DNA from: Rhodospirillaceae bacterium
Lineage (GTDB): Bacteria; Pseudomonadota; Alphaproteobacteria; Rhodospirillales; JABJKH01
Reading direction: 5' to 3'
Length of the DNA stretch: 64,000 nt
Assembly (NCBI GenBank): GCA_018660465.1
Contig: JABJKH010000065.1
Coordinates: 3,728 to 67,727 of the forward strand
The translations under genes and the position numbers were made by a program. Within the stretch, counting starts at the first letter, position 1. Each line of letters opens with the position of its first letter. The notes below the pieces were generated by a model that did no database searches, was not told the DNA's origin, and saw only the letters and a program-made list of their open reading frames with translations. Positions 1 through 64,000 of the stretch are shown here, in pieces.

Positions 1-429
1 ATTCATTCCCATACTGGCGAAATTGAGGAGGCGCTCAGTCAACAAATCGGCTTAGTAGATCTCCGTTACGGCGACGCCAATAATCTCGAGTTCGACGATA
101 ACAGCCTCGACTGTATTTTCTCGATGAGCGTGATGGAGCACATTGCAGAAATTGAAGGCGCGGTTGAGAACGTAGCGCGGGTACTCAAGCCCGGTGGACA
201 TTTCATTGTTGGTTTTCCAATCGAAAATTTCGTCTCGAATGCCTTTCTCGATATGATAAAATTAATGATTGGCTTTGATCGCAAGGTGCATCACCCGACC
301 AATCATCACCAAATTCTAGCTGCCTTGGGCCTGCACTTAGAGCCTTTCCACGAACGTCCGTTCCCGTTTTCGGGATCAGTGGCATTCTCTCTCTATTACA
401 CAGGTATTTGGCGAAAACCGGAGAATTAA
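1..429 (+). CDS. Class I SAM-dependent methyltransferase, C-terminal part (5' end outside window)
   Basis: Frame 1 is open from nt 1 (IHSHTGEIEEALSQQIGLVDLRYGDANNLEFDDNSLDCIFSMSVMEHI...VLKPGGHFIV), which is the Methyltransf_11-type post-motif-I region. The ATG at 124 in the ORF track is internal. Stop TAA at 427-429. Confidence 0.8.
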   Translation: MHSHTGEIEEALSQQIGLVDLRYGDANNLEFDDNSLDCIFSMSVMEHIAEIEGAVENVARVLKPGGHFIVGFPIENFVSNAFLDMIKLMIGFDRKVHHPTNHHQILAALGLHLEPFHERPFPFSGSVAFSLYYTGIWRKPEN

Positions 430-433
430 GGCT

Positions 434-1111
434 GTGCTTGATATTGTCGTTCCGACATTAAATGAAGAGGCGAATATTGACCAACTGGTAACGCGCCTAA
501 AGAATGCCTGTCCTGAGGCGCGGCTAATTTTTGTAGACAACTGCTCCACTGATCGCACGCTGGAAATCCTGGAAGGATACGGCGTTGACATCGTCCGCCA
601 TACTGTCAACGAAGGATATGGCAAAAGTCTTTATGACGGCATTATCGCTGGCACAGCGGATTATATTGTTACCATTGACGCCGACCTGGAATACCCCCCC
701 GAATGCATTCCTCAACTGATCGCCCGCCTGGATCAATGCTCGGTCGTTTACGGCTCTCGCTTCGCTGGTGATACTGATCCAGCAATGGGAGCCTTTCGTA
801 TCTACGGCAACCAATTAATTAGCTGGATATTCAACAAACTTTATGGCCAAGCGGTGAGCGACCTTTATACCGGTGTTAAGGCGTTTCGCCGGTCTGCCCT
901 CGACGGGCTTGAATTCCAATGTTCCGGGTTCGTCTTCGTTGTAGAGTTCGCGGCAAAATTGGTGAGATCCGGGTTCCGGCTTGAAGAAGAACCGGTCGAG
1001 TATACAATTCGCCGGGCCGGGCGTCGAAAAATGAAGCACGTCGCGGAAGCTTCAAAGGCACTCTCGTTGTTGTTGTTTTACCGAGTATCGCGGTTAAAAA
1101 TAAAGTCCTAA
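434..1111 (+). CDS. GT2-family glycosyltransferase, Dpm1/GtrB-core-like, no TM segment
   Basis: GTG start. GT-A signatures VVPTLNEEANI, FVDNCSTDRT and the DxD motif IDADLEYPP. Length 225 aa. Confidence 0.85.
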   Translation: MLDIVVPTLNEEANIDQLVTRLKNACPEARLIFVDNCSTDRTLEILEGYGVDIVRHTVNEGYGKSLYDGIIAGTADYIVTIDADLEYPPECIPQLIARLDQCSVVYGSRFAGDTDPAMGAFRIYGNQLISWIFNKLYGQAVSDLYTGVKAFRRSALDGLEFQCSGFVFVVEFAAKLVRSGFRLEEEPVEYTIRRAGRRKMKHVAEASKALSLLLFYRVSRLKIKS

Positions 1112-1115
1112 CAGT

Positions 1116-2573
1116 ATGAATTCACAGAATTTATCTGGCGTCATCCTTGCCGCTGGCAAAGGTACGCGCGCCTATCCCTATACCCAGCGCATTCCTAAGG
1201 CCATGCTTGATATTTGTGGCCGACCGTTGATCCAGTTTTCTCTGGAACTCATGCGCGATAAATTGGGGATCAAGGATATTGTCATCGTCGTTTCTGAAAA
1301 GAATGGCATGATTGAGCAACGGTTTGGCGATGGCCACGATCTTGGTCTCAACATTTGCTATCGCGTTAATGACGCTGTTGAAAAGGGGCCGGTTTATTCG
1401 CTGTCTTTGGCAGAGTCAAAAATATCGGCAGAGCGCTTCGTGGTGATGCTTTCTGACGAAATTTATCTGGATTCAAACCACGAAGCGATACTGGGCACAG
1501 ATTATAGAGACGAAGATATCCTGGTCACAGCGCGGCCCAATAGCTTGATCCGTGACATCAGCAAGAATTTTAGCATCGATTTCGTCGACGGACGCATTTC
1601 TCGCCTCATCGAGAAACCGACGAGTTCTGAGAATGGGCTGCTAGGCTGTGGCACCTACGTTTTCCGGCGCGATGTTTTTGATCAAATTCGTGAAGAATTT
1701 CGAACGCCTGGCCCGGCAACCGACAATCTGACTGCGTTTATTGCAAACCGTCTGGTTAACGGAGCAAAAGTTGGATATGTGCCTCTCGGTGGGAACTACA
1801 TTAACGTGAACTACCATCATGATGTTAATCGCGCGCGATCAATGGCCCGTACCGCAATGTTCGCCGATCCCAAAGTCAGCCTTATCATGCCCTGCCTCAG
1901 CGACAGCGCTGGATTCGAAGATGTGGTTCGAACCTCAATAGATGCCGGACGGGTCGATGAAGTGCTGTTGGTTGTTCACGAGCACACAAAAGAATTCGAC
2001 CGCGTCGCAAGCAAGTACGGCGCTAGACTAATCGTCGCGAAATCCGAATCCCGTGGGCTAGCGCCGCTGATCCGGACCGGTGTTCGGGAAAGCACCGGCG
2101 ACATCATTGCAGTCATGGCAGCCGATGGAACCTTTGAGATTGGCGATCTAGATAAACTGCTCGCTTATATTTACGACGCTGAAATGGTTGTCGGCACCAG
2201 AACTGCCCGGCAACTCATTGATCAGGGGTCGAACATGGATATTGTCGCCCGGCTGAGCAATTACTTCCTGGCCAAGTTCATTGAGGCCTTGTGGGTCACA
2301 CATCTGGTCCGGCTGTCGGACGTCGGCTGCGTCTGGCGGGTATTTTGGCGCTACAGCTACGATGCGGTCATCGACAGGGTTGATGCAGAACGAGGCGAGT
2401 TTTTGATCGACATGGTGATCGAAATGCTACTTTACAGGTTCCAATTGATCGAACTGCCGGTTCGCTACTGCATCAGCATTGACGAACAGGCGGTCCGGTT
2501 TCGCGAGCGGAATTTGGCGACGTTCTTCCGGATAATTAAACTAGCGCTGTCAAAACGGCTAAAAACGTTGTGA
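1116..2573 (+). CDS. Fusion protein: sugar-1-phosphate nucleotidylyltransferase (N-term) + GT2-like domain (C-term)
   Basis: N-terminal P-loop GVILAAGKGTRAYPYTQRIPKAML. C-terminal half reads VSLIMPC...IIAVMAADGTFEIGDL and is GT2-like, with AAD in the DxD position. It is a single uninterrupted 485-aa ORF. Confidence 0.75.
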   Translation: MNSQNLSGVILAAGKGTRAYPYTQRIPKAMLDICGRPLIQFSLELMRDKLGIKDIVIVVSEKNGMIEQRFGDGHDLGLNICYRVNDAVEKGPVYSLSLAESKISAERFVVMLSDEIYLDSNHEAILGTDYRDEDILVTARPNSLIRDISKNFSIDFVDGRISRLIEKPTSSENGLLGCGTYVFRRDVFDQIREEFRTPGPATDNLTAFIANRLVNGAKVGYVPLGGNYINVNYHHDVNRARSMARTAMFADPKVSLIMPCLSDSAGFEDVVRTSIDAGRVDEVLLVVHEHTKEFDRVASKYGARLIVAKSESRGLAPLIRTGVRESTGDIIAVMAADGTFEIGDLDKLLAYIYDAEMVVGTRTARQLIDQGSNMDIVARLSNYFLAKFIEALWVTHLVRLSDVGCVWRVFWRYSYDAVIDRVDAERGEFLIDMVIEMLLYRFQLIELPVRYCISIDEQAVRFRERNLATFFRIIKLALSKRLKTL

Positions 2574-2581
2574 GCTTTCAA

Positions 2582-4147
2582 CTATTTTGCGTTGACGCGG
2601 GCTGAGCGGCGCTCCAAAGCATCGTGCATACGGTGCTCCAGAACTGTCGTCATCTCTGTGCCCCCCTTTACATTGCGGTATGTCCGGATGATCCTCTTGG
2701 GAAACCGAGTATAGCCAACCAAATAATAGAGCATCGTACAAATTAGCCGGTAGAACGACAGCTCTTTTGGCCCGACACTTTGGTTGGTTTTTAAATGATT
2801 GAGCGAAACATAGTCGCCATAAATAGAGGTCAAAGACAGGAAGTACGAATCTGAAACAACGATGCGTTTCTCGGCAACGAGTTCACGAAAGAGTTCGGTC
2901 CCAGGATAGGCACAAAATAGCTGCATAGAAACTTCGTCAATGCCATGCCACGCGAGCTTCAGTCCGTAAGCCAACGTCCGATAGATATCTATCCTGGATT
3001 CTTTTGGCAGCCCAATCATCAAATTTGCTCGGGTAACGATGCCGATTTTCACCGCTGACATGATTGAACCTGTGAGGCGATCAAGATCGATCCGTTTCTT
3101 GATTCTCTCGAGCGTTCGCTTGGAACCACTTTCCGGAGCATAGACTAAGTAATTGCAGTTAATATCACGGAGTACACGCAACGTATCGTCATCCAGAGCC
3201 TCACTCCGGGTGCCTGACGGTAGCGACCATTTGACTGAGATTTTTTCTTCCGCTAGGCGCTTTCCAAACTCTATAATCCAGCGCTTCTTGGTGATCGCCG
3301 TCAGATCGTATAACTGCACTGCCGTGATATCATATTTCTCTATATGGGTCTTAAGTTCAGCAATAACGTCTTCGATGTCGCGCAGGATATAGCGTGTGGT
3401 CCACATTCCAGGATTGGAGCAGAAGGTACACTGGTACGGACACCCTCTGGAAATCATCATCGGCATATCCCGCTCGGTCATGACGCCGAAAGACTTACCC
3501 GTGGCCCAAAATTTCTCTAGGTAACCATCAGGCCAGTAAGGCCATGGAATAGCATCAACCTCCCGTATGCGATTTTGGCCAGTGTTTTCGACGTAATTTC
3601 CCTGCCCATCGAGAAAGCTGACGCCATTGACTTCATCGAAGCCCTGGCCATTTTCGATACATTCTAGAAGCTCGTAGAAGGTATGCTCGCCTTCGCCACG
3701 CACACAGACATTGATCGCCGGACAGTCCTTTAGACAATATTCGGACAGCGCGGTCACGTGTTCTCCACCGGCGACAATGGTGACATCAGGAAAGGCCTTG
3801 CGAATTGCCATGAGAAGGAGTTTTGCTGCGGGCCATTCACCAGAAAACATAGCTGAAAATGCAATAACATCTGTATTGGCAGGAATGCGCTCAATAATTT
3901 CTTCGAATTTCAGTCCCTGACAAACATGTGACGAAATCGTCTCCATAGGCCATACCCGGTTGAGCCCCTCAGCGACGCCGTCGACAAATGTAAAATCGTA
4001 GCCCTTGTTTTTGATATACGCTGAAAGATAAGCGAATGCGATGGCCGGTGTGGCCTCATTATTTATGGCTGTTTTGGTGTAAACGATTGGGCCTCGAACG
4101 AACGTCACAAACGTCTTCTTATTTGCGGTGGAGTTTTCACCCGTCAT
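2582..4147 (-). CDS. B12-binding-domain radical SAM protein (class B rSAM), paralog 1
   Basis: Cobalamin-binding-type segment VIAFSAMFSGEWP...IVAGGEHVTAL...VRGEGE, followed by the CxxxCxxC cluster motif SRGCPYQCTFCSNP. Hydrophobic C-terminal helix FYRLICTMLYYLVGY. Confidence 0.9.
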   Translation of the reverse strand: MTGENSTANKKTFVTFVRGPIVYTKTAINNEATPAIAFAYLSAYIKNKGYDFTFVDGVAEGLNRVWPMETISSHVCQGLKFEEIIERIPANTDVIAFSAMFSGEWPAAKLLLMAIRKAFPDVTIVAGGEHVTALSEYCLKDCPAINVCVRGEGEHTFYELLECIENGQGFDEVNGVSFLDGQGNYVENTGQNRIREVDAIPWPYWPDGYLEKFWATGKSFGVMTERDMPMMISRGCPYQCTFCSNPGMWTTRYILRDIEDVIAELKTHIEKYDITAVQLYDLTAITKKRWIIEFGKRLAEEKISVKWSLPSGTRSEALDDDTLRVLRDINCNYLVYAPESGSKRTLERIKKRIDLDRLTGSIMSAVKIGIVTRANLMIGLPKESRIDIYRTLAYGLKLAWHGIDEVSMQLFCAYPGTELFRELVAEKRIVVSDSYFLSLTSIYGDYVSLNHLKTNQSVGPKELSFYRLICTMLYYLVGYTRFPKRIIRTYRNVKGGTEMTTVLEHRMHDALERRSARVNAK

Positions 4148-4341
4148 AGCTATCCTTCAATTGTTGGTATGGAATATACAATCCAGGTCAAAAGCTTCAG
4201 CGTCTAAGGACACTTGTTATTTATGACTGCCAATAGCAAGATTAAAGGCGTACGTATAGCCAAATTTTTATTTTTACTCCCACATCCAGTATCGAAAGCA
4301 AAGTTCTGAACTCTAAAAATTTACATTATTCTGGTCTTGCA
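4148..4341. promoter_or_regulatory. AT-rich divergent intergenic region; must carry promoters for the rSAM gene (-) and the YfhO-like operon (+)
   Basis: 194-bp gap between divergently oriented start codons (4147 minus, 4342 plus), visibly AT-rich. I could not assign specific -35/-10 or operator motifs. Confidence 0.4.
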
Positions 4342-6417
4342 TTGATCAGTCTTTGGTTCGCTGCGGAATACATACTTTTGGGACCGGCTTCCGTGGTGCC
4401 AACATCAAGCAATGGTGAAATGCTTGTACCGGCACTGCTCAGCCAACAGTTCGCCGCAGACCAAGGTGCACTTTGGCAAAACCTTACAAGTACAGGTGCC
4501 GATAAGCTGGCCTTCACATATTACGGCACCATCGATAGCTTCCTGTTTTCCACATTACCGGGATGGCTCGCACACGCCATCAGGTCGTCTTCCGTAATTG
4601 TTGTGGCGGTTTTAAGCGCCTACGCCGTAGGTCGAAATATTCTTCAATTTTCAAGATCAGCGGCATTGTTTGTAGGAGCCGCATATGGCGTTGGTATAAT
4701 CGGTCAATTATTCGCGGGTTCCATCGGATATTTCCCGATCATTCTATTGGTCATTTATGGCGTGCTAGAGAACAGGACGAGTGCCGCCAGATGGGCGGTC
4801 CTTTTTGCTGTCCTCTATGCCTTTGCCGATATGACCTACTTTTCGCAGATGGTGCCTTGGTCGATGGCAACAATCGTTTTCTGGTTTTTATTCGTGACTC
4901 CCCGAAAAACCATCATTGATTGGGGAATTATTATAGCAGTCTGCCTAATTATGGTGGCATTGCGAGCCGATGACTTTGAAGCTCTTTTCGCCAATGCGCC
5001 GTTGTCGTTCATGGGTTTAGCACGGACCACCCCCGATTTAGGACAAGCTCTTTATGGTTCCATCCGATCTCTCTATCTATTCGGCGGACCCGTTCAAACC
5101 GCGTGTACCGCATTATTTTTAGTTAGTCTTGTCGCAAGACGGAACGACAAACTTCTATGGTCAGTAGGCGCCGCACTTCTAATCAGCATTTTTCTTTATC
5201 CGTTGGGTGTCGCGGTTCAGTCGTTCGCCGCCGAGATCTTGCCGTTTCTAAAAGGCTACTCAATGGATTACGCGGGTCGTATCGGCACAACAATTCTGCC
5301 GTTTGCCGCAGGGTTTGGAATTGATGTCTTGGTCAATAATCAGACGATTTCGAGAATTAATGTACCGCGTGGGATCCCCTTGATCGTGCGCCGGCTTGGG
5401 CTAACTCTTTGCATCAGTGCCATTGCATTTGTCTCGCTAAAAACAAAATATGTTAGTTTATACACGTGGGTAACCAACGGCAGCTTCGCCCATAACTTTC
5501 AAAGTCCAGTAATTGAAGAACTTGCCGACTCCATTCGAACCGAAAAAAAGCCTGTTCGTGTCGAAACATTTCAAATTATTCCCAACTACATGCACGCCTA
5601 CGGAATAGAAACCGCTGGCGGGTATCAGATTCTGCATTCACGACGATACTACGAATTTTGGGCTAAAATGGTTGAGCCCTGGGCCGCATCGCTTACGCCA
5701 GAAAGCCGGTTCTACAAACAATATGCTGACCGGCGCGCGCGAATGGAAGGAAACTTGGCCTTTCGCGATGATCGACTCTGGCTGTTTCCCGATACCTACC
5801 GTCCGACATGGCAGTTGGCCAATATCTACCGTCTCAATTTACTTTCTCTGGCCAACGTTGGCTATTTACTTTCGAGGGATCGCTTAACAGACTCGTCCTT
5901 AGTTCCAATCCGGAAAATGCCGCGACCGTGGTCAGCCATGAAAGCTCGTGAAAAGGCGTTAGAAAACATAAAAGCTAACTTTTATGGCCGCAGTTATTTT
6001 AATATTTATAAGAATACAACAGTAATTCCGCGCTTTTTCACGGTATCGGGCATCAATGTTGCAAACGGTGCTGATAACCTACTCAATGACATGTCGAAGG
6101 CTTCCGTCTCCCTGTTGCGCCAACAGGCATTCGTCTCTAAATTGGACCTTCCACGCGGGTTTGATTCGACCCAAACTTTTTCCCGCAGGCAGGTAACGGT
6201 TGAGCAATACGAAAAAGATCAAATCCGCCTGACATTGTCCAGCGGTGGACCAGCGCTTCTTATTGCAACGAACAGCTATTCACCATTCTGGACGGTTGAA
6301 ATCGACGGCGTGGAAAGTGAGATATTTCCGGCATATCATACTTTCTGGGGAGTTCAGATTCCGGCCGGTGCAAAATCTATCGTTTTTCGCTATCGCCCAC
6401 CTTATAAATTGAGTTAA
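4342..6417 (+). CDS. YfhO/DUF6044-like polytopic membrane protein (putative GT-C-type glycosyltransferase)
   Basis: TTG start. Many hydrophobic segments in the first ~380 aa, then a soluble C-terminal domain ending FWTVEIDGVESEIFPAYHTFWGVQIPAGAKSIVFRYRPPY. That ending matches the YfhO-family C-terminal pattern (W..x.DG....I..A...F.xV.xPAG....F.Y.P) as I recall it. Confidence 0.65.
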   Translation: MISLWFAAEYILLGPASVVPTSSNGEMLVPALLSQQFAADQGALWQNLTSTGADKLAFTYYGTIDSFLFSTLPGWLAHAIRSSSVIVVAVLSAYAVGRNILQFSRSAALFVGAAYGVGIIGQLFAGSIGYFPIILLVIYGVLENRTSAARWAVLFAVLYAFADMTYFSQMVPWSMATIVFWFLFVTPRKTIIDWGIIIAVCLIMVALRADDFEALFANAPLSFMGLARTTPDLGQALYGSIRSLYLFGGPVQTACTALFLVSLVARRNDKLLWSVGAALLISIFLYPLGVAVQSFAAEILPFLKGYSMDYAGRIGTTILPFAAGFGIDVLVNNQTISRINVPRGIPLIVRRLGLTLCISAIAFVSLKTKYVSLYTWVTNGSFAHNFQSPVIEELADSIRTEKKPVRVETFQIIPNYMHAYGIETAGGYQILHSRRYYEFWAKMVEPWAASLTPESRFYKQYADRRARMEGNLAFRDDRLWLFPDTYRPTWQLANIYRLNLLSLANVGYLLSRDRLTDSSLVPIRKMPRPWSAMKAREKALENIKANFYGRSYFNIYKNTTVIPRFFTVSGINVANGADNLLNDMSKASVSLLRQQAFVSKLDLPRGFDSTQTFSRRQVTVEQYEKDQIRLTLSSGGPALLIATNSYSPFWTVEIDGVESEIFPAYHTFWGVQIPAGAKSIVFRYRPPYKLS

Positions 6418-6464
6418 AAAACCATCCCTAATTGCTGTCCAAATAGGTTCATAAGAATAAACTC

Positions 6465-8015
6465 ATGTCGTTAGTTACACTGATACGTCCCCCGGTCTTG
6501 GTCGCTAAATGGGCGCACACAACTCCCACGTGCCCACCGATCGGCCTCGCCTATTTAGCGGCGGTGTTAATTGGAAATGACATAGCGGTTAACGTCGTCG
6601 ATGCAGTAGGCAATGCACCCGATCAAATGCTGCCCACGGATGACGAAAGATTCCTCTCTCACGGCCAATCAACCGAAGAAATTATTGAGGGAATCGATCC
6701 AGCAACTCAAATCATTGGCATTTCTTGTATGTTTTCACATGAATGGCCGCTGATCCGATCTTTAATTACGCGATTGAAGGAAGTTTTTCCTCAAATTTTA
6801 ATTGTCGGCGGTGGTGAGCATATAACGGCACTGCCAGAATTCTCTCTCGAGGATTGCGGAGCACTTGACGTTGGGATAATTGGCGAAGGTGAGGAAACAC
6901 TTACCGAGTTGGTTTCTGCGATACTCGAAAACCGACCCCTGGATGCAATAACCGGTATTGTTTATCGGAATAATGGGAGCATTCTTAAAACCGCGGCGCG
7001 CACTAGAATTCGTAATATTGATAACATCGCCCTTCCGGCCTGGGAGTTGTTTCCATTAGACACCTATTTGGATAACGGATATGGGTTCGGTGTCAATCGC
7101 GGGCGATCCATGCCAGTCCTGGCCACCCGCGGTTGCCCGTATCAGTGCACGTTCTGTTCCAACCCGACGATGTGGGGAACTCGGTGGGTTTCGCGTAGCC
7201 CTGAACAAGTGTTCGACGAAATGCTGCAATATCATAAGCGTTATCAAATTGATAACTTCGATTTCTACGACCTGACAGCAATCGTTAAGAAGAAGTGGAT
7301 CGTCGAATTTTGCCGGATGGTCATTGATTCAGGGGTTAAATTCACGTGGCAACTCCCGAGTGGCACCCGCTCGGAAGCGATTGACGAGGAGGTTTCCGAG
7401 CTTTTGTACCAATCCGGTTGCCGCAACATGAGCTACGCTCCCGAAAGTGGATCACCGAGCGTCTTGCTGCGTATTAAGAAAAAGATCGACCTCAAATCCA
7501 TGGAGGCTTCGATGAGAGACTCCATTAGAAATGGCATTAACTGCAAGGCCAACATCATCATTGGATTTCCCAACGAGACTCATAAGGAGATATTTCAAAC
7601 CCTATGGTTCTGCGTCCGAATGGCGGCGATTGGGATTCACGATGTGTCGCTTTCTCCATTTTCTCCATACCCCGGCTCAGAATTGTTCTCGAATATGCAA
7701 AATGACGGCCAAATTCCTGAGTATAGCGACGAATTCTTCTATGGATTGGCTGCATACACAGATTTGACAACAACCACGTCCTGTTCAAAATACGTCGGCG
7801 ACCGAGCGCTTGGATTTTATCGAATTTTCGGCATGCTCCTATTTTACGGCGTTCTTTATCTGTTACGGCCCTGGCGGCTGGTACGCACGCTTCGTAATGT
7901 CTTCGGTGAATTTCAGGAATCCCGCTTGGAAATGTCGCTTCGAGACCTTTACATTCGCTTGTGTAAATCCAAGGATTCTACGGTAGCTACCCCGGCTCGG
8001 AGTACACACAAATGA
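6465..8015 (+). CDS. B12-binding-domain radical SAM protein (class B rSAM), paralog 2
   Basis: IIGISCMFSHEWP...IVGGGEHITAL...IIGEGE, then TRGCPYQCTFCSNP (Cys codons at 7134, 7146, 7155). It aligns along its length with the 2582-4147 product. C-terminal helix FYRIFGMLLFYGVLY. Confidence 0.9.
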   Translation: MSLVTLIRPPVLVAKWAHTTPTCPPIGLAYLAAVLIGNDIAVNVVDAVGNAPDQMLPTDDERFLSHGQSTEEIIEGIDPATQIIGISCMFSHEWPLIRSLITRLKEVFPQILIVGGGEHITALPEFSLEDCGALDVGIIGEGEETLTELVSAILENRPLDAITGIVYRNNGSILKTAARTRIRNIDNIALPAWELFPLDTYLDNGYGFGVNRGRSMPVLATRGCPYQCTFCSNPTMWGTRWVSRSPEQVFDEMLQYHKRYQIDNFDFYDLTAIVKKKWIVEFCRMVIDSGVKFTWQLPSGTRSEAIDEEVSELLYQSGCRNMSYAPESGSPSVLLRIKKKIDLKSMEASMRDSIRNGINCKANIIIGFPNETHKEIFQTLWFCVRMAAIGIHDVSLSPFSPYPGSELFSNMQNDGQIPEYSDEFFYGLAAYTDLTTTTSCSKYVGDRALGFYRIFGMLLFYGVLYLLRPWRLVRTLRNVFGEFQESRLEMSLRDLYIRLCKSKDSTVATPARSTHK

Positions 8016-8923
8016 CAGCTTTGGTATCGGGCTCCTCCGGGTACCTCGGGTACAACCTAACGGCAAAATTAGTCGGCAGAGGTGAACCCGTCATTGCTGT
8101 CGTGCGTCCAACATCGAAAACTGCTCACTTGGCAGACCTTGGCGAAAACGTCCGTATTTATATCGACGATGGCTCGGCAGACGGTTTGGCCAGCGCATTC
8201 GAGGGCAATGACATTAGCGTTGTTTACCATCTAGCCGCTTGTCGACCCGAATATCTAGGACAAGAAGACACAATTGAAACGGTCGATGCAAATATTGGGT
8301 TTGGCACGCGACTCCTCCACGCCGCCGTTCGCGTGGGATGCCCGTCGTTCATTAATACGGGATCGTGGTGGCAATTTGAAGAGACCGGCGCGATTGCACC
8401 AAATTCGCTCTACGCTGCAACAAAGCAGGCATTCCAAGACATCCTATCGTTCTATGTTCAAACATCGGGCATTCGCGCAGTTTCCTTGATACCCTATGAC
8501 ATTTACGGACCGAACGACTGGCGAGGACGATTGACATCGGTCCTTTTGCGCGCCGCTAAGGGCGAACTGATTAAGATGACCCCAGGTGAACAAAAGATGG
8601 ATATTATTCACGTCTCGGATGTGACAGAAGCCTACATCTCAGCCTGCAAGCTTATGGATCAAAGACATATAGACGGGAATGGAGAACATTATTTTCTTGG
8701 ATCGGGGCACAGGCGAAGCTTAAAAGAAATCGCAAATATATTTGAGCAAGCATGGGAAAGCCCCCTAGCGATTAATTGGGGAGAACTACCGTACCGTGAA
8801 AACCAAGTATTTATGCCATGTCCGGCCAGCCCCACCTTGCCAACATGGAGACCTCAAATGTCACTGGACGACGGTTTCAAGGACCTGATCCAAAATGACC
8901 GTCTAGGTAAAACGGCGCAATGA
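8012..8923 (+). CDS. NAD-dependent epimerase/dehydratase-family (extended SDR) protein
   Basis: N-terminal LVSGSSGYLGYNL (GxxGxxG) and catalytic YAATKQAF (YxxxK). Its ATGA overlaps the upstream rSAM stop at 8012-8015. Confidence 0.85.
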   Translation: MTALVSGSSGYLGYNLTAKLVGRGEPVIAVVRPTSKTAHLADLGENVRIYIDDGSADGLASAFEGNDISVVYHLAACRPEYLGQEDTIETVDANIGFGTRLLHAAVRVGCPSFINTGSWWQFEETGAIAPNSLYAATKQAFQDILSFYVQTSGIRAVSLIPYDIYGPNDWRGRLTSVLLRAAKGELIKMTPGEQKMDIIHVSDVTEAYISACKLMDQRHIDGNGEHYFLGSGHRRSLKEIANIFEQAWESPLAINWGELPYRENQVFMPCPASPTLPTWRPQMSLDDGFKDLIQNDRLGKTAQ

Positions 8924-9894
8924 ACGAAAACAAACTTATCTCAATTGTCGTTCCAGTCTTCAATGAATCCGAAACCATCGACGCGTTTTTCGAGACACTT
9001 AACCCGGCCTTAGTGGGGCTTTCAAGCCGCTATAATTTTGAAATTATATTTACGGACAATCACAGCACAGACGATACATTTGAAAAGCTTGCTGATCGCG
9101 CAGCTCATGATAGCCGCGTACGGGTGATCCGTTTCTCGAGAAATTTTGGTTACCAACGGTCAATCCTTACCGCCTATACCAACGCCCGAGGTGCGGCGGC
9201 GATCCAGTTGGATTGCGATTTGCAAGATCCCCCTGCTTTGATCGAGCAATTCCTCGACCATTGGGAAGATGGCTACAAAGTCGTTTATGGCGTTCGGCGG
9301 TCGCGCAAGGAAGGCTGGTTGATTCGGTCAATCCGCCGCGTATTTTACCGTTTGGTGGACTGGCTGTCGGACATCGAATTGCCACATCACGCTGGCGACT
9401 TTCGCATCATTGATCGCCAGCTGCTTGATTTGTTGTCCGGTTCAATCGATTGCAATCCGTATCTACGCGGTATGATTTCCCGATACGGTTTTAAACAAAT
9501 CGGCATTCCATATGATCGGGACCCGCGAACTCAGGGAAAAAGCAAGTTTGGGCTGTCGGATTTGTTCACTGTTGCCCTTGACGGCATTGTCAGCCAATCG
9601 ACTGTGCCTCTTCGATTTGCAACCCATACTGGCCTTTTAATCGCCTTCGTCATGTTCGTGGCAATAATTGTGTACTCCGTTGGTCACGTATTTTTCGGTG
9701 CCACATGGCCGCCCGGTTTTGCCACCACGACCGTCCTTATTCTTTTTGGGATCAGCATCAACGCGATGTTTTTGGGAATAATAGGCGAATACATCGCACG
9801 TATTTATCAGCAATCTGTAAAAGACCGCATCACCATCGTGGAAAAAACTGTTCCAGAATCCGATGCTAAAATCGTCGTAACGCCCGGCAAATGA
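8920..9894 (+). CDS. GtrB/ArnC-like polyprenyl-phosphate glycosyltransferase (GT2 with C-terminal TM pair)
   Basis: ISIVVPVFNESETI, FTDNHSTDDT and DCDLQDPP, plus two C-terminal hydrophobic helices (LLIAFVMFVAIIVYSVGHVFF; TTTVLILFGISINAMFLGIIGEY). This is the typical bactoprenol-P sugar synthase architecture. Confidence 0.85.
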   Translation: MNENKLISIVVPVFNESETIDAFFETLNPALVGLSSRYNFEIIFTDNHSTDDTFEKLADRAAHDSRVRVIRFSRNFGYQRSILTAYTNARGAAAIQLDCDLQDPPALIEQFLDHWEDGYKVVYGVRRSRKEGWLIRSIRRVFYRLVDWLSDIELPHHAGDFRIIDRQLLDLLSGSIDCNPYLRGMISRYGFKQIGIPYDRDPRTQGKSKFGLSDLFTVALDGIVSQSTVPLRFATHTGLLIAFVMFVAIIVYSVGHVFFGATWPPGFATTTVLILFGISINAMFLGIIGEYIARIYQQSVKDRITIVEKTVPESDAKIVVTPGK

Positions 9895-10142
9895 TTTCCC
9901 GACCATCTCAGTCCAAATCAGAATTGGCGGCAACCAACAGTGATCAAGCACGGCTGAATAAGGCTTTAATCTGGAGCCTGTTTTTGGTTTTTGTAGGTAG
10001 CTTTGCCGTTCTCGTATTGGCGACTACTGCACCACTGTGGCTCGAACCCGCAGCAGAAGTCGACTTTTTGCGCAGTATAGGTAATTTAATACTGGATTTT
10101 TTAGAACGGTTTTACCACGAACCGGAAATGGATATCATTTAA
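9891..10142 (+). CDS. Small single-pass membrane protein, unknown function
   Basis: 4-nt overlap with the GtrB-like gene. One clear TM segment (ALIWSLFLVFVGSFAVLVLATTAPLWL). No recognisable family. Confidence 0.4.
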   Translation: MISRPSQSKSELAATNSDQARLNKALIWSLFLVFVGSFAVLVLATTAPLWLEPAAEVDFLRSIGNLILDFLERFYHEPEMDII

Positions 10143-10178
10143 GTGTAAGACCGTGGTTTCGGTCAGATTTGGTAAAAC

Positions 10179-11147
10179 TTAATTGAGTTCGTTAAAGTGG
10201 TTAATTGGAAGGCCCGCGCTACAGACATTTCTGTCCACATCGCGGTTTTGAAAAACCGCTAAATCCTTTTGATACTGTTCCAATAGTTGCGTTTGCAGAG
10301 CTGCTGCCTCCGTCGACTCACCACTACATAGAGCATCCGCCAAGGCCACAGCCTTCGGTGCTAAGCCTGCAACACGAAGCCGATGCACGAGCCACTCATT
10401 GAAATAAAGCGTCCTGTCTTCGACGATAGGCGGCAACAAGTCGGGAAATAGCCCATCTGGGTCATGAACAAGAATGTTAACCCCGTTTAGCCATCCGGCT
10501 TCCCACTTGGCTCTTTCTTCGGGCTCCATATTCGCGGGATGTGCCGGGCTGTAGGCTTCGAATACCATCTTGAAATCAGGATGGCTCAATAAGAAATCTC
10601 TAGTCGCCATACGGACATCGGGATAGTTCGCATCATCAATGACGATGACGGCCCGGTCGTGAAGATGGCGCTTCGCCAGGAGCAAGCAGACGAGTTGACT
10701 TCGATAGTCATGCGGGCCGTCGATGAGGTATAGGCCGACCTTGCGGTTGCCGATGTGGTCTTCCAGGGTTTCGAGGGCCGCCTCGAAATCCATGTTGATG
10801 AGTTTTGCATTTTTGGTTTTGAACGCGGTCATCCGGTCTTGAACGATGCTTAGGTTCTCATCGTTGGGATCAAGAATTCGAAAGTTATCGATGCCAAAAC
10901 AGGGCAGGTCCGGGGCATCGAGCGCGGTAGATACAAGAGTCAGACCTTGAAAGACACCAATTTCGAGGTAACAAGCTGTCTCGTCTGCTGACATCAATTG
11001 TGCCAAGCGCTGTAAGGCTCCCACTGTTTTTAAACCTGCAAGACCACTTAGGCCATCATCCCGATGATTGGATAGAAGACCCTGCTCTTCGGTCTCTTGA
11101 AGGGCGGTAAGGACATTTTCGAAATACTGCTTATCTGGCTTGGACAC
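10179..11147 (-). CDS. Class I SAM-dependent methyltransferase (Methyltransf_24/CmcI-TylF-like)
   Basis: Motif I-like YLEIGVFQGLTL and LYLIDGPHDY...VIVIDDANYP, typical of this O-methyltransferase subgroup. 322 aa, with a ~100-aa C-terminal extension. Confidence 0.65.
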   Translation of the reverse strand: MSKPDKQYFENVLTALQETEEQGLLSNHRDDGLSGLAGLKTVGALQRLAQLMSADETACYLEIGVFQGLTLVSTALDAPDLPCFGIDNFRILDPNDENLSIVQDRMTAFKTKNAKLINMDFEAALETLEDHIGNRKVGLYLIDGPHDYRSQLVCLLLAKRHLHDRAVIVIDDANYPDVRMATRDFLLSHPDFKMVFEAYSPAHPANMEPEERAKWEAGWLNGVNILVHDPDGLFPDLLPPIVEDRTLYFNEWLVHRLRVAGLAPKAVALADALCSGESTEAAALQTQLLEQYQKDLAVFQNRDVDRNVCSAGLPINHFNELN

Positions 11148-11235
11148 TGGCTAAAACCTGCGAAGTTATGGACGCGCGGCACCATGCCACAATGCCGGCT
11201 CTGTTTAAAAGTTTTTCTCACCTGACATAGTAGAA

Positions 11236-12870
11236 ATGCCTGTTCTCCTCCGCCAATCGTTTGACCTTCCATCGTCTGATTCATACAGAACTTGGTTCTC
11301 GGTCACGGGAACTGAAAGTTTTCTTGATGCCCAATCGAAACGATCTCGATTGGCGGAACAACTTGAAACTGCCTTTATGGAAAGCCGGGAAACTTGGTGG
11401 ACAATCGGTCTAAAAATAAGCCAGGAACCCACAGCCGAGATTTCCCATATGCCAACTGGTGGCGCATTCGGATCAGACTTCGGCGTGATGCTGGCATGGT
11501 CCCGGATTACGGCAGACGTCGCTAAAGACGAAAATGTGTGTTTGGTTTTATGCGACGACCCGTGGCTATTTCGGCATTTAGCCAAACTTTCGGGTGTGAC
11601 GGCAGGCAGGCCGCCACGGCTCCGCCTTACAGAACTAAAACTTTCCATCCGAGGGTGGTTGGCGCGAACCAAGACAGCTCTAAAAAACGCGCTGTTTTCA
11701 ACTCGACTGGTTAAGACCCAAGGCCAGGGCAGCGCAGCCATTCTGGTCTATGGCCATCCGCGCAGCACCGCCGACGGCTTCGATGCTTATTTCGGCGACC
11801 TGATGGCCCATGAACCAGAACTTCAACGCATCCTTCATACTGATTGCGATGCGGCGCGAGCGCGAGAACTCTCATCAAAAGGTCGAACGTCAAGTCTGCA
11901 CGCTTGGGGCCATACGTTTTTTGCGCTCCGTCTAATTTGGACAAAATGGCGGCCTGGGCGAGTTTTTACTGAAGGCAAATACGGCTGGCTGGTGCGCCGC
12001 GCTGCGGCAAAGGAGAACAGTGGCGGAGGCCCCGCCATGAACCGCTGGCAACTTCATTGCCAAGATAATTGGTTGAAAGAAGCAAAACCTTCTCGGGTAT
12101 GCTGGCCTTGGGAAAATCACAGTTGGGAAAGGGGGCTATGCCGCGCTGGTCGGAAACACGGTGTCCACACTCTCGGTTATCAGCACACTGTCGTCGGTCC
12201 CCATCAAATAAATTATTCGACCCGCACCAACCCTGATGGATTGGACAGCATCCCGGAAATAGTCATTTGTGACGGCCCTGCTTATCGAGATGAAGTTGCA
12301 GCTTGGGGCGTGCCTGATGATCGCCTGATCGTCGGTGGTGCCTTTCGGTTTAAAAGGTTTGCACCTGGAAGCCACGATCCATCAGGCCCCGTGTTCGTGC
12401 CATTGTCTGCCGTCCCTGCCGCAGCCCAAAAACAAATCGAGGCTGCGCACCTGTTGGCGGCCTCCGGCCAAAAAGTTCTCGTTAAAGGACATCCCATGTA
12501 TCCGGTGGCGTTCAGCGAGATAGAAAACCTGAGCCGCACAGAAACCCCACTTACGGAGCAAGCCGGTTTGTCCGCTGTGTTATTTTGTACCGGAACGTCT
12601 GGTTTGGAAGCCGTGTTGATGGGCCTCCCGGCCTATCGATTAATGCTCGATGATCGCATTGCGATTGATATCCTGCCTGCCAACATCAATGTGCCTAGCG
12701 TCACATTAGACGACGTCACCGAACAGGTTACTGGAAAGGTTCCGATTCGGCCCGTTAACTGGGATTCAGTTCTAACCGAGCCCGACATAAACCTTTGGCA
12801 TTCGCTGCTTTTCGGTGATATGCACGCGATGAACGACGTTCAAGAACCAGAGAAGAAACAAGTATCGTGA
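11236..12870 (+). CDS. Conserved-looking hypothetical protein; C-terminal half GT-B/TagF/KpsS-like? (function unknown)
   Basis: Long 544-aa ORF, translationally coupled to the next gene (GTGA at 12867-12870). C-terminal KVLVKGHPMYP...VLFCTGTSGLEAVLMGLPAY resembles the nucleotide-binding half of GT-B-type transferases. I recognise no diagnostic motif. Confidence 0.5.
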   Translation: MPVLLRQSFDLPSSDSYRTWFSVTGTESFLDAQSKRSRLAEQLETAFMESRETWWTIGLKISQEPTAEISHMPTGGAFGSDFGVMLAWSRITADVAKDENVCLVLCDDPWLFRHLAKLSGVTAGRPPRLRLTELKLSIRGWLARTKTALKNALFSTRLVKTQGQGSAAILVYGHPRSTADGFDAYFGDLMAHEPELQRILHTDCDAARARELSSKGRTSSLHAWGHTFFALRLIWTKWRPGRVFTEGKYGWLVRRAAAKENSGGGPAMNRWQLHCQDNWLKEAKPSRVCWPWENHSWERGLCRAGRKHGVHTLGYQHTVVGPHQINYSTRTNPDGLDSIPEIVICDGPAYRDEVAAWGVPDDRLIVGGAFRFKRFAPGSHDPSGPVFVPLSAVPAAAQKQIEAAHLLAASGQKVLVKGHPMYPVAFSEIENLSRTETPLTEQAGLSAVLFCTGTSGLEAVLMGLPAYRLMLDDRIAIDILPANINVPSVTLDDVTEQVTGKVPIRPVNWDSVLTEPDINLWHSLLFGDMHAMNDVQEPEKKQVS

Positions 12871-13976
12871 CCAATCTTCCCCTAAAAATTGCCCTCATTG
12901 GCTGCGGTCGCATTGCCGGCCATCATTGCCAATCCATCGGACAAGTTGATGGTGTCGAACTTGCCGCTGTCTGTGATCTGGACGTTGCGAAAGCGAAAGC
13001 CTATGGCGATCAGTTTTCTGTGCCGCATTTCACGGACTATCATGACATGTTCCAAGCAGTCCCCGAGATCGATATCGCCGCCGTCATTACCCCATCAGGC
13101 ATGCACTTTGAACACGGCGCGGACGTGATCGAACGCTATAAAAAACACCTGATCATGGAAAAGCCAACGTTCATGCGGCCCGAACAACTTCATACAGCGT
13201 ATGGCGCTGCGGATAATCACGGGCTTCATATTTTTCCGGTATTCCAGAACCGCAATAACAAGGCTGTGCGGCGCGTGCGAAAAGCGCTGGCGGCGGGCGA
13301 GCTTGGGGATATTCGGATCGTTTCGGTCCGGGTTCGCTGGTGTCGACCGCAGCGATACTATGACATGGCTCCGTGGCGCGGTACCTATTCGCACGATGGT
13401 GGCTGCCTGACCAACCAGGGAATTCATCACGTCGACCTGCTGCGGCATTTGGGTGGTGAGGTCGAGCGAATCAACGCCACCATGCGAACTCTTGGGGCCG
13501 ACATTGAGGTTGAAGATGCCCTGGTTGCCACAATGGCCTATAAGTCGGGTGCGATTGGCAATCTAGAAGTGACGACAGCTGCCAGACCCGATGATTTTGA
13601 GGCGTCGCTCTCAATCGTCGGTTCCGAAGGTCTCGCCCAAATTGGCGGCATTGCCGTGAACGAACTACAAGTATTTACGCCGGACCCAGGTGAGTGCGCC
13701 GACAACAGCGAAGATTTCGTTGGAATCAAAGGCCACGGGGCAGTTTACGGCTACGGCCATACGGATATGTATTCAGACATTGCTGCTTTCTTCCGCGACA
13801 AGTCACCCTATCCTGTAGATCGCAACGATTGCCTTGGGACCTTAAAACTCCTTCACGCATTTTATCGCTCAGATGAAGCGGGCGGTTGGGTCGATGTAGA
13901 CAGTGATGAGCAATCGGTACGCCTTGGCCGCGACAATGACGAAGTCTCCAACCTCTATCGGACACCCGCACCGTGA
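12867..13976 (+). CDS. Gfo/Idh/MocA-family NAD(P)-dependent oxidoreductase
   Basis: N-terminal Rossmann KIALIGCGRIAGHH, EKP motif (IMEKPTF) and a C-terminal alpha/beta domain. Confidence 0.85.
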   Translation: MTNLPLKIALIGCGRIAGHHCQSIGQVDGVELAAVCDLDVAKAKAYGDQFSVPHFTDYHDMFQAVPEIDIAAVITPSGMHFEHGADVIERYKKHLIMEKPTFMRPEQLHTAYGAADNHGLHIFPVFQNRNNKAVRRVRKALAAGELGDIRIVSVRVRWCRPQRYYDMAPWRGTYSHDGGCLTNQGIHHVDLLRHLGGEVERINATMRTLGADIEVEDALVATMAYKSGAIGNLEVTTAARPDDFEASLSIVGSEGLAQIGGIAVNELQVFTPDPGECADNSEDFVGIKGHGAVYGYGHTDMYSDIAAFFRDKSPYPVDRNDCLGTLKLLHAFYRSDEAGGWVDVDSDEQSVRLGRDNDEVSNLYRTPAP

Positions 13977-15019
13977 CCGAACCTCTCAAAATCGGAATTG
14001 CAGGATATGGCGTGGTCGGCAACCGCCGCCGCCAAGTGATCGACAAGCGCTCAGACATGAAGGTCGTCGCTGTTTGCGATCAGAAACTGGGGGGGGATGG
14101 CGTCTTTGACGATGGCGTTAAATTTTTTGGTGAATACAGTCCCCTACTGGAAGAAAATCTCGATGTATTGTTTGTATGCCTGACCAACGATTTAAACCCG
14201 GATGTCAGCATTGCCGGGCTTGAGCGCGGTCTACATGTGTTCTGCGAAAAACCACCGGGGCGAGATGTCGGCGATGTGACGCGGGTAATTGCCTGCCATC
14301 AGAAACACCCCAACCTAAAGCTCAAATATGGATTTAATCACCGCTACCATGATTCGGTCCTGGATGCGCTGCGGCTGGTGCAGTCGGGGGAATTGGGCAA
14401 AGTCATTAATCTCCGGGGACTTTACGGAAAGTCTCAGCTGATTACCTTCGGTCAAAGTTCATGGCGGACAGACAGGAAACTTTCAGGCGGCGGTGTGCTG
14501 CTGGACCAGGGTATTCATATGGTGGACTTGCTGAGGCTATTCGCAGGCGAATTTGTCGATGTGAATAGTTTTATTTCAAACGGTCATTGGAACCACGACG
14601 TCGAAGACAACGCCTATGCCTTGATGCGGACAGAAGCCGGCGTCGTCGCCATGCTGCATTCATCCGCAACCCAATGGCGGCACCGGTTTAATTTGGAAAT
14701 TTCCTTGGAATTGGGCTCGATTACCCTGTCAGGCATCTTATCCGGATCTAAAAGCTACGGCGCGGAAACCATGACCGTGGCACGCACGGCCGGTGATGAT
14801 ATGGGCGATCCCCGAGAAGAAACCACGCGCTACAACAAAGACACTTCATGGGCCGACGAGGTGGCCGAATTCGCAACGGCTATCCAGGATAACACTCCGA
14901 TTACCAACGGCTCCGCTGAAGACGCATTGAAAACAATGGGACTGGTCTATCGTATTTACTGCGCGGATTCCGAATGGAAAGCTAAATGGGGCTTGAGCCA
15001 TGACGTTCCGGCGTTATAA
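13973..15019 (+). CDS. Gfo/Idh/MocA-family NAD(P)-dependent oxidoreductase (second, tandem)
   Basis: LKIGIAGYGVVGNRR and CEKPPG. 4-nt overlap with the upstream paralog. Confidence 0.85.
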   Translation: MTEPLKIGIAGYGVVGNRRRQVIDKRSDMKVVAVCDQKLGGDGVFDDGVKFFGEYSPLLEENLDVLFVCLTNDLNPDVSIAGLERGLHVFCEKPPGRDVGDVTRVIACHQKHPNLKLKYGFNHRYHDSVLDALRLVQSGELGKVINLRGLYGKSQLITFGQSSWRTDRKLSGGGVLLDQGIHMVDLLRLFAGEFVDVNSFISNGHWNHDVEDNAYALMRTEAGVVAMLHSSATQWRHRFNLEISLELGSITLSGILSGSKSYGAETMTVARTAGDDMGDPREETTRYNKDTSWADEVAEFATAIQDNTPITNGSAEDALKTMGLVYRIYCADSEWKAKWGLSHDVPAL

Positions 15020-15049
15020 GTACCGCACAACGTTTCGGATTGAGAGAGA

Positions 15050-15439
15050 ATGAGCGCACACCGCCAGACTGACAGAGCCTTCGGTATTATGTTTGCCGTG
15101 GTTTTTTCCATTGTCTTTGCCATTGCGCACTTCGGTTTTGCTGTTCGCTTGGACTGGGCGTTATGGGTGGCAGGTGGTTTTTTGGTCCTCGCGCTCCTGG
15201 TCCCTTGGCTGCTGATGCCGTTAAACAGACTTTGGGAAAAGTTTGCGTTTCGTCTCGGCTTTGTCAGCAACCACCTCCTGCTGGGCGCTTTCTTTTTCCT
15301 TTTTGTTTTCCCAATTAGCCTTATGCTCCGCGTCTTCGGTTCCGATCCGATGCATCGGAAGTTCGAGCCAAAATCAGACACGTATTGGTCCAAGGTCACC
15401 CGTCACACGAACCGGGAGACCTTTGGTGATATGTTTTAG
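15050..15439 (+). CDS. SxtJ-like small membrane protein
   Basis: 129 aa with three hydrophobic segments and a C-terminal ...LMLRVFGSDPMHRKFEPKSDTYWSKV...GDMF. This matches my recollection of the SxtJ family that accompanies carbamoyltransferases. Confidence 0.65.
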   Translation: MSAHRQTDRAFGIMFAVVFSIVFAIAHFGFAVRLDWALWVAGGFLVLALLVPWLLMPLNRLWEKFAFRLGFVSNHLLLGAFFFLFVFPISLMLRVFGSDPMHRKFEPKSDTYWSKVTRHTNRETFGDMF

Positions 15440-15452
15440 ACGGAATTAATCT

Positions 15453-15605
15453 ATGCTCTCAGTCTTCGGCCAACTTATTAAGTTTATGCGCGTCTATAAG
15501 AAATTCTGGATGGCGCCGCTTATTTTTGGGCTGGTCGCCCTCGGCGGTCTGTTAATCGCCGCCCAAAGCACCGCCATCGCTCCCTTTATTTATATGATTT
15601 TCTAG
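15453..15605 (+). CDS. DUF5989 / SxtK-like 50-aa membrane peptide (not in supplied ORF track)
   Basis: Manual translation: MLSVFGQLIKFMRVYKKFWMAPLIFGLVALGGLLIAAQSTAIAPFIYMIF*. It has a basic KKFW segment, a single TM and the family-typical C-terminal APFIY-x-x-F. It lies between the SxtJ-like gene and the carbamoyltransferase. Confidence 0.65.
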   Translation: MLSVFGQLIKFMRVYKKFWMAPLIFGLVALGGLLIAAQSTAIAPFIYMIF

Positions 15606-15617
15606 GCGCATCTCACC

Positions 15618-17411
15618 TTGATCGTTCTCGGCATTTCAGCATTTTACCATGACAGCGCCGCGGCCCTGGTCCGCGACGGTGAAATTGTTGCGGCCGCACA
15701 GGAAGAGCGCTTCACGCGAAAGAAAAATGATTCTGAATTTCCCGCAAATGCCATCGCCTATTGCTTGAACGAAGCTGGCGTTACGCTTGATGACGTCGAC
15801 TATGTTGGATTTTACGATAAGCCGTTGCTGACCTTTAACAGGCTATTAGAGACTTATCTTTCTTTTGCACCCCGAGGATTGCCGTCATTTGTTAAGGCGA
15901 TCCCGGTTTGGGTTAAAGAAAAAATTCTTCAAAAAAATCTGATTTTGAAAGGCGTTAATGGGCTTGATCTCGGAACAACCGACGAAGATAAAATCCTGTT
16001 CGGGTTTCACCATCATTCCCATGCCGCCAGTGCCTTCTACCCGTCGCCCTTTGATGAGGCGGCAATTCTGATTATGGATGGCGTCGGAGAATGGGCGACA
16101 ACGTCCACAGGCATCGGCAAGGGCAATGATGTTACCTTGGAAAAAGAAATTCGTTTTCCTCATTCCCTGGGAATGCTGTATTCCGCATTTACCTCTTATC
16201 TAGGTTTTAAAATCAACGATGGCGAATACAAGGTCATGGGACTGGCCCCCTATGGGGAGCCGAAATACGTTGATGTGATGCGGGACAATCTAATCGATTT
16301 CAAAGATGACGGCTCGTTTCGCCTGAACATGGATTATTTTAATTATTGCATCGGCCTGACCATGACCAATAGCAAGTTTGCCGACTTGCTTGGCGGGCCT
16401 ACCAAACATCCGGCCCAGCCCATGACCCAGCGCGATATGGACATCGCCCGCTCGGTTCAGGTGATAACAGAGGAGGCTGTTTTAAATCTTTGTCGCGGCT
16501 TGCAAAAAGAAACCGGGCAAAAAAATTTATGCATGGCGGGGGGCGTTGCGCTCAACTGTGTCGCAAATGGTAGATTATTACGTGAAGGGCCGTTTGAGAA
16601 TATTTGGATACAACCTGCAGCAGGCGATGCCGGCGCATCATTAGGTGTCGCTTTGGCGATTTCCCATAGTCAAGGTGGCGTTGACCGAAAACCCGCAAAC
16701 GGGTCTAGAGACGCCATGCAAGGATCCTATTTAGGGCCCGCCTACGCCGAGGATACTGTTAAGGAAATCTTGGATACGGCCGGTGCAAACTATGACATCT
16801 TGGAAGATGCGGAATTGTTTAAAAATGTCGCCGAGGTATTGGCGGACGAAAAGGTTGTCGGCTGGTTTCAAGGGCGGACAGAGTTTGGTCCAAGGGCGCT
16901 CGGCAACCGGTCCATTCTGGGTGACCCCCGTTCCGAACGCATGCAGCGGATGCTTAATCTCAAGATAAAATACCGGGAAAGTTTTAGGCCCTTTGCACCA
17001 GCAGTTTTGCGCGAAGACGTTTCAGAATTTTTCGACCTAGATGGTGACAGCCCCTACATGCTGCTGGTCGCGCAAGTGAAAGACAAATTACACCAAGACC
17101 TATCTGAAGCAGAGGCTGCGCTAAAAGGCTTAGATAAACTCTATGCCGTTCGCAGCACGGTCCCCGCCATTACCCATGTCGATTATTCAGCCCGCATCCA
17201 AACAGTTCACACCGATACCAACCCGCGCTTCCATAAATTACTTGAAACGTTCAAGGAACAATCCGGCAATGGGATGTTGGTAAACACCAGCTTTAATGTC
17301 CGCGATGAGCCAATCGTCTGTTCGCCAGAGGATGCGTATCGGTGTTTCATGGCCACCGAAATGGACATGCTTGTGCTGGGCAACGTGGTCCTGTTGAAGG
17401 AGAACCAGTGA
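15618..17411 (+). CDS. NodU/CmcH-family carbamoyltransferase
   Basis: N-terminal MIVLGISAFYHDSAAALVRDGEIVAAAQEERFTRKK, then ...GGVALNCVANG...NTSFNVRDEPIV. 597 aa. TTG start. Confidence 0.9.
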   Translation: MIVLGISAFYHDSAAALVRDGEIVAAAQEERFTRKKNDSEFPANAIAYCLNEAGVTLDDVDYVGFYDKPLLTFNRLLETYLSFAPRGLPSFVKAIPVWVKEKILQKNLILKGVNGLDLGTTDEDKILFGFHHHSHAASAFYPSPFDEAAILIMDGVGEWATTSTGIGKGNDVTLEKEIRFPHSLGMLYSAFTSYLGFKINDGEYKVMGLAPYGEPKYVDVMRDNLIDFKDDGSFRLNMDYFNYCIGLTMTNSKFADLLGGPTKHPAQPMTQRDMDIARSVQVITEEAVLNLCRGLQKETGQKNLCMAGGVALNCVANGRLLREGPFENIWIQPAAGDAGASLGVALAISHSQGGVDRKPANGSRDAMQGSYLGPAYAEDTVKEILDTAGANYDILEDAELFKNVAEVLADEKVVGWFQGRTEFGPRALGNRSILGDPRSERMQRMLNLKIKYRESFRPFAPAVLREDVSEFFDLDGDSPYMLLVAQVKDKLHQDLSEAEAALKGLDKLYAVRSTVPAITHVDYSARIQTVHTDTNPRFHKLLETFKEQSGNGMLVNTSFNVRDEPIVCSPEDAYRCFMATEMDMLVLGNVVLLKENQ

Positions 17412-18421
17412 TGGGGGCTCTTGAAACACCGATGTTTTCCGACCGAATTCTTGCCACCTTAAAAGCACCCGGAGGAGCGGACGACACGACCATGGAATTG
17501 GTCGACGGCGGTCTCAGGTGTACTGAAACAGGTGAGGCGTCTCCCTACATTGATGGCATCCCGTCGCTTTATGTTCCCAATGAAGGCGAAGGCAAGGACG
17601 TCACGGCGCGGGTAAAATCGTTTTATGAAGAGAACCCGTTTCCCAGCTACGAAGGGTTGGAAGAATTCGGCGAACTCGTGAACAAGGGAAGTCACAATCC
17701 CTTCTCAGCACAGTTGCTGAAAGCCATCGGCTACAACAAGACAGTGCTGGAATGCGGCTGCGGCACAGGTCAACTCAGCCATTTTTTACAGCTCAATAAC
17801 AATCATGTCCTCGGTATTGATATGTCGTTGGGGAGCCTGCGCCTAGCAGTGGAACACAAACTTCGAAATAGCCTCGAACGATCAGCCTTCGCGCAAATGA
17901 ATATCTTCGACATGGCGATTAAGGATAACTCATTCGACGTGGTGATTTCCCACGGTGTGCTTCACCATACCTTTGATGCCAAACGTGCGTTCGCGCAAAT
18001 TTGCCGCAAGGTTAAACCCGGGGGCATTATCATGGTCGGCCTCTACAACAGCTACGCTCGTATTCCGACATGGCTTAGATCCAAGGTCATTGGGGTCTTA
18101 GGCACAAACATTGATTACGTGGTCAGAAACCGTATCGAAGACGAACGCAAGGCTGATATCTGGGTGAAGGATCAATACTATAACCCTCATGAAACCTGGC
18201 ACTCGGTCGGGGAAGTCCTTGGTTGGTTCAAGGAAAATGGAATCGATTACCTGAATGCATCACCGGCCATCATGGGTACTGATGGAGAGGACACTGCTAA
18301 TTTATTTGATGAGACAAGCCCGGGAAACGGCTATCAACGCGCCGTCACTCAGGTTTCCTGGCTTGGCACCATCGCCCGAGAAGGGGCCTTGTTTGATGTC
18401 ATTGGTCGCAAAGCTCAATAG
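17411..18421 (+). CDS. Class I SAM-dependent methyltransferase with N-terminal Trm112-like ribbon
   Basis: The likely start is the ATG at 17411, overlapping the carbamoyltransferase stop (TGATG); the track start at 17342 lies inside the upstream gene. N-terminal ILATLKAPGG...LRCTETGEASPYIDGIPSLYV. Motif I VLECGCGTGQLSHFL, then ISHGVLHHTFD and VKPGG. Confidence 0.8.
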   Translation: MGALETPMFSDRILATLKAPGGADDTTMELVDGGLRCTETGEASPYIDGIPSLYVPNEGEGKDVTARVKSFYEENPFPSYEGLEEFGELVNKGSHNPFSAQLLKAIGYNKTVLECGCGTGQLSHFLQLNNNHVLGIDMSLGSLRLAVEHKLRNSLERSAFAQMNIFDMAIKDNSFDVVISHGVLHHTFDAKRAFAQICRKVKPGGIIMVGLYNSYARIPTWLRSKVIGVLGTNIDYVVRNRIEDERKADIWVKDQYYNPHETWHSVGEVLGWFKENGIDYLNASPAIMGTDGEDTANLFDETSPGNGYQRAVTQVSWLGTIAREGALFDVIGRKAQ

Positions 18422-19501
18422 ATGGACGAGGGCGCAGCAAAATTAACCTGGAAGGGGCGGCTGATTGCATCTTTCGTAGGACTGCTGCTTTTAGTTTTAA
18501 TTTCTGAAGGCGTACTCCGGGTCGGCATGCCGCACTGGAGAGATTTTTATAGCGGATGGTTTATGCGCACAATTTCTGTGCCGAACCACGGCATTGTAAC
18601 AACTGGCCTGCCAGGGTTTGATGGCTATTTTGCCCAGAACAATGGTGATTTTCGAGTAAAAATAAATATCAATTCCTTTGGACTTCGTAATCCAGAACCA
18701 GTCTCAAATGCAAAGGGTCGTACCTGGATCATTGGCGATTCAATGGCCTTTGGTTGGGGTGTCGAACAACAGGAAGTGTATTCCAGCGTAATTGGAAAAA
18801 TTCATGGCCCAACTTATAATGTCGCCAGCCCAGGCACCGACGTTTGTGGTTATCAAGCGCTAACGGCCCGAATGCCGAAGAACGACATACCCCGAGCGGT
18901 TATAGTTGGCCTAATTCTGGAAAACGATATCTTAAACAAAAATTGCCAGGCTCAGGCCAAAGCCCAAATGGATTTAAAGGCGTTTTTAAGTAAAGAAGAA
19001 AAAAAGACATTAACTTGGCCGACTTTAAAACGACAACTAACCGAATTTTCTGCACTTTATAATTTTATGGCGGTTGGCATTAAACGCATTGGTTTAGTGA
19101 GAGAAATTTTAACGTCGCTCGGAATTATTCGCACCCTTGAATTAGAAAAAGGGCAGTTCACTGCCCCAGAAATAAATGCCAGCGTGAAAAGTACGGTGAG
19201 CGAGCTTATAAACCTTAAGGCCATGTTTCCAAAAAGAACACCCTTTGCCGTACTAGTAGCCCCTACCCGCTTTGAGCTTAAAGAATCAACCGATTATTAT
19301 ACAAGCTTGCGTCTGGCTGTGCTCCGAGAATTAAAGGCAAATAATATTTCTGTAATTGACCCATATCCGCAATTTCAAAAAGCCGGGTATTCTAAAATAC
19401 ATTTCGCCCACGACGGCCATTGGACGGTGCTTGGGCACAAGCTTGCCGCAGAGGAAGCGGCGAAATGGCTGAAACAAAATTTACCAGCTAGCGCGAGATA
19501 A
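18422..19501 (+). CDS. SGNH/GDSL-family hydrolase/acyl-esterase-like protein with N-terminal membrane anchor
   Basis: N-terminal TM (LIASFVGLLLLVLISEGVL). Block I WIIGDSMAFGWGV, block III LILENDI, block V HFAHDGHWTVLGH (DxxH). Confidence 0.7.
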   Translation: MDEGAAKLTWKGRLIASFVGLLLLVLISEGVLRVGMPHWRDFYSGWFMRTISVPNHGIVTTGLPGFDGYFAQNNGDFRVKININSFGLRNPEPVSNAKGRTWIIGDSMAFGWGVEQQEVYSSVIGKIHGPTYNVASPGTDVCGYQALTARMPKNDIPRAVIVGLILENDILNKNCQAQAKAQMDLKAFLSKEEKKTLTWPTLKRQLTEFSALYNFMAVGIKRIGLVREILTSLGIIRTLELEKGQFTAPEINASVKSTVSELINLKAMFPKRTPFAVLVAPTRFELKESTDYYTSLRLAVLRELKANNISVIDPYPQFQKAGYSKIHFAHDGHWTVLGHKLAAEEAAKWLKQNLPASAR

Positions 19502-19506
19502 GAAAT

Positions 19507-20271
19507 ATGAAAATAATTGGCGTTGTCCCCGCCCGCATGGCGGCCAGCCGGTTTCCTGGCAAACCCTTGCACCCCATTTTAGGCCGCCCAATGCTGGAGC
19601 ACTGTTTTGAACGGGCAAAATTTTATCCTAAGTGGGACGGGTTATTTATAGCGACCTGTGACACAGAGATTGAAGATTTTGCAACTTCAAAAAATTATCC
19701 GGTGATCATGACTGCTGATACCCATACGCGCGCGCTTGACCGGGTTGCGGAAGCTGCTGAGAAATGTGATGTCGATTTGGCTGAAGACGACATTGTCGTA
19801 TGTGTCCAAGGCGACGAACCCTTGCTAGGTGATGATGTAATCGACGCGGTGGTGACACCGTTCGAGAGCGATTCGACGGTTCGGGGAACCATGCTAGCGG
19901 TTCCCATCCATGATGAAGAAACCTTCCTAAACCCCGATATCGTCAAGTTAGTTGCGGACTTGAATGGTGATATTCTCTACACGTCGCGGAGCCCCATTCC
20001 CTACGGCAAGAAATTTTCGCCCGATCTTGGTGCACTTCGAGTCGGCGGTATTTTTGGCTTTCGGTGGGATTTCTTAAAATGGTTCACGGCAACTCCTGAA
20101 TCGCCTCTTGAGATCAAAGAAGCTTGCGATTCAAACCGCATCTGTGACAATGGCTTTCGTCAGCGTATGGCCCCCATTCCCTATCGAGCCTATGTGTCTG
20201 TCGACAGCCCCGAGGATATTGGTCGTGTTGAAGCTGTAATGAAGTCTGATTCTCTTTGGGATAAGTATTAA
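19507..20271 (+). CDS. KdsB/NeuA-family cytidylyltransferase (CMP-ulosonic/acidic sugar synthetase-like)
   Basis: N-terminal MKIIGVVPARMAASRFPGKPLHPILGRPML and VQGDEPL, hallmarks of CTP_transf_3 enzymes. Confidence 0.8.
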   Translation: MKIIGVVPARMAASRFPGKPLHPILGRPMLEHCFERAKFYPKWDGLFIATCDTEIEDFATSKNYPVIMTADTHTRALDRVAEAAEKCDVDLAEDDIVVCVQGDEPLLGDDVIDAVVTPFESDSTVRGTMLAVPIHDEETFLNPDIVKLVADLNGDILYTSRSPIPYGKKFSPDLGALRVGGIFGFRWDFLKWFTATPESPLEIKEACDSNRICDNGFRQRMAPIPYRAYVSVDSPEDIGRVEAVMKSDSLWDKY

Positions 20272-20955
20272 ATGAATTCTTTTAAGGCCATTATCTTTGA
20301 CCTGGATGGCACCCTAATTGACAGCGTCCCCGACGTGCGGGCCGCTGTAAATAGAGTGCTCGACGAAATAGGTCGTCCATCGCTATCTCTCGAAGACATT
20401 ACCGGCATGATCGGCGAAGGAGCCCAGGTCATGTTGAAAAAAGTTATGGAACAAACTGGTGGATATACGCCAGACATGGAAGAAGAATATCTGGGGCGGT
20501 TCTTGGAAACGTACAAGGCGCACCCGGCGGATCACACGTTGGTTTATCCTGGCGTGTTCAACGTATTGGATCAGCTAAAAGCAGACGGAATTTCCCTAGG
20601 ACTGTGCACAAATAAACCCAGCACAACCACTCTGCCAGCAGTAGCGGCGTTAGACCTGGAAAAATATTTCGAAGCTATCGTCTGTGCCGATATGGTAAAG
20701 CATCGAAAACCAGATGGCCGCCATCTTCTAAACATTTTAGAGCGTATGGGAGCCGACCCCAAAAGTGCCGTTATGGTTGGCGACAGTGAAACGGATATCG
20801 CTGCCGCAGTCGATGCGGGCCTACCTGCCATCGCCGTTTCCTATGGATACTGCCATGTTCCGTTGGATGAGCTACCCTGCGATATTTTAATCGATAATAT
20901 GAGCGAATTGCCCCGAGCACTGGCTGAGATTAGCAAAGGCCAAAGCACCTCGTGA
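20272..20955 (+). CDS. HAD-superfamily phosphatase (phosphoglycolate-phosphatase/Gph-like)
   Basis: Motif I IIFDLDGTLIDS, motif II LCTNKP, motif III/IV K...VGDSETDIAAA. Confidence 0.85.
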   Translation: MNSFKAIIFDLDGTLIDSVPDVRAAVNRVLDEIGRPSLSLEDITGMIGEGAQVMLKKVMEQTGGYTPDMEEEYLGRFLETYKAHPADHTLVYPGVFNVLDQLKADGISLGLCTNKPSTTTLPAVAALDLEKYFEAIVCADMVKHRKPDGRHLLNILERMGADPKSAVMVGDSETDIAAAVDAGLPAIAVSYGYCHVPLDELPCDILIDNMSELPRALAEISKGQSTS

Positions 20956-21902
20956 CTAAGGTCGCCGTCACATCGCGTTCATTTTCCCGCCACCCTGTTC
21001 TGCGGGCAGCGCTATTGGAACGCTACGATAACGTCACCTTCAACGACGACGGAAAAAAAATAACGGGTGCCGATTTACTCGCGTACTTAGATGGACACGA
21101 CAAGGCAATTACGGCGCTCGAAATTATCGACCATGCTTTGTTGCAGGCATTGCCCGGCCTGAAGGTGATCTCCAAGTATGGCGTTGGCTATGACATGGTT
21201 GATTTGGACGCCATGGTCGATCATAGCGTCAGGCTGGGTTGGACCGGGGGGGTTAACAAGCGGTCGGTCTCAGAGTTGGTTATCTCGATGGCGGTTGCGT
21301 TGCTGCGGCATGTGCCCATCGCAAACGGGGAAATGCGCACGGGGACTTTTCGCCAGCATGTCGGTCGTCAGCTGTCTGATTGCACGATCGGCATCGTTGG
21401 GTGTGGGCATGTCGGCAAGGACCTCGCGAAACTTCTACGCGCTTTTGGTTGCCGGGTCTTGGCCAACGATATTTTAGATTTTCCTGAATTCTACAGCGAA
21501 ACCGGCGTTATGCCTGCCAGTCTTGAAACGGTCCTAAAAGACTCAGAAGTTGTGACCCTGCACCTGCAATTAGATGACACCACGAAAAATATACTGGACG
21601 AAAGACACCTCGGCTTAATGAAACAAGGTGCTGTCCTCATTAATGCAGCGCGGGGCGGATTAGTGGATGAGGCGGCTCTAAAGTCAGTACTCAAATCCGG
21701 TGCGTTGGCCGGTGCTGGGTTTGATGTGTTTCGCACAGAGCCGCCAGATGATTTGGAATTGCTGAATTTGCCCAACTTTCTGGCGACACCGCATATTGGC
21801 GGCAGCGCGGAAGAGGCAATCTTAAACATGGGACGGGCAGCGATTGCCGGTCTCGATGATAATCAAATACCAGAGCGCGGCGTGTTCCCCGAAGGTTGGT
21901 AA
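20952..21902 (+). CDS. D-isomer-specific 2-hydroxyacid dehydrogenase (phosphoglycerate-dehydrogenase-like)
   Basis: GTG start overlapping the HAD stop. NAD site IGIVGCGHVGKDLAKLLRAFGCRV, then NAARGGLVDEAAL and the catalytic region TPHIGGSAEE. Confidence 0.85.
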   Translation: MTKVAVTSRSFSRHPVLRAALLERYDNVTFNDDGKKITGADLLAYLDGHDKAITALEIIDHALLQALPGLKVISKYGVGYDMVDLDAMVDHSVRLGWTGGVNKRSVSELVISMAVALLRHVPIANGEMRTGTFRQHVGRQLSDCTIGIVGCGHVGKDLAKLLRAFGCRVLANDILDFPEFYSETGVMPASLETVLKDSEVVTLHLQLDDTTKNILDERHLGLMKQGAVLINAARGGLVDEAALKSVLKSGALAGAGFDVFRTEPPDDLELLNLPNFLATPHIGGSAEEAILNMGRAAIAGLDDNQIPERGVFPEGW

Positions 21903-21905
21903 ACT

Positions 21906-22820
21906 CTAATCTGGTTTGCGGGCGGAGATGTACCAAGCAAACCCCATAACACGACCCAGAAATTGCTCCAGCTTTGACTGCATCGGCCACGGCTGGCCAT
22001 AGACTAAAACACCGCCAGGATGGGTGCCATAACGCCGAATTTGATAGCGCCGATAGATGCGGCCTAGCTTTGGGATCAGATAAAAATAGAATTCGCCTTT
22101 GCGAAATTTTATATCTTTAAATCGTTGAAAAATATTCTTTATTTGGGATCCCGTATAACATCGTGTAATAGGGTTTTCCACGGTCTGGGCGTTCTTTCCG
22201 CCCCATTCCGTGGCCTTTCCAAGCCAATTGGGGTCCCCAAAAGCCTTTCCTTTGAGCACGCCGACACACAGGAACATATTAACCCAATAATGCCACGAGC
22301 TTTTGCAATACAGCAGGATGACGGCCTGCCCGCCGGGCTTGAGAACCCGAAAAACTTCGGCAATGGACGCTTCCGTATCCAAGGTGTGGTGCAAGACGCC
22401 ATTGGAATAAACGATGTCAAACGAGCCATCCGAAAACGGCAACTTTTCCGCATCGCCTTGAAGGGCGGCGCATTCGTTGGCGACATCTCCCATCAACTCA
22501 AATTTGGCCGCTGTCGCGCGCGCACGTTGAAACGTCAAATCAATGCTGGTCATCTTTGCACCGTGCTTGGCAAACAGCGCCGAATGGCCCCCCGCCCCGG
22601 GTCCGATTTCAAGAACCCGCTTTCCGGCCAACTTAGCCAATGGCATTTCCACCGCCGCCAAGTGCCCGCGCAGACGAAACATATCTTCCAGATCTTCCAG
22701 ACTTTCAAACAAGCGGTCGCGGGTCAGGTCGCGGTCCACGTCCTCATAAAGCGAGTCATAGAGAGAGCCCCAAAAGTCCTGGATATTTTCTTTGGTTGCG
22801 GGATCGGGCATGCAGGTCAT
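21906..22820 (-). CDS. Class I SAM-dependent methyltransferase
   Basis: Motif I VLEIGPGAGGHSALFAKHGA, then YSNGVLHHTLD and LKPGG. Same subfamily signature (GVLHHT-D) as the 17411-18421 product. Confidence 0.8.
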   Translation of the reverse strand: MTCMPDPATKENIQDFWGSLYDSLYEDVDRDLTRDRLFESLEDLEDMFRLRGHLAAVEMPLAKLAGKRVLEIGPGAGGHSALFAKHGAKMTSIDLTFQRARATAAKFELMGDVANECAALQGDAEKLPFSDGSFDIVYSNGVLHHTLDTEASIAEVFRVLKPGGQAVILLYCKSSWHYWVNMFLCVGVLKGKAFGDPNWLGKATEWGGKNAQTVENPITRCYTGSQIKNIFQRFKDIKFRKGEFYFYLIPKLGRIYRRYQIRRYGTHPGGVLVYGQPWPMQSKLEQFLGRVMGFAWYISARKPD

Positions 22821-22906
22821 CTGTGGTTTCGGAGTATGGAGCCTTGTATAACCGCCTGGAGCGACGGGGCCAATGGGTTTTACCCAGCCCCCGAATATTC
22901 AACCCA

Positions 22907-24613
22907 ATGCTAAACGCGCTTAGCCGCAAAGCTCGGCAAGTCATTAAAGACCCTGTTCTTAGGCAATGGCTTATTGGTAGGGCTCTGGGAAGGTATCAGG
23001 GCGAGCCCGTATTTACGCCTCATCGGCCGCCGTATTTGGAAGGCCTGCTACCCCTAAAGCAGCAATTGCCCAATCCGCCCACTTCTTTTTCAGAACTTGG
23101 AATAGATAAGCCGCGATCGGCGATTACTCTGCCATTGCCGGGACTAGATGTGACCCTGAACCCGGGGGACGAGGACCGTCTTTTCGAGCAGAGCTTTCAG
23201 GATACCGAAACCTTGCTCGCGGTCCATCGGTTTGCTTGGATTCCCCTGCTGGGGAGAGACCTTGATCCGGCTTGGGTAAACTCTCTCTGGCAGGCTTGGC
23301 AGACCACGTATCGCCAACCGAATGATGCCTGGCCCTGGCATCCGTATACTGCGGCTGAGCGAGCGATTAATATTTTAGACTTTGCCGGTCGGCATGGTTT
23401 GCCGGGCTCTGCGAACGACACTTTAAAATTACTCGCGGCCCATGGCCCCGCGATTGCGGAACAACTCGAATACTTTGGCGACCATCATACGTCCAACCAC
23501 ATGGCCAATAATGGGCGGGGGTTGTTTAAATTAGGGTTGGCGCTTGGTATCGATAGCTACGCGGACATGGGGGCCAAAATCCTCCTGAATGAAGCCGAAC
23601 GAATTTTTCTTCCATCAGGAATTTTGCGCGAAGGATCAAGCCACTACCACCTGTTGTTAACGCGCAACTACGCCGACGCCTGGCTTGTGGCGGAGCGCTT
23701 TAACCGAGCCGAGGCCCTCGCATTGAAAACCATCACCAAAAAAGCAATGTCGGTAATTCCAAATCTCTTTTTGTCTGGCGGCATGCCGTTGGTAGGCGAT
23801 ATTTCGCCAGACTGTCCACCCGGCTTTTTATCGTGTCTCTTCAACGATAACGACGGTTGGTTTGACTTATTAGACGAAGATGATGCGGCTCTTATAAAAT
23901 CTCTTCGAGGCTCGGCTGAAGAGGGAACGGTACGCGAAGACGGCTGGCTGAAGGCTGAGTTTGGTCCTTGGTCGGGCCTCTGGCATGCGAGTCCAGAAGG
24001 TTGGTCCCACATGCCCGGTCATGGCCATCAGGACTGTGGAAGTTTCGAGCTTCATTTTGGTGAAGAGCCGATTTTTGTAGATCCAGGGCGGGGGGCCTAC
24101 GGATTAACTGGTGAAGCGCAATATTTCCAATCGGAGGCGGCTCACAACGGAATCGTCATTGATGGCTGTGAACCCTTTCCGGCCAATAAACCGTACTATT
24201 GTGGGTTATTTCGGGGAAAATACGCCAAAAATGCACCAAAATTGGAAAAAGCAGAAAATAATGTCGCACTAACCTATGGAGGATATAGCCGCCTTCGGTC
24301 TGTCGATAGCGTGACGCGACAGTGGGCGTTTTCGGAGAGTGCCGTGGAGATCGAGGATCAGATTTCCGGATCAAATTCCCATGACATTGTGCAGCGGCTC
24401 TATACACCGCTTGCCATCTCTCTAAACGATGATTCTGTTACCTTAACTGGCAAAGAGAGCGCATTTCGGCTGACGTCTCAAACGGGTTCTATCAAAGCAA
24501 TGCCGACAAAAATTTGGAAGGCGTATGGTCAATCTTTGCCTGGCACAGTTATTCAAATCACTAGCCGCAGCAACCTCCCTTGGACAAGCGCCCTTAAATT
24601 GGAAGTAGCTTAG
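22907..24613 (+). CDS. Heparinase II/III-like (alginate-lyase superfamily) protein
   Basis: C-terminal MPGHGHQDCGSFELHFGEEPIFVDPGRGAY...AHNG is the Hepar_II_III signature. The ATG at 22907 is preferred because the track start at 22640 overlaps the divergent methyltransferase by 181 nt. A GTG at 22823 is an alternative start. Confidence 0.75.
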   Translation: MLNALSRKARQVIKDPVLRQWLIGRALGRYQGEPVFTPHRPPYLEGLLPLKQQLPNPPTSFSELGIDKPRSAITLPLPGLDVTLNPGDEDRLFEQSFQDTETLLAVHRFAWIPLLGRDLDPAWVNSLWQAWQTTYRQPNDAWPWHPYTAAERAINILDFAGRHGLPGSANDTLKLLAAHGPAIAEQLEYFGDHHTSNHMANNGRGLFKLGLALGIDSYADMGAKILLNEAERIFLPSGILREGSSHYHLLLTRNYADAWLVAERFNRAEALALKTITKKAMSVIPNLFLSGGMPLVGDISPDCPPGFLSCLFNDNDGWFDLLDEDDAALIKSLRGSAEEGTVREDGWLKAEFGPWSGLWHASPEGWSHMPGHGHQDCGSFELHFGEEPIFVDPGRGAYGLTGEAQYFQSEAAHNGIVIDGCEPFPANKPYYCGLFRGKYAKNAPKLEKAENNVALTYGGYSRLRSVDSVTRQWAFSESAVEIEDQISGSNSHDIVQRLYTPLAISLNDDSVTLTGKESAFRLTSQTGSIKAMPTKIWKAYGQSLPGTVIQITSRSNLPWTSALKLEVA

Positions 24614-24617
24614 CGGT

Positions 24618-26510
24618 ATGTGTGGAATTTTCGGGCTCTTCCTGCCGACGTCGGCGTCCCACATGGATGCCGATCTGTCTTCCATGCTGTCAGTCCTAAA
24701 ACATCGGGGGCCGGATGGGGATGAAACTTATGTCAGCGAAGACCGGCGCTATCAGGCGGGCTTTCGTCGGCTCGCAATCATTGACCTAGAAACCGGCGAT
24801 CAACCTATTGTCGAGCAAAACAACGCTCGGGTGTTGATGGGAAACGGGGAGATTTATAACTACCTGGAGCTTCGAAAAGAAGAACCCGGCTACCCCTATC
24901 AAACATCCGGCGACATGGAGGTCATACTTCCCCTTGCAACCCGTCATGGCGATGATTTTATTCAAAAGCTCAATGGCATGTTCGGGCTAGCGCTCTACGA
25001 AAAAGACAGCCACCGCCTGCTTTTGGTTCGTGATCGCCTCGGCATAAAACCGATCTATTGGGCGAAGTTGCCAAATGGCGGTGTATTGTTCGCCTCTGAA
25101 ATCAAGGCTCTGTTTGCGTCGGGATTGCTGGCCCCTGCCATCGACGAAACGGCCATTTCGCCATATCTCGCCCATGGCTACGTCCCGGCACCACAGACTT
25201 TGTTTAAGGGCGTTCAAAAGCTCCCGCCCGGGCATCAACTCAGCGTCGATGCAAAAGGTGATATTTCAGTAAAGCGGTATTGGCGTGCTGAAGCAGCTAC
25301 GGACCTGCCTTCATCAGAAGAGGAAATTGCGGCGTATCTGGAATCTCTCCTCGACGACAGCGTCCGCCTACAACTTCGAAGCGATGTCCCCGTCGGTGCC
25401 CTGCTTTCCGGCGGCCTCGACTCGGGACTGATGGTCGCCCTGGCTGCGGGGCAATCATCGCAGCCTCTCAACACCTATACCGTAAGCTTTGAAGGGGCTG
25501 CGGTTGATGAGGGACCGTTGGCTGCTACCATCGCTGAAAGGTACGAGACCAATCATACGAACCTGTCACTCCCCGCAGGGGATATCTCCCGTCTTCTCCC
25601 CCTTCTCGCCTGGCACATAGAAGAGCCTCTAAACGATGCGGCCCTACTGCCCAATTTTCTGATTGAGAAGGAACTGGGGCAGCATTTAAAAGTTGCCCTG
25701 AATGGAACCGGTGGCGATGAGCTTTTTGCCGGATACGGTAGGTATTTTCAGCTTCCTGTCGAAAAGCGTTTTCTTTCTCTCCCTCGTGGAATTTGTGCAA
25801 TGGCAAAATTTGGTGCTGGGCTGGTTTCGCCCATGACCCGATGGCAATTGGGACGGGCCGAAAAGTTTTTTCAAAACCGCGGCCAATACATTCACGAGCA
25901 TTCGACCCATTTCCCAAAACCGGTGCGCGACCTGATTGGAAACCAAAGCGGAGATACCAACTCTGTACAGTCCCAAGCCTTCCAAGAGTTTTCGGGAGAT
26001 GCTCAGTCTGGAGGGCTGTACGCTGATCTTTGCACCTACTTACCGGACGATTTGCTCACCTTGCTCGACCGGACTTCTATGGCAGTCAGTGTGGAAGGGC
26101 GGGTGCCGTTCTTGGATCATCGGTTTGTAGAGGCATGTCTGGCCGTGCCAGCCCACATACGGACGCCGAATGACCGGCAAAAATCGCTAGAAAGAAATAT
26201 AGCGTCTAAATACCTTCCAGATGAGGTTTTAAGCGCACCAAAGCAAGGCTTCGCATCGCCAGTCCCAGCATGGATAAAGGCGGGTCTAGGCCCCCTGGCA
26301 AAACGCCTCCTCACAAATAAACGCGCACTGGAGCGCGGCTGGTGGACGGCGGACGGCATTGATCGGCTTTTGGCCAAACCCGATCTGCATGGTTTTAGAG
26401 TTTATTCTCTGCTTATGCTTGAACTTGCCGTCACAACGTTTATTGAATCGCCCATGAACAATTCCTATCCACCCACCGCCAGTCTGAATGACCTTGCCGA
26501 AGCCGCCTGA
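24618..26510 (+). CDS. Asparagine synthase (glutamine-hydrolysing)-family amidotransferase, copy 1
   Basis: N-terminal nucleophile MCGIFG, GATase-II core (NGEIYNY) and synthetase PP-loop LLSGGLDSG. Confidence 0.9.
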   Translation: MCGIFGLFLPTSASHMDADLSSMLSVLKHRGPDGDETYVSEDRRYQAGFRRLAIIDLETGDQPIVEQNNARVLMGNGEIYNYLELRKEEPGYPYQTSGDMEVILPLATRHGDDFIQKLNGMFGLALYEKDSHRLLLVRDRLGIKPIYWAKLPNGGVLFASEIKALFASGLLAPAIDETAISPYLAHGYVPAPQTLFKGVQKLPPGHQLSVDAKGDISVKRYWRAEAATDLPSSEEEIAAYLESLLDDSVRLQLRSDVPVGALLSGGLDSGLMVALAAGQSSQPLNTYTVSFEGAAVDEGPLAATIAERYETNHTNLSLPAGDISRLLPLLAWHIEEPLNDAALLPNFLIEKELGQHLKVALNGTGGDELFAGYGRYFQLPVEKRFLSLPRGICAMAKFGAGLVSPMTRWQLGRAEKFFQNRGQYIHEHSTHFPKPVRDLIGNQSGDTNSVQSQAFQEFSGDAQSGGLYADLCTYLPDDLLTLLDRTSMAVSVEGRVPFLDHRFVEACLAVPAHIRTPNDRQKSLERNIASKYLPDEVLSAPKQGFASPVPAWIKAGLGPLAKRLLTNKRALERGWWTADGIDRLLAKPDLHGFRVYSLLMLELAVTTFIESPMNNSYPPTASLNDLAEAA

Positions 26511-27579
26511 CACCCTCTCAACATTTGCCGATGTAAGTGTAGTAATCCCTGCGTTTAATGCGCGGGAAACAATCTCGCGTGCGCTACGCAGCGTTGCAGA
26601 ACAGACCCTAAAGCCACGAGAAGTTATCGTTGTTGACGACGGGTCGACCGATAACACTTTGGAGACGGCACGGAAATTTGAGTCACAAATGAAAGACATC
26701 TCTCTAATCGTCATCAAGCAGGAGAATAAAGGTGCCGGTGCTGCCCGCAATCGAGCGCTCAAAGAATCTTCGCAACCGATTATTGCGTTCCTTGATGCAG
26801 ATGATGAATGGTTCCCTAAAAAACTGGAACGCAGTCTTCATCACATGGATTCGGGGAACTACAAACTCGTCGCTCATAATGGATATATCGTTGAAGGGGG
26901 ACAGGAATCGGTCATTGATTGTGCAGCGCGATACAATGAAGGCTCGTCTCCCTACGTTTCTCTGTACCGGAAGGGGTATATTGATACGTGTACCGTCGTC
27001 GTAAAGAAAGATTTGCTCACCGCGAACGGGGGGTTTGATGAGAGCCTGCCAAATGCTCAAGATTTTGATATGTGGCTTGCGGTCCTTAAAGACGGAAAGG
27101 CAGATTTCCTAGTGTTTGATGAGGTTCTCTCCAAGTACTATGTAACGCCGGGTAGCATCATGAGTCATACTGAAAGGCGTTTGGCCTGTTGCCTTGAAAT
27201 TGCCCAACGCTATGCCGCTGACTTGGCCATTTTCACGAAAAAACCAATACTTAGCCTATGGTTCCGGGTCCTTGCCATTTATATGGAGACGGCACAGGCC
27301 TATCGCGCTCAGTTCAAGTTACCTCAAATGGTCGGGGTCATGTTTCGATTGCCCGTAGGTCTATTCATAGCGACGCTGGAATTTAAATTTGAACCTCGGC
27401 CCCCCCGCGTTAGTCACCTGGTTAGCAGCTCTGAATTTTCAACCAACAACAACCACACGGGTCAGCACCACGTTATTTTTATAACCCTTTATATTTGGGT
27501 CTTTGTAATTTTGATCGCTTATCTTTACCAGTTTCGCGCGTTCTCGCGACCGATCTTTAATATTTTAGGCTTAAATTAG
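26488..27579 (+). CDS. GT2-family glycosyltransferase with hydrophobic C-terminus
   Basis: VSVVIPAFNARETI, VVDDGSTDNT and LDADDEW (DxD). C-terminal TM (HHVIFITLYIWVFVILIAYLY). Confidence 0.85.
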   Translation: MTLPKPPDTLSTFADVSVVIPAFNARETISRALRSVAEQTLKPREVIVVDDGSTDNTLETARKFESQMKDISLIVIKQENKGAGAARNRALKESSQPIIAFLDADDEWFPKKLERSLHHMDSGNYKLVAHNGYIVEGGQESVIDCAARYNEGSSPYVSLYRKGYIDTCTVVVKKDLLTANGGFDESLPNAQDFDMWLAVLKDGKADFLVFDEVLSKYYVTPGSIMSHTERRLACCLEIAQRYAADLAIFTKKPILSLWFRVLAIYMETAQAYRAQFKLPQMVGVMFRLPVGLFIATLEFKFEPRPPRVSHLVSSSEFSTNNNHTGQHHVIFITLYIWVFVILIAYLYQFRAFSRPIFNILGLN

Positions 27580-29465
27580 TGGTCGCCTTTCCCGTTCTTA
27601 TTCTCCAATGTTGTTGTTGTCTCGGCTTTGGCGCGATGGTTCTTCGGCTCCTGAAACTGCAATCCCAATTTCGCCCCTGGGAAGAGGCCATCTTCGCCTT
27701 CGCAATCGGATTTGGCATCCTGGGATGGCTTTTATTTCCCATGGGAATTTCAGGCCTTCTTGGGAAAGGGTGGCTGCTGGTCTTGCTCGCGTCAGGGCTC
27801 CCTGGGTTAGTCTTATTACGACGGCCGGAGCCCTATAAAGGGGGCCTCGATAATGTAGGAAAAGGTCTACTTCTTCTAATTGGTGTTGTGACCGTTTTTG
27901 ACATTGCGGAAGCTTGGGCGCCTCCGACCGATGCCGATTCTCTTGCTTATCATTTCAATGCCATCAAACAGTTTTTGGCCGCCGGAAGAATAGAATTTAT
28001 TCTCCGGCCTCTTGATGGCGCAATTCCCTATCTCATCCAAATGACCTACCTGCCGGTATTGGCACTTGGCGGTGAAATCGCCTTAACGTTTTGGATTCTG
28101 ATTAGCGGAGGTGTTACTGCTGCCTTGTTATTTATTTTGTGCAGGCGCCATCTCAGTCACAACTGGTCGTTGTGTGTCACCCTGATTTTTCTAACCACGC
28201 CTGTTGTGATTTACGCCGCTGGAACCGGACAAGTTGAAATACGTATGGCCATGTTTGTCCTGGTGGCCGCATGGGCAATTGCACAGGCAATTCAAACCGG
28301 GGAGAACCGCTATGCCGTGCTAGCCGGTCTGGCGGTTGGGTTTATATTCGGTGCAAAATATACAGGCCTGTTATTTGCCCTTGCCGCCGGACTGACAATT
28401 TTGCTTCAGCGCAGGTGGCTTTCCCATAGCCTAATTCTCGTCGCGGTATCCATGGTAGCTGGAAGCCAATGGTATCTCTGGAATGCGGTTCATACCGGCG
28501 ATCCTTTTTTCCCAATGTTCTTCCAATGGTTCGGATTTGATGACCTGACGTTATGGACAAAATCCCATGACCTGGATTTTAAAGCGCATTATTTTCCCCA
28601 TGAACTCCCCGCACCGCGAAATTTTGGGTGGTTCGTGCTTTATCCGTTTGCAGCAACTCTTAATCCGTTCCCTAAATTTGAATCTGGGCTGACAGGGTTT
28701 GGGTCTTTCGGACTCATACTATTGCCTTTTGCTATAGGGGGGCTTTGGAAATGGCGACGGCGTCTCCACAACGGCCCTCTACCCGTTTATACCCTGCTTA
28801 CGTTGCTCTTCTATGGTTTTTGGTTTTTTATCGCCTCGTCGCAGCGAATTCGGTTTATCTTGCCCGTCCTTCCCTTGTTTCTAATTTGCTTTACCGTGGC
28901 GGCACAACGGTTCGCGGGGCAGACATCCTACAAAGCCCCGCTTATTGCCGGAGTTTCGGTTGTTATGGCCCTGCAATTAGCAGCGGCGGGCTTGTTTTCG
29001 ATCAAATACCTTCGCTATTCGTTGTCAGGAGAAACCCGTCAGGATTTTGTAGAAAATTACGTTACGAAATTTTCCTCCGTACCCTGGATCAATGCAAATC
29101 TTTCTAAACAGGACAAAATACTAATTTCCGATAGACAACTGCATTACTATTTTAATGTTCCGACATTTTTTGTTGGCAGCTACTCTCAGGCTGTAATTAG
29201 CTACTATGGGAGAGAGCGGTCTCCAAAGATTATGTACGACCAACTCGCCTCACTCGGGATTACCCATCTTCTGCTCAGTACGCCGCTTGGCGCAACAGAC
29301 CAAATTTACCCAAAACCTTTTGGAACACTTCATCGGCAAGATTGTTTTCTAACCCTTAAATCGATCCCTGTGCGTTCAATCAAATCCCGAACACTTTCCG
29401 GTCGGACCTCTCCAAACATTTTGGCTCACATCCTTAAACTTCGACCAAGAAACTGCCTTCAATAA
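27579..29465 (+). CDS. Large polytopic membrane protein, ArnT/PMT-like GT-C-fold glycosyltransferase candidate
   Basis: GTG start overlapping the upstream stop (taGtg). At least 10 hydrophobic helices. Acidic first-loop motif AWAPPTDADSLAYHF. FGAKYTGLLF-type segment. Soluble ~130-aa C-terminal domain. Confidence 0.55.
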   Translation: MVAFPVLILQCCCCLGFGAMVLRLLKLQSQFRPWEEAIFAFAIGFGILGWLLFPMGISGLLGKGWLLVLLASGLPGLVLLRRPEPYKGGLDNVGKGLLLLIGVVTVFDIAEAWAPPTDADSLAYHFNAIKQFLAAGRIEFILRPLDGAIPYLIQMTYLPVLALGGEIALTFWILISGGVTAALLFILCRRHLSHNWSLCVTLIFLTTPVVIYAAGTGQVEIRMAMFVLVAAWAIAQAIQTGENRYAVLAGLAVGFIFGAKYTGLLFALAAGLTILLQRRWLSHSLILVAVSMVAGSQWYLWNAVHTGDPFFPMFFQWFGFDDLTLWTKSHDLDFKAHYFPHELPAPRNFGWFVLYPFAATLNPFPKFESGLTGFGSFGLILLPFAIGGLWKWRRRLHNGPLPVYTLLTLLFYGFWFFIASSQRIRFILPVLPLFLICFTVAAQRFAGQTSYKAPLIAGVSVVMALQLAAAGLFSIKYLRYSLSGETRQDFVENYVTKFSSVPWINANLSKQDKILISDRQLHYYFNVPTFFVGSYSQAVISYYGRERSPKIMYDQLASLGITHLLLSTPLGATDQIYPKPFGTLHRQDCFLTLKSIPVRSIKSRTLSGRTSPNILAHILKLRPRNCLQ

Positions 29466-29527
29466 TTGCACTTTTGTGAATTACCGAATAGAAACTGTTG
29501 AGTTCCCGGAATTAATTAAGCTGAACA

Positions 29528-30244
29528 ATGGCCCTTAAAAGTCTCTCCATCGTCATTCCCTGCTTCAACGAATCTAAAACGCTGAAGGAAATGGTCACAC
29601 GCGTACTCGCCGCCGATAAGTGTGGCTTGGCTCTTGACCTCATTATCGTTGATGATGATTCGACCGATGATTCCTTCGACATTGCAACGTCTCTTGCTGA
29701 ACAGGATGATCGCATTCGCGTCGCAAAACAAAGCCCCAATATGGGAAAGGGAGCGGCGCTGCGAAAGGGTTTCGACATTGCTAATGGGGATGTCATCCTT
29801 ATTCAAGATGCAGACCTTGAGTATGATCCAAATGAATACGCGAAACTGTTAAGGCCCATTCTTAATGATAGTGCTGATATCGTTTACGGCTCACGATTTA
29901 GAGGCGGCGAAACAACCCGTGTCCTCTATTTTTGGCACAGCTTAGGAAACAAAGGCCTTACACTTCTTTCTAATATGTTCACGAACTTGAATCTCACGGA
30001 TATGGAAACGTGTTATAAAGTTTTCCGAACAGATATTCTCCGAAAAATAACATTGAAAGAAAACCGGTTTGGATTTGAGCCCGAAGTAACCGCCAAACTT
30101 TCCCGCCTTAATCCCCAGCCACGTTTTTACGAAGTTGGGATCAGCTACCACGGCAGAACTTATAATGAGGGCAAAAAAATTGGCTGGAAAGATGGCGTTC
30201 AAGCTTTAATTTGTATCCTTCGCTATAATTTATTTTCTAATTAA
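29528..30244 (+). CDS. GT2-family glycosyltransferase, dolichyl/polyprenyl-phosphate sugar synthase-like (soluble)
   Basis: [24 protein letters not shown] and [10 protein letters not shown]. 238 aa with no TM. Closest in layout to Dpm1/Alg5-type enzymes. Confidence 0.85.
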
Positions 30245-30272
30245 TGACGCGGCTTAAAGTATAGATTGTTTA

Positions 30273-31019
30273 ATGGAGAGTATTGAAGCGAATGGCGGGC
30301 GGCAGGCGTATAACACGCAAGACTTGGAAGCTCTTCATGATTTGAAAAATTATCAAAAATGGATTTTAGATTATTTTCGTCCATACCTCCGTGGCTCCGG
30401 GATTGAATTCGGCGCCGGCATGGGGGGAAATTCAGTCAAAATTCTACCATTTTTTGATACACTCGACCTAGTAGAACCGTCGCCAAATTTGATTGAGACC
30501 CTCCATGACCGCTTCGATGACAACAGCGCTGTTTCAATTATAGACGCGACGCTTGAAAACCATATCAGCGCCCTACCGAATGAATTTCGGGACTCCGTCA
30601 TTCTCATCAACGTCTTGGAGCATATTGAAAAGGATGCTGAAACGCTCTGTGATATCTTTCGTATCCTGAAACCAGGCGGTCATCTTTTGTTGTTTGTACC
30701 CGCCTTGCCGCAGCTCTTTAGTGAAATGGATCGCGTCTTATGTCATTTTCGGCGGTATTATCATAAAGGTCTTCGTGAACTTGTAGAAAATGCAGGATTT
30801 ACGATCGTAAAGTCATCGTATTTTGATTTGCTCGGAATTGTTCCCTGGTTTCTAGTAAACACTCTTGGCAGACAGACGACGTTCAACCAAAGCTTAGCAC
30901 AGCTTTACGATAGCATCGGGATTCCGTTTACGCGTACGATGGAGAACTACATCAGCCCTCCAATTGGAAAAAATGTTATTTTGGTCGCCCAGCGCCCTGG
31001 TAATGAAAATGACGTTTGA
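30273..31019 (+). CDS. Class I SAM-dependent methyltransferase
   Basis: Motif I GIEFGAGMGGNS, then INVLEHIEKD and LKPGGHLLLFVP. Confidence 0.8.
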   Translation: MESIEANGGRQAYNTQDLEALHDLKNYQKWILDYFRPYLRGSGIEFGAGMGGNSVKILPFFDTLDLVEPSPNLIETLHDRFDDNSAVSIIDATLENHISALPNEFRDSVILINVLEHIEKDAETLCDIFRILKPGGHLLLFVPALPQLFSEMDRVLCHFRRYYHKGLRELVENAGFTIVKSSYFDLLGIVPWFLVNTLGRQTTFNQSLAQLYDSIGIPFTRTMENYISPPIGKNVILVAQRPGNENDV

Positions 31020-31052
31020 TTATCGAGCCATTATTAATAACTGCCCCTATTC

Positions 31053-32318
31053 ATGAAAAATATCCACAAAGGTCATATTCTTGGCTTCGCTGCTTTTTTC
31101 ATCATACCGCTGGCGATTTTCATGCCCAAATCGCTGGCCCCCTTGTTTGTCGTGACGAGCCTTCTCATTCTCGGTTTTCATGTATCCAAACAAAGGGTCT
31201 TTCCTAAACTCCCGCCGAAGCAATTGGTTTTGTTCTTGGTTGCAAGTATTTGGGCTCTAACAAGTTCGATTTGGTCCATCGCGCCTGACGAAACGCTTTC
31301 GCTTATATTGCCACTAAGTGCTACTTTTTTTGCGGGTCTTGTGATCTCATCAGTCGCGTCGAATTTTAGCGCGACCGAGACTGAGACTTTTTCAAAATTT
31401 TTAGTCGTCGGCTTTTTCATAGGAATTATTATTTTAACGATTGAAATTATTACACCGCTTTTACTGACCCAATATTTACATTCCGTTATTCTTGGAAAAG
31501 GCTTTGATACCACGATCAGAGCCAGAGGTTTTGGTGCGGAGAATTTTTATAAAAACGGGGTCACCATCGCCGCACTTCTGTTTTGGCCTTGTTTAGCTAT
31601 TTTATGGAACCGATTTGGACGTTTTGCCGCCCTAGCTCTAACGCTGGTTTTGACGTTTATTTTTTTTATAAGCGGCAGCCTGTCTGCGTTTGTCGCTCTT
31701 GTTACAGGAGTTGTCGCCGCGTTAGGCTTCTTGGTATTTAAGGGTAAGGCTATCAATATTTATATCATAGCCGTTGTTTTAGCGACCTTCGCCGCTCCCC
31801 TGATCCCACAAGCCCTACCGGATACCCGTGAGCTTTCTAAAATTGCCCCAAGATTTCCAGATTCAGTTTTTCCTCGGATTGTGATCTGGAAATACGCTGC
31901 ATCGATCATCGCCGAGGACCCCATTTCGGGAAAAGGGCTCGATACGGCCCGAGTCGTTTCAAGAAATACGAAAGTGATCAAATTTTTCGGTCAAAACGGT
32001 GGGGGACGAGTCACACCGGGGATTCCTCTTCATCCCCATAATACCATTCTTCAAATCTGGGTGGAGTTAGGTTTGGTCGGCGCGATAATTTTTGGGTTGA
32101 TAATGATAACAATCCTGCGGCAGGTAGGCCGTTTAAAATGCGATGTCTCGATAAGTACGTCCGTTATTGGCATGTTCTTCACGACATTTTTCGTCGCAAA
32201 TGTAAGTTACGGAATTTGGCAAAGCTGGTGGCAAAGCGCCATTTGGTTAAATGTCGCCTTTATAGTTCTCCTGGCCAAGGCAAATAATTCCCAAGGTGAC
32301 AGGATCGTCTCTTCGTAA
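31053..32318 (+). CDS. O-antigen ligase/polymerase-family (Wzy_C domain) membrane protein
   Basis: About 10-12 TM segments. Periplasmic loop with PLHPHNTILQIWVELGLVGAIIFGL, the conserved H...N...E.G..G motif of WaaL/Wzy_C proteins. Confidence 0.8.
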   Translation: MKNIHKGHILGFAAFFIIPLAIFMPKSLAPLFVVTSLLILGFHVSKQRVFPKLPPKQLVLFLVASIWALTSSIWSIAPDETLSLILPLSATFFAGLVISSVASNFSATETETFSKFLVVGFFIGIIILTIEIITPLLLTQYLHSVILGKGFDTTIRARGFGAENFYKNGVTIAALLFWPCLAILWNRFGRFAALALTLVLTFIFFISGSLSAFVALVTGVVAALGFLVFKGKAINIYIIAVVLATFAAPLIPQALPDTRELSKIAPRFPDSVFPRIVIWKYAASIIAEDPISGKGLDTARVVSRNTKVIKFFGQNGGGRVTPGIPLHPHNTILQIWVELGLVGAIIFGLIMITILRQVGRLKCDVSISTSVIGMFFTTFFVANVSYGIWQSWWQSAIWLNVAFIVLLAKANNSQGDRIVSS

Positions 32319-32321
32319 ATC

Positions 32322-33740
32322 TTATTTAATTTTGAGCAAGTAAAGAACTCGTGTTGACCCTTCGCCTGCGGCCTTGCGGATAATTTCAAAGTTTTTCAGG
32401 CACGCGACTTCAAAGGCAGGTTGATCAAACCATTCGTAGAGATTTTCACGGCCGCGACAAATTTTTAGAAACATAGGATCTTCTTTCGCAACGAACTCAA
32501 TGATCAACCATTTTTGACTTAAGCTTGCAGCGAGCGAAAGAATTTCTTCAAGAGGAATTCCTCCAGTTACCATCATATGGTGAATGACGGCGAGCATAAC
32601 GACGATATCGAATTTCTTATTTGCTCGAGAAAGAAAAGATAGTTTCTCATTATTTTTCCAGCCAATTCCGGGAGAAGGCTGGGTAAGGTTTTGGACTAAG
32701 GGTAGAATTTTGGCATCGTTTTCTTGAGCCATGCGCCATACACTGCCAATAACAACAGGGTCTAAGTCCACCGCTACGACGTCCGCACCATTCTTAGCAA
32801 GAATCGCGCTAAAATGGCCTGTATTACACCCGATATCCAGTGCCGTTTTTGGTCCAAATTCAGAAATTGCTGACGTGACAAATGACTCTTTTGAAGTTAG
32901 GCCCTCGGCCGAATATGTATTCTCCTGCATGTAGTTCGACCATTCTGAATTTTTAGTCTTAGGCTGGGATAGGCGATTTAAGTGGCGGCGTAGGCGACGA
33001 TATGTCGCACGCAAAATAAATTTAGCCTTCTCGTCAGACTCCAGTAACCTCGATTTATACACTCCGCCATCTTGGGAGAATTGACCAAACACTTTAGGAA
33101 GCGTTACGAGGCCCAAGTTTGCAGGCGCCAAACGATTTCCCCAACTCAGAATTTCGTAAGCTTCTTCCGGTTCAACGCCATCGGCTCTGTTTAGCAAGAG
33201 CTCTCCCGGCGGCATGCCAGTTCCTTTGTAAAGAAGCAATGGTAACAGGAACATTCGGATAAATTGCCCTTCGGCCCGCCAGATAGGATTTCCTTTCTCC
33301 CGAGGCTCAAACGAAAGGGCATCGACAAAAACTGGCGAAGGGCCATTAAACAGCACGTTGTCGGGTTTCGCGTCTTTTAATTCTGCGTCGTCATTTAAGA
33401 CGGCTTCTGCCAAATCGAGCGTCAGCCTTCCTGCCGCAGCAAGCATTTCTGGTGGCCATTCATGGGGATAAGACACAAACGGGATCACATCGTGATCAAC
33501 TGCCGCCACACCTCTGGAGTTATCAAGTTCGGCTGGTAGGTCGGCCAATTTTATTTGTCGGGTTTTTATTAATTGGTTGTCATCGCGAAAAGGCCCGAGG
33601 CTATCAGATTCAAGAAAAAAATTAAGATTTGCCAATCCGTCAGGTTGGATAATACGGATAAGACGCCCATCGAACTTATAAAGCTGTCCCGCAGGGTCCC
33701 TCAGGGTAAGTTTTTCGGCCATTTTGTTGGAACTGTTCAT
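32322..33740 (-). CDS. Two-domain protein: N-terminal kinase-like domain + C-terminal class I SAM methyltransferase
   Basis: C-terminal motif I ALDIGCNTGHFSAILAKNGADVVAVDLD. The N-terminal ~260 aa contains YPHEWPPEML...LKDAKPDNVLFNGPSPVFVDALSFE, a D-x-K-P-x-N catalytic-loop-like motif followed by a D-containing strand. Confidence 0.75.
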   Translation of the reverse strand: MNSSNKMAEKLTLRDPAGQLYKFDGRLIRIIQPDGLANLNFFLESDSLGPFRDDNQLIKTRQIKLADLPAELDNSRGVAAVDHDVIPFVSYPHEWPPEMLAAAGRLTLDLAEAVLNDDAELKDAKPDNVLFNGPSPVFVDALSFEPREKGNPIWRAEGQFIRMFLLPLLLYKGTGMPPGELLLNRADGVEPEEAYEILSWGNRLAPANLGLVTLPKVFGQFSQDGGVYKSRLLESDEKAKFILRATYRRLRRHLNRLSQPKTKNSEWSNYMQENTYSAEGLTSKESFVTSAISEFGPKTALDIGCNTGHFSAILAKNGADVVAVDLDPVVIGSVWRMAQENDAKILPLVQNLTQPSPGIGWKNNEKLSFLSRANKKFDIVVMLAVIHHMMVTGGIPLEEILSLAASLSQKWLIIEFVAKEDPMFLKICRGRENLYEWFDQPAFEVACLKNFEIIRKAAGEGSTRVLYLLKIK

Positions 33741-33815
33741 ATTGGAAACCTAGCACACAACGGGCATAGTCAGCCGTATCTCATCATTCGCCGAGATATG
33801 TCGGGAAATCTCATG

Positions 33816-34049
33816 CTAGCTCTTATCGTTCGAATTCTCTGTGCCCGACTCACCAGGTTTTCGGCCAAATCCGAACCGATCTTTTAGGCGTTGCCAATAA
33901 ATTTTAAGAGTGAACAACCCGCCTGCGATAGCCGCAATGAGAAGCTGTAGAAACATACTTCCCGAACCTGGATCAATATACGCGTGGGCCGTTGATGGCG
34001 CGATTGCCATGCAAATCACTAATAGTGTAAAACCTGAGCGCTGAGACAT
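33816..34049 (-). CDS. Small membrane protein with YIDPGSGS motif (start ambiguous)
   Basis: MSQRSGFTLLVICMAIAPSTAHAYIDPGSGSMFLQLLIAAIAGGLFTLKIYWQRLKDRF.... Alternative starts at 34124 and 34010 (MAIAPSTAHAYIDPGSGS...). One strong TM followed by a basic tail. Confidence 0.4.
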   Translation of the reverse strand: MSQRSGFTLLVICMAIAPSTAHAYIDPGSGSMFLQLLIAAIAGGLFTLKIYWQRLKDRFGFGRKPGESGTENSNDKS

Positions 34050-34249
34050 TTTAATCAAAAGTTGGGATTTAATTTTACAATTAACCATAGTGGAAACCGT
34101 TCTTCCATCGCGAAGATGCTTCAAGCCTATTCGACAAAGAACATTTACTGGTTGCGCCCCAATATAACAAGCGGCATTTCTGAGGCGCTTATATCCTCCC
34201 AGGTGCTACCTATTCGTGTCCCCTAAATTTCTAACTCCAAGAACTTTCA

Positions 34250-35833
34250 ATGAATAAATTTAACCACAATGTATTGAATATTACAGTCGTCTATTTCGGC
34301 ATAATTTCGCTTGGACTTTCTCAACCCCTCTTTAATGTCGTTGAGCTTTTTCAACGCGAGTTTCAGATCAGTCTCACTGGATTAATTCTGATCGTCATAT
34401 GTTTTCAATACGTTGTGACGGGACTTCTAGTTTTATTTAGGTTGATCCTAGGCAAGTGGGGCGAGAAATTTGATTATGTGGTTTATTTAGGGGCCCTTAT
34501 CAGCCTATTGAGGCAGCTTCAGATAAACTATTTAGAAACGGAATTCCTTTCCCCGTCACAAAAGACTGGCGTGGCAATCGTCTTAATTTTAGGGGCGATT
34601 GTCGCAATTTTATTATTCAAACGGGTAATTGATCAATTTAGTTATTTTCTTGGAATGGTCTCTCCAATCTTAGGCATCTATTTTGTAATTACTATGATGC
34701 CGCACGTCGCAATTGGCGATACACGAACTGTGGATCAAATAAACTCAGCCCCCACACCATCTAACCCACCAATCATTTTCATTGTTTTAGACGAATTAAG
34801 CCTGCCCCTGCTTCTGAACAATGAGGGTGATATAGACAAATCAAAGTATCCAAACTTTTATGCGCTTGCTCACGAAAGCGTCTGGTTTCGACAGGCAATA
34901 TCCAATTATCCAAGTTCTAGCCTCTCCTTTCCAAGCTTCCTTACAGGCAGGCTTAACCTAAACAAAAATGACATGAAGTTTCCCCAAGACGTGGAAACTT
35001 TGCCTCCGACGAGTCTCCCGCGGTTCCTAATTAAAAAGGGATATAATGTATCCATTTTAACCGATTTTTTTGGCTGCAAAGGCAAAGACTTTGAATGTCC
35101 CCGATACCTTTCTGATCAGAATTTTAACTTTATTTGGCGTATATTTTCAAAGTTTGTTCAGGAGTTTGGGCCAGATTATTTAGTCGATCGATATCTTCCA
35201 TTTTTACATGGTGGGCTTTTGAATTTCCAATATGAATCCGTGCTGCACGTGGCAAAAACGGCCAAGTCAGATACGTTTTATCTTGTCCATTTATTGACGA
35301 CCCACGCACCATATGTTTTTGCGGAAACGGGAGACTACCTTTATTCACCTGATCTAAAAATGGGCACTGGCGCAAATTATTCCAATACTCTTTTAAATTA
35401 TAAAAAGCAGGTGACGTACCAAGACAAACAACTTGGAAAGTTGATAGAATCATTTAAAAAATCTGGTCTCTATGAAAAAGCAGTCATTGCCATAATTGCA
35501 GATCATGGAAACTGTTGGACAGCTAAGTGTCCTGGACGCGTGTACCCAAGCCAAATTAGAACCATTGAACCCAGTCTCCCCAAAATTCCGGTATTTATTC
35601 GGGCACCGGGACTTAAGCCCAGAGTTGATGATGGTGATTTTCAACTTATCGATATCATGCCAACAATTATTGATGCTGCGGGCTTCTCTGCAGGCGAGCT
35701 GACAGGTATAGACGGAAGGTCCGCGCTTCTTGGCATAGAGACAACTCGACCGAGGAATTTTATTTTACAGTCATCTGGGGAAAGTGTTGACGTTGGTTTA
35801 CCGGTTCGCCGTATTATTGTAAAATCTGAGTAA
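34250..35833 (+). CDS. Sulfatase-fold (alkaline-phosphatase superfamily) membrane protein, LtaS/EptA/OpgB-like
   Basis: Five N-terminal TM helices, then PPIIFIVLDELS (metal ligand), YPSSSLSFPSFLTG (nucleophile region), HLLTTHAPY and IIADHGN. This is the architecture of phospho-substituent transferases. Confidence 0.7.
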   Translation: MNKFNHNVLNITVVYFGIISLGLSQPLFNVVELFQREFQISLTGLILIVICFQYVVTGLLVLFRLILGKWGEKFDYVVYLGALISLLRQLQINYLETEFLSPSQKTGVAIVLILGAIVAILLFKRVIDQFSYFLGMVSPILGIYFVITMMPHVAIGDTRTVDQINSAPTPSNPPIIFIVLDELSLPLLLNNEGDIDKSKYPNFYALAHESVWFRQAISNYPSSSLSFPSFLTGRLNLNKNDMKFPQDVETLPPTSLPRFLIKKGYNVSILTDFFGCKGKDFECPRYLSDQNFNFIWRIFSKFVQEFGPDYLVDRYLPFLHGGLLNFQYESVLHVAKTAKSDTFYLVHLLTTHAPYVFAETGDYLYSPDLKMGTGANYSNTLLNYKKQVTYQDKQLGKLIESFKKSGLYEKAVIAIIADHGNCWTAKCPGRVYPSQIRTIEPSLPKIPVFIRAPGLKPRVDDGDFQLIDIMPTIIDAAGFSAGELTGIDGRSALLGIETTRPRNFILQSSGESVDVGLPVRRIIVKSE

Positions 35834-35927
35834 TTCGCCGTGAAGACAGGCATTTTTCTATTTTACCCCGAATATGATAAGTTTTACGTCCTTCGGTTTT
35901 TAAGGTCTTTCCGAATTTCATGCCCCT

Positions 35928-37394
35928 ATGACGATATTATCTAAAATTATCCCCATCATCCTCTCTGGCGGATCAGGTACGCGGCTTTGGCCGCAATCGC
36001 GGAACTCGTTTCCAAAGCAGCTGCTACCGTTTGTGTCGGATCATAGCTTGCTGCAGGAAACTGCGTTGCGATTAACCGAAGACCAGATTTTTGCGCGCCC
36101 TGTTGTGGTTTGTAATCTCGAGCATCGGTTCCTTATTTTAGATCAATTGCGTGAGGTTTCTGTAGAACCTGCCGATGTCATCGTTGAACCCACCGGGCGC
36201 AATACGGCCCCTGCCGCTGCCGTTGCCGCACTTTGTGCTGTTGAAACGGATCCTGAAGCGATCCTTTTCTTATTGCCCTCAGATCACGCAATCCAAAACC
36301 AAGCCGCGTTTTTGAATGTCGTTAACTTGGCCGCAGCATCTGCCAAAGCCGGGCATTTGGTCACCTTTGGAATTGAGCCGCACGCTCCTGAAACGGGCTA
36401 CGGGTATATCAACAAGGGTGCGCCCTTGAACGGACTAACAGGATGCTGTGCGGTTGAGAGCTTTGTCGAAAAACCAGACGTGAAAACGGCCGAGGGTTAT
36501 CTTGAAACAGGATCTTATCTTTGGAACAGTGGCATGTTTGTCTTCAGGGCGGGCGTCTATCTGGAAGAACTGGAACGTCTGAATCCCGCAATCCTTACGT
36601 CCTGTCGAAAGGCACTGGCGGCCGGCGGCACGGATGAAAATTTTCAATTTTTAGATAAGAACGCATTTTCTGAAAGCCCGTCGCTCTCCATCGATTATGC
36701 CGTCATGGAGCACACCGATAAAGCAGCCGTGGTCCCTGCCGACATGGGATGGAGTGATGTTGGCACATGGAAATCCCTTTGGCAGGCGACTGAAAAAGAT
36801 ACGGATGGCAACGTGCTAAAAGGCGATGTTCTATCGATCAATTCTAAAAACTCTTATATTTCCAGCCAAGACCAATTGGTTGCCGTGGTCGACCTGGAAG
36901 ACATTGCCGTGATTGAGACCGAAGACGCTGTCTTGGTCATGCCATTGGACAAATCGCAAGACGTACGTGACGTCGTGAAGCGTCTGAAGTCCGATGGACG
37001 CGAAGACTACCTGACCCACCCCAGGGTCTACCGCCCTTGGGGCAATTACAAGACCATGGACAAAGACGAGGGGTTTCAGGTTAAGCGCCTGACGGTAAAT
37101 CCTGGCCAACGCCTCAGTCTTCAAAAACACCAGCACCGCACCGAACATTGGACTGTGGTCGATGGCATCGCACGAATTACGATAGGAACCAGCATCTCAG
37201 ACGTTATGGAAAACAATACGGTTCTAATTCCAGCTGGCACGGTTCACCGTCTGGAGAACATAACATCCGACCCCTTGGTTGTGATCGAGGTCCAATACGG
37301 CAGCTATCTGGGCGAAGACGATATAGAACGCTTGGAAGATGATTATGGCCAAGCCATGAAGATTCCCCCCGAGTCCGATCCCGGAATCAGCTAG
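35928..37394 (+). CDS. manC: Mannose-1-phosphate guanylyltransferase / mannose-6-phosphate isomerase (type II PMI)
   Basis: IIPIILSGGSGTRLWPQSRNSFPKQLL and the C-terminal cupin RPWGNYKTMDKDEGFQVKRLTVNPGQRLSLQKHQHRTEHW. Confidence 0.9.
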   Translation: MTILSKIIPIILSGGSGTRLWPQSRNSFPKQLLPFVSDHSLLQETALRLTEDQIFARPVVVCNLEHRFLILDQLREVSVEPADVIVEPTGRNTAPAAAVAALCAVETDPEAILFLLPSDHAIQNQAAFLNVVNLAAASAKAGHLVTFGIEPHAPETGYGYINKGAPLNGLTGCCAVESFVEKPDVKTAEGYLETGSYLWNSGMFVFRAGVYLEELERLNPAILTSCRKALAAGGTDENFQFLDKNAFSESPSLSIDYAVMEHTDKAAVVPADMGWSDVGTWKSLWQATEKDTDGNVLKGDVLSINSKNSYISSQDQLVAVVDLEDIAVIETEDAVLVMPLDKSQDVRDVVKRLKSDGREDYLTHPRVYRPWGNYKTMDKDEGFQVKRLTVNPGQRLSLQKHQHRTEHWTVVDGIARITIGTSISDVMENNTVLIPAGTVHRLENITSDPLVVIEVQYGSYLGEDDIERLEDDYGQAMKIPPESDPGIS

Positions 37395-37426
37395 TTTCTC
37401 TTATTCGCTAGGATAATCCCTCTCCC

Positions 37427-39298
37427 ATGTGCGGTATAGCCGGCAGCACGACTGCCACCAGCGATGTTCTCCAGACGATGGGCGCGCGGTTGCGCCACCG
37501 GGGACCCGACAGCGATGGCACCTGGCAAGCACCTGGCGGGATTTTGGGACTGGCCCATACCCGGCTCAAGGTTATTGATCTTAGCGACGGCGGCCATCAA
37601 CCGATGGTCTCTGACGACAGACGGTTCGCGCTGGTCTTCAACGGCGAAATCTACAATTACAAAGCCTTACGACGTGACCTTGAATCAAAGGGTGAGTCGT
37701 TTAGATCGGACAGTGATACCGAAGTGCTGTTCGTGCTGTTGCGTCGGGAGGGGAAAAAGGCTTTGGCCCGGCTCGTCGGTATGTTTTCTTTTGCATTCTG
37801 GAACGGAGAATCGGGTGAGCTGTTACTGGCCCGCGACCGACTTGGCATCAAGCCGTTGGTCTATGCGCCTCTCGCCAATCGACAAATCGCCTTTGCCTCC
37901 GAAATCGAAGCACTTCGCGCGCATCCTGGGATTGATCTCAATATTGACCGCCAAGCGGTATCAGAATTTCTCGCCTGTCTTTATGTTCCCCAACCGCTCT
38001 GTATTCATAAGGGCATCCGTAAACTGCCGCCCGGTCATACACTGACGTGGCGCGCTGGAACCACAACCATCGAGCCCTATTGGCAGCCTGCATTTAAGGG
38101 AACCCGGCAGCCCACCCTGGATGAAGCTGTCGAGGAAATCTTGCCCTTGGTACGCCAATCCGTGATCGACCGGCTGGTAGCCGACGTTCCGGTCGGATGC
38201 TTTTTATCCGGCGGAATTGATAGCTCTGTCATTGCAGCCTTGATGGCAGAAGAATCGAAAGCTCAAGGTGGGCCTGCGATCAAGACCTTCACCATGACCT
38301 TCGATGAAGCCACCTATGATGAGCGTGCCGCCGCCAAGCAGGTCGCCGACCACATCGGCAGCGACCATACGGAACTGCCCGCGAGTTCAGATCTCGCCTC
38401 GCGCCTAAACAAAACTCTGAAGGCATTTGGTGAACCCTTTGGAAATCCGACATCATTGCTGATAGACGATCTTTCCAGGAAGGCCCGCGAACATGTGACG
38501 GTCGCATTGGTCGGTGATGGCGGGGACGAAGTCTTCGCCGGGTATCCCCGCTACAAGGGCGGCCTGTGGGCACAAAAATATCGGCACCTACCGGGATGGC
38601 TTCGACGCGGCGTTGTTGCCCCAATAGCAGGCCTCATTCCGGAAAGCACCGAGGGCCGTCATGGACTTAGGCGGGCACGGGAGTTTTTAACTTCGGCCAG
38701 CCTTCCTGATGCGAATATGTACGCCGCCTGGGTCGAATATTTTTCGCCGGAAGAACGCGCTCAGATGTTACCAGAGGATACGGCACCGAAAAGTCCCATC
38801 GCCGAGCTTTACCAAAAATCGCCCTCAGACCACCCGCTTGATGCCATGCAGCAAACCGATCTGCAATCGTTCCTGCCAAGTAATTTATTGGCCTACGGTG
38901 ATGCCATGAGCATGCGGCATAGTTTGGAACTACGGCTGCCGCTGATTGACCATCGCTTGGTCGATGCCGTCGGAACCTTAGCTCCGGGGCTTAGGGTTCA
39001 AGATGGCATGAAGACACTGCTACGCGCCGTGGCCCAGAAGTTATTGCCCACACATATCGTCGATGCACCAAAGCGGGGATTTAATCCGCCCATGGGGGTT
39101 TGGCTGAAAAACGATTTAGCCAGCATGGTGAAAGACCGGCTGACCCCTGAACGAATGGCGGATGTCGGCCTCGCATGGGAGCCAATCGACCAGCTGCTGA
39201 GCGAACATCACGGCAGCCGTCGCGATCATTCGCTCAAAGTCTGGGCGTTGTTGGTTCTTGATACGTGGCGGGATTCTAGGCGAGGGTCGATAAACTAA
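37427..39298 (+). CDS. Asparagine synthase (glutamine-hydrolysing)-family amidotransferase, copy 2
   Basis: MCGIAG nucleophile, NGEIYNYKALR and PP-loop FLSGGIDSS. Only distantly similar to copy 1. Confidence 0.9.
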   Translation: MCGIAGSTTATSDVLQTMGARLRHRGPDSDGTWQAPGGILGLAHTRLKVIDLSDGGHQPMVSDDRRFALVFNGEIYNYKALRRDLESKGESFRSDSDTEVLFVLLRREGKKALARLVGMFSFAFWNGESGELLLARDRLGIKPLVYAPLANRQIAFASEIEALRAHPGIDLNIDRQAVSEFLACLYVPQPLCIHKGIRKLPPGHTLTWRAGTTTIEPYWQPAFKGTRQPTLDEAVEEILPLVRQSVIDRLVADVPVGCFLSGGIDSSVIAALMAEESKAQGGPAIKTFTMTFDEATYDERAAAKQVADHIGSDHTELPASSDLASRLNKTLKAFGEPFGNPTSLLIDDLSRKAREHVTVALVGDGGDEVFAGYPRYKGGLWAQKYRHLPGWLRRGVVAPIAGLIPESTEGRHGLRRAREFLTSASLPDANMYAAWVEYFSPEERAQMLPEDTAPKSPIAELYQKSPSDHPLDAMQQTDLQSFLPSNLLAYGDAMSMRHSLELRLPLIDHRLVDAVGTLAPGLRVQDGMKTLLRAVAQKLLPTHIVDAPKRGFNPPMGVWLKNDLASMVKDRLTPERMADVGLAWEPIDQLLSEHHGSRRDHSLKVWALLVLDTWRDSRRGSIN

Positions 39299-39344
39299 GT
39301 CCGGGTTTGTAGCAGGTAGGCCTGCTCGGATATAAATAGGGGCT

Positions 39345-40352
39345 ATGAATTTACCCCTTTTCGCCGGAATATTCGTCGCCGTTTTTTTGCTGTCGCTTGG
39401 CGGCACACGCTTGGCGCTGGGCTACCTAAAGCAACGCGCCATCCTCGATCACCCGAACGAACGCAGCAGCCACACAATCCCGACACCTCGGGGGGGTGGC
39501 TTGGCTGTTAGTGCCGTTCTTATTGCCGCCTGGGCCGTTCTGGCCCTTACAGGTTTCGGCAATCTTCCTCAAATTTTAATTCTTTGTGTGGTGGCCTCTG
39601 GTCTGGCCGTCCTGTCGTGGCGTGATGACTTGCGTCCGTTACCGGCCAGCCTGCGCTTAGTTGGACAGGTTGTTGCCGTCAGCGTTGCTTTGATTTCCGC
39701 CCCCAACGAGGCTGCGTATTTCGGCGGTTTTCTACCTCCGATTCTGGACACAATTGCTGCTGGAGTCTTGTGGATTTGGTTTCTTAATCTGTTCAACTTC
39801 ATGGATGGCATCGATGGGATTACGGCAACGGAAACGATCGCCGTTTGCGTTGGTGTCATGTTGATTACAGCGGGCGCAACGAGTGGGTTGTTTCCCTATG
39901 CCCTGGTCACAACTGCGGCGGCATTAGGGTTTTTGTGGTGGAACTGGCCACCTGCGCGGATTTTTCTGGGTGACGTGGGGAGCATCCCCCTAGGATTTCT
40001 TTTGGGCTGGATCCTTTTGTCCTTGGCACAAGAGGGCTACGGGGCAGCGGCCTTAATCCTGCCGGCGTACTATTTTGCCGACGCAACCTTGACCTTGGGT
40101 CGGCGGGCGATTCGCGGGGAACGGGTGTGGCAGGCCCATAAACAACATGCCTATCAACGTGCCGTGCAGCGGGGATGGAGCCACCAGTCTGTTGTCCTGG
40201 CGATAATGCTGACAAACCTTGCCTTGGTTGGACTGGCGGTATTCGCCACCACGAATCCCTCTCTTACAGCGCAAGCATTGATTGGTACAGGTGTCGTGGT
40301 AGCCGGAATAATTGTTGTCCTTCAAAAGGTTGGCGGAAATAAAAACTTATGA
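39345..40352 (+). CDS. MraY/WecA/WbpL-family polyprenyl-phosphate HexNAc-1-phosphate transferase (initiating enzyme)
   Basis: About 10-11 TM helices, the NLFNFMDGIDGI motif and LGDVGSIPLGF. Confidence 0.85.
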   Translation: MNLPLFAGIFVAVFLLSLGGTRLALGYLKQRAILDHPNERSSHTIPTPRGGGLAVSAVLIAAWAVLALTGFGNLPQILILCVVASGLAVLSWRDDLRPLPASLRLVGQVVAVSVALISAPNEAAYFGGFLPPILDTIAAGVLWIWFLNLFNFMDGIDGITATETIAVCVGVMLITAGATSGLFPYALVTTAAALGFLWWNWPPARIFLGDVGSIPLGFLLGWILLSLAQEGYGAAALILPAYYFADATLTLGRRAIRGERVWQAHKQHAYQRAVQRGWSHQSVVLAIMLTNLALVGLAVFATTNPSLTAQALIGTGVVVAGIIVVLQKVGGNKNL

Positions 40353-41581
40353 AAATTCTCTTCATCAGTGATAATTTTCCGCCGGAAACCAACGCGTCCG
40401 CCACCCGCGTGTTCGAACGCGCGTGTTATTGGGTCAAGTGGGGGCACGAAGTCACGATCGTGAGCGGCGTGCCAAATTTCCCCCAAGGAAAAGTTTTTGA
40501 GGGCTACAAAAATACTTTTCAGACGGAAACGATGGAAGGCATGCGGGTGGTCCGCGTTAAAACCTACATCGCACCAAACAGAGGGAAATTCCGCCGCGCC
40601 CTCGATTTTCTTAGCTTTCGGATCAACGCCGCGCGAGCTGCGAAGAAAGAACCCCGGCCTGATTTGATTTGCGCGACCTCCCCTCAACCGGGCGCCGCCT
40701 TGGCTGGATTGGACGCTGCTAAACATCACGGCGTGCCCTTTATTTTTGAGCTGGGCGATCTCTGGCCGGCGTCAATTTCGGCTGTTGGCGCGATGGAAAA
40801 AAGCTTTCTCTACAACCAGATGGAACGCCAGGAACTTTCCATGTATCGGCGATCCAATGCGGTTGTCGCCCTGACCGGTGCCTTTAAACAAGATCTGATC
40901 CGCCGGGGTATTGACGGCAATAAAATCGACGTGGTGATTAACGGGGTTGATACCTGGCGCTATGGCCCCCGTGGCCGTGACCCTGAGCTAGCGCGGGAAT
41001 TAGGCCTTACCGATGAATTTGTCGTTGGATATGTCGGCACCCACGGCATGGCCCATGGGCTCGGCAACGTTTTAGATGCGGCTGAAATTGTTGCGGCGAA
41101 AAAACAGAAAATTCGATTTTTGTTGGCGGGTGCTGGAGCAGAGCGCGAAGCCCTCATCGCAGCCGCCGAACAGCGTGGCCTGAACAACGTCTTATTTTTA
41201 TCCATGCAGCCCAAGGAACGCATGCCGCAAGTTTGGAGCCTCTGCGACGTCGCCTTGGTTCATCTCCGCGATGACCCAACCTTCGCCGAAGTCATTCCTT
41301 CTAAAATATTTGAAGCCATGGCCATGGGGCTGCCCATCATCGTGAGTGCGCCACGCGGCGAAGGCAGCCGCATTGTCGAACGAGACCGTGCCGGGTGTTG
41401 GGTTCCAGCGGGTGACGCCTTGGGTTTGGCCGGGGCCGCGATGTTGTTTGAAAAAAACCGCGATGGCTGCCGCGACTTTGGTGCACAAAGCCTTGCCGCA
41501 GCCCCTGGGCATAGCCGAGAAATTCAAGCGCGTGAGATGCTAAGTGTGTTTGAGCGGGTGATTAAAGGTAGGGCTTCTTGA
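40349..41581 (+). CDS. Group-1 (GT4) glycosyltransferase, WbuB-like
   Basis: MKILFISDNFPPETNASATRVFE N-terminus and an EX7E-type C-terminal motif (EVIPSKIFEAMAMGLPII). Confidence 0.85.
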   Translation: MKILFISDNFPPETNASATRVFERACYWVKWGHEVTIVSGVPNFPQGKVFEGYKNTFQTETMEGMRVVRVKTYIAPNRGKFRRALDFLSFRINAARAAKKEPRPDLICATSPQPGAALAGLDAAKHHGVPFIFELGDLWPASISAVGAMEKSFLYNQMERQELSMYRRSNAVVALTGAFKQDLIRRGIDGNKIDVVINGVDTWRYGPRGRDPELARELGLTDEFVVGYVGTHGMAHGLGNVLDAAEIVAAKKQKIRFLLAGAGAEREALIAAAEQRGLNNVLFLSMQPKERMPQVWSLCDVALVHLRDDPTFAEVIPSKIFEAMAMGLPIIVSAPRGEGSRIVERDRAGCWVPAGDALGLAGAAMLFEKNRDGCRDFGAQSLAAAPGHSREIQAREMLSVFERVIKGRAS

Positions 41582-42522
41582 TGCGGGTGCTGGTCACAGG
41601 GGCAACGGGTTTTGTTGGTCGGGCGCTGGTGCCTATGCTGACCCAGGCTGGGCACGATGTCACCATCACGGTCCGTTATGGTCCGTCTGCGGATCATTTG
41701 AAAAATGTTCGTTTGAAAAATATCGGAGAGATTGGTCCAGAGACAAACTGGCAAGAGGCGCTTAGCAATTTCGACGCCGTTCTACATCTGGCAGGTCGCG
41801 CCCATGTAATGGCTGAATCCGACGCTGATCCCCTTGCCGCGTATCGACGCATTAATCGGGATGGCACGAAGCGATTGGCCGAAGCGGCAGCTGATGCAGG
41901 TGTTAAGCGACTGGTCTTTCTTAGTTCTATCAAGGTCAATGGCGAACGAACGACCAATCACCCCTACAGCGAAGCAAGCACGCCGCAACCTGAAGATGCC
42001 TATGGCCAGTCCAAATGGGAGGGCGAGCAGGCGCTTCATGAGATCAATGGATTGGAAACGGTCGTCGTGCGCACGCCTCTGGTCTATGGCCCACATGTAA
42101 AGGGAAATTTCCGCTCGCTACTGAATATCTGCAGAAAGACGGTGCCGCTTCCTTTGGGGGGTCTTCAGAATAGGCGCAGCTTGATTTATGTCGGTAATTT
42201 GGCTGATGCACTGATCAGGTGCCTCACGCATCCCAAAGCCGCTGGCAATCTCTATCTTGTCCGGGATGGCGATGATGTCTCTACAACAACCTTGATAAAA
42301 AGCACAGCTCAGGCCCTTGGAAAGCAGACCTATTTATTTCCTGTCCCCAGATTACTGCTCCGGGCTGGCGGTGCATTAACCGGCAAAAGTGGTATGGTTT
42401 CCAGACTCATTGAGTCCCTGGAAGTTGATGATTCTGCAATCCGGCGCGATCTAGACTGGACGCCACCATTTACCATGGTACAAGGACTAACCGAAACGGC
42501 AACTTGGTTTAGGTCTGTATAA
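41578..42522 (+). CDS. NAD-dependent epimerase/dehydratase-family protein (WbpK/WreQ-like 4-reductase/epimerase candidate)
   Basis: MRVLVTGATGFVGRALV, YGQSKWEGE (YxxxK). 4-nt overlaps on both sides. Confidence 0.85.
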   Translation: MMRVLVTGATGFVGRALVPMLTQAGHDVTITVRYGPSADHLKNVRLKNIGEIGPETNWQEALSNFDAVLHLAGRAHVMAESDADPLAAYRRINRDGTKRLAEAAADAGVKRLVFLSSIKVNGERTTNHPYSEASTPQPEDAYGQSKWEGEQALHEINGLETVVVRTPLVYGPHVKGNFRSLLNICRKTVPLPLGGLQNRRSLIYVGNLADALIRCLTHPKAAGNLYLVRDGDDVSTTTLIKSTAQALGKQTYLFPVPRLLLRAGGALTGKSGMVSRLIESLEVDDSAIRRDLDWTPPFTMVQGLTETATWFRSV

Positions 42523-42539
42523 GTAAGGACGTCGCTGAT

Positions 42540-44468
42540 TTGAAAGTATTTAAGGCCATTCCTGCCCGCGGACTCATCGTCTTCGCACATGATATTTTCA
42601 TGGCAACGGTATCGTTTCTTGCCGCTCTTTACCTGCGCATCGGTGATGGTATTTTCTATTACCCCACGGACATCTTGTTGCAGGGTGCTGGCGTTTTCGT
42701 GGTTATCGCCACCGGAGTGTTCTGGTACATGGATTTGTATCGCGGCGTGTGGCGGTATGCATCGCTTAATGATTTATTGGCAATCACCCGATCTGCCACA
42801 CTCGTTATCCTTATTTTCTTGCTGGTGATGTTTACCTGGACCCGGCTGGAGGATCTTCCGAGATCTTTGCCGATTATCAATTGGGGCGTGTTGATGGCGC
42901 TGTTGGGTGGGCCTAGGTTTTTCTATCGATTGCTAAAGGATCGTCAGTTTGAATTTGTTCTGGAAGATGAAGACCACCGCCGAATCCCTGTATTGTTAGT
43001 TGGCGCAGGCGATGAGGCCGAACAGTTCATCCGCGCCATGGAGCGCCAAAGTGACGGTAATTACAGAGTCGTCGGAATTGTCGCCGAACGCGCGGCCCGA
43101 GTAGGTCGTAATATCCACGATGTCCAGGTTCTTGGTACGACCGACGATTTGGACGACATTGTCGAAACGTTGCAACGATCAGGTCGGCGCCCGGAACGTC
43201 TTATTTTAACCTACGATACGATGAACGGGACAAAAGTTCGGAACTTGCTCGACAGAGCGGGTGCCCTGGGAATGACCCTCGCGCGCTTGCCCAAATTGAC
43301 CGATTTCAGGACAGGAGTCACAGATGCAGCATCACTCGAGGTTAAGCCTGTCGCGGTGGAAGACCTTCTCGGTCGGCCGCAAGCAGCGTTGGACCGTGAC
43401 GCCATGGACCGCCTGATCAAAGGCCGCCGGGTTTTGCTAACCGGCGCTGGCGGCAGTATCGGTAGTGAACTTGCCCGACAGATTTCTGCCTTTGCCCCTG
43501 CCGAGCTGGTTTTACTCGATAATTCTGAGTTTAATTTATATTCAATCGATATGGACCTCAGCCGTCATGCACCAGAAACCCCGAGGCGCGCCGTACTGGC
43601 CGATGTCCGGGACCGCGCCCGGTTGGATGAAGTTTTTACTGATGTTTCGCCGGAACTGGTATTTCATGCGGCCGCCTTAAAGCATGTTCCGATGGTCGAG
43701 GCCAACGTGGTTGAAGGTGCCCGCACCAATATTCGCGGCACAGCAAACGTTGCGGAATGCTGCGTAAGTTCTGGCGTTGATGCCATGGTTCTGATTTCGA
43801 CGGACAAGGCGGTCAATCCCACCAGCATCATGGGTGCCACCAAACGCGTCGCCGAAAGTTATTGCCAAGCACTGGACCTGAAGCGCAGTGGCGGTGAGGG
43901 AACACGCTTCGTTACCGTTCGTTTTGGTAATGTACTTGGGTCCACGGGATCGGTTGTGCCGTTGTTTGAAACGCAGCTTCGAGCCGGTGGGCCCCTGACA
44001 GTAACTCACCCCGAAATGACGCGTTATTTTATGACGGTCCGCGAGGCAGTGGAATTGGTTTTGCAGGCCTCAGCATTTGGGACGACCACTTTCAAGGAAG
44101 ACGGCAAAATCTTTGTTCTGGATATGGGTGAGCCGGTTCTGATTCTGGACTTGGCCAAACAGATGATCCGTTTGGCTGGGTTGAAGCCGAATGACGACAT
44201 AAAAATTGAATTTACCGGACTAAGACCGGGCGAAAAATTGTTCGAAGAAATGTTTCATGGCAAAGAAGCGCCGACACCTACGGCGTGCCCGGGGGTCCTT
44301 CTGGCAGCTCCCCGTGCAACGGGGTACGACCAGTTGACCAATACGCTGCGGGAAATTGAAGACGTCTGCGCCACTGGAGACGTCGAGGAAACCAGGGCGG
44401 CGATTATCCGCGCCGTTCCTGAATTTATAGGATCAGATGAAAACGCAGTGATCGCGGCAACTCGGTAA
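42540..44468 (+). CDS. CapD/WbpM/PglF-family membrane-anchored UDP-HexNAc 4,6-dehydratase
   Basis: Four N-terminal TM helices, then [13 protein letters not shown] and [21 protein letters not shown]. 642 aa. TTG start. Confidence 0.9.
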
Positions 44469-44494
44469 ATCACACCAAAGGAAATTCTGAAGTT

Positions 44495-46066
44495 ATGAGC
44501 GAGAAAATTCAAAGAGCATTATTATCCGTTTCCGATAAATCCGGGCTTGTAGAATTAGGCACGTTTTTAGTTGAGAACGGTGTTGAAATTTTATCCACCG
44601 GAGGATCTGCGAAAGCGTTGCGTGACGCGGGCGTTGCCGTCACTGAAGTTTCGGATCACACCGGATTCCCAGAAATCATGGATGGCCGAGTTAAGACCTT
44701 GCAGCCAAAAATTCATGGCGGCTTGCTGGCTGTCCGGGATAATGCGGAACACCAAGAAGCGATGGACGCGCACGGAATTGCGCCGATTGATCTGTTGGTG
44801 GTGAACCTCTATCCGTTCGAAGAGACTGTCGCAGGCGGTGCCGACTTCGATACCTGTGTCGAGAACATCGACATTGGCGGCCCGGCAATGATCCGGGCTG
44901 CAGCAAAAAACCACGCCTTCGTAACCGTGGTTGTTGATCCCGGCGACTATGATCGAGTCATGGCAGAAATGAAAGCCAATGATGGTGCGACGACCGCTGA
45001 TTTCCGGCGTGAATTAGCAGCCACTGCCTATGGTCGGACGGGGGCCTATGATGGCGCGATCAGCACGTGGTTTAATGGTGAAATCGGCCGCACCTTCCCG
45101 CCGAACATCGCCTTGGGGGCGTCGTTACGCCAAGTCACCCGCTACGGTGAAAACCCCCATCAGGAAGCTGCTTTCTACGTTACCGGCGATGACCGGCCTG
45201 GTGTCGCTGCGGCCACACAATTGCAGGGTAAGGAACTCAGCTTCAATAACCTAAACGATACCGACGCCGCGTTTGAGCTAGTGGCAGAATTCGACGGAAC
45301 CGCCTGTGCGATTATCAAGCATGCTAATCCTTGTGGCGTAGCAATTTCTGACACGCTGACCGATGCCTATAAAAAGGCTTTGTCGTGCGACACGGAAAGT
45401 GCCTTTGGCGGGATTGTTGCCGTGAACCGGGCGCTTGATGGCGACACCGCAACGGAAATTGCGGACTTGTTCGCCGAGGTTGTCATCGCCCCGGAAGTTA
45501 ACCTTGAAGCCAGAGAAATCTTGAGCGCTAAAAAGAATCTGCGCGTCTTGGAAACCGGTGGCATGCCGGACCCGGCAAGCGATGGGATGACAATTCGCGC
45601 CTTAGCGGGCGGGTACCTGTTTCAACAGCGTGATAGATTGCTCACGTCTGACGAATTTAAAACCGTGACCGAACGGTTGCCGAGCGAACAGGAAATGGCC
45701 GACATGTTATTTGCGTTTGCCGTTGCCAAGCATGTGAAATCTAACGCCATCGTTTATGCCAAAAACGGCATGACTGTCGGCGTAGGGGCGGGTCAGATGA
45801 GTCGGGTGAATTCTTCTCGCATTGCGGCGTTCAAGGCCGAACACGCAGCCCAGGTTGCAGGCGATCCGGAAAGCTGGGCCAAAGGGTCCGTTGTTGCCTC
45901 TGACGCATTTTTCCCATTTGCGGATGGCTTGTTGTCGGCTGCCGAAGCAGGTGCCACGGCGGTTATTCAACCAGGTGGATCTATTCGCGATGATGAAGTG
46001 ATTGCCGCCGCCAATGAAGTCGGCCTTGCCATGGTGTTCACAGGCATGCGCCATTTCCGGCACTAG
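44495..46066 (+). CDS. purH: Bifunctional AICAR formyltransferase / IMP cyclohydrolase
   Basis: [16 protein letters not shown]...GGSAKAL...[15 protein letters not shown]...C-terminal FTGMRHFRH. Confidence 0.95.
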
Positions 46067-46071
46067 GTCAC

Positions 46072-47292
46072 TTATGAGCCTTTGTCTTCTGAATCTTTGT
46101 CCTCAGATGAGGATTGGGCTTTTTTGTCGGTTCCATTTTGGATTAAATCTTTCTTTGATTTAATTGAATCTAAAACAGAATCTGCCTCTTCCCCGCGACC
46201 GAGTTTACGCAATAGGACCGCATAGTTTTTGGCGCCTCGCGAATACCGGGGGTGAGCCACTCCAACTGCATTTTTGATAATGCTCAGAGCCCGTTTGAAC
46301 ATTGGCTCTGCCTCCGCATAAACCCCTTGGCGGTAGCGCAGACTTGCCAAGTTATTCAGGCTCGCAGCGACAGAAGGATCGTCAGGCCCCAAAGATTTCT
46401 CTCGAATTTCCAACGCTTGGCGATAATTGGATTCCGCATCAGCGTATTTTCGTTGACCTTTATATACCAAGCCCAGATTGTTGAGTGCGGTCCCCACATT
46501 TGGGTGTTCCGCACCCAATTTTGTTTTCCAAATTCCTAAGGCGCGACGGAAGAGAGGTTCGGCTCCCTTATAGTCTCTTTGTAGACGGTAGAGTTCGGCC
46601 AAATCATTTAAAGACTGTGCAACATCGGGGTGATCTTTTCCGAGTTTCTGTTCGCGCGCCGCCAAATTTAATTCCAAGAGGGATCGCGCTGCGGTAAATT
46701 TTCCTTGTCGAATATAAACTCCCGCCAAACTGCTGATAAGGGCGTCCATACTTTCCTGATTATCACCTGCAAGCTCCTTGAGAATATCTAGAGAGCGAGC
46801 ATAAAGCGGTCCGGCTTGATCGAGTTTTCCCTGAGCCCGATAAAGGGATGCGAGATTGTTCAGAGTTGTTGCGAGAGACGGATGATCATTGCCATAAATT
46901 TCTTCTCTAATTGCGAGTGATCGTTTGTAGAGTGGTTCGGCTGCGGCATAGTCACCTTTGGTCTTATGGGTCAGCGCCATGGCATTTAAAATAGTGGCTG
47001 CCGATTTATCTTCAGGGCCATTTTCTTTATCACTGATGATCAGGGCTGCTTGGTAGTGGGCTAGGGCGTTATCATATCGGCCTGATTGGAACTCTTCTTG
47101 ACCTGTGCGATAGGATTTCACCATATCCGCCGGCCCGATGTCTTCTCCATATTGATTGGCGCAAGCCGATAGGAAAGCACCAAAAAGAACCACTGCGACC
47201 TGCAGAGAGTTCTGATACTTACGTGAATTTTTTGGTGTTTCGTTGGTCAAATTTCTTTTCCCGTTTGCAGCGACGTCACGCGACGTTATCAC
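46072..47292 (-). CDS. TPR-repeat (TPR_10/12, kinesin-light-chain-type) lipoprotein
   Basis: Lipobox FGAFLSAC after a hydrophobic leader. At least 7 consecutive 42-aa repeats of the pattern A.(L/S)LNNLA.LY..QG.Y..AEPL(Y/F).R(A/S)L.I. Confidence 0.8.
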   Translation of the reverse strand: MITSRDVAANGKRNLTNETPKNSRKYQNSLQVAVVLFGAFLSACANQYGEDIGPADMVKSYRTGQEEFQSGRYDNALAHYQAALIISDKENGPEDKSAATILNAMALTHKTKGDYAAAEPLYKRSLAIREEIYGNDHPSLATTLNNLASLYRAQGKLDQAGPLYARSLDILKELAGDNQESMDALISSLAGVYIRQGKFTAARSLLELNLAAREQKLGKDHPDVAQSLNDLAELYRLQRDYKGAEPLFRRALGIWKTKLGAEHPNVGTALNNLGLVYKGQRKYADAESNYRQALEIREKSLGPDDPSVAASLNNLASLRYRQGVYAEAEPMFKRALSIIKNAVGVAHPRYSRGAKNYAVLLRKLGRGEEADSVLDSIKSKKDLIQNGTDKKAQSSSEDKDSEDKGS

Positions 47293-47319
47293 GGGTCTGC
47301 GTCTCCGACCACGGTCTAT

Positions 47320-48447
47320 TTAAGCCCGTTCTTTGAGTCCGTCCAAATTAGATTTTATTTTTATATAGAGAGGGCTATCGATACCACCGGATTTACGCGC
47401 AATTTCCAGCCCTTGCTGATAATTCTGTTTTGCCTCTTGGTGATGATTTTTCTTTTGGCAAATTTCTGCAAGATTGCTGAGGGCTGCTGCAACTTTGGGG
47501 CTATCAGGCTTAAGATTGGTTTGATAAATACCCACCGCTCGCTTGCTATACTCATACGCCTCGTCAACATGGCCACGTACTTCGCAAAGGGCAGCCATAT
47601 TATTTAGTGCTCCAGCAAGCTCTGGGTGGTTTGGGCCAAGTGCTTTTTCTCGCACTTGAAGGGCGTGTTGGTGGTGCACAAGAGCCGCCTCCATATCCCC
47701 TCGCATTTCTAAAATATGCGCCAAGTTGGTGTATGCATTGAATAACTTTCCATGATTTGAACGGCGGGCACGGCCGAGTATTTCTATAATTCCTTGCAAC
47801 AACGATTCGGCTTCTTCATAGCACTCCAATAAAGATGCCATATGGGCGTTGGCTTCCAGGTAGTTGCGATTTTTGGGGCCGTTTAAATAGGCTTTCCGAT
47901 AGAACGTGAGCGCTTGATCAAAATCGAAATGTCCTTCCGAAATTTGGCCTAGGAGGAAAGCTGCTGCGCCAGCGGTGGGGCCGCTTTTCTTAGACAATTG
48001 GTGCAGAAATAATTCGGCTGGCTGCGTATTGTCCAACGCTAAGGCCCGCCATATGGGTGCTATATTTTGCACATCCGTACCTTTGGCCGCATCTTTGGCG
48101 AGGCGCTTAATCTCTTCAGCATATTTTACGAGTTTCGTTTTGCGAGCCTCATAGGCCTCCGTCGGTTGTTTTTGTAGTTTGAGAAGCCCCGCTAATTCAA
48201 TTTTGTATCGGGTTTTTTGGGCTATGTTTTCTGTCGCATCCAACGCATTTGTAACCTGAGCTGTTCTTGTGACAATCCAATCTATGTAATCTTCTATGGT
48301 GAAAAATTCTTTTTCTGGCTTCGAATTTGAAAGGTTTGACCCTAGCTTAACAGCCTTCTTTATGGCTGCTGCGCAAATGCCTTTTGTGCTATTTATCAAC
48401 TTATTAAAGGGATTTTTTTTCGCAGTTGGAAGACGTTTTTTGGTCAT
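47320..48447 (-). CDS. TPR-repeat protein (same repeat class, cytoplasmic or secreted unknown)
   Basis: C-terminal half shows ...NLAHILEMRGDMEAALVHHQHALQVREKALGPNHPELAGALNNMAALCEVRGHVDEAYEY... repeats. The N-terminal ~180 aa is unrecognised. Confidence 0.75.
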   Translation of the reverse strand: MTKKRLPTAKKNPFNKLINSTKGICAAAIKKAVKLGSNLSNSKPEKEFFTIEDYIDWIVTRTAQVTNALDATENIAQKTRYKIELAGLLKLQKQPTEAYEARKTKLVKYAEEIKRLAKDAAKGTDVQNIAPIWRALALDNTQPAELFLHQLSKKSGPTAGAAAFLLGQISEGHFDFDQALTFYRKAYLNGPKNRNYLEANAHMASLLECYEEAESLLQGIIEILGRARRSNHGKLFNAYTNLAHILEMRGDMEAALVHHQHALQVREKALGPNHPELAGALNNMAALCEVRGHVDEAYEYSKRAVGIYQTNLKPDSPKVAAALSNLAEICQKKNHHQEAKQNYQQGLEIARKSGGIDSPLYIKIKSNLDGLKERA

Positions 48448-48527
48448 AGCGAAACCCCTACTCTCGTATTTCAGAGAATAGGTTACTCAAACCCGCCAGA
48501 AATTTCCTTGATGGCAGTCAAGATTGC

Positions 48528-49148
48528 TTAGAATTTTCTCTCGATAATCGTAGACTCTTCCATTCGAGCTTGGCGGAGATACTGCGCCAGAATGTGCATC
48601 AATGATTGGTGGGTGTCTTCGATAACGCCGTAATTATCACCTTCTACTTTCAGGTGCACGTTTGCCAGGTTTCCTGTACGACCACCGGTGAATCCGGTCA
48701 TGGAAATGACATCAACATTATTTTCCCGCGCCCATTCCGCCGCTCTGACGACGTTTTCCGAATCGCCGGATGAGCTTATTGTGATTAGCACATCGCCAGC
48801 TTGCGCCAGTGTCCGCAACTGATAGACGAAGCATTCGTCATAAGAGATGTCATTGGCGATGGCCGTAATCATCTCAATGTTAGCGCTGAGCGAATTTACG
48901 CGGGGCAGCAAATCGGTATCGGTCTGAATGCACTTCAAGTGATCGCACACCAGATGGTTTGAAATACCGGCCGAGCCGCCGTTGCCACAAACGTGAACGG
49001 TGGCACCGCGTTGATAGGCGGCCTCTAATAACTGCCCGGCCTCTGCCAATTTGTCGCGATCAACGGAGGCCGCAGCTACGGCGTATTTTTCAAAATAATC
49101 ACCGGCAAAGCCCGCGATATCGGGATATTTTTTATTTGGAAAAGTCAT
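48528..49148 (-). CDS. SIS-domain protein, GmhA/DiaA-like (sedoheptulose-7-P isomerase family)
   Basis: VHVCGNGGSAGISNHLVCDH and LITISSSGDSENV. 206 aa. AGGAG 12 nt upstream of the ATG. Confidence 0.7.
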   Translation of the reverse strand: MTFPNKKYPDIAGFAGDYFEKYAVAAASVDRDKLAEAGQLLEAAYQRGATVHVCGNGGSAGISNHLVCDHLKCIQTDTDLLPRVNSLSANIEMITAIANDISYDECFVYQLRTLAQAGDVLITISSSGDSENVVRAAEWARENNVDVISMTGFTGGRTGNLANVHLKVEGDNYGVIEDTHQSLMHILAQYLRQARMEESTIIERKF

Positions 49149-49192
49149 AAATGTTAACGGCTCCTGGTGTCGTCAAGAGGCCGGAGTCTGAT

Positions 49193-49227
49193 CTATTTCC
49201 CCGGCATATTCAATGCCGGGGAAATAG
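49193..49227 (-). terminator. Perfect 15-bp stem / 5-nt loop hairpin between the GDH stop and the SIS gene (possible terminator or attenuator; no U-tract)
   Basis: CTATTTCCCCGGCAT-ATTCA-ATGCCGGGGAAATAG, read directly. It starts 41 nt downstream of the GDH stop codon (49268). Neither strand has a following T-run. Confidence 0.35.
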
Positions 49228-49267
49228 AATCTGGAAATGATATCAGGAAATAATTTGTTCGTTGCCG

Positions 49268-52200
49268 CTATTTGGTATCGGCCGTATCCGCAAGAGCCCG
49301 TAACTGGCGGCTGGCAACAGCAACCATGGAGACATCCGACATGCCGGTCGTCCAAAGTTCGGTCAACAGGTGATTTGCCTGATCGACAACGTCTTGATTA
49401 TGCTCGGTCCACTGAGCCAACGCTTTTTCGGGGGCCATCTTGGGTCCGGCAAAATCAAGAATTTGTGTCGTCATACGCAATTGGTGGCCATAAATTTCTT
49501 CAACCAGCGCATCAATTGCGAGCTTTTGCCAGTGCGTCGAGGAATCAAGCCCTTCCGCTGCCGCGCGTAATCTGCCCAACCTAAATTGACTACTCACGAA
49601 ATAATAAAGGTTGCTTACATGGGCAACGGATATCTTCCGACTTGTCGCCAAGCGAACAATATCACACGCGGTATAAAGATTAACCAAGGCGGCTATTCTA
49701 TTTGCCAGTTTTTCCGGAACGCCTTTAGCCACGCTTGGTTTTGCTCGCAACCCGATGTCATTGATGTAATGTCGGGGAAGAGCAGCCTCGGTATTATGGG
49801 TTAGAACATGGACACCCGCCTGGTATTCTGCAACTTCTGATCCGATATCTAGCGGCCGCTTACCGTGACGGAGGAACCACAGCACGCCCCAATCGATGAG
49901 CGCATTGATGGTCAAGTGCATAACCGTCTGAACATTGGCAGGAACTTTATTATCCAAGGATTCAATTTCATCCCAAAGCTCATCCAGGTCAAACACGTTA
50001 CGGACAATGGTAAAGGCGCGAACGATATCCGCCGCAGGCATACCGGTTTTTTCCATGAATTCGGTAACAAAGGTTTCACCGACCCGGTTGATCATCTCAT
50101 TGGTTGATACTGTCGCGATGATTTCACGGCGTAGCCTATGTTGCCCAATGTATTCTTTAAACTTTTCGCGCATCGGTGTTGGGAAATACTGGACCAGATC
50201 CTTAACAAGAAACGGATCATCAGGGAACGGTGTCTGCAGCAAATCGCCGTACAACCAGTTTTTGGAGTAAGATAGGAGAACGCCAATTTCAGGCCGGGTT
50301 AAGGCTTGTTCTGCCTGTGCCCGCTCGGCAATCGTTTCATCATCAGGCAGGTATTCGACGCTACGATTCAAAATATCCAACCGCTCCAACATCCGCATCA
50401 AGCGCACTTGATTATCCAGAACCGCGGTTCCTTGGAACTGAGACATTGAAATGGTCTGGGTCTGTTCGTAGTTATCCACCAAGCACAGTTCACCGACTTC
50501 CTTGGTCATACTTGCCAAAAAGGAGGTGCGCTGCTTTTGGTCCATCCCGCCGCCAGCAATGGCAGAATTGACTAAAATCTTGATATTAACTTCATGGTCT
50601 GAGCAATCGACGCCAGCGGAGTTGTCGATAGAATCTGAATTTAGACGGCCACCATTCAGGCCATATTCGATGCGGCCACGTTGTGTCACGCCCAGGTTCG
50701 CCCCCTCACCAATAACTTTAGCGCGGACCTCTTTGCCATTGATCCGAATGGGATCATTAGCCCTATCACCGGCGTCGGCATCTGTTTCATCGGATGCCTT
50801 AATGTAGGTTCCAATTCCACCGAACCATAGGAGCCCAACTTCCGCTCGTAACATATGACCAAGTAGCTCATTCGGTGACAGTGCGCTTTGCGTGATGCCG
50901 AAACAGGCTTTAATTTCAGGCGTTAGCGTCAGCGACTTTGCCGAACGATCAAATATAGCGCCGCCCTTAGATAAAAGCTTAGCATCATAGTCACCCCAGC
51001 TTGAACGCGGCAGCTTGAAAAGCCGTTTTCTTTCAGCCAGGCTTTTCGCCGGGTCCGGATCTGGATCGACGAATATATGCAGATGATTGAAGGCACCCAA
51101 TAACTTGATGTGAGGCGACAGCATCATGCCGTTGCCGAAAACGTCGCCCGACATATCGCCAACGCCAACGACCGTGAATTCTTCCTTCTGGGTATTGACC
51201 CCCATTTCTCTGAAGTGGCGTTTAACTGATTCCCAGGCCCCCTTCGCCGTAATGCCCATTTTTTTGTGATCGTAACCAATACTACCACCGGACGCGAAGG
51301 CATCCCCCAGCCAGAAGCCATAATCATCGGAAACGCCGTTGGCGATATCGGAGAATGTAGCGGTGCCCTTATCCGCTGCAACCACCAAATAGGGATCGTC
51401 ACCGTCCCGCCGAATTGTATTCGCGGGTGGAATCAAACGGCTGCCAACCAGATTATCGGTGATGTCCAACAGACCTGAAATAAAGGTTTTATAGCAAGCA
51501 ATGCCTTCGTTAATGAAAGCTTCTCTACCCCCTGAGGTAGGCGGTTTCTTGACGACGAAACCGCCTTTTGATCCGACCGGGACGATCACCGCATTCTTTA
51601 CTTGCTGAGCTTTGACCAGGCCAAGAATTTCGGTCCGGAAATCTTCCCGTCGATCAGACCACCGAAGACCGCCACGAGCAACCATGCCAAATCTCAGGTG
51701 CACGCCTTCGATCTTGGGGCTGTAGACAAAAATTTCTCTGAACGGGCGCGGCAATGGCAATTCATCAATATTGCCGGAATCCAGTTTGAACGATGCATAA
51801 GCCTTCGGCTCGCCATGACTCGAGCGGCGTTGATAAAAATTGGTCCGCAATGTGGAGTCAACGGCATTTATAAAACGCGATATAATTCGGTCTTCGTCGG
51901 CGCTGGTTACTTGGTTCAGCCCATCGCGAATTTTACGGCGGAGATCTTTTGCGCGTTTTTCTGATGTCTTCGCCAAAGTTGGATCAAATAGGGTCGAAAA
52001 CAAATTGACGATCAGGCGCGTTAACTTTGGGTTGTTGGCAAGGGTTTGCTCCATATAAGCCTGAGAGAAAGCAATTCCAGCCTGTCGCAGATATTTGCTG
52101 TAGGCCCTCAGAACAACAACGTCACGCCAGGCCAAACCCGCCTGTAAAACCAACGCGTTAAAGCCATCGCTTTCCATCTGGCCGGTCCAGGTCCTGATAA

Positions 52201-54127
52201 ACGTATCTTGGAAATTTTGATTAACGTCCTCTAGCTTAACCGATGCCCCGCTTCGAGTTTCCACGCCGAAGTCTTGAATCATAACAGTACGGTCGCCGTC
52301 ATTAAGCGGACGGATACGGAATGGGTGCTCGTCAACAACCCGAAGCCCCATGTGTTCAAGCATGGGCAAAACATCGGATAATGGCACCGCCCGATCTGGA
52401 TTATATACTTTGAAGTTAAGGCTATGTTTCTTAGCGCCCTTCTGGCGATAAAGCGCCATACAAAGTCTATCGTTGTCGATGGCTTCGTCAATTTTAACAA
52501 TATCCCCAACCGCGTCCTCGGCGCTAAAGGTGTCCTGATATCCTCTTGGAAATGCCTTACCGTATCGTTCGGTAATTTCCAGTGCGCGCGCTTCACCGTG
52601 GGCACGGGTCAGGGCATCCGTTAAGCCACCCGTCCAGGTGCGTGCCTGGTTAACAAGCTCCGCCTCAAGATTAGTGACGTTATAGTTGGGAATTTTCCCA
52701 GGCGTTGTTTTGATACTGATGTGCAATCGAGCAAGTGCGGAATCGCCAAATTCAATGTGGTGTGCTGCGACCTTTCCTTTGAAAGTTTTTTCCAAAGTTT
52801 TTTGCAGACGTTCGCGCAACGACATGGAGTAAATGTCACGAGGCACGAAAATTAGACATGAGATATATCGATCGAAATTATCGCGCCGCGTAAACAACGC
52901 GACCCTTTGGCGTTCCTGAAGGTGGAGTATTCCGAGGCCGGTGTTATACAGATCATCTTCGGAAATTTGAAACAGTTCATCACGAGGATAGGTTTCCAAA
53001 ACATTCGCAAGCGCTTTGCCACTGTGGCTTGACGATCCATATTGCGCACGGCTGACGACATTTTGAAGTTTGCGGCGCAGAAGCGGAATTTCACGCGGAC
53101 TGCTGCTATATGCGGATGAGGTAAACAACCCGAGAAATAGTCTTTGGCCAATGACCTTACCGCGACTGTCCATCTTTTTCACGGCTATGGCATCCAGATA
53201 AACAGGCCTGTGCACCGGCGACAAAATTTCTGTTTTTATGATAAGTAAATAGCTGGGGTCTGTCTTCGAGACACTTCGAGCAGGCGGCAAGCACGCTAGA
53301 TCACTGAGAGAAGCATACTCTGCAGTGCGGGCGCTGCGCAGTAATCCGAGGCCGGTATTTCCCTCTACGGAAGCTTTTACTTTTTTTCCAGATCCTTCGA
53401 AATTGTATTCCCGGAAGCCAAGGAACGTGAAATTGTTGTCATAGGCCCACCGCAAGAAATCCCGAGATTCATCAACAACTTCTGATGGAATTCCTTTAAA
53501 CTTTTCCGTTAATTCGTCAATCATAGCCATCATGCTTTCGCGCATCGGGCGCCAATCTTCGACGGATGCACGCACGGCTTTTATTGTCTTGGTTATTTCC
53601 TTGGTGATATTTTCAAGTTGCTCAAGCGGCTGTTGGCTGACTTCAAATCTTAACATTGTTTCAGAAGTCGCGCCGGTATCCGGTTCATTCGGTGATAAAA
53701 CGCGAACAAGCTTGCCGGCCTTGTCTCGCTTAATTTTCAAGACAGGGTGGACGACAAGATGCACCGTCAAATTACGACTGTTTAGCAGTGCTGTAATCGA
53801 ATCGACCAAAAATGGCATATCGTCGGCAACGATCTCAACCACCGAATGGGCTGATTTCCAGCCGTCCGCCTTCAGGGTTGGATTGTAGGCCCGAACCAAC
53901 GCTTTTGCGCGTGACCGTGTCGCGCTGAATTCTAGGTGCGCCTTCGCTGCACCCCACAAGGTTGCGGGTTTTTCGGCTTGGATATCCTGAGGCGGGACAT
54001 CTTTGTAATAAAGCCGGATAAAGGTCTCGACGCTAGAGCCCTTGGATTTTGCCGGTTGTTTTTTCGCTTCCGATACAATTCGATCGACCAACCCGGATTT
54101 TTTCTTGCGCTTCAAGGCTTTGACCAT
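49268..54127 (-). CDS. NAD-specific glutamate dehydrogenase, large (~180 kDa) Bac_GDH type (GdhB/GdhZ-like)
   Basis: 1619-aa ORF with the catalytic core ...RGGLRWSDRREDFRTEILGLVKAQQVKNAVIVPVGSKGGFV...GPDMGT-type region (AADKGTATFSD). Confidence 0.95.
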   Translation of the reverse strand: MVKALKRKKKSGLVDRIVSEAKKQPAKSKGSSVETFIRLYYKDVPPQDIQAEKPATLWGAAKAHLEFSATRSRAKALVRAYNPTLKADGWKSAHSVVEIVADDMPFLVDSITALLNSRNLTVHLVVHPVLKIKRDKAGKLVRVLSPNEPDTGATSETMLRFEVSQQPLEQLENITKEITKTIKAVRASVEDWRPMRESMMAMIDELTEKFKGIPSEVVDESRDFLRWAYDNNFTFLGFREYNFEGSGKKVKASVEGNTGLGLLRSARTAEYASLSDLACLPPARSVSKTDPSYLLIIKTEILSPVHRPVYLDAIAVKKMDSRGKVIGQRLFLGLFTSSAYSSSPREIPLLRRKLQNVVSRAQYGSSSHSGKALANVLETYPRDELFQISEDDLYNTGLGILHLQERQRVALFTRRDNFDRYISCLIFVPRDIYSMSLRERLQKTLEKTFKGKVAAHHIEFGDSALARLHISIKTTPGKIPNYNVTNLEAELVNQARTWTGGLTDALTRAHGEARALEITERYGKAFPRGYQDTFSAEDAVGDIVKIDEAIDNDRLCMALYRQKGAKKHSLNFKVYNPDRAVPLSDVLPMLEHMGLRVVDEHPFRIRPLNDGDRTVMIQDFGVETRSGASVKLEDVNQNFQDTFIRTWTGQMESDGFNALVLQAGLAWRDVVVLRAYSKYLRQAGIAFSQAYMEQTLANNPKLTRLIVNLFSTLFDPTLAKTSEKRAKDLRRKIRDGLNQVTSADEDRIISRFINAVDSTLRTNFYQRRSSHGEPKAYASFKLDSGNIDELPLPRPFREIFVYSPKIEGVHLRFGMVARGGLRWSDRREDFRTEILGLVKAQQVKNAVIVPVGSKGGFVVKKPPTSGGREAFINEGIACYKTFISGLLDITDNLVGSRLIPPANTIRRDGDDPYLVVAADKGTATFSDIANGVSDDYGFWLGDAFASGGSIGYDHKKMGITAKGAWESVKRHFREMGVNTQKEEFTVVGVGDMSGDVFGNGMMLSPHIKLLGAFNHLHIFVDPDPDPAKSLAERKRLFKLPRSSWGDYDAKLLSKGGAIFDRSAKSLTLTPEIKACFGITQSALSPNELLGHMLRAEVGLLWFGGIGTYIKASDETDADAGDRANDPIRINGKEVRAKVIGEGANLGVTQRGRIEYGLNGGRLNSDSIDNSAGVDCSDHEVNIKILVNSAIAGGGMDQKQRTSFLASMTKEVGELCLVDNYEQTQTISMSQFQGTAVLDNQVRLMRMLERLDILNRSVEYLPDDETIAERAQAEQALTRPEIGVLLSYSKNWLYGDLLQTPFPDDPFLVKDLVQYFPTPMREKFKEYIGQHRLRREIIATVSTNEMINRVGETFVTEFMEKTGMPAADIVRAFTIVRNVFDLDELWDEIESLDNKVPANVQTVMHLTINALIDWGVLWFLRHGKRPLDIGSEVAEYQAGVHVLTHNTEAALPRHYINDIGLRAKPSVAKGVPEKLANRIAALVNLYTACDIVRLATSRKISVAHVSNLYYFVSSQFRLGRLRAAAEGLDSSTHWQKLAIDALVEEIYGHQLRMTTQILDFAGPKMAPEKALAQWTEHNQDVVDQANHLLTELWTTGMSDVSMVAVASRQLRALADTADTK

Positions 54128-54323
54128 CGTCCCCCTCCTTACTCGGCTTGACGGATAATTTCCGCCTAATTATAAAAACCGTAGCTTATTTAATAAATAA
54201 ATACAAAGACGTCGTGTATTATCTTAAGTTCGCATGGTAATTAGCGCGAATAAAAGTTTTATTAATTAAAGGTGGATTTAATTACACTAAATGCATGATT
54301 CAGTTCAGAGAATAAAAAAGTTA

Positions 54324-54341
54324 AATTGTCATCTGACAATT
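54324..54341 (-). terminator. Weak AT-rich hairpin + T-run just downstream of lolA (possible terminator, or operator upstream of GDH)
   Basis: On the minus strand: AATTGTCA-GA-TGACAATT followed by TAACTTTTTTATT. It starts 18 nt after the lolA stop. The stem has only 2 GC pairs per arm. Confidence 0.3.
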
Positions 54342-54358
54342 AACTAGTAATTTTGGCG

Positions 54359-55099
54359 CTATGAATCTTCGCGATAAATTTCGTTATCTGGATCATCAAA
54401 TTCAAAAAGTTTTGGATCAAGAGGAACACCAAATCTTGTGCCCAACAGTGAGATGGTCGTTTGAACACCTTGGGCATCGGTGATGGCCCATTTTTTTAAG
54501 ACCAGAGGACTGTCGCTGAAAATTAACGTGACGGCTCCTTCTGCCTCATCTTCTTTTTTTGTAACCAGCAGTCGAAGTGTGTTTGCACGTCGCTGAATTT
54601 TAGCGACCCGGTAATCGCCATCGGTAAAAGAGACCTTCTCCGCCACCAGAACACCCGCTGGCGTGGATTTCAAATCCACATAATTAACTTGTTCCAGTTC
54701 TTTGTCATTGTAGATGAGCCAGTGCCCATCCGCGATAATAAGGATCGGAACCGGCGGTTTATATTCAATTCGCATCTTACCGGGCCGGGAAATAAAAAGT
54801 TCGCCCTCGGAATACCCCCCCGTCGATGTCACTTGAAGGAACCGTGCCTTTAAGGTCTTCAGATTGTTCAGATACGCCTCTACCCGCTTGATATCCACTG
54901 TATCAGTCGCACTATAGGCAGGCCGTTTGGGTGGGTCGGCGAGAACGAGCCCGGAAACAAAAGCGGAAATGATGGAAACGAAAAGGGAGGCAAATAGAAA
55001 GATACAGGCTCCGAAAAGCTTATAAGACGTTTTCCCCGTCGTTGCCGATGAGCACCTCACGACGTCCGACTCTGTTCGCTTTACTGACAACGCCTTCAC
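54359..55099 (-). CDS. lolA: LolA-family outer-membrane lipoprotein carrier protein
   Basis: Signal-like FGACIFLFASLFVSIISAFVSGLVLA, then VEAYLNNLKTLKARFLQV...GELFISRPGKMRIEY. The GTG start at 55099 overlaps the ftsK 3' end by 80 nt, so the true start (internal TTG/GTG) is uncertain. Confidence 0.75.
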   Translation of the reverse strand: MKALSVKRTESDVVRCSSATTGKTSYKLFGACIFLFASLFVSIISAFVSGLVLADPPKRPAYSATDTVDIKRVEAYLNNLKTLKARFLQVTSTGGYSEGELFISRPGKMRIEYKPPVPILIIADGHWLIYNDKELEQVNYVDLKSTPAGVLVAEKVSFTDGDYRVAKIQRRANTLRLLVTKKEDEAEGAVTLIFSDSPLVLKKWAITDAQGVQTTISLLGTRFGVPLDPKLFEFDDPDNEIYREDS

Positions 55100-57368
55100 C
55101 TTCCATACGCTCGATAATACGCGCCGCGCGGTTATAACCGATTTGCAGATGTCGCTGGATAAAACTGGTAGATGCCTTACCTTCGCGAGCGATCAGCGCA
55201 ACCGCTTCATCATACAATGCATCACCTTCCGAAGTGTTCCCGCCGACAAGTGCTGTGCCAGGATCATCTGCTTCTTCAGTGACAGATTCAATGTAGTCAG
55301 GCGTTCCCACGGATTTCAAGTGGGCAACAACATTTTCAACTTCTTTGTCTGACACAAACGGCCCATGAACCCGCGATATGCGACCACCGCCCGCCATGTA
55401 GAGCATATCGCCCTGCCCCAAAAGCTGTTCTGCACCCTGCTCACCAAGAATCGTACGGCTGTCAATTTTCGAAGTGACTTGAAAGCTAATTCTAGTCGGG
55501 AAATTAGCCTTAATTGTGCCGGTGATAACATCAACTGAAGGACGTTGTGTCGCCATGATTAAATGAATTCCAGCGGCTCGGGCCATTTGTGCCAAGCGTT
55601 GCACCGCCCCTTCAATGTCTTTGCCTGCGACCAGCATCAGGTCTGCCATTTCGTCAACGACGACGACGATTAACGGCAACGGCTCCATGGAGAGCGGCTG
55701 ATCTTCGATAATCGGTTTGCCCTGTTCGTCAAACCCGGTTTGCACTTGGCGGGTTAGGACCTCACCTTTTTTAGTCGCCTCAGCAACCCGCTTGTTATAG
55801 CCGGCTATATTTCGCACACCCAAGTTTGACATGGTCCGGTAGCGGTCTTCCATTTCTCGAACCGTCCATTTTAAGGCCATAACGGCTTTGGGCGGATCGG
55901 TAACCACGGGTGCCAATAAATGGGGAATGCCTTCGTAAACGGACAATTCCAACATCTTCGGATCGATCATGATGAATTTGCATTGATCCGGCGTATATTG
56001 ATAAAGCAGCGAGAGGATCATCGTATTAACAGCGACGGACTTACCCGAACCCGTCGTGCCCGCAATAAGAAGATGTGGCATACGCGCTAAATCAACGGCG
56101 ACAGGATTGCCGCCAATATCTTTTCCCAAAGCGATATTTAAGCTACCTGACGCGCGTTCCAGGGTATCTGATTCCAACAGTTCGCGCAGATAAACCATTT
56201 CACGATCAGCATTCGGCAGTTCAATGCCAATCACGTTGCGACCTGGAACTACCGCCACACGAACCGAAATCGCGCTCATGGACCGGGCAATATCGTCCGA
56301 TAAACCGACAACTCTGGATGTCTTGGTGCCCGGTGCGGGCTCAAGTTCATAAAGTGTCACGACCGGACCCGGTCGGACCTTCACGATTTCGCCATGTACA
56401 CCAAAATCTTCCAACACAGTAGATAAGTAATGGGCGTTTTGCTGCAATGCGTCCTTGGCGATACTGACGCCGGTAACAGCTGGTGCCGCCTCAAGAATTT
56501 CCAGGGCCGGAATTTGATATTCGTCTTCTTGGCCAAGGTTTAGATTTTGTTGTTTAAGCGCGGTGGCTTTTTTACCTGTTTTTGCGCGCGGGGCTTTTGC
56601 TTCAATCTTAGGTTCCGGGGTCGATCGCTGATTTTTTAGCGGTCTGCTAATTGTAGGATCCTTCGGTGTTTTTGGTAACGGAGGAAGACCTTTTCTTGAT
56701 GTGCCCAATTGAGAGACAAACCTGAAAGCCCGCCAAGTCCGTATCGCCGCACCCACTGTGAAAAATTTTAAGGTCGATAGACCACTTTGGCATTCGGAAC
56801 TGTTTAATCCGGAGGCCCCGGCGAGCAACGCCAAACCGGCACATCCAAAGATAAAACCGACCGAACCTTCGTTAATAAAAGGTCCTAAACTTTGAGTCCA
56901 TGCGATGACCTGTGACAGACCCATGGTTCCAATAATTCCGCCCAATTTAACGGCTAAGGGCCATTCCTGAAATTGCGGCAAAGCGCTCAAACCAAATGAC
57001 ATTATGATCATCCCGGCAAATAATTTTACCAGGCGGATACTCGGTCGATGGATGCCCGACTTACGGCAGAGTTTCGTGCCCCAAGCGATCAATGCGACGA
57101 CAGGGAGAACGCCTGCCAATCCAAATGTCTGTAATAAAAAATCGGCGATGTAGGCACCAGGCAGACCCAAGATATTACCAGGCTGCATATCCGTGACCGC
57201 ATTCAAGGAGGGATCGCCGGGCGTATAGCTGACCAACAGGGCGGTCAACAACGCTGCGATAGCAAATAAAATAAAGCCACCGGTCTCAAACGCACGCCGG
57301 CGGAGAAAATCCAGGGCGGCGTCAGAAAGGAATGCAGTCGGATCAGGCGCAGATATGTATCTTGGCAT
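55020..57368 (-). CDS. ftsK: DNA translocase FtsK
   Basis: N-terminal TM helices, Pro/Lys-rich linker, motor domain with Walker A IAGTTGSGKSV, and C-terminal gamma domain (ASTSFIQRHLQIGYNRAARIIERME). Confidence 0.95.
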   Translation of the reverse strand: MPRYISAPDPTAFLSDAALDFLRRRAFETGGFILFAIAALLTALLVSYTPGDPSLNAVTDMQPGNILGLPGAYIADFLLQTFGLAGVLPVVALIAWGTKLCRKSGIHRPSIRLVKLFAGMIIMSFGLSALPQFQEWPLAVKLGGIIGTMGLSQVIAWTQSLGPFINEGSVGFIFGCAGLALLAGASGLNSSECQSGLSTLKFFTVGAAIRTWRAFRFVSQLGTSRKGLPPLPKTPKDPTISRPLKNQRSTPEPKIEAKAPRAKTGKKATALKQQNLNLGQEDEYQIPALEILEAAPAVTGVSIAKDALQQNAHYLSTVLEDFGVHGEIVKVRPGPVVTLYELEPAPGTKTSRVVGLSDDIARSMSAISVRVAVVPGRNVIGIELPNADREMVYLRELLESDTLERASGSLNIALGKDIGGNPVAVDLARMPHLLIAGTTGSGKSVAVNTMILSLLYQYTPDQCKFIMIDPKMLELSVYEGIPHLLAPVVTDPPKAVMALKWTVREMEDRYRTMSNLGVRNIAGYNKRVAEATKKGEVLTRQVQTGFDEQGKPIIEDQPLSMEPLPLIVVVVDEMADLMLVAGKDIEGAVQRLAQMARAAGIHLIMATQRPSVDVITGTIKANFPTRISFQVTSKIDSRTILGEQGAEQLLGQGDMLYMAGGGRISRVHGPFVSDKEVENVVAHLKSVGTPDYIESVTEEADDPGTALVGGNTSEGDALYDEAVALIAREGKASTSFIQRHLQIGYNRAARIIERMEGEGVVSKANRVGRREVLIGNDGENVL

Positions 57369-57402
57369 ACCCGATTGTTACTCTGCCATGGTTTACAATG
57401 TC

Positions 57403-58644
57403 TTAACGAAGGACCTTAACAAGCCGTTTAAGGGCCTTTTCAATCACATCTGTTTCATGAACAAGGGCAACGCGGATGTAAGACGCTCCCGGATTGTATC
57501 CGTTGTCATCAGAACGGGCCATATAAGCGCCGGGTTGCACACGAATTCCAGCTTCAGTCCAAAGCTTGAACGCGGCCTCCTCTCCATCTCCGACATCAAG
57601 CCATAAAAAGAATCCACCCCCCGGACGATAATATCCGTAGCGCCCTTCCAAGACTTTCTCGGCGACATCAAATTTAGCGCGGTATTTTATGCGGTTTTCT
57701 TCAACATGCGCCTCGTCATTCCAAAGTGCTGCTGAAGCGGCTTGAAGTGGCAAGGGCATGGTGGCACCGCTGAAACAACGTAGGCGACGTAAATTTTTAA
57801 TCAATTCCGCGTCTCCGGCAACAAAGCCCGAGCGCAGACTGGCCGCACTGGAACGCTTCGATAGGGAGTGAAAGACCAGAACATTTTTATATCCGTCCCC
57901 CAATTCAGCACACGCCTGTAAAGCGCCGGGCGGCGGCGCCTGATCGTAAATTTCCGAATAACATTCATCCACGGCCAAAACAAAATCAAATTCCCGGGCC
58001 AAGCGAATGGCGTCTTTTAAATAGTTGATGTCGGCAATAGCGCCCTGCGGATTGGAAGGCGAGCACAAATAGGCCATGGCTGTGCGGCGCAAGGTACGCT
58101 CGTCTAGATTTCTATAATCCGGCATGAAATTGGAATTGTGGGTGGCCGGAACAAGAACCGGTTCCGCCTGTGCCATAATCGCCCCACCAGAGTAGACATG
58201 ATAGAGGGGATTGGGAATGAGAACGACCGGCTGTTCTCCTGATACACTTCTTGGAACCGATAGGGTCGCCGCCATGTACAGGATCTCGCGCGTTCCCAAA
58301 ACAGGGATAATCCCTACTTTATCATCAATGTCTTGGTTAGGAACATTAAAGCGACGGGTGAGCCAGCTTGACACGGCCTGGCGCAGTTCCGGTATACCAT
58401 CCGGTCGCGGATATTTACCCCACAGGTGCGCATTCGCCGCAACCGTTTCAGCAATCAATGATGGCGGCGCGTGTTGAGGCTCGCCAATTGAGAGGGCAAT
58501 AGCCTCAATGCCTTCCGGCGGTTGCGCAACATCCAAAAGTGCCCGAGTCCGGTCAAAGGGATAATCGGTTAACTGATTAATCATTTCGTTCAACATGGCG
58601 CGGATATTATCGACGGACACCCTGCTGGACAAGCGGAGAGACAT
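57403..58644 (-). CDS. Class I/II PLP-dependent aminotransferase (DapC/succinyldiaminopimelate-aminotransferase-like)
   Basis: LTDYPFDRTRALL N-terminus and PLP-lysine motif FHSLSKRSSAASLRSGF. The track TTG start (58671) lies inside the amtB terminator stem, so the ATG at 58644 (preceded by AAGAG) is preferred. ATGs at 58596 and 58584 are also possible. Confidence 0.8.
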   Translation of the reverse strand: MSLRLSSRVSVDNIRAMLNEMINQLTDYPFDRTRALLDVAQPPEGIEAIALSIGEPQHAPPSLIAETVAANAHLWGKYPRPDGIPELRQAVSSWLTRRFNVPNQDIDDKVGIIPVLGTREILYMAATLSVPRSVSGEQPVVLIPNPLYHVYSGGAIMAQAEPVLVPATHNSNFMPDYRNLDERTLRRTAMAYLCSPSNPQGAIADINYLKDAIRLAREFDFVLAVDECYSEIYDQAPPPGALQACAELGDGYKNVLVFHSLSKRSSAASLRSGFVAGDAELIKNLRRLRCFSGATMPLPLQAASAALWNDEAHVEENRIKYRAKFDVAEKVLEGRYGYYRPGGGFFLWLDVGDGEEAAFKLWTEAGIRVQPGAYMARSDDNGYNPGASYIRVALVHETDVIEKALKRLVKVLR

Positions 58645-58650
58645 CTCTTG

Positions 58651-58688
58651 GAAACAAAAAATAACCGGCAAACTGTTGTTTGCCGGTT
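58651..58688 (-). terminator. Rho-independent terminator downstream of amtB
   Basis: Minus strand: AACCGGCAAAC-AACA-GTTTGCCGGTT followed by ATTTTTTGTTTC. An 11-bp perfect stem, 4-nt loop and a T-run. A second imperfect hairpin (GCCGTCAG...CTGACGGC, 58716-58746) precedes it. Confidence 0.7.
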
Positions 58689-58759
58689 TAGGGAGGAAAT
58701 AATTTTTCCGACACCGCCGTCAGAGACCTTTTGAGGCCCTGACGGCAGTGCGGAACTAT

Positions 58760-60064
58760 TTAGTGGACGATTTCGCCGTGCAGGTTGATATCAAGGCCTT
58801 CGACTTCAGCCTCTTCGTCAACCCTAAGACCCATGATCGTCTCGACAAATTTGAGAATTATGAAGGTCGCAATCGCACAATAAACTATTGTCGCGACAAT
58901 GCCTTCGACCTGAATCCAGACCTGTCCGGCGTTGCCTTCCAACAATCCAGATGTTCCGCCGATTTCTTTAAGCGCGAACACGCCTGTTAACAACGCACCG
59001 ATGATGCCGCCAACGCCGTGTACGCCGAAAGCATCCAGGCTATCATCGTAGTTGAACATCTGTTTCAGGAATGTGGCCCCCCAGAAACAGCCAACACCAG
59101 CGATTAGACCCATGATTAAGGCACCACTAGGTCCGACAAATCCGGCAGCAGGCGTGATGCAGACCAAACCGGCGACTGCACCCGAGATAATACCCAAAAC
59201 ACTTGGCTTTCCGCGATAAATCCATTCGGCGAACATCCACGTCAAGGCCGCAGCAGCAGTACAAATTTGGGTAACCGCCATGGCCATACCCGCGGTCGCA
59301 TTGGCCGCAACGGCAGAGCCGGCATTGAAACCGAACCAGCCAACCCACAGCAACGCAGCCCCGATCACACTCAGAACCAAGTTATGAGGCGCCATGTTTT
59401 CAGTGCGATAACCACGCCGCTTTCCGATAACAATTGCGGTGACGAGACCGGCAATGCCGGCATTAATGTGAACCACTGTGCCGCCAGCAAAATCAAGCAC
59501 ACCCGCGCCGCCTAAGAAACCGCCGCCCCACACCCAGTGGGTAATTGGCGCATAAACAATGATCATCCAAGCGCCAAGAAAGACCAACATGGAGGAGAAT
59601 TTCATACGATCCGCGAAAGCACCGGTGATGAGGGCCGGAGTAATAATGGCGAAAGTCATTTGGAAGGTCATGAAGACTGAATCGGGAATGGTGCCGTTCA
59701 GCGTATCAAGTTTCATTTGGCTCAGGAACATATTGCTAAGGCCACCGACAAAGGCGTTGGCACTTCCCCCATCGGAAAATGCCAATGAATAACCGATGAC
59801 CATCCATAGAACCGTCATCAAACACGTCACTGCAAAGCTTTGCATGATTGTGGCGAGAACATTCTTCTTACGCACCATGCCGCCATAAAATAACGCAAGC
59901 CCGGGTATGGTCATCATCAGAACCAAGACCGTAGAGGTCAGCATCCAGGCCGTATCACCACTGTCGAGGGTCGGCTTTTCAGCGGCGAAGGCCATACCAG
60001 TTGATACCAGAAAGCCCACAAACGCGAGCGTCCCGATACTCTTAAATTTATTCAATAAGTACAT
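58760..60064 (-). CDS. amtB: Ammonium transporter
   Basis: Signal peptide + 11 TM helices. Motifs DFAGGTVVHINAG and LDAFGVHGVGG (twin-His pore). Confidence 0.95.
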   Translation of the reverse strand: MYLLNKFKSIGTLAFVGFLVSTGMAFAAEKPTLDSGDTAWMLTSTVLVLMMTIPGLALFYGGMVRKKNVLATIMQSFAVTCLMTVLWMVIGYSLAFSDGGSANAFVGGLSNMFLSQMKLDTLNGTIPDSVFMTFQMTFAIITPALITGAFADRMKFSSMLVFLGAWMIIVYAPITHWVWGGGFLGGAGVLDFAGGTVVHINAGIAGLVTAIVIGKRRGYRTENMAPHNLVLSVIGAALLWVGWFGFNAGSAVAANATAGMAMAVTQICTAAAALTWMFAEWIYRGKPSVLGIISGAVAGLVCITPAAGFVGPSGALIMGLIAGVGCFWGATFLKQMFNYDDSLDAFGVHGVGGIIGALLTGVFALKEIGGTSGLLEGNAGQVWIQVEGIVATIVYCAIATFIILKFVETIMGLRVDEEAEVEGLDINLHGEIVH

Positions 60065-60077
60065 AATTTAAATTCTC

Positions 60078-60710
<633 letters not shown>

Positions 60711-61976
60711 ATGCCAATCCGCTTTATCATGAGGCCCATGAGCGAAAATAAGAAGACCCCTGAAAATACTCTCAATTGCGATGTTCTCATCGTTGGCGGC
60801 GGACTTGTTGGTGGGACACTCGCTTCGGCGCTGGCCCACTGGGGTTTGCGGACCGTTGTGGTCGATACTCAAGACCCTTCGGTCGGGCTTGATGCGGAAT
60901 TTGATGGGCGGGCATCCGCAATTGCTCTCGCCTCGCAACGTCTTTTGGAGTCTGTTGGACTGTGGGACTCAATGACCGAGAACGCCTGCCCGATTGAGGA
61001 CATTCGTGTCACTGAAGGGAATTCGCCGTTTTTTCTGCATTACGACCACAAAGATACCGAGAGCCAAGCCTTTGGTTACATGATCGAAAACCGCTCCATT
61101 CGTCGTGCACTTTATGATCGGATGTCTACTTTGGAAAATATCCAAATTTTAGCACCAGATCAGGTCGACATCTTAGAACGATCCGTTTCGGGTGTTCGCG
61201 CGGGCCTGAAAAGTGGCGTGAGCGTGAGCGCCGCGCTGGTCATTGGTGCTGACGGACGAAACTCTACGACCAGAAGAGAAGCTAACATCCGCACCACTGG
61301 TTGGTCCTATGATCAAACCGGCATCGTCTGCACGGTCGAGCATCAAGAGCCCCATCATCATATTGCCCACGAACATTTTCTACCTGCGGGGCCCTTCGCA
61401 ATTTTACCCTTGTGGAAAAATCGCGCGTCCATTGTTTGGGCGGAAAGGTCTGACTTGGCACCCGCCATTATGGCTCTTGATGATGCTGACTTCCTTGAAG
61501 AACTAAAGCCCCGGTTCGGTGATTTCTTGGGCGATCTTAAAGTCATCGGTCCACGTTGGGCCTATCCGCTCACGTTGAAATTTGCTGAGCGCGCGATTGA
61601 CCTTCGGCTAGCCTTGATTGGCGATGCCCTGCATGGCATGCACCCCATTGCCGGACAGGGCTTAAACATGGGATTACGGGATGTTGCAGCCTTGGCCGAA
61701 GTCCTGGTGGACGCCCGGCGTCTGGGTATGGATTTAGGAGACCGGATTGTTTTAGAGCGTTATCAGCGCTGGCGGCGTTTCGATAACACCTTAATGTTGG
61801 CCGCAACGGATGGTCTCAATCGTTTGTTTTCAAACACCATTGGGCCTGTACGTCTGGCCCGTGATCTGGGCCTATCTGCGGTTAATAAAATGGGGCCGCT
61901 CAAGAAAGTCTTTATGCGCTCGGCCATGGGGTTATCTGGAGAGTTGCCAAAACTGATGCGCGGCCAACCCTTGTAA
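60711..61976 (+). CDS. UbiH/UbiF/VisC/COQ6-family FAD-dependent ubiquinone-biosynthesis hydroxylase
   Basis: FAD fingerprint DVLIVGGGLVGGTLASALA, then GADGRNS and LIGDALHGMHPIAGQGLNMGLRD. The start could instead be the downstream Met codons (MRPM/MSENKK). Confidence 0.85.
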   Translation: MPIRFIMRPMSENKKTPENTLNCDVLIVGGGLVGGTLASALAHWGLRTVVVDTQDPSVGLDAEFDGRASAIALASQRLLESVGLWDSMTENACPIEDIRVTEGNSPFFLHYDHKDTESQAFGYMIENRSIRRALYDRMSTLENIQILAPDQVDILERSVSGVRAGLKSGVSVSAALVIGADGRNSTTRREANIRTTGWSYDQTGIVCTVEHQEPHHHIAHEHFLPAGPFAILPLWKNRASIVWAERSDLAPAIMALDDADFLEELKPRFGDFLGDLKVIGPRWAYPLTLKFAERAIDLRLALIGDALHGMHPIAGQGLNMGLRDVAALAEVLVDARRLGMDLGDRIVLERYQRWRRFDNTLMLAATDGLNRLFSNTIGPVRLARDLGLSAVNKMGPLKKVFMRSAMGLSGELPKLMRGQPL

Positions 61977-61981
61977 GATAA

Positions 61982-62362
61982 TCAAGGGTCTCGACTGAGA
62001 CCTCTTACCTTCAATTCAACTAAATAATTTTCCCAAATTTCATCTTGGCGGTCACCAAAGTTATAAAGCGTATCCCAAGAATAAATGCCGGTGTCGTGCA
62101 GGTCGTCGAACTTAATTCGAACCGCATAGTTTCCGACCGCTTCCACACCCATGATCCCCACATGACGTCGGCCGCTTACAACCGTTTTGTCACCAGGGCC
62201 GTGGCCTTGGACTTCCGCCGACGGGCTTTCAACGCGCAGTAATTCAGCCGGCAGTTTAAATTGCTTGCCGTCATCAAAATCGACCTCCAACACTTTTTCA
62301 TCTTTTTTCAAGCGAATTTCGGTGGGTCGATAAGCTGGTTCATATTTGCTCGTCATATTCAT
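61982..62362 (-). CDS. DUF971 (gamma-butyrobetaine-hydroxylase N-terminal-like) protein
   Basis: LEVDFDDGKQFKLPAELLRVESPSAE...GNYAVRIKFDDLHDTGIYSWDTLY, the characteristic DUF971 pattern. Confidence 0.75.
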   Translation of the reverse strand: MNMTSKYEPAYRPTEIRLKKDEKVLEVDFDDGKQFKLPAELLRVESPSAEVQGHGPGDKTVVSGRRHVGIMGVEAVGNYAVRIKFDDLHDTGIYSWDTLYNFGDRQDEIWENYLVELKVRGLSRDP

Positions 62363-62557
62363 CTACGCACCCGCACCGTCGTCAAGCGACCGCGCTTCAT
62401 CAATAAGCATGATCGGAATGCCGTCTCTAATCGGATACGCCAAACTGGCTTGGTCGCTGATCAGTTCCTGCGCCGCCGCATCATAACGCAACGGGCCTTT
62501 GCTGAGAGGGCAGACCAATATTTCCAAAAGTTTCGGATCTACTTTTCGCTCGGGCAT
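62363..62557 (-). CDS. Trm112/YcaR-family small protein
   Basis: [58 protein letters not shown] at 62557. The longer track ORF (to 62728) overlaps the LON-domain gene. Confidence 0.8.
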
Positions 62558-62592
62558 CGCACTCTTTCTCCAAGGATCTTGTTGCGGGTTCG

Positions 62593-63246
62593 TTATTGCG
62601 TCATCGGTGTCGCTGAGACACCGGATTCTTGAACGGCCATTTCCATAAGGCTGGTCAGTAATTCGCTTCTTTCTTTCAGGTTCGGGCTTTCCAGAAGCGC
62701 CTGTTTTTCCACACCCGCGAACGGGCACCCCATTGCTAGCGAGGAGACAACCACCTCGTCCGTTGCTTTTTCTATTACGCTCCAGTCGGTCTGAATATTT
62801 TTAAGATCAAAATAGGCCCGAATGGCTTGAAGACGGCGCTCTTTTTCAGTTGAGGCTTCGCCCGGCAACAGGTCATCTTGAAACCGAGCATAGGATACTC
62901 GGGCTGATCGATAGGGCTGATCGTTATCAATTTCTTCGATGATTTTAAATCGGGTAACTCCTGCCAGGGTAATAAGATTTCGCCCGTCCGTTGTTTCGTT
63001 AAACGACACGATTTCACCGACACAACCGATATCGTAAAGCTGGGCATCCGAACTGATGGGGTCTCGTTCAGGCACTTGCGGCTGCACAATGCCGATCATG
63101 CTTTCGGCGTCCATTGCCGCCGATACCATATCCAAATATCGTTGTTCAAAAATATTTAATGGCAAACTCGCGCGCGGCAACAATAAGACTCCTGTTAGGG
63201 GAAAAAGCGGTAAAACTTCCGGAAGATTAGAATGCTCTTCGATCAT
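62593..63246 (-). CDS. LON substrate-binding (N-terminal) domain protein
   Basis: [30 protein letters not shown] is the classic Lon N-domain start. 217 aa with no ATPase or protease domain. Confidence 0.85.
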
Positions 63247-64000
63247 GAATATAAGAGCGCTGTCAGCTCTTTCCTGATTTCCAACGTCGTCGGGTGATCG
63301 TGTCCCAAAGCTTCAAATATTTTTAGCATTTGTTTTTTTGCGGCTTCATCGTCCCAAGCGCGGTCGCGCCGGAAAAGTTCCAAAAGCTCACGTAATGCTT
63401 CTTCGTTTTGCTGAGCGCCATAATACGCCATGGCAAGATCAAAGCGGCTTTGGTGATTGGTGGGATCGGCTTCAACCTTTTGCCGTAAGTCAGCCGTATC
63501 GCTTGAATCACCACTTTGTTCGGCCAATTCCAGTGCGCTAATGGCAGCCGCAACTTCGGGTGCAGCCTTAATTTTATCGTCGAGCTGACCGATAATTTCT
63601 TGAGCGTGCTCCAATTTTCCAATCGTAATGGAGCAGCGGATAAGGCCCGCGATTGCCTCTGCATTTTCAGGATCTTGGCGCATAACGTCCATATAAATTG
63701 GACCGGCTACATCGATATTTCCATCCTCAAACGCGGCCTTGGCTTGTTCGAGCGCCGCATCCAAAGGTGTCTTCGCATCGCCAATCAATCGGCCGATGAA
63801 ATCTTTGATCTGGCGTTCTGTCTGGGCACCAACAAAACCATCAGCAGGTTGGCCATCCTTAAAAGCGAAAACCGCGGGGATCGATTGGATGCGCAATTGC
63901 CCGGCCAGTTCTTTATTTTCATCGACGTTGATCTTGACCATGCGGACCAAGCCGCCGGCTTGAGTCACTAGCTTTTCCAACAAAGGCCCAAGCTGCTTAC
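63243..64000 (-). CDS. Thioredoxin-domain + TPR co-chaperone (YbbN/CnoX-like), 5' end outside window
   Basis: The reading frame stays open past the track start: nt 63984-63998 encode KQLGP upstream of LLEKLV, the region directly after a thioredoxin WCGPC active site. This is followed by IQSIPAVFAFKDGQP and C-terminal TPR-like helices. Confidence 0.85.
   Translation of the reverse strand, partial: KQLGPLLEKLVTQAGGLVRMVKINVDENKELAGQLRIQSIPAVFAFKDGQPADGFVGAQTERQIKDFIGRLIGDAKTPLDAALEQAKAAFEDGNIDVAGPIYMDVMRQDPENAEAIAGLIRCSITIGKLEHAQEIIGQLDDKIKAAPEVAAAISALELAEQSGDSSDTADLRQKVEADPTNHQSRFDLAMAYYGAQQNEEALRELLELFRRDRAWDDEAAKKQMLKIFEALGHDHPTTLEIRKELTALLYS

Follow-up and report, generated by a model that had tools for sequence, protein, structure and literature searches.

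A cytidylyltransferase cassette of surface-polysaccharide loci that probably makes a CMP-activated acidic sugar without the usual synthase

Bacterial surface antigenicity depends in large part on CMP-activated sugars such as Kdo and the sialic, legionaminic and pseudaminic acids, and to our knowledge every known one is made by an aldolase of the KdsA or NeuB type. What does a CMP-transferase activate when it is encoded in a polysaccharide operon with no such synthase beside it? This question is raised by a locus from a Rhodospirillaceae bacterium, which we analyzed within a window of 64,000 nucleotides (the whole stretch of DNA under study).

A preliminary description of the window had pointed to three translationally coupled genes encoding a KdsB/NeuA-family cytidylyltransferase, a Gph-like HAD phosphatase and a PGDH-like dehydrogenase. 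ORF analysis, gene junctions and family profile matches all agree with it. The plus strand carries a KdsB-family cytidylyltransferase of 254 aa (19507-20271; PF02348 CTP_transf_3, E = 1.7e-40), a Gph-like HAD-IA phosphatase of 227 aa (20272-20955; HAD_2, E = 3.3e-41) and a PGDH-like D-2-hydroxyacid dehydrogenase of 316 aa with a GTG start (2HADH; 20952-21902; 2-Hacid_dh_C, E = 2.5e-51). The first two genes abut with a 0-nt junction ("taaATG" at 20269-20274) and the last two overlap by 4 nt ("GTGA" at 20952-20955).

The trio forms the 3' end of a 12-gene operon of about 10.7 kb (11236-21902), whose remaining junctions, from 5' to 3', measure -4, -4, +30, +13, +12, -1, 0 and +5 nt. On the same strand, the operon opens with a 544-aa TIGR04326-like GT-B protein (11236-12870), followed by two Gfo/Idh/MocA oxidoreductases (Pfam GFO_IDH_MocA), GFO_a (12867-13976) and GFO_b (13973-15019). 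An insert (15050-17411) then encodes, by Pfam, an SxtJ-like protein (15050-15439), a DUF5989 protein (15453-15605) and a NodU/CmcH-type carbamoyltransferase (15618-17411). Next come a SAM-dependent methyltransferase (17411-18421; Pfam Methyltransf_31/11/25; start after the gene call in locus L020, see below) and an SGNH/AlgX-like protein (18422-19501), which is probably an O-acyl esterase or transferase given its matches to PF16822 ALGX (1.5e-5) and to the LA_2486 family SGNH esterase model (8.8e-8). The public MAG contig GCA_018700815.1 (locus L020) has the identical gene order, and at least the 544-aa protein is 100% identical to its L020 copy over the stretch covered.

The cytidylyltransferase resembles KdsB and KpsU in fold, length and CTP/Mg residues. 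Its best PDB match is the KdsB structure 8EES (E = 3.8e-37), its best NCBIfam matches are KdsB models, and it is ~35% identical to canonical KdsBs. It passes the looser subfamily model NF003952 (215.6, cutoff 193) and falls short of the TIGR00466 kdsB equivalog (144.9, cutoff 155.2). Unlike KdsB and KpsU, it sits in an O-antigen operon with oxidoreductases rather than in a housekeeping context, and its residues differ in the sugar site and at positions 74-76. Across 130 sequences of its clade, the CTP/Mg catalytic residues R10, R15, K19, Q98, D100, R213 and D235 are retained, while H181 is replaced by V or I and Y185 by F throughout, positions 209-212 read CDSN against the canonical LEQL, and positions 74-76 read RAL against the canonical SGT (S/N74-G75-T76); A189W occurs in 109 of the 130. 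The clade thus lacks the canonical sugar-site set (74-76, H181, Y185, 209-212), which is kept by the KdsBs of E. coli, Haemophilus, Parabacteroides, Fusobacterium and a Streptomyces plasmid. In KdsB structures, H181, E210 and Q211 are presumably specific Kdo contacts. In KdsB, Q98 and Y185 hydrogen-bond the Kdo C5-OH, and Mg is bound by D100 plus a second aspartate (PMC12199768).

Within the clade, identity runs at 56-78% across Alphaproteobacteria, Bdellovibrionota and Leptospira, against 27-37% to canonical KdsB; between phyla, canonical KdsBs share just 41-48% with one another. The Leptospira noguchii copy falls in a cluster of 2 sequences from 2 contigs, which fits an accessory gene. Judged by its residues, the enzyme keeps the KdsB fold and catalytic residues around a re-made sugar pocket, and a plain CMP-Kdo synthetase is very unlikely. 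The suspicion that this is no ordinary KdsB is thereby supported, since its sugar-site residues are invariantly different and it travels with a polysaccharide cassette across phyla. Public annotations of the clade all read "KdsB", and hundreds of auto-annotated "KdsB" protein clusters are in fact members of this different-pocket clade. In a scan of 1.84 billion representatives, the clade and a second non-canonical signature class account for a large fraction of the top-matching "KdsB-like" sequences; many annotated CMP-Kdo synthetases may therefore be something else.

The reported lack of an aldolase-type synthase also stood, with no PF00793 or PF03102 match among window ORFs of at least 150 aa; the polysaccharide locus, with a GT2 gene at 434, continues beyond the window's 5' edge, where our view ends. 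In 21 of 22 related loci no aldolase-type synthase gene was found. NeuB and NeuC occur only in locus L019 (P. marisnigri), where they lie 7 kb upstream and no cytidylyltransferase was seen. Some genomes may rely on a classical synthase, or one may be sited outside the window. An aminotransferase, said to be missing too, is present: a class I/II enzyme is encoded on the minus strand at 57403-58671, outside the polysaccharide locus and beside ftsK.

We compared these 22 loci, 20 of which are centered on the cytidylyltransferase, 18 of them with upstream DNA. GFO_a and GFO_b are linked to the cytidylyltransferase in all 18. The 2HADH gene is found in 14 of the 20 centered loci, in most of them as an ortholog of 54-80% identity, and has no copy within 10 kb in the other 6; the HAD gene is found in 13 of the 20, all from Rhodospirillales, with copies 40-48% identical in L001-L012 and none in L013-L018 or L021. 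In Magnetospira thiophila an acyltransferase takes HAD's position. The trio had been put forward as a co-conserved unit, which these counts contradict: the constant partners are two oxidoreductases outside it. HAD and 2HADH, missing from 7 and 6 of the 20 loci respectively, are therefore not essential to the core chemistry. The conserved core consists of two sugar oxidoreductases and the KdsB-like cytidylyltransferase, usually with 2HADH. 2HADH is an ancestral and frequent member of the cassette, and HAD an accessory specific to Rhodospirillales loci. The cassette is found in surface-polysaccharide loci of several bacterial phyla, between which it has spread, including an O-antigen region in Leptospira. 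Around this core, the 544-aa GT-B gene recurs in 12 of 15 loci, the insert only in L006-L008, L011, L020 and L021, and the methyltransferase (17411-18421) and SGNH/AlgX-like genes each in only some loci. Two Magnetospirillum-group loci, L019 and L022, carry the GT-B, GFO_a and GFO_b genes in that order, with no cytidylyltransferase gene in the stretch covered, so the oxidoreductases may serve another nucleotide sugar.

Outside Rhodospirillales, the cassette takes a second form, without HAD and with AroB-related, SIS, SDR and aminotransferase genes instead. The AroB-related protein belongs to TIGR04425 "sugar phosphate phospholyase" (471 bits, cutoff 400), the SIS protein is GmhA-like, and GFO_a always adjoins a HisC-like class I/II aminotransferase; an SDR beside GFO_b is confined to L014-L018. 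The AroB substrate, DAHP, is a 2-keto-heptonate 7-phosphate. This second form connects the window to a surface carbohydrate cluster of Leptospira type that NCBIfam curators single out with TIGR04326 and TIGR04425: L016-L018 hold full-scoring members of these families together with orthologs of GFO_a, GFO_b, the cytidylyltransferase and 2HADH, whereas the window lacks the AroB-related, SIS, SDR and aminotransferase genes and has HAD instead. We found no published work on TIGR04326 or TIGR04425 in the literature.

Of the two oxidoreductases, GFO_a, 55-75% identical in each cytidylyltransferase-centered locus with upstream DNA, has as its best PDB matches 3Q2I (E = 3e-61) and 3Q2K (E = 6e-58), which we take to be the WlbA proteins of C. 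violaceum and B. pertussis; the next match stands at 2e-23. This places it near the WlbA class of nucleotide-sugar-acid 3-dehydrogenases, a likeness at most suggestive of an oxidation carried out on the CMP-sugar. GFO_b, with 57-80% identity wherever upstream DNA is available, matches 3CEA best (E = 4.7e-27) and is a candidate ketoreductase or second oxidation step.

The 544-aa protein has no Pfam match and is a distant member of the "surface carbohydrate biosynthesis" family TIGR04326, against which it scores 6.5e-14, under the cutoff, while its L017 counterpart reaches 554 bits. Its AF2 model (pLDDT 90.3) retrieved only generic GT-B glycosyltransferases and UDP-GlcNAc 2-epimerases from the PDB with Foldseek (E about 1e-7), and this search gave no specific match to sialyl or Kdo transferases. 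All 38 homologs compared keep residues D107-D108 and K417-x-H419-P420. D/E-D/E-G and HP are motifs of CMP-sialic acid transferases (PMC2169525), and we infer a resemblance of D107-D108 and H419-P420 to them, which makes the protein a candidate transferase for the CMP-sugar.

The phosphatase and the dehydrogenase each resemble a housekeeping enzyme. HAD carries motif I in its N-terminal FDLDGT, passes the TIGR01449 PGP_bact equivalog cutoff (202.8 bits, cutoff 180) and has phosphoglycolate phosphatase 2NYV as its best PDB match (E = 6e-29); its match to the AHBA-associated HAD model TIGR01454 is weak (8.2e-20). A Gph role in 2-phosphoglycolate salvage, for the Calvin cycle or DNA repair, was considered and set aside, as HAD is translationally coupled to its neighbors within an O-antigen operon and accompanies the cytidylyltransferase in 13 loci. 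KdsC and the RifM/NtdB-type HADs offer a parallel, as HAD phosphatases that free a sugar or sugar acid before nucleotide activation, although KdsC is of the IIIA form whereas the window enzyme belongs to the Gph-like subfamily IA. The best NCBIfam match of 2HADH is PGDH, with every NCBIfam equivalog under its cutoff, and its nearest relatives are PGDH and the glyoxylate or hydroxypyruvate reductases. Its catalytic Arg/Glu/His motifs (NAARGG, TEP, PHIGGS) align with PHGDH. Of the PHGDH phosphate-binding residues, R75 is Lys in 2HADH and the R54-S55 region is not alignable. We rejected D-3-phosphoglycerate dehydrogenase SerA for 2HADH, because it misses the TIGR01327 equivalog cutoff (192, cutoff 454) and has no recognizable PHGDH phosphate-binding residues. 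The window 2HADH is 64-66% identical to the cassette copies of L017 and L018.

From these sequence comparisons, the recurring cassette probably makes a CMP-activated acidic sugar without the usual synthase, and the operon would most likely make and remodel a CMP-activated ulosonic-type acid other than Kdo. That the operon at 11236-21902 supplies such a non-Kdo acidic sugar to O-antigen or exopolysaccharide is a tentative assignment, to which we give a little under even weight. The uncommon glycan pathway of the preliminary description accordingly survives in part: an unusual KdsB and the lack of a linked synthase speak for it, and the trio as its conserved unit has to be given up.

In the proposed pathway, central metabolism would provide a phosphorylated sugar-acid precursor, either a 2-hydroxy (aldonic) acid phosphate or a 2-keto acid phosphate like DAHP or Kdo8P, so that a dedicated KdsA or NeuB would not be required. 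The PGDH-like dehydrogenase would set or maintain the 2-keto function that is the source of the anomeric center. The Gph-like HAD would then remove the terminal phosphate, as KdsC does for Kdo8P, with the AroB-related phospholyase taking HAD's place in the non-Rhodospirillales form. The cytidylyltransferase would join CMP to the hydroxyl adjoining the carboxylate, and WlbA-like GFO_a would oxidize a ring hydroxyl of the nucleotide sugar. Re-reduction by GFO_b would amount to epimerization, as in ElaA/ElaC, and in the other form the HisC-like enzyme would aminate the position instead. The TIGR04326-like GT-B protein would finally transfer the product. A seven-carbon (heptulosonic) skeleton is our preferred guess. 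In a narrower version, somewhat unlikely in our estimate, a CMP-activated hept-2-ulosonic acid would be made oxidatively and without an aldolase, passing from an aldose or aldonate phosphate to a 2-keto acid (by the PGDH-like enzyme), then through phosphate loss and CMP activation to epimerization or amination of the nucleotide sugar; in the AroB form, the product might be carbocyclic and quinate-like instead. Against the proposed pathway, a cyclizing AroB-like enzyme would give a carbocycle, which is hard to reconcile with a glycosyl donor.

Should the product prove to be a carba-analogue or a new ulosonic acid, it would bring a new sugar with a new biosynthetic logic, and would account for serovar- or strain-specific antigens. 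Were the oxidative hept-2-ulosonate or carbocycle route true, the cassette would reveal a class of monosaccharide not yet recognized in bacterial surface glycans, one shared by marine Rhodospirillales, magnetotactic bacteria, Leptospira and Bdellovibrionota. The question is directly testable, as Magnetospira sp. QH-2, M. thiophila and L. noguchii are carriers available in culture.

The closest working precedent is ElaABC of Acinetobacter, which remodels a CMP-ulosonic acid. CMP-Leg5,7Ac2 is epimerized at C8 by ElaA (Gfo/Idh/MocA), ElaB (CTP-transferase) and ElaC (SDR) (PMC13656337), and Pse is converted to 8ePse by EpaA, a fusion of CTP_transf_3 and aldo-keto reductase, with EpaB (SDR) (PMC12053666). 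ElaABC (A. baumannii KL49, Vibrio vulnificus) and EpaAB share with our cassette a CTP_transf_3 cytidylyltransferase, linked to a Gfo/Idh/MocA dehydrogenase and a second oxidoreductase in a horizontally moving module, and both act on a CMP-ulosonic acid (PMC13656337, PMC12053666). Unlike in ElaABC, the window cytidylyltransferase is KdsB-type rather than NeuA/LegF-type, the second redox enzyme is a Gfo/Idh/MocA protein (GFO_b) rather than an SDR, and no nonulosonic-acid synthesis genes are linked to the cassette. No ElaA-labelled structure was among the PDB matches of GFO_a. The GFO_a-aminotransferase pair of the non-Rhodospirillales form recalls the oxidize-then-aminate arrangement of WlbA/WbpB (UDP-GlcNAcA 3-dehydrogenase) with WlbC/WbpE, although its aminotransferase is HisC-like class I/II rather than DegT-type, the window's own polysaccharide locus has no aminotransferase, and P. 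aeruginosa-type WbpB is only distant to GFO_a (E of 1e-5 to 1e-7).

The Ela and Epa systems need no synthase beyond the parent-sugar pathway, and this lends some credit to a remodelled Kdo, the second option of the preliminary description: housekeeping KdsA would make Kdo8P, HAD would be an extra KdsC, the cytidylyltransferase would activate Kdo or a modified Kdo, GFO_a and GFO_b would epimerize or oxidize it as ElaA/ElaC do, and 2HADH would be peripheral. KdsB subfamilies are indeed the nearest families (215-222 bits). We nonetheless consider this unlikely, since the Kdo-contact positions are all changed, including the C5-OH-binding Y185, and it explains neither the cross-phylum conservation of 2HADH nor the second form's AroB-related and GmhA-like genes, indicative of seven-carbon phosphates.

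The dispensability of HAD and of 2HADH in some loci also fits a split of the trio into two pathways made adjacent by tight packing, in which the cytidylyltransferase works only with the oxidoreductases, and HAD and 2HADH make a separate small substituent, such as a hydroxy acid, or an amino alcohol that an AsnB-type amidotransferase would attach later. AsnB genes are conserved neighbors, many loci have an AP_endonuc_2 protein plus an SDR upstream, and the set of HAD, PGDH-like and HisC-like enzymes resembles serine- or serinol-phosphate-type side-group pathways, such as reportedly emerge from work on C. jejuni HS:2. Still, in four phyla 2HADH has kept its place beside the cytidylyltransferase or close to it through extensive gene shuffling, and HAD is translationally coupled to both its neighbors, which leaves a split distinctly unlikely.

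Could the activated acid itself be small, as in the first option of the preliminary description? 2HADH and HAD might make glycerate, glycolate or lactate from a phosphorylated glycolytic intermediate for direct CMP activation, as the phosphoglycolate phosphatase score of HAD and the relatives of 2HADH would allow. The bulkier, more hydrophobic pocket substitutions (such as A189W) could suit a smaller substrate, and the nucleophile, a hydroxyl adjoining a carboxylate, would be chemically the same as that of Kdo. Such a product is nevertheless very doubtful: it accounts neither for two sugar/cyclitol-type oxidoreductases as invariable partners, one of them WlbA-like, nor for the AroB-like and GmhA-like genes, a CMP-hydroxy-acid diester is no obvious group donor, and we know of no PF02348 enzyme that uses a non-sugar acid. 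Ordinary CMP-Kdo synthesis, by the organism's only KdsB or by a KpsU-like duplicate for a Kdo-containing capsule, would agree with the public annotations and the NF003952 score, and is most improbable given the missed kdsB equivalog cutoff, the invariant non-canonical signature, the high cross-phylum identity within a mobile polysaccharide cassette and the strain-restricted Leptospira copy.

Downstream of the operon, a convergent SAM-dependent methyltransferase (21906-22820, minus strand; Pfam Methyltransf_11/25), called in L020 as a protein of 301 aa starting at 22811, is a frequent neighbor of the cassette, with close copies of 57-70% identity in L001, L002, L004 and L010-L013. The next neighbors (22640-26510, plus strand, by Pfam) are a heparinase II/III-like gene, present in 14 of 15 loci, and an AsnB-type amidotransferase gene (24618-26510), present in 11 of 15. 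As the heparinase-like ORF overlaps the minus-strand methyltransferase, its true start probably lies later than 22640.

The three genes named in the preliminary description are present as claimed on the forward strand: a KdsB-family cytidylyltransferase (19507-20271, 254 aa, ATG start; PF02348 CTP_transf_3, E 1.7e-40), a HAD phosphatase (20272-20955, 227 aa, ATG start; HAD_2, E 3.3e-41) and a 2-hydroxyacid dehydrogenase (2HADH; 20952-21902, 316 aa, GTG start; 2-Hacid_dh_C, E 2.5e-51). The first junction reads taaATG and the second GTGA, and a contig of a publicly available Rhodospirillaceae MAG (GCA_018700815.1, locus L020) shows identical gene order and gene calls. The HAD protein scores 202.8 bits against TIGR01449, the equivalog model for phosphoglycolate phosphatase, which is above the cutoff of 180. 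The 2HADH is most like PGDH, yet falls far under all equivalog cutoffs; in the alignment, the Arg/Glu/His catalytic set typical of this family is conserved, whereas the phosphate-binding residues of PHGDH are not recognisable.

The trio forms the 3' end of a co-directional, closely packed operon (11236-21902), and a promoter and terminator scan found an excess of neither inside it. The operon starts with a 544-aa protein of unknown family (11236-12870), followed through 4-nt overlaps by the Gfo/Idh/MocA oxidoreductases GFO_a (12867-13976) and GFO_b (13973-15019), then by an SxtJ-like protein, a DUF5989 protein, a carbamoyltransferase, a methyltransferase, an SGNH/AlgX-like protein and the trio. 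From position 1 to ~44500, the window is a single large locus whose product is a surface polysaccharide, with GT2/GT4/GT1 transferases, Wzy_C, a WecA-like protein, ManC and two AsnB-type amidotransferases, as well as B12-radical SAM enzymes, methyltransferases and a carbamoyltransferase. As previously noted, the window lacks an aldolase-type synthase: ORFs of 150 aa or longer gave no match to PF00793 (KdsA/DAHP-synthase) or PF03102 (NeuB), an absence established for the window alone, since the locus continues past its 5' end. Aminotransferases had also been reported missing, which is correct for the polysaccharide locus and not for the window, where one lies beside ftsK (57403-58671, minus strand).

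We further investigated the conservation of these genes by comparing them by tblastn to all related loci, comprising 13 from a representative-genome scan and homolog-bearing contigs. In the cytidylyltransferase-centred set of 20 loci (L001-L018, the source-MAG copy L020 and Magnetospira thiophila L021), L001, L002 and L004 are nearly one locus. GFO_a and GFO_b were present in all 18 loci with upstream DNA (57-75% and 61-71% identity to the window copies, respectively). The 2HADH was found in 14/20 loci (54-67% identity; divergent, ~30%, in Leptospira) and the HAD in 13/20, in Rhodospirillales only (40-48%); M. thiophila carries an Acyl_transf_3 gene at the HAD position. The trio is therefore not the conserved unit initially proposed: GFO_a, GFO_b and the cytidylyltransferase make up the conserved core, to which the 2HADH is usually added. 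In a set of 15 loci, we also recovered the 544-aa protein (12 loci, 40-47% identity), a heparinase II/III-like protein (14 loci, 27-50%) and AsnB (11 loci, 38-64%). No synthase is linked to the cytidylyltransferase, and its partners are conserved. Pfam scans of 20 more ORFs from L003-L015, until then without assignment, turned up methyltransferases, acetyltransferases, deacetylases and a DegT aminotransferase, with no synthase among them. The trio is not self-contained: it belongs to the variant, found in one lineage, of a cassette, widespread and uncharacterised, that probably supplies a CMP-activated sugar; the initial finding is real, and this wider form is more interesting than the trio as first stated.

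A second layout was found in Leptospira noguchii (CP091953, 1808381-1829148, inside an O-antigen-type region), a Bdellovibrionales MAG, a Hyphomicrobiales MAG and two Proteobacteria MAGs (L014-L018), all lacking the HAD. There, GFO_a, GFO_b, the cytidylyltransferase and the 2HADH are interleaved with other genes: an SDR, an AroB-related TIGR04425 'sugar phosphate phospholyase (cyclizing)' (471 bits, cutoff 400), a HisC-like class I/II aminotransferase that adjoins GFO_a in every case, a full-scoring TIGR04326 protein (554 bits) and, often, a GmhA-like SIS isomerase. The natural substrate of AroB is a 2-keto-heptonate 7-phosphate and GmhA works on heptose 7-phosphates, so this form hints at seven-carbon intermediates. 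Literature searches for TIGR04326, TIGR04425, LIC13510 and the gene combination returned nothing. We rejected membership in the Kdo8N-type (KdnA/KdnB) systems, in which KdnB is a type III Fe-ADH (PMC5125639): the aminotransferase-linked enzyme of the second form is AroB-related, and the window has neither enzyme. The window's own SIS gene (48528-49148) was likewise rejected as a cassette member, as it shares only 36% identity with the cassette SIS protein and lies far off among housekeeping genes; it is a probable GmhA.

The cytidylyltransferase is ~35% identical to solved or annotated KdsBs, misses the kdsB equivalog cutoff, although it passes a looser subfamily model; none of its plasmid-borne relatives with curated annotation is closer than ~35%. 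Across 130 members of its clade aligned with E. coli KdsB, no variation was found at R10, R15, K19, Q98, D100, R213 and D235, the catalytic residues. The clade differs by H181 to V/I, Y185 to F, Y187 to F, N96 to C and F155 to T, by C-D-S-N instead of L-E-Q-L at 209-212, and by R-A-L instead of S-G-T at 74-76. The canonical residues are kept in all canonical KdsBs compared, namely annotated records from E. coli, Parabacteroides, Fusobacterium and a Streptomyces plasmid, and H. influenzae 1VH3. In a published model based on PDB 3K8D, Q98 and Y185 form hydrogen bonds with the C5-OH of Kdo (PMC12199768). Canonical KdsBs share 41-48% identity between phyla, clade members 56-78% across Alphaproteobacteria, Bdellovibrionota, Spirochaetota and unclassified Proteobacteria, and clade versus canonical enzymes 27-37%, a pattern that argues for a specialised, horizontally spread and tightly constrained enzyme. 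The cluster that holds the L. noguchii copy has just two sequences, from two contigs, which is not what a housekeeping gene of a much-sequenced genus would show. Judged by these alignments, the clade is distinct. A specialised cassette for a CMP-sugar other than Kdo, rather than a housekeeping KdsB, is the likely context of this enzyme. A phosphonate or phosphoramidate cytidylyltransferase was rejected, as the window has no PEP mutase or related genes and the top families are all KdsB.

A scan of 1.84 billion representatives returned 385 proteins at E 1e-30 or better. Among the best 150 of these 385, signature classes could be assigned to 133 full-length sequences: 45 canonical, ~25 with the clade signature and ~50 with a third 'KdsB-like' signature (P0376-P0442 and others; R74, Q181, I/M185 and [VI]-D-M-[LMN]-R at 209-213) that is neither canonical nor that of the clade. 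The full canonical signature also occurs on a linear plasmid of Streptomyces sp. NBC_01471 (NZ_CP109451.1, L024 9986-10729); Streptomyces, a Gram-positive actinomycete, should be without LPS.

In structure searches, GFO_a matched PDB 3Q2I (3e-61) and 3Q2K (6e-58) far ahead of every other structure. The search output labels these only 'dehydrogenase' and 'oxidoreductase'; we take them to be the WlbA UDP-GlcNAcA 3-dehydrogenases of C. violaceum and B. pertussis. We considered that the 2HADH might recycle 2-hydroxyglutarate for an alpha-ketoglutarate-dependent, WlbA-like GFO_a, an option outside our main model. GFO_b is a generic inositol- or glycoside-dehydrogenase-like member. The 544-aa protein has a predicted GT-B architecture (pLDDT 90.3) with invariant D107-D108 and H419-P420, which may be akin to two motifs through which bacterial sialyltransferases bind CMP-Neu5Ac, D/E-D/E-G and HP (PMC2169525).

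A cytidylyltransferase with two oxidoreductases and no synthase of its own is a known type of ulosonic-acid remodelling cassette. In Acinetobacter baumannii KL49 and Vibrio vulnificus, the CTP-transferase ElaB makes CMP-Leg5,7Ac2, ElaA (Gfo/Idh/MocA, modelled on WlbA by its authors) oxidises C8, and the SDR ElaC then reduces it again to give the 8-epimer; together, their genes form a module that spreads by horizontal transfer (PMC13656337). EpaA, a CTP_transf_3/aldo-keto reductase fusion, and the SDR EpaB do the same for pseudaminic acid (PMC12053666). The Ela module is a close functional analogue of the window cassette, whose cytidylyltransferase is KdsB-type where that of Ela is NeuA-type; the known relatives in kind of the window cassette are Ela-type CMP-ulosonate remodelling and KdsB-family activation.

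Our main model, which we hold with slightly less than even confidence, starts from a phosphorylated sugar-acid precursor drawn from central metabolism. The PGDH-like 2HADH would supply or maintain the 2-keto acid function, and the HAD would play the part of KdsC by cleaving off the terminal phosphate; in the second form, this phosphate would be lost through the AroB-related phospholyase instead. The cytidylyltransferase would then form the CMP-sugar, GFO_a would oxidise a ring hydroxyl, and either GFO_b would re-reduce it or the second-form aminotransferase would aminate it, before transfer of the product by the GT-B 544-aa protein. A heptulosonic skeleton would also fit the clade's loss of residues that contact the Kdo side chain in KdsB. 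There is a reasonable chance that the product is a new sugar, and that the cassette makes it by a route without an aldolase.

This model has weak points. If the AroB-like enzyme cyclises its substrate, the product is difficult to picture as a glycosyl donor. The oxidoreductases also occur apart from the cytidylyltransferase: in two Magnetospirillum-group loci, L019 (Paramagnetospirillum marisnigri) and L022 (Magnetospirillum sp. SS-4), the 544-aa protein and both oxidoreductases are present, and no cytidylyltransferase was found in the fetched DNA. L019 (LWQT01000066.1; 21 kb examined, no clade cytidylyltransferase) also carries NeuB and a NeuC-type Epimerase_2 (2459-4665), 7 kb upstream of its unk542-GFO_a-GFO_b genes. 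Remodelling of housekeeping Kdo would follow the logic of Ela, but is unlikely, as the changed Kdo contacts and the seven-carbon hints would go unexplained. The HAD and the 2HADH are each missing from some loci, and this patchiness matches a reading in which the trio is not a single pathway and these two enzymes make a separate substituent, which we consider quite improbable. CMP activation of a small hydroxy acid agrees with the Gph-like and PGDH-like annotations and a more hydrophobic pocket; it leaves the sugar-type partners unexplained and appears very doubtful. Plain CMP-Kdo synthesis fits nothing except the automatic names and is barely credible.

Other features of the window were also recorded. 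The SxtJ-like, 50-aa DUF5989 and NodU/CmcH-type carbamoyltransferase genes cluster inside the operon (15050-17411), as in L020 and L021, an arrangement that matches sxtJ, sxtK and sxtI of saxitoxin clusters; this gene set suggests that the glycan is O-carbamoylated. Two B12-binding radical SAM enzymes (2582-4147, minus strand, and 6465-8015) flank a YfhO-like membrane protein, and similar radical SAM genes recur in L001, L021 and L022. Taken at its full length (start 22640), the ORF of the heparinase II/III-like gene shares ~180 nt with the 5' end of a convergent or divergent methyltransferase gene (21906-22811/22820, minus strand), and its true start probably lies downstream of 22811, as in L001. 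The 1619-aa ORF at 49268-54127 (minus strand), unrelated to the cassette, is a large bacterial NAD-specific glutamate dehydrogenase (PF05088, E 7.6e-257). In the window (55020-58671) and in Magnetospirillum sp. SS-4 (L022 20145-21611) alike, the polysaccharide locus adjoins a pair formed by a class I/II aminotransferase gene and ftsK, which suggests that this border is a conserved chromosomal site of a variable locus.

What the first reader, a model, noticed from the sequence alone, without database searches (positions are those of the whole stretch)
32322..33740. Kinase-like domain fused to a SAM methyltransferase: a possible WbdD-style chain-capping enzyme in reversed domain order
- The C-terminal 200 aa is a clear class I methyltransferase (LDIGCNTGHF...VVAVDLD).
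- The N-terminal ~260 aa contains LKDAKPDNVLF followed 11 residues later by FVDALSFE. This resembles a protein-kinase-like catalytic loop (D-x-K-P-x-N) followed by a metal-binding Asp strand, and YPHEWPPEML lies upstream.
- E. coli O9a WbdD is an established bifunctional methyltransferase-kinase. It caps polymannose O-antigen with methyl-phosphate and sets chain length.
- This protein has the same two chemistries in the opposite order, in a locus with manC. It is encoded on the opposite strand, convergent with the O-antigen-ligase-family gene.
- A phospho-methyl terminator, or a phosphorylated and methylated side group, is a testable idea.
Basis: inference. Interest (0 to 1): 0.55.

Follow-up and report, generated by a model that had tools for sequence, protein, structure and literature searches.

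The report
NoeA-type kinase–methyltransferase membrane cassette
The gene really encodes a protein-kinase-like domain fused to a methyltransferase that carries the residues WbdD needs to methylate a phosphate. It belongs to the already described but biochemically unsolved NoeA/Lani_1194 family and lacks what defines a WbdD-style chain-length terminator.

Summary
ORF 32322-33740 (-) encodes a 472-aa two-domain protein. Residues ~8-262 fold as a protein-kinase-like domain: alone, all of its top 50 PDB matches are kinases. D123, N128 and D140 are invariant in 40 homologues. Residues ~275-472 are a class I SAM methyltransferase whose closest solved relative by sequence is WbdD's. The family keeps WbdD's phosphate-methylation residues (H132/H133/R203 = H387/H388/R464).

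The WbdD-terminator reading is only partly supported. There is no coiled-coil ruler, and no Wzm/Wzt or WbdA in the window. The domain order is reversed.

The gene is the core of a conserved three-gene cassette. The partners are an upstream 77-aa signal-anchored peptide (Y-x-D-P-G-x-G, TM helix, basic tail) and a membrane alkaline-phosphatase-fold enzyme. The peptide is fused to the enzyme in one homologue. About two thirds of the cassettes stand alone; the rest sit in Wzx/Wzy/Wza/Wzc-type glycan operons.

The same triad is the S. meliloti orf-noeA-noeB unit, and the Lani_1194 family was described bioinformatically in 2022. So this is a new member of a known kind whose function is still unsolved. 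Most likely it is a membrane-tethered kinase plus phosphate O-methyltransferase that decorates a membrane-bound glycoconjugate.

The parts
32322..33740 (-). Kinase-like / SAM-methyltransferase fusion gene (472 aa), NoeA/Lani_1194 family
   Evidence: The ORF was found. The full-length AF2 model has pLDDT 90.2 and pTM 0.90. More than 1,400 full-length homologues were found. S. meliloti NoeA matches the family HMM at E = 2.5e-89, and tblastn gives 97% coverage at E ~1e-42.
32955..33719 (-). Protein-kinase-like domain (residues ~8-262)
   Evidence: All top 50 Foldseek PDB hits for the N-domain model are protein kinases, at probability 1.00. There is no Pfam or NCBIfam model for it. Three of 28 members give a weak APH match.
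33357..33377 (-). Catalytic loop K122-D123-A-K-P126-D-N128
   Evidence: Translation verified. D123, P126 and N128 are invariant in 40 homologues. hhalign places D123 and N128 on WbdD D351 and N356.
33321..33323 (-). D140, the DFG-equivalent metal-binding Asp (FVDALSFE)
   Evidence: Invariant. Aligned to WbdD D369. Kept in NoeA.
32325..32918 (-). Class I SAM-dependent methyltransferase domain (residues ~275-472)
   Evidence: Pfam Methyltransf_23. The best solved relative by sequence is the WbdD methyltransferase. hhalign probability 95.8%.
32577..32582 (-). H387-H388, equivalents of WbdD H132/H133 (phosphate-binding, essential for phosphate methylation)
   Evidence: MAFFT mapping, with both positions conserved in at least 95% of the family. 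The role in WbdD comes from PMC3482155.
32349..32351 (-). R464, equivalent of WbdD R203 (R-x-x-Y at the start of the last beta-strand)
   Evidence: MAFFT maps R203 to R464 and Y206 to Y467, both invariant. Both are kept in NoeA.
33816..34049 (-). Small anchor-peptide gene. It is 77 aa from the ATG at 34049; the mechanical ORF from a TTG at 34124 is 102 aa. Layout: signal peptide ...STAHA | YIDPGSGS, one TM helix, basic tail.
   Evidence: The same ORF type lies directly upstream of the homologue in 55 of 74 loci. Y-x-D-P-G-x-G-x4-Q is invariant. At least 6,836 clusters exist, all 'hypothetical'. It is fused to the kinase/MTase in P0185. It is followed by the kinase/MTase with a 4-nt overlap in L087-L090. 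It is present between nodL and noeA in S. meliloti.
34250..35833 (+). Membrane-anchored alkaline-phosphatase/sulfatase-fold gene (527 aa, about 4 TM helices plus catalytic domain), the NoeB-like partner. In the window it is divergent from the anchor gene.
   Evidence: Pfam Sulfatase, E = 7.5e-23. It is the only window ORF matching the HMM of the conserved downstream partner, E = 2.4e-18. The partner lies within 2.5 kb in 57 of 77 loci. Ser/Thr occupies the place of the C/S-x-P-x-R formylglycine motif (alignment, sequence reading). TM segments.

Best explanation
The gene encodes a member of the NoeA/Lani_1194 family.

Shown:
- It is a cytoplasmic two-domain enzyme. An N-terminal protein-kinase-like domain carries catalytic Asp123, Mg-binding Asn128 and Asp140, and an invariant Arg29. 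The 2022 description of the family assigns such an Arg the role of the usual ATP-binding Lys.
- This domain is rigidly packed against a C-terminal class I SAM methyltransferase.
- The methyltransferase is a homologue of the WbdD methyltransferase. It keeps the His-His-Arg set that lets WbdD methylate a phosphate.

Inferred:
- The enzyme is held at the inner face of the cytoplasmic membrane by the product of the small upstream gene. That product is a signal-anchored peptide whose mature N-terminus, Y-I-D-P-G-S-G, faces outwards and whose basic tail faces the cytoplasm.
- It works with a polytopic alkaline-phosphatase-fold enzyme (NoeB-like) whose catalytic domain faces outwards.
- The most likely chemistry is WbdD's two steps. 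ATP-dependent phosphorylation of a hydroxyl on a membrane-bound glycoconjugate, probably a lipid-linked glycan or glycolipid, is followed by SAM-dependent O-methylation of that phosphate, giving a methyl phosphodiester.
- In this window the cassette has been placed inside a Wzy-type surface-polysaccharide cluster. There it would decorate repeat units or a glycolipid rather than act as a ruler-controlled chain terminator.
- The outward-facing partner then acts on the modified product or on the same polymer.

Confidence by step: family membership and domain identities about 0.9; phospho-methyl chemistry about 0.45; glycoconjugate substrate about 0.4.
For: - Fold and catalytic residues.
- Homology of the methyltransferase to WbdD.
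- Conservation of the WbdD phosphate-methylation residues (H132/H133/R203 = H387/H388/R464).
- The other close methyltransferase relatives are TehB-type. From my own knowledge, these methylate an oxyanion.
- Anchor peptide: conserved upstream in 55 of 74 loci, sharply defined motif, natural fusion in P0185, and a 4-nt overlap with the kinase/MTase gene.
- AlkP-fold partner: within 2.5 kb in 57 of 77 loci, and the window gene matches its HMM. It has no formylglycine motif.
- Glycan link: in about a third of loci the cassette continues into GT2/GT4, Wza, Wzc, Wzx, Wzy_C and Bac_transf genes. In the window it lies between Wzy_C, GT2 genes and manC.
- Family identity: NoeA matches at E = 2.5e-89 with the same gene triad. 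The published description of Lani_1194/NoeA agrees: Arg for the beta3 Lys, no ion-pair Glu, D/N/D kept, and neighbours Lani_1193 and the AlkP-fold Lani_1195/NoeB.
Against: - No biochemical activity is known for any family member. [quoted passage not shown]
- A nodL mutant polar on noeA/noeB changed only Nod-factor O-acetylation. So no phospho-methyl product has been seen where it was looked for.
- The His-His pair also occurs in non-phosphate methyltransferases such as NodS or RebM. The phosphate inference therefore rests mainly on R464 and on overall similarity.
- I could not inspect model coordinates to confirm that R464 faces the SAM methyl group.
- Sequence similarity of the kinase domain to the WbdD kinase is not significant (hhalign E = 0.3).
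- Most cassettes are stand-alone and not next to glycan genes, so a lipid or other envelope substrate is equally possible.
- The role of the AlkP-fold partner is wholly inferred.
Confidence: 0.5

Rival explanations
1. It is a true WbdD-style terminator. It caps the non-reducing end of a growing lipid-linked polysaccharide with methyl phosphate, which stops polymerisation, sets modal chain length and licenses export.
For: It has the same two chemistries, and the methyltransferase is homologous to WbdD's with the phosphate-binding residues kept. The locus contains manC and many glycosyltransferases.
Against: - There is no coiled-coil ruler and no C-terminal membrane or polymerase-recruiting region. 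These are found in all characterised terminators.
- No Wzm, Wzt or WbdA homologue is in the window, and no Wzm in 80 related loci.
- The associated glycan operons are Wzx/Wzy-type.
- Most family members lie outside glycan loci.
- The conserved partners are an anchor peptide and an AlkP-fold enzyme, not a polymerase or transporter.
Confidence: 0.07
2. The two domains act on different atoms. The kinase phosphorylates one position of a substrate, and the methyltransferase O- or N-methylates a non-phosphate group. This would resemble WbdD of serotype O8 methylating a sugar hydroxyl, or phosphoethanolamine N-methyltransferases acting on a phospho-base.
For: The methyltransferase gives generic class I hits, including weak ones to phosphoethanolamine N-methyltransferases. 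The published remote-homology table for Lani_1194 also lists a phosphoethanolamine N-methyltransferase. His-His occurs in non-phosphate methyltransferases.
Against: WbdD is the best solved relative by sequence, and the Arg203 equivalent is invariant here. [quoted passage not shown] The rigid two-domain packing (pTM 0.90) and the strict fusion (94% in PMC9758233) suggest sequential action on one site.
Confidence: 0.2
3. The cassette is a lipid or head-group pathway. The kinase/methyltransferase makes or recycles a membrane lipid or phospho-alcohol donor at the inner leaflet. The outward-facing AlkP-fold enzyme, like EptA, LtaS or OpgB, then uses it to decorate envelope components.
For: - The enzyme is membrane-tethered.
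- The partner resembles LtaS, EptA and YejM-type membrane AlkP-fold enzymes.
- Most cassettes are stand-alone, as expected for a general envelope function.
- A DAG-kinase-type gene follows the cassette in L083.
- The family occurs in both diderm and monoderm lineages.
Against: No known lipid kinase or lipid methyltransferase family matches either domain. From my own knowledge, known AlkP-fold transferases use ordinary phospholipids and need no dedicated donor synthesis. About a third of loci are operonic with glycan genes.
Confidence: 0.15
4. The N-terminal domain is a protein or peptide kinase, or a catalytically dead scaffold, that regulates or merely positions the methyltransferase. Its target might be the anchor peptide or the AlkP-fold partner.
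For: The nearest structures are eukaryotic-type protein kinases. No ion-pair Glu and no canonical Lys are present.
Against: D123, N128 and D140 are invariant across phyla, which argues against a pseudokinase. Only five residues separate D140 from E145, so there is no activation segment (sequence reading); WbdD, a sugar kinase, likewise has a much shorter activation loop. The cytoplasmic tail of the anchor peptide is conserved only in charge.
Confidence: 0.06

Closest known systems
NoeA (Sinorhizobium meliloti pSymA, nodL-noeA-noeB operon) and the Lani_1194 kinase-methyltransferase family (Sci Rep 2022, PMC9758233)
   Same: - Same architecture from end to end: kinase-like domain, then class I methyltransferase, about 470-480 aa.
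- NoeA matches the window family's HMM at E = 2.5e-89 and keeps R29, D123, N128, D140, H387/H388 and R464/Y467.
- Same gene triad: a ~70-aa ORF with the Y-x-D-P-G-x-G motif, then the enzyme, then an AlkP-fold membrane protein (NoeB/Lani_1195).
   Different: - Only about 28% identity to NoeA, so this is a distant branch. The closest relatives, at 55-72%, are uncultured Proteobacteria.
- In the window the AlkP-fold gene is divergent rather than downstream.
- The cassette sits in a surface-polysaccharide cluster, not a nod operon.
- No family member has a known biochemical function.
WbdD of E. coli O9a / Klebsiella O3 (bifunctional methyltransferase-kinase chain terminator; PDB 4AZS)
   Same: It has a class I methyltransferase homologous to this one, with the phosphate-specific His-His-Arg set. 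It has a eukaryotic-type kinase domain with a D-x4-N loop and a DFG-type Asp. It is membrane-associated.
   Different: - The order is reversed (methyltransferase then kinase in WbdD).
- WbdD has a ~250-aa coiled-coil ruler, a trimerisation helix and a WbdA-recruiting C-terminus, none of which are present here.
- WbdD sits in manC-manB-wzm-wzt-wbdD-wbdA; no such transporter or polymerase is present here.
- Kinase-domain sequence similarity is not significant.
- Membrane attachment here is by a separate anchor peptide.
Lcin_0519 family and Klebsiella O7 ORF6 (other methyltransferase-kinase pairs with a coiled coil, linked to Wzm/Wzt)
   Same: They combine kinase and methyltransferase chemistries on envelope glycans. 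O7 ORF6 is shown to add methyl phosphate. Lcin_0519 is predicted to modify LPS.
   Different: They carry coiled coils and sit next to ABC transporters. Their kinase domains are of different types: O7 ORF6's closest structural match is AmiN, and Lcin_0519 lacks helix alpha-C. I did not compare them directly because I held no sequences for them.
EptA / LtaS / YejM-type membrane alkaline-phosphatase-fold enzymes (for the partner gene 34250-35833)
   Same: An N-terminal bundle of TM helices plus an outward-facing AlkP/sulfatase-fold domain with a Ser/Thr nucleophile position. The published remote-homology table gives EptA and YejM for Lani_1195.
   Different: The sequence is very divergent, with the best PDB E-values only 1e-10 to 1e-5 and mostly over the C-terminal half. 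The substrate is unknown.

Membership tests
NoeA / Lani_1194 kinase-methyltransferase family | Full-length similarity to NoeA: kinase-like N-domain plus class I methyltransferase, about 470 aa | tested here: met
   tblastn against pSymA noeA gives 97% coverage, 28% identity, E ~1e-42. NoeA against the family HMM gives E = 2.5e-89.
NoeA / Lani_1194 kinase-methyltransferase family | Atypical kinase site: Arg in place of PKA K72, no identifiable ion-pair Glu, and the D166/N171/D184 equivalents kept | tested here: met
   R29, D123, N128 and D140 are invariant, and no conserved alpha-C acidic residue is present. The same residues are found in NoeA. The assignment of R29 as the K72 equivalent is by analogy only; I could not inspect coordinates.
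NoeA / Lani_1194 kinase-methyltransferase family | Conserved neighbours: a small hypothetical protein (Lani_1193) and an AlkP-fold membrane protein (Lani_1195/NoeB) | tested here: met
   The window has the anchor ORF at 33816-34049 and the AlkP-fold gene at 34250-35833. Across loci the figures are 55 of 74 and 57 of 77. The S. meliloti triad is. The published frequencies are 65% and 38%.
WbdD-type polysaccharide chain terminators | Methyltransferase domain homologous to WbdD's, with the phosphate-binding H132/H133/R203 | tested here: met
   hhalign probability 95.8%. H387/H388/R464 are aligned and invariant.
WbdD-type polysaccharide chain terminators | Eukaryotic-type kinase domain specifically related to the WbdD kinase | tested here: inconclusive
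WbdD-type polysaccharide chain terminators | Domain order methyltransferase then kinase, followed by a long C-terminal coiled-coil ruler and a membrane or polymerase-binding region | tested here: not met
   The order here is kinase then methyltransferase. The protein ends at residue 472 in the last beta-strand of the methyltransferase, and its longest helix is about 22 residues.
WbdD-type polysaccharide chain terminators | Genomic partnership with a Wzm/Wzt (CBM) ABC transporter and a processive polymerase such as WbdA | tested here: not met
   phmmer with E. coli O9 Wzm, Wzt and WbdA finds nothing in the window and no Wzm in 80 loci. Pfam scans of the window's main ORFs show no ABC-transporter family.
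WbdD-type polysaccharide chain terminators | Phosphorylation then phosphate methylation of the terminal sugar; control of modal chain length | not testable with these tools
   This needs enzyme assays and mutant analysis.
Protein-kinase-like superfamily | Bilobal kinase fold with a catalytic loop D-x4-N and a downstream metal-binding Asp | tested here: met
   Foldseek probability 1.00 to hundreds of kinases. D123-x4-N128 and D140 are invariant.
Protein-kinase-like superfamily | Match to a curated kinase sequence model (Pkinase, APH, etc.) | tested here: not met
   No Pfam or NCBIfam hit for residues 1-270. Only 3 of 28 members touch APH, best E = 0.0096. A profile search against PDB sequences finds nothing.
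Class I SAM-dependent methyltransferases | Rossmann-like fold with the G-x-G-x-G SAM motif and the acidic residue at the end of beta2 | tested here: met
   Methyltransf_23/11/12/25 score above their cutoffs. LDIGCNTG and D325 are aligned to WbdD D82. The Foldseek hits are ChlM, WbdD, TehB and UbiG.
True sulfatases (for partner gene 34250-35833) | C/S-x-P-x-R formylglycine motif | tested here: not met
   The aligned segment reads S-S-S-L-S-F-P-S-F-L-T-G-R against C-G-P-S-R-A-S-I-L-T-G-Q in the best PDB hit. Partner-family members have G-x-T-x-x-S-[LV]-P there (sequence reading).

The most novel reading that the evidence does not exclude
The methyl phosphate made by NoeA-type enzymes is not an end cap but an activated phosphodiester. 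After the modified lipid-linked molecule is flipped outwards, the NoeB-like alkaline-phosphatase-fold partner attacks it with its Ser/Thr nucleophile and methanol leaves. The partner then transfers the phosphoryl-linked glycan or glycolipid onto an acceptor. This would be an ATP-independent way of making phosphodiester bridges outside the cytoplasm. The invariant outward-facing Y-x-D-P-G-x-G stub of the anchor peptide would couple the two enzymes across the membrane.
Probability: 0.08. Interest if true: 0.8.

Novelty: new member of a known kind. Interest (0 to 1): 0.45.

Why it matters
The biochemical roles of noeA and noeB, host-range nodulation genes known since 1995, were still described as unknown in 2022. 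Their homologues turn out to be very widespread. I found more than 4,000 clusters at 50% identity, spread across Acidobacteriota, Verrucomicrobiota, Proteobacteria and some Firmicutes, and the family is also reported in Legionella.

The family keeps the exact residues that make WbdD a phosphate methyltransferase. It is also tethered to the membrane by a dedicated, sharply conserved peptide. Together these turn an open question into a concrete assay: ATP plus SAM, then look for a methyl phosphodiester on envelope glycoconjugates.

For this window, it means the polysaccharide made by the locus may carry a phospho-methyl or related decoration. It also means the gene should not be annotated as a chain-length regulator.

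Tried and rejected
- Foldseek with the full-length model returned only methyltransferase hits. I therefore remodelled the N-terminal 272 residues alone.
- Sequence-profile searches of the N-domain against PDB sequences found nothing.
- A database search with a WbdD fragment returned only fragments, and a Klebsiella wbdD copy was frameshifted. I obtained intact WbdD from an E. coli O9 genome instead.
- hhalign of the N-domain profile against the single WbdD sequence was not significant.
- The promoter and terminator scan of 32100-34400 gave nothing above shuffled expectation.
- Literature searches for 'phosphate methyltransferase' with WbdD, and for kinase-like/methyltransferase/sulfatase neighbourhoods, found nothing. 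The family paper surfaced only through a later search.
- I considered and rejected a true sulfatase role for the partner, because it has no formylglycine motif.
- I considered and rejected a sorting-signal or RiPP-precursor role for the small peptide, because it is fused N-terminally to the enzyme in P0185.
- The Acidobacteriota preprint that mentions noeA/noeB only lists them as search terms.
Full report
**Observation.** All quoted peptide strings are present at residues 91, 121, 138, 301 and 321. Pfam recognises only the C-terminal half, as a class I methyltransferase (Methyltransf_23, E = 4e-11, residues 286-419). Residues 1-270 match no Pfam or NCBIfam model.

**Is the N-terminal domain kinase-like?** A database search returned more than 1,400 relatives, and those listed cover the full length of the protein. 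In an alignment of 40 of them at 44-72% identity, K122, D123, P126, N128, D140, S143 and E145 are invariant, as are R29, H83, E94 and W95. The D-x4-N spacing, with an Asp 12 residues further on, is that of a kinase catalytic loop and DFG Asp.

- AlphaFold2 on this alignment gave a confident model (pLDDT 90.2, pTM 0.90). Its PDB matches were all methyltransferases, so I modelled residues 1-272 alone (pLDDT 89.1, pTM 0.88).
- All of that model's top 50 Foldseek hits are protein kinases (CK2alpha, Src, TNIK, MSK1, ROCK1 and others; probability 1.00; 572 hits at E <= 0.001).
- Sequence-only methods barely see the relationship. Three of 28 members touch Pfam APH, and a profile search against PDB sequences finds nothing.

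**The methyltransferase and WbdD.** By sequence, the best solved relative of the C-terminal domain is WbdD itself (phmmer E ~1e-6; hhalign probability 95.8%, E = 7e-9 over the whole domain). I recovered intact WbdD from an E. coli O9 genome, in its manC-manB-wzm-wzt-wbdD-wbdA context.

- The WbdD structure paper shows that H132, H133 and R203 are essential for methylating the phosphate, and that they have no equivalent in the O8 enzyme or other known sugar methyltransferases (PMC3482155).
- A MAFFT alignment maps D82, H132, H133, R203 and Y206 onto D325, H387, H388, R464 and Y467. All are conserved in at least 95% of the family.
The caveat is that a His-His pair also occurs in NodS or RebM, and I could not inspect coordinates.
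- For the kinase half, hhalign against WbdD is not significant (E = 0.3). Its only alignment puts D123/N128/D140 on WbdD D351/N356/D369.

**Why it is not a WbdD-type terminator.** Characterised terminators carry a coiled-coil molecular ruler and act with a Wzm/Wzt transporter whose carbohydrate-binding module reads the cap (PMC11231755; PMC3482155).

- Here the protein stops right after the methyltransferase fold.
- Pfam scans of the window's main ORFs show a large surface-polysaccharide cluster from about 0.4 to 44.5 kb. It holds GT2, GT4 and GT-C-like proteins, Wzy_C, a WecA-like transferase, ManC, epimerases, two AsnB-like amidotransferases and radical SAM enzymes, but no ABC transporter.
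- phmmer with E. coli O9 Wzm, Wzt and WbdA finds nothing in the window and no Wzm in 80 related loci.

**The conserved cassette.** I fetched 80 loci from species genomes; at least 559 carry a relative (Acidobacteriota, Verrucomicrobiota, Proteobacteria, Pelotomaculum and others). Clustering their ORFs shows only two widely conserved neighbours.

*AlkP-fold partner.* A ~540-aa protein with N-terminal TM helices and a sulfatase/alkaline-phosphatase-fold domain lies immediately downstream and co-directional in 54 loci.
- By HMM it lies within 2.5 kb in 57 of 77 loci. The window's 34250-35833 gene is the only window ORF matching that HMM (E = 2.4e-18).
- It has Ser/Thr where sulfatases have the formylglycine motif.

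*Anchor peptide.* A small ORF lies directly upstream in 55 of 74 loci.
- It has an A-x-A signal-peptide end, then an invariant Y-x-D-P-G-x-G, a TM helix with an invariant Gln, and a basic tail. In the window it is 33816-34049.
- The peptide family has at least 6,836 clusters, all annotated 'hypothetical'.
- Starting from three such peptides, the next genes were always the ~480-aa enzyme (4-nt overlap) and then the AlkP-fold gene.
- In P0185 the peptide is fused to the N-terminus of the enzyme. That argues it is a membrane anchor with N-out, C-in topology.

**Context across loci.** About two thirds of cassettes are stand-alone, next to unrelated genes. The rest continue into GT2/GT4, Wza, Wzc, Wzx, Wzy_C, DegT and Bac_transf genes, which make up Wzy-dependent pathways.

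In the closest relatives, the pair lies next to a thioredoxin-TPR / GBBH-like / FAD-monooxygenase / P-II / AmtB block. That block is present in the window at 58.7-64 kb. Here, by contrast, the cassette lies in a low-GC stretch (28-36 kb) of the glycan cluster.

**What is already known.** A 2022 survey (PMC9758233) describes the Lani_1194 family.

- It is a kinase-like domain followed by a class I methyltransferase.
- Arg replaces the catalytic Lys, no ion-pair Glu can be identified, and D/N/D are kept.
- 94% of about 2,000 homologues keep the fusion.
- Its conserved neighbours are Lani_1193 (a ~65-aa hypothetical protein, in 65% of neighbourhoods) and Lani_1195 (AlkP fold, 38%).
- S. meliloti NoeA and NoeB are named as homologues, and the domain layout is compared with WbdD.

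I tested membership directly.

- The window protein aligns with pSymA noeA over 97% of its length (E ~1e-42).
- NoeA matches the family HMM at E = 2.5e-89 and keeps R29, D123, N128, D140, H387/H388 and R464/Y467.
- The 71-aa ORF between nodL and noeA carries Y-L-D-P-G-T-G and matches the anchor HMM (E = 1.5e-12).
- NoeB is a membrane AlkP-like protein.

The biochemical roles of noeA and noeB are still stated to be unknown, and a nodL mutant polar on them changed only Nod-factor O-acetylation.

**Interpretation.** The gene is a new, distant member of the NoeA/Lani_1194 family. It most likely acts as a membrane-tethered kinase plus phosphate O-methyltransferase on a membrane-bound glycoconjugate, together with an outward-facing AlkP-fold enzyme.

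- Shown: the domain identities and the family membership.
- Inferred: the phospho-methyl chemistry, from homology and conserved residues.
- Not known: the substrate and the partner's role.

As far as I could see, what goes beyond the published description is fourfold:
- conservation of the WbdD phosphate-methylation residues;
- definition of the anchor-peptide motif and its natural fusion;
- the operonic link to Wzy-type rather than ABC-type glycan pathways;
- the explicit failure of the terminator membership tests.

**Scores.** Novelty: new member of a known kind. Interest: 0.45. The family is published and common, but its function is a 30-year-old open question that these features make directly testable.

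Noticed in passing
window 28000-36000: A low-GC stretch (0.41-0.47, against 0.50-0.56 on either side) holds a GT2 gene, a 248-aa methyltransferase, the Wzy_C gene, the cassette and the AlkP-fold gene. This looks like the variable, possibly horizontally acquired part of the polysaccharide cluster.
   Followed up: partly
window 58760-63983, compared with L001, L002 and L081: A housekeeping block (AmtB, P-II, FAD monooxygenase, GBBH-like, thioredoxin-TPR) lies directly beside the anchor and kinase/MTase pair in the closest relatives. In the window it is about 25 kb away from the cassette. Either the cassette was relocated, or a second copy lies just beyond coordinate 64000.
   Followed up: partly
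window 2582-4147 (-) and 6465-8015 (+): Two B12-binding radical SAM genes sit inside the polysaccharide cluster, next to a YfhO-like GT-C protein (4342-6417). This is unusual chemistry for a glycan locus.
   Followed up: no
window 24618-26510 and 37427-39298: Two paralogous asparagine-synthase-like amidotransferases best match the XrtA/PEP-CTERM-system amidotransferase model, though below its cutoff. No exosortase gene turned up among the window ORFs I scanned.
   Followed up: no
window 11236-12870 (+): A 544-aa ORF in the middle of the glycan cluster has no Pfam hit and no predicted TM helix.
   Followed up: no
window 32318-32322: The stop codons of the Wzy_C gene and the kinase/MTase gene are only 3 nt apart and convergent, which leaves no room for a terminator. 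The scan found nothing convincing.
   Followed up: partly
L083 11686-14291: In one acidobacterial genome the AlkP-fold partner is split by an insertion sequence (DDE_3 transposase) while the kinase/MTase gene stays intact. A DAG-kinase-type gene and a metallophosphatase follow.
   Followed up: no
P0185 (572 aa): This is a natural fusion of the anchor peptide (…DRAEA|YVDPGLG, TM helix, KRKR), a ~45-aa linker, the kinase domain and the methyltransferase.
   Followed up: yes
L091 4745-4960 (S. meliloti pSymA, between nodL and noeA): The annotated 71-aa 'hypothetical protein' carries the anchor motif (…VPAHA|YLDPGTGSMLVQ) and overlaps the noeA start. The nod box n5 operon therefore appears to contain a fourth conserved gene, which the papers I read do not name.
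   Followed up: yes
L061 11534-12169: A 211-aa protein downstream of the kinase/MTase carries the Y-x-D-P-G-x-G anchor motif at its N-terminus followed by an extra ~140-aa domain. The anchor may therefore be a reusable module.
   Followed up: no
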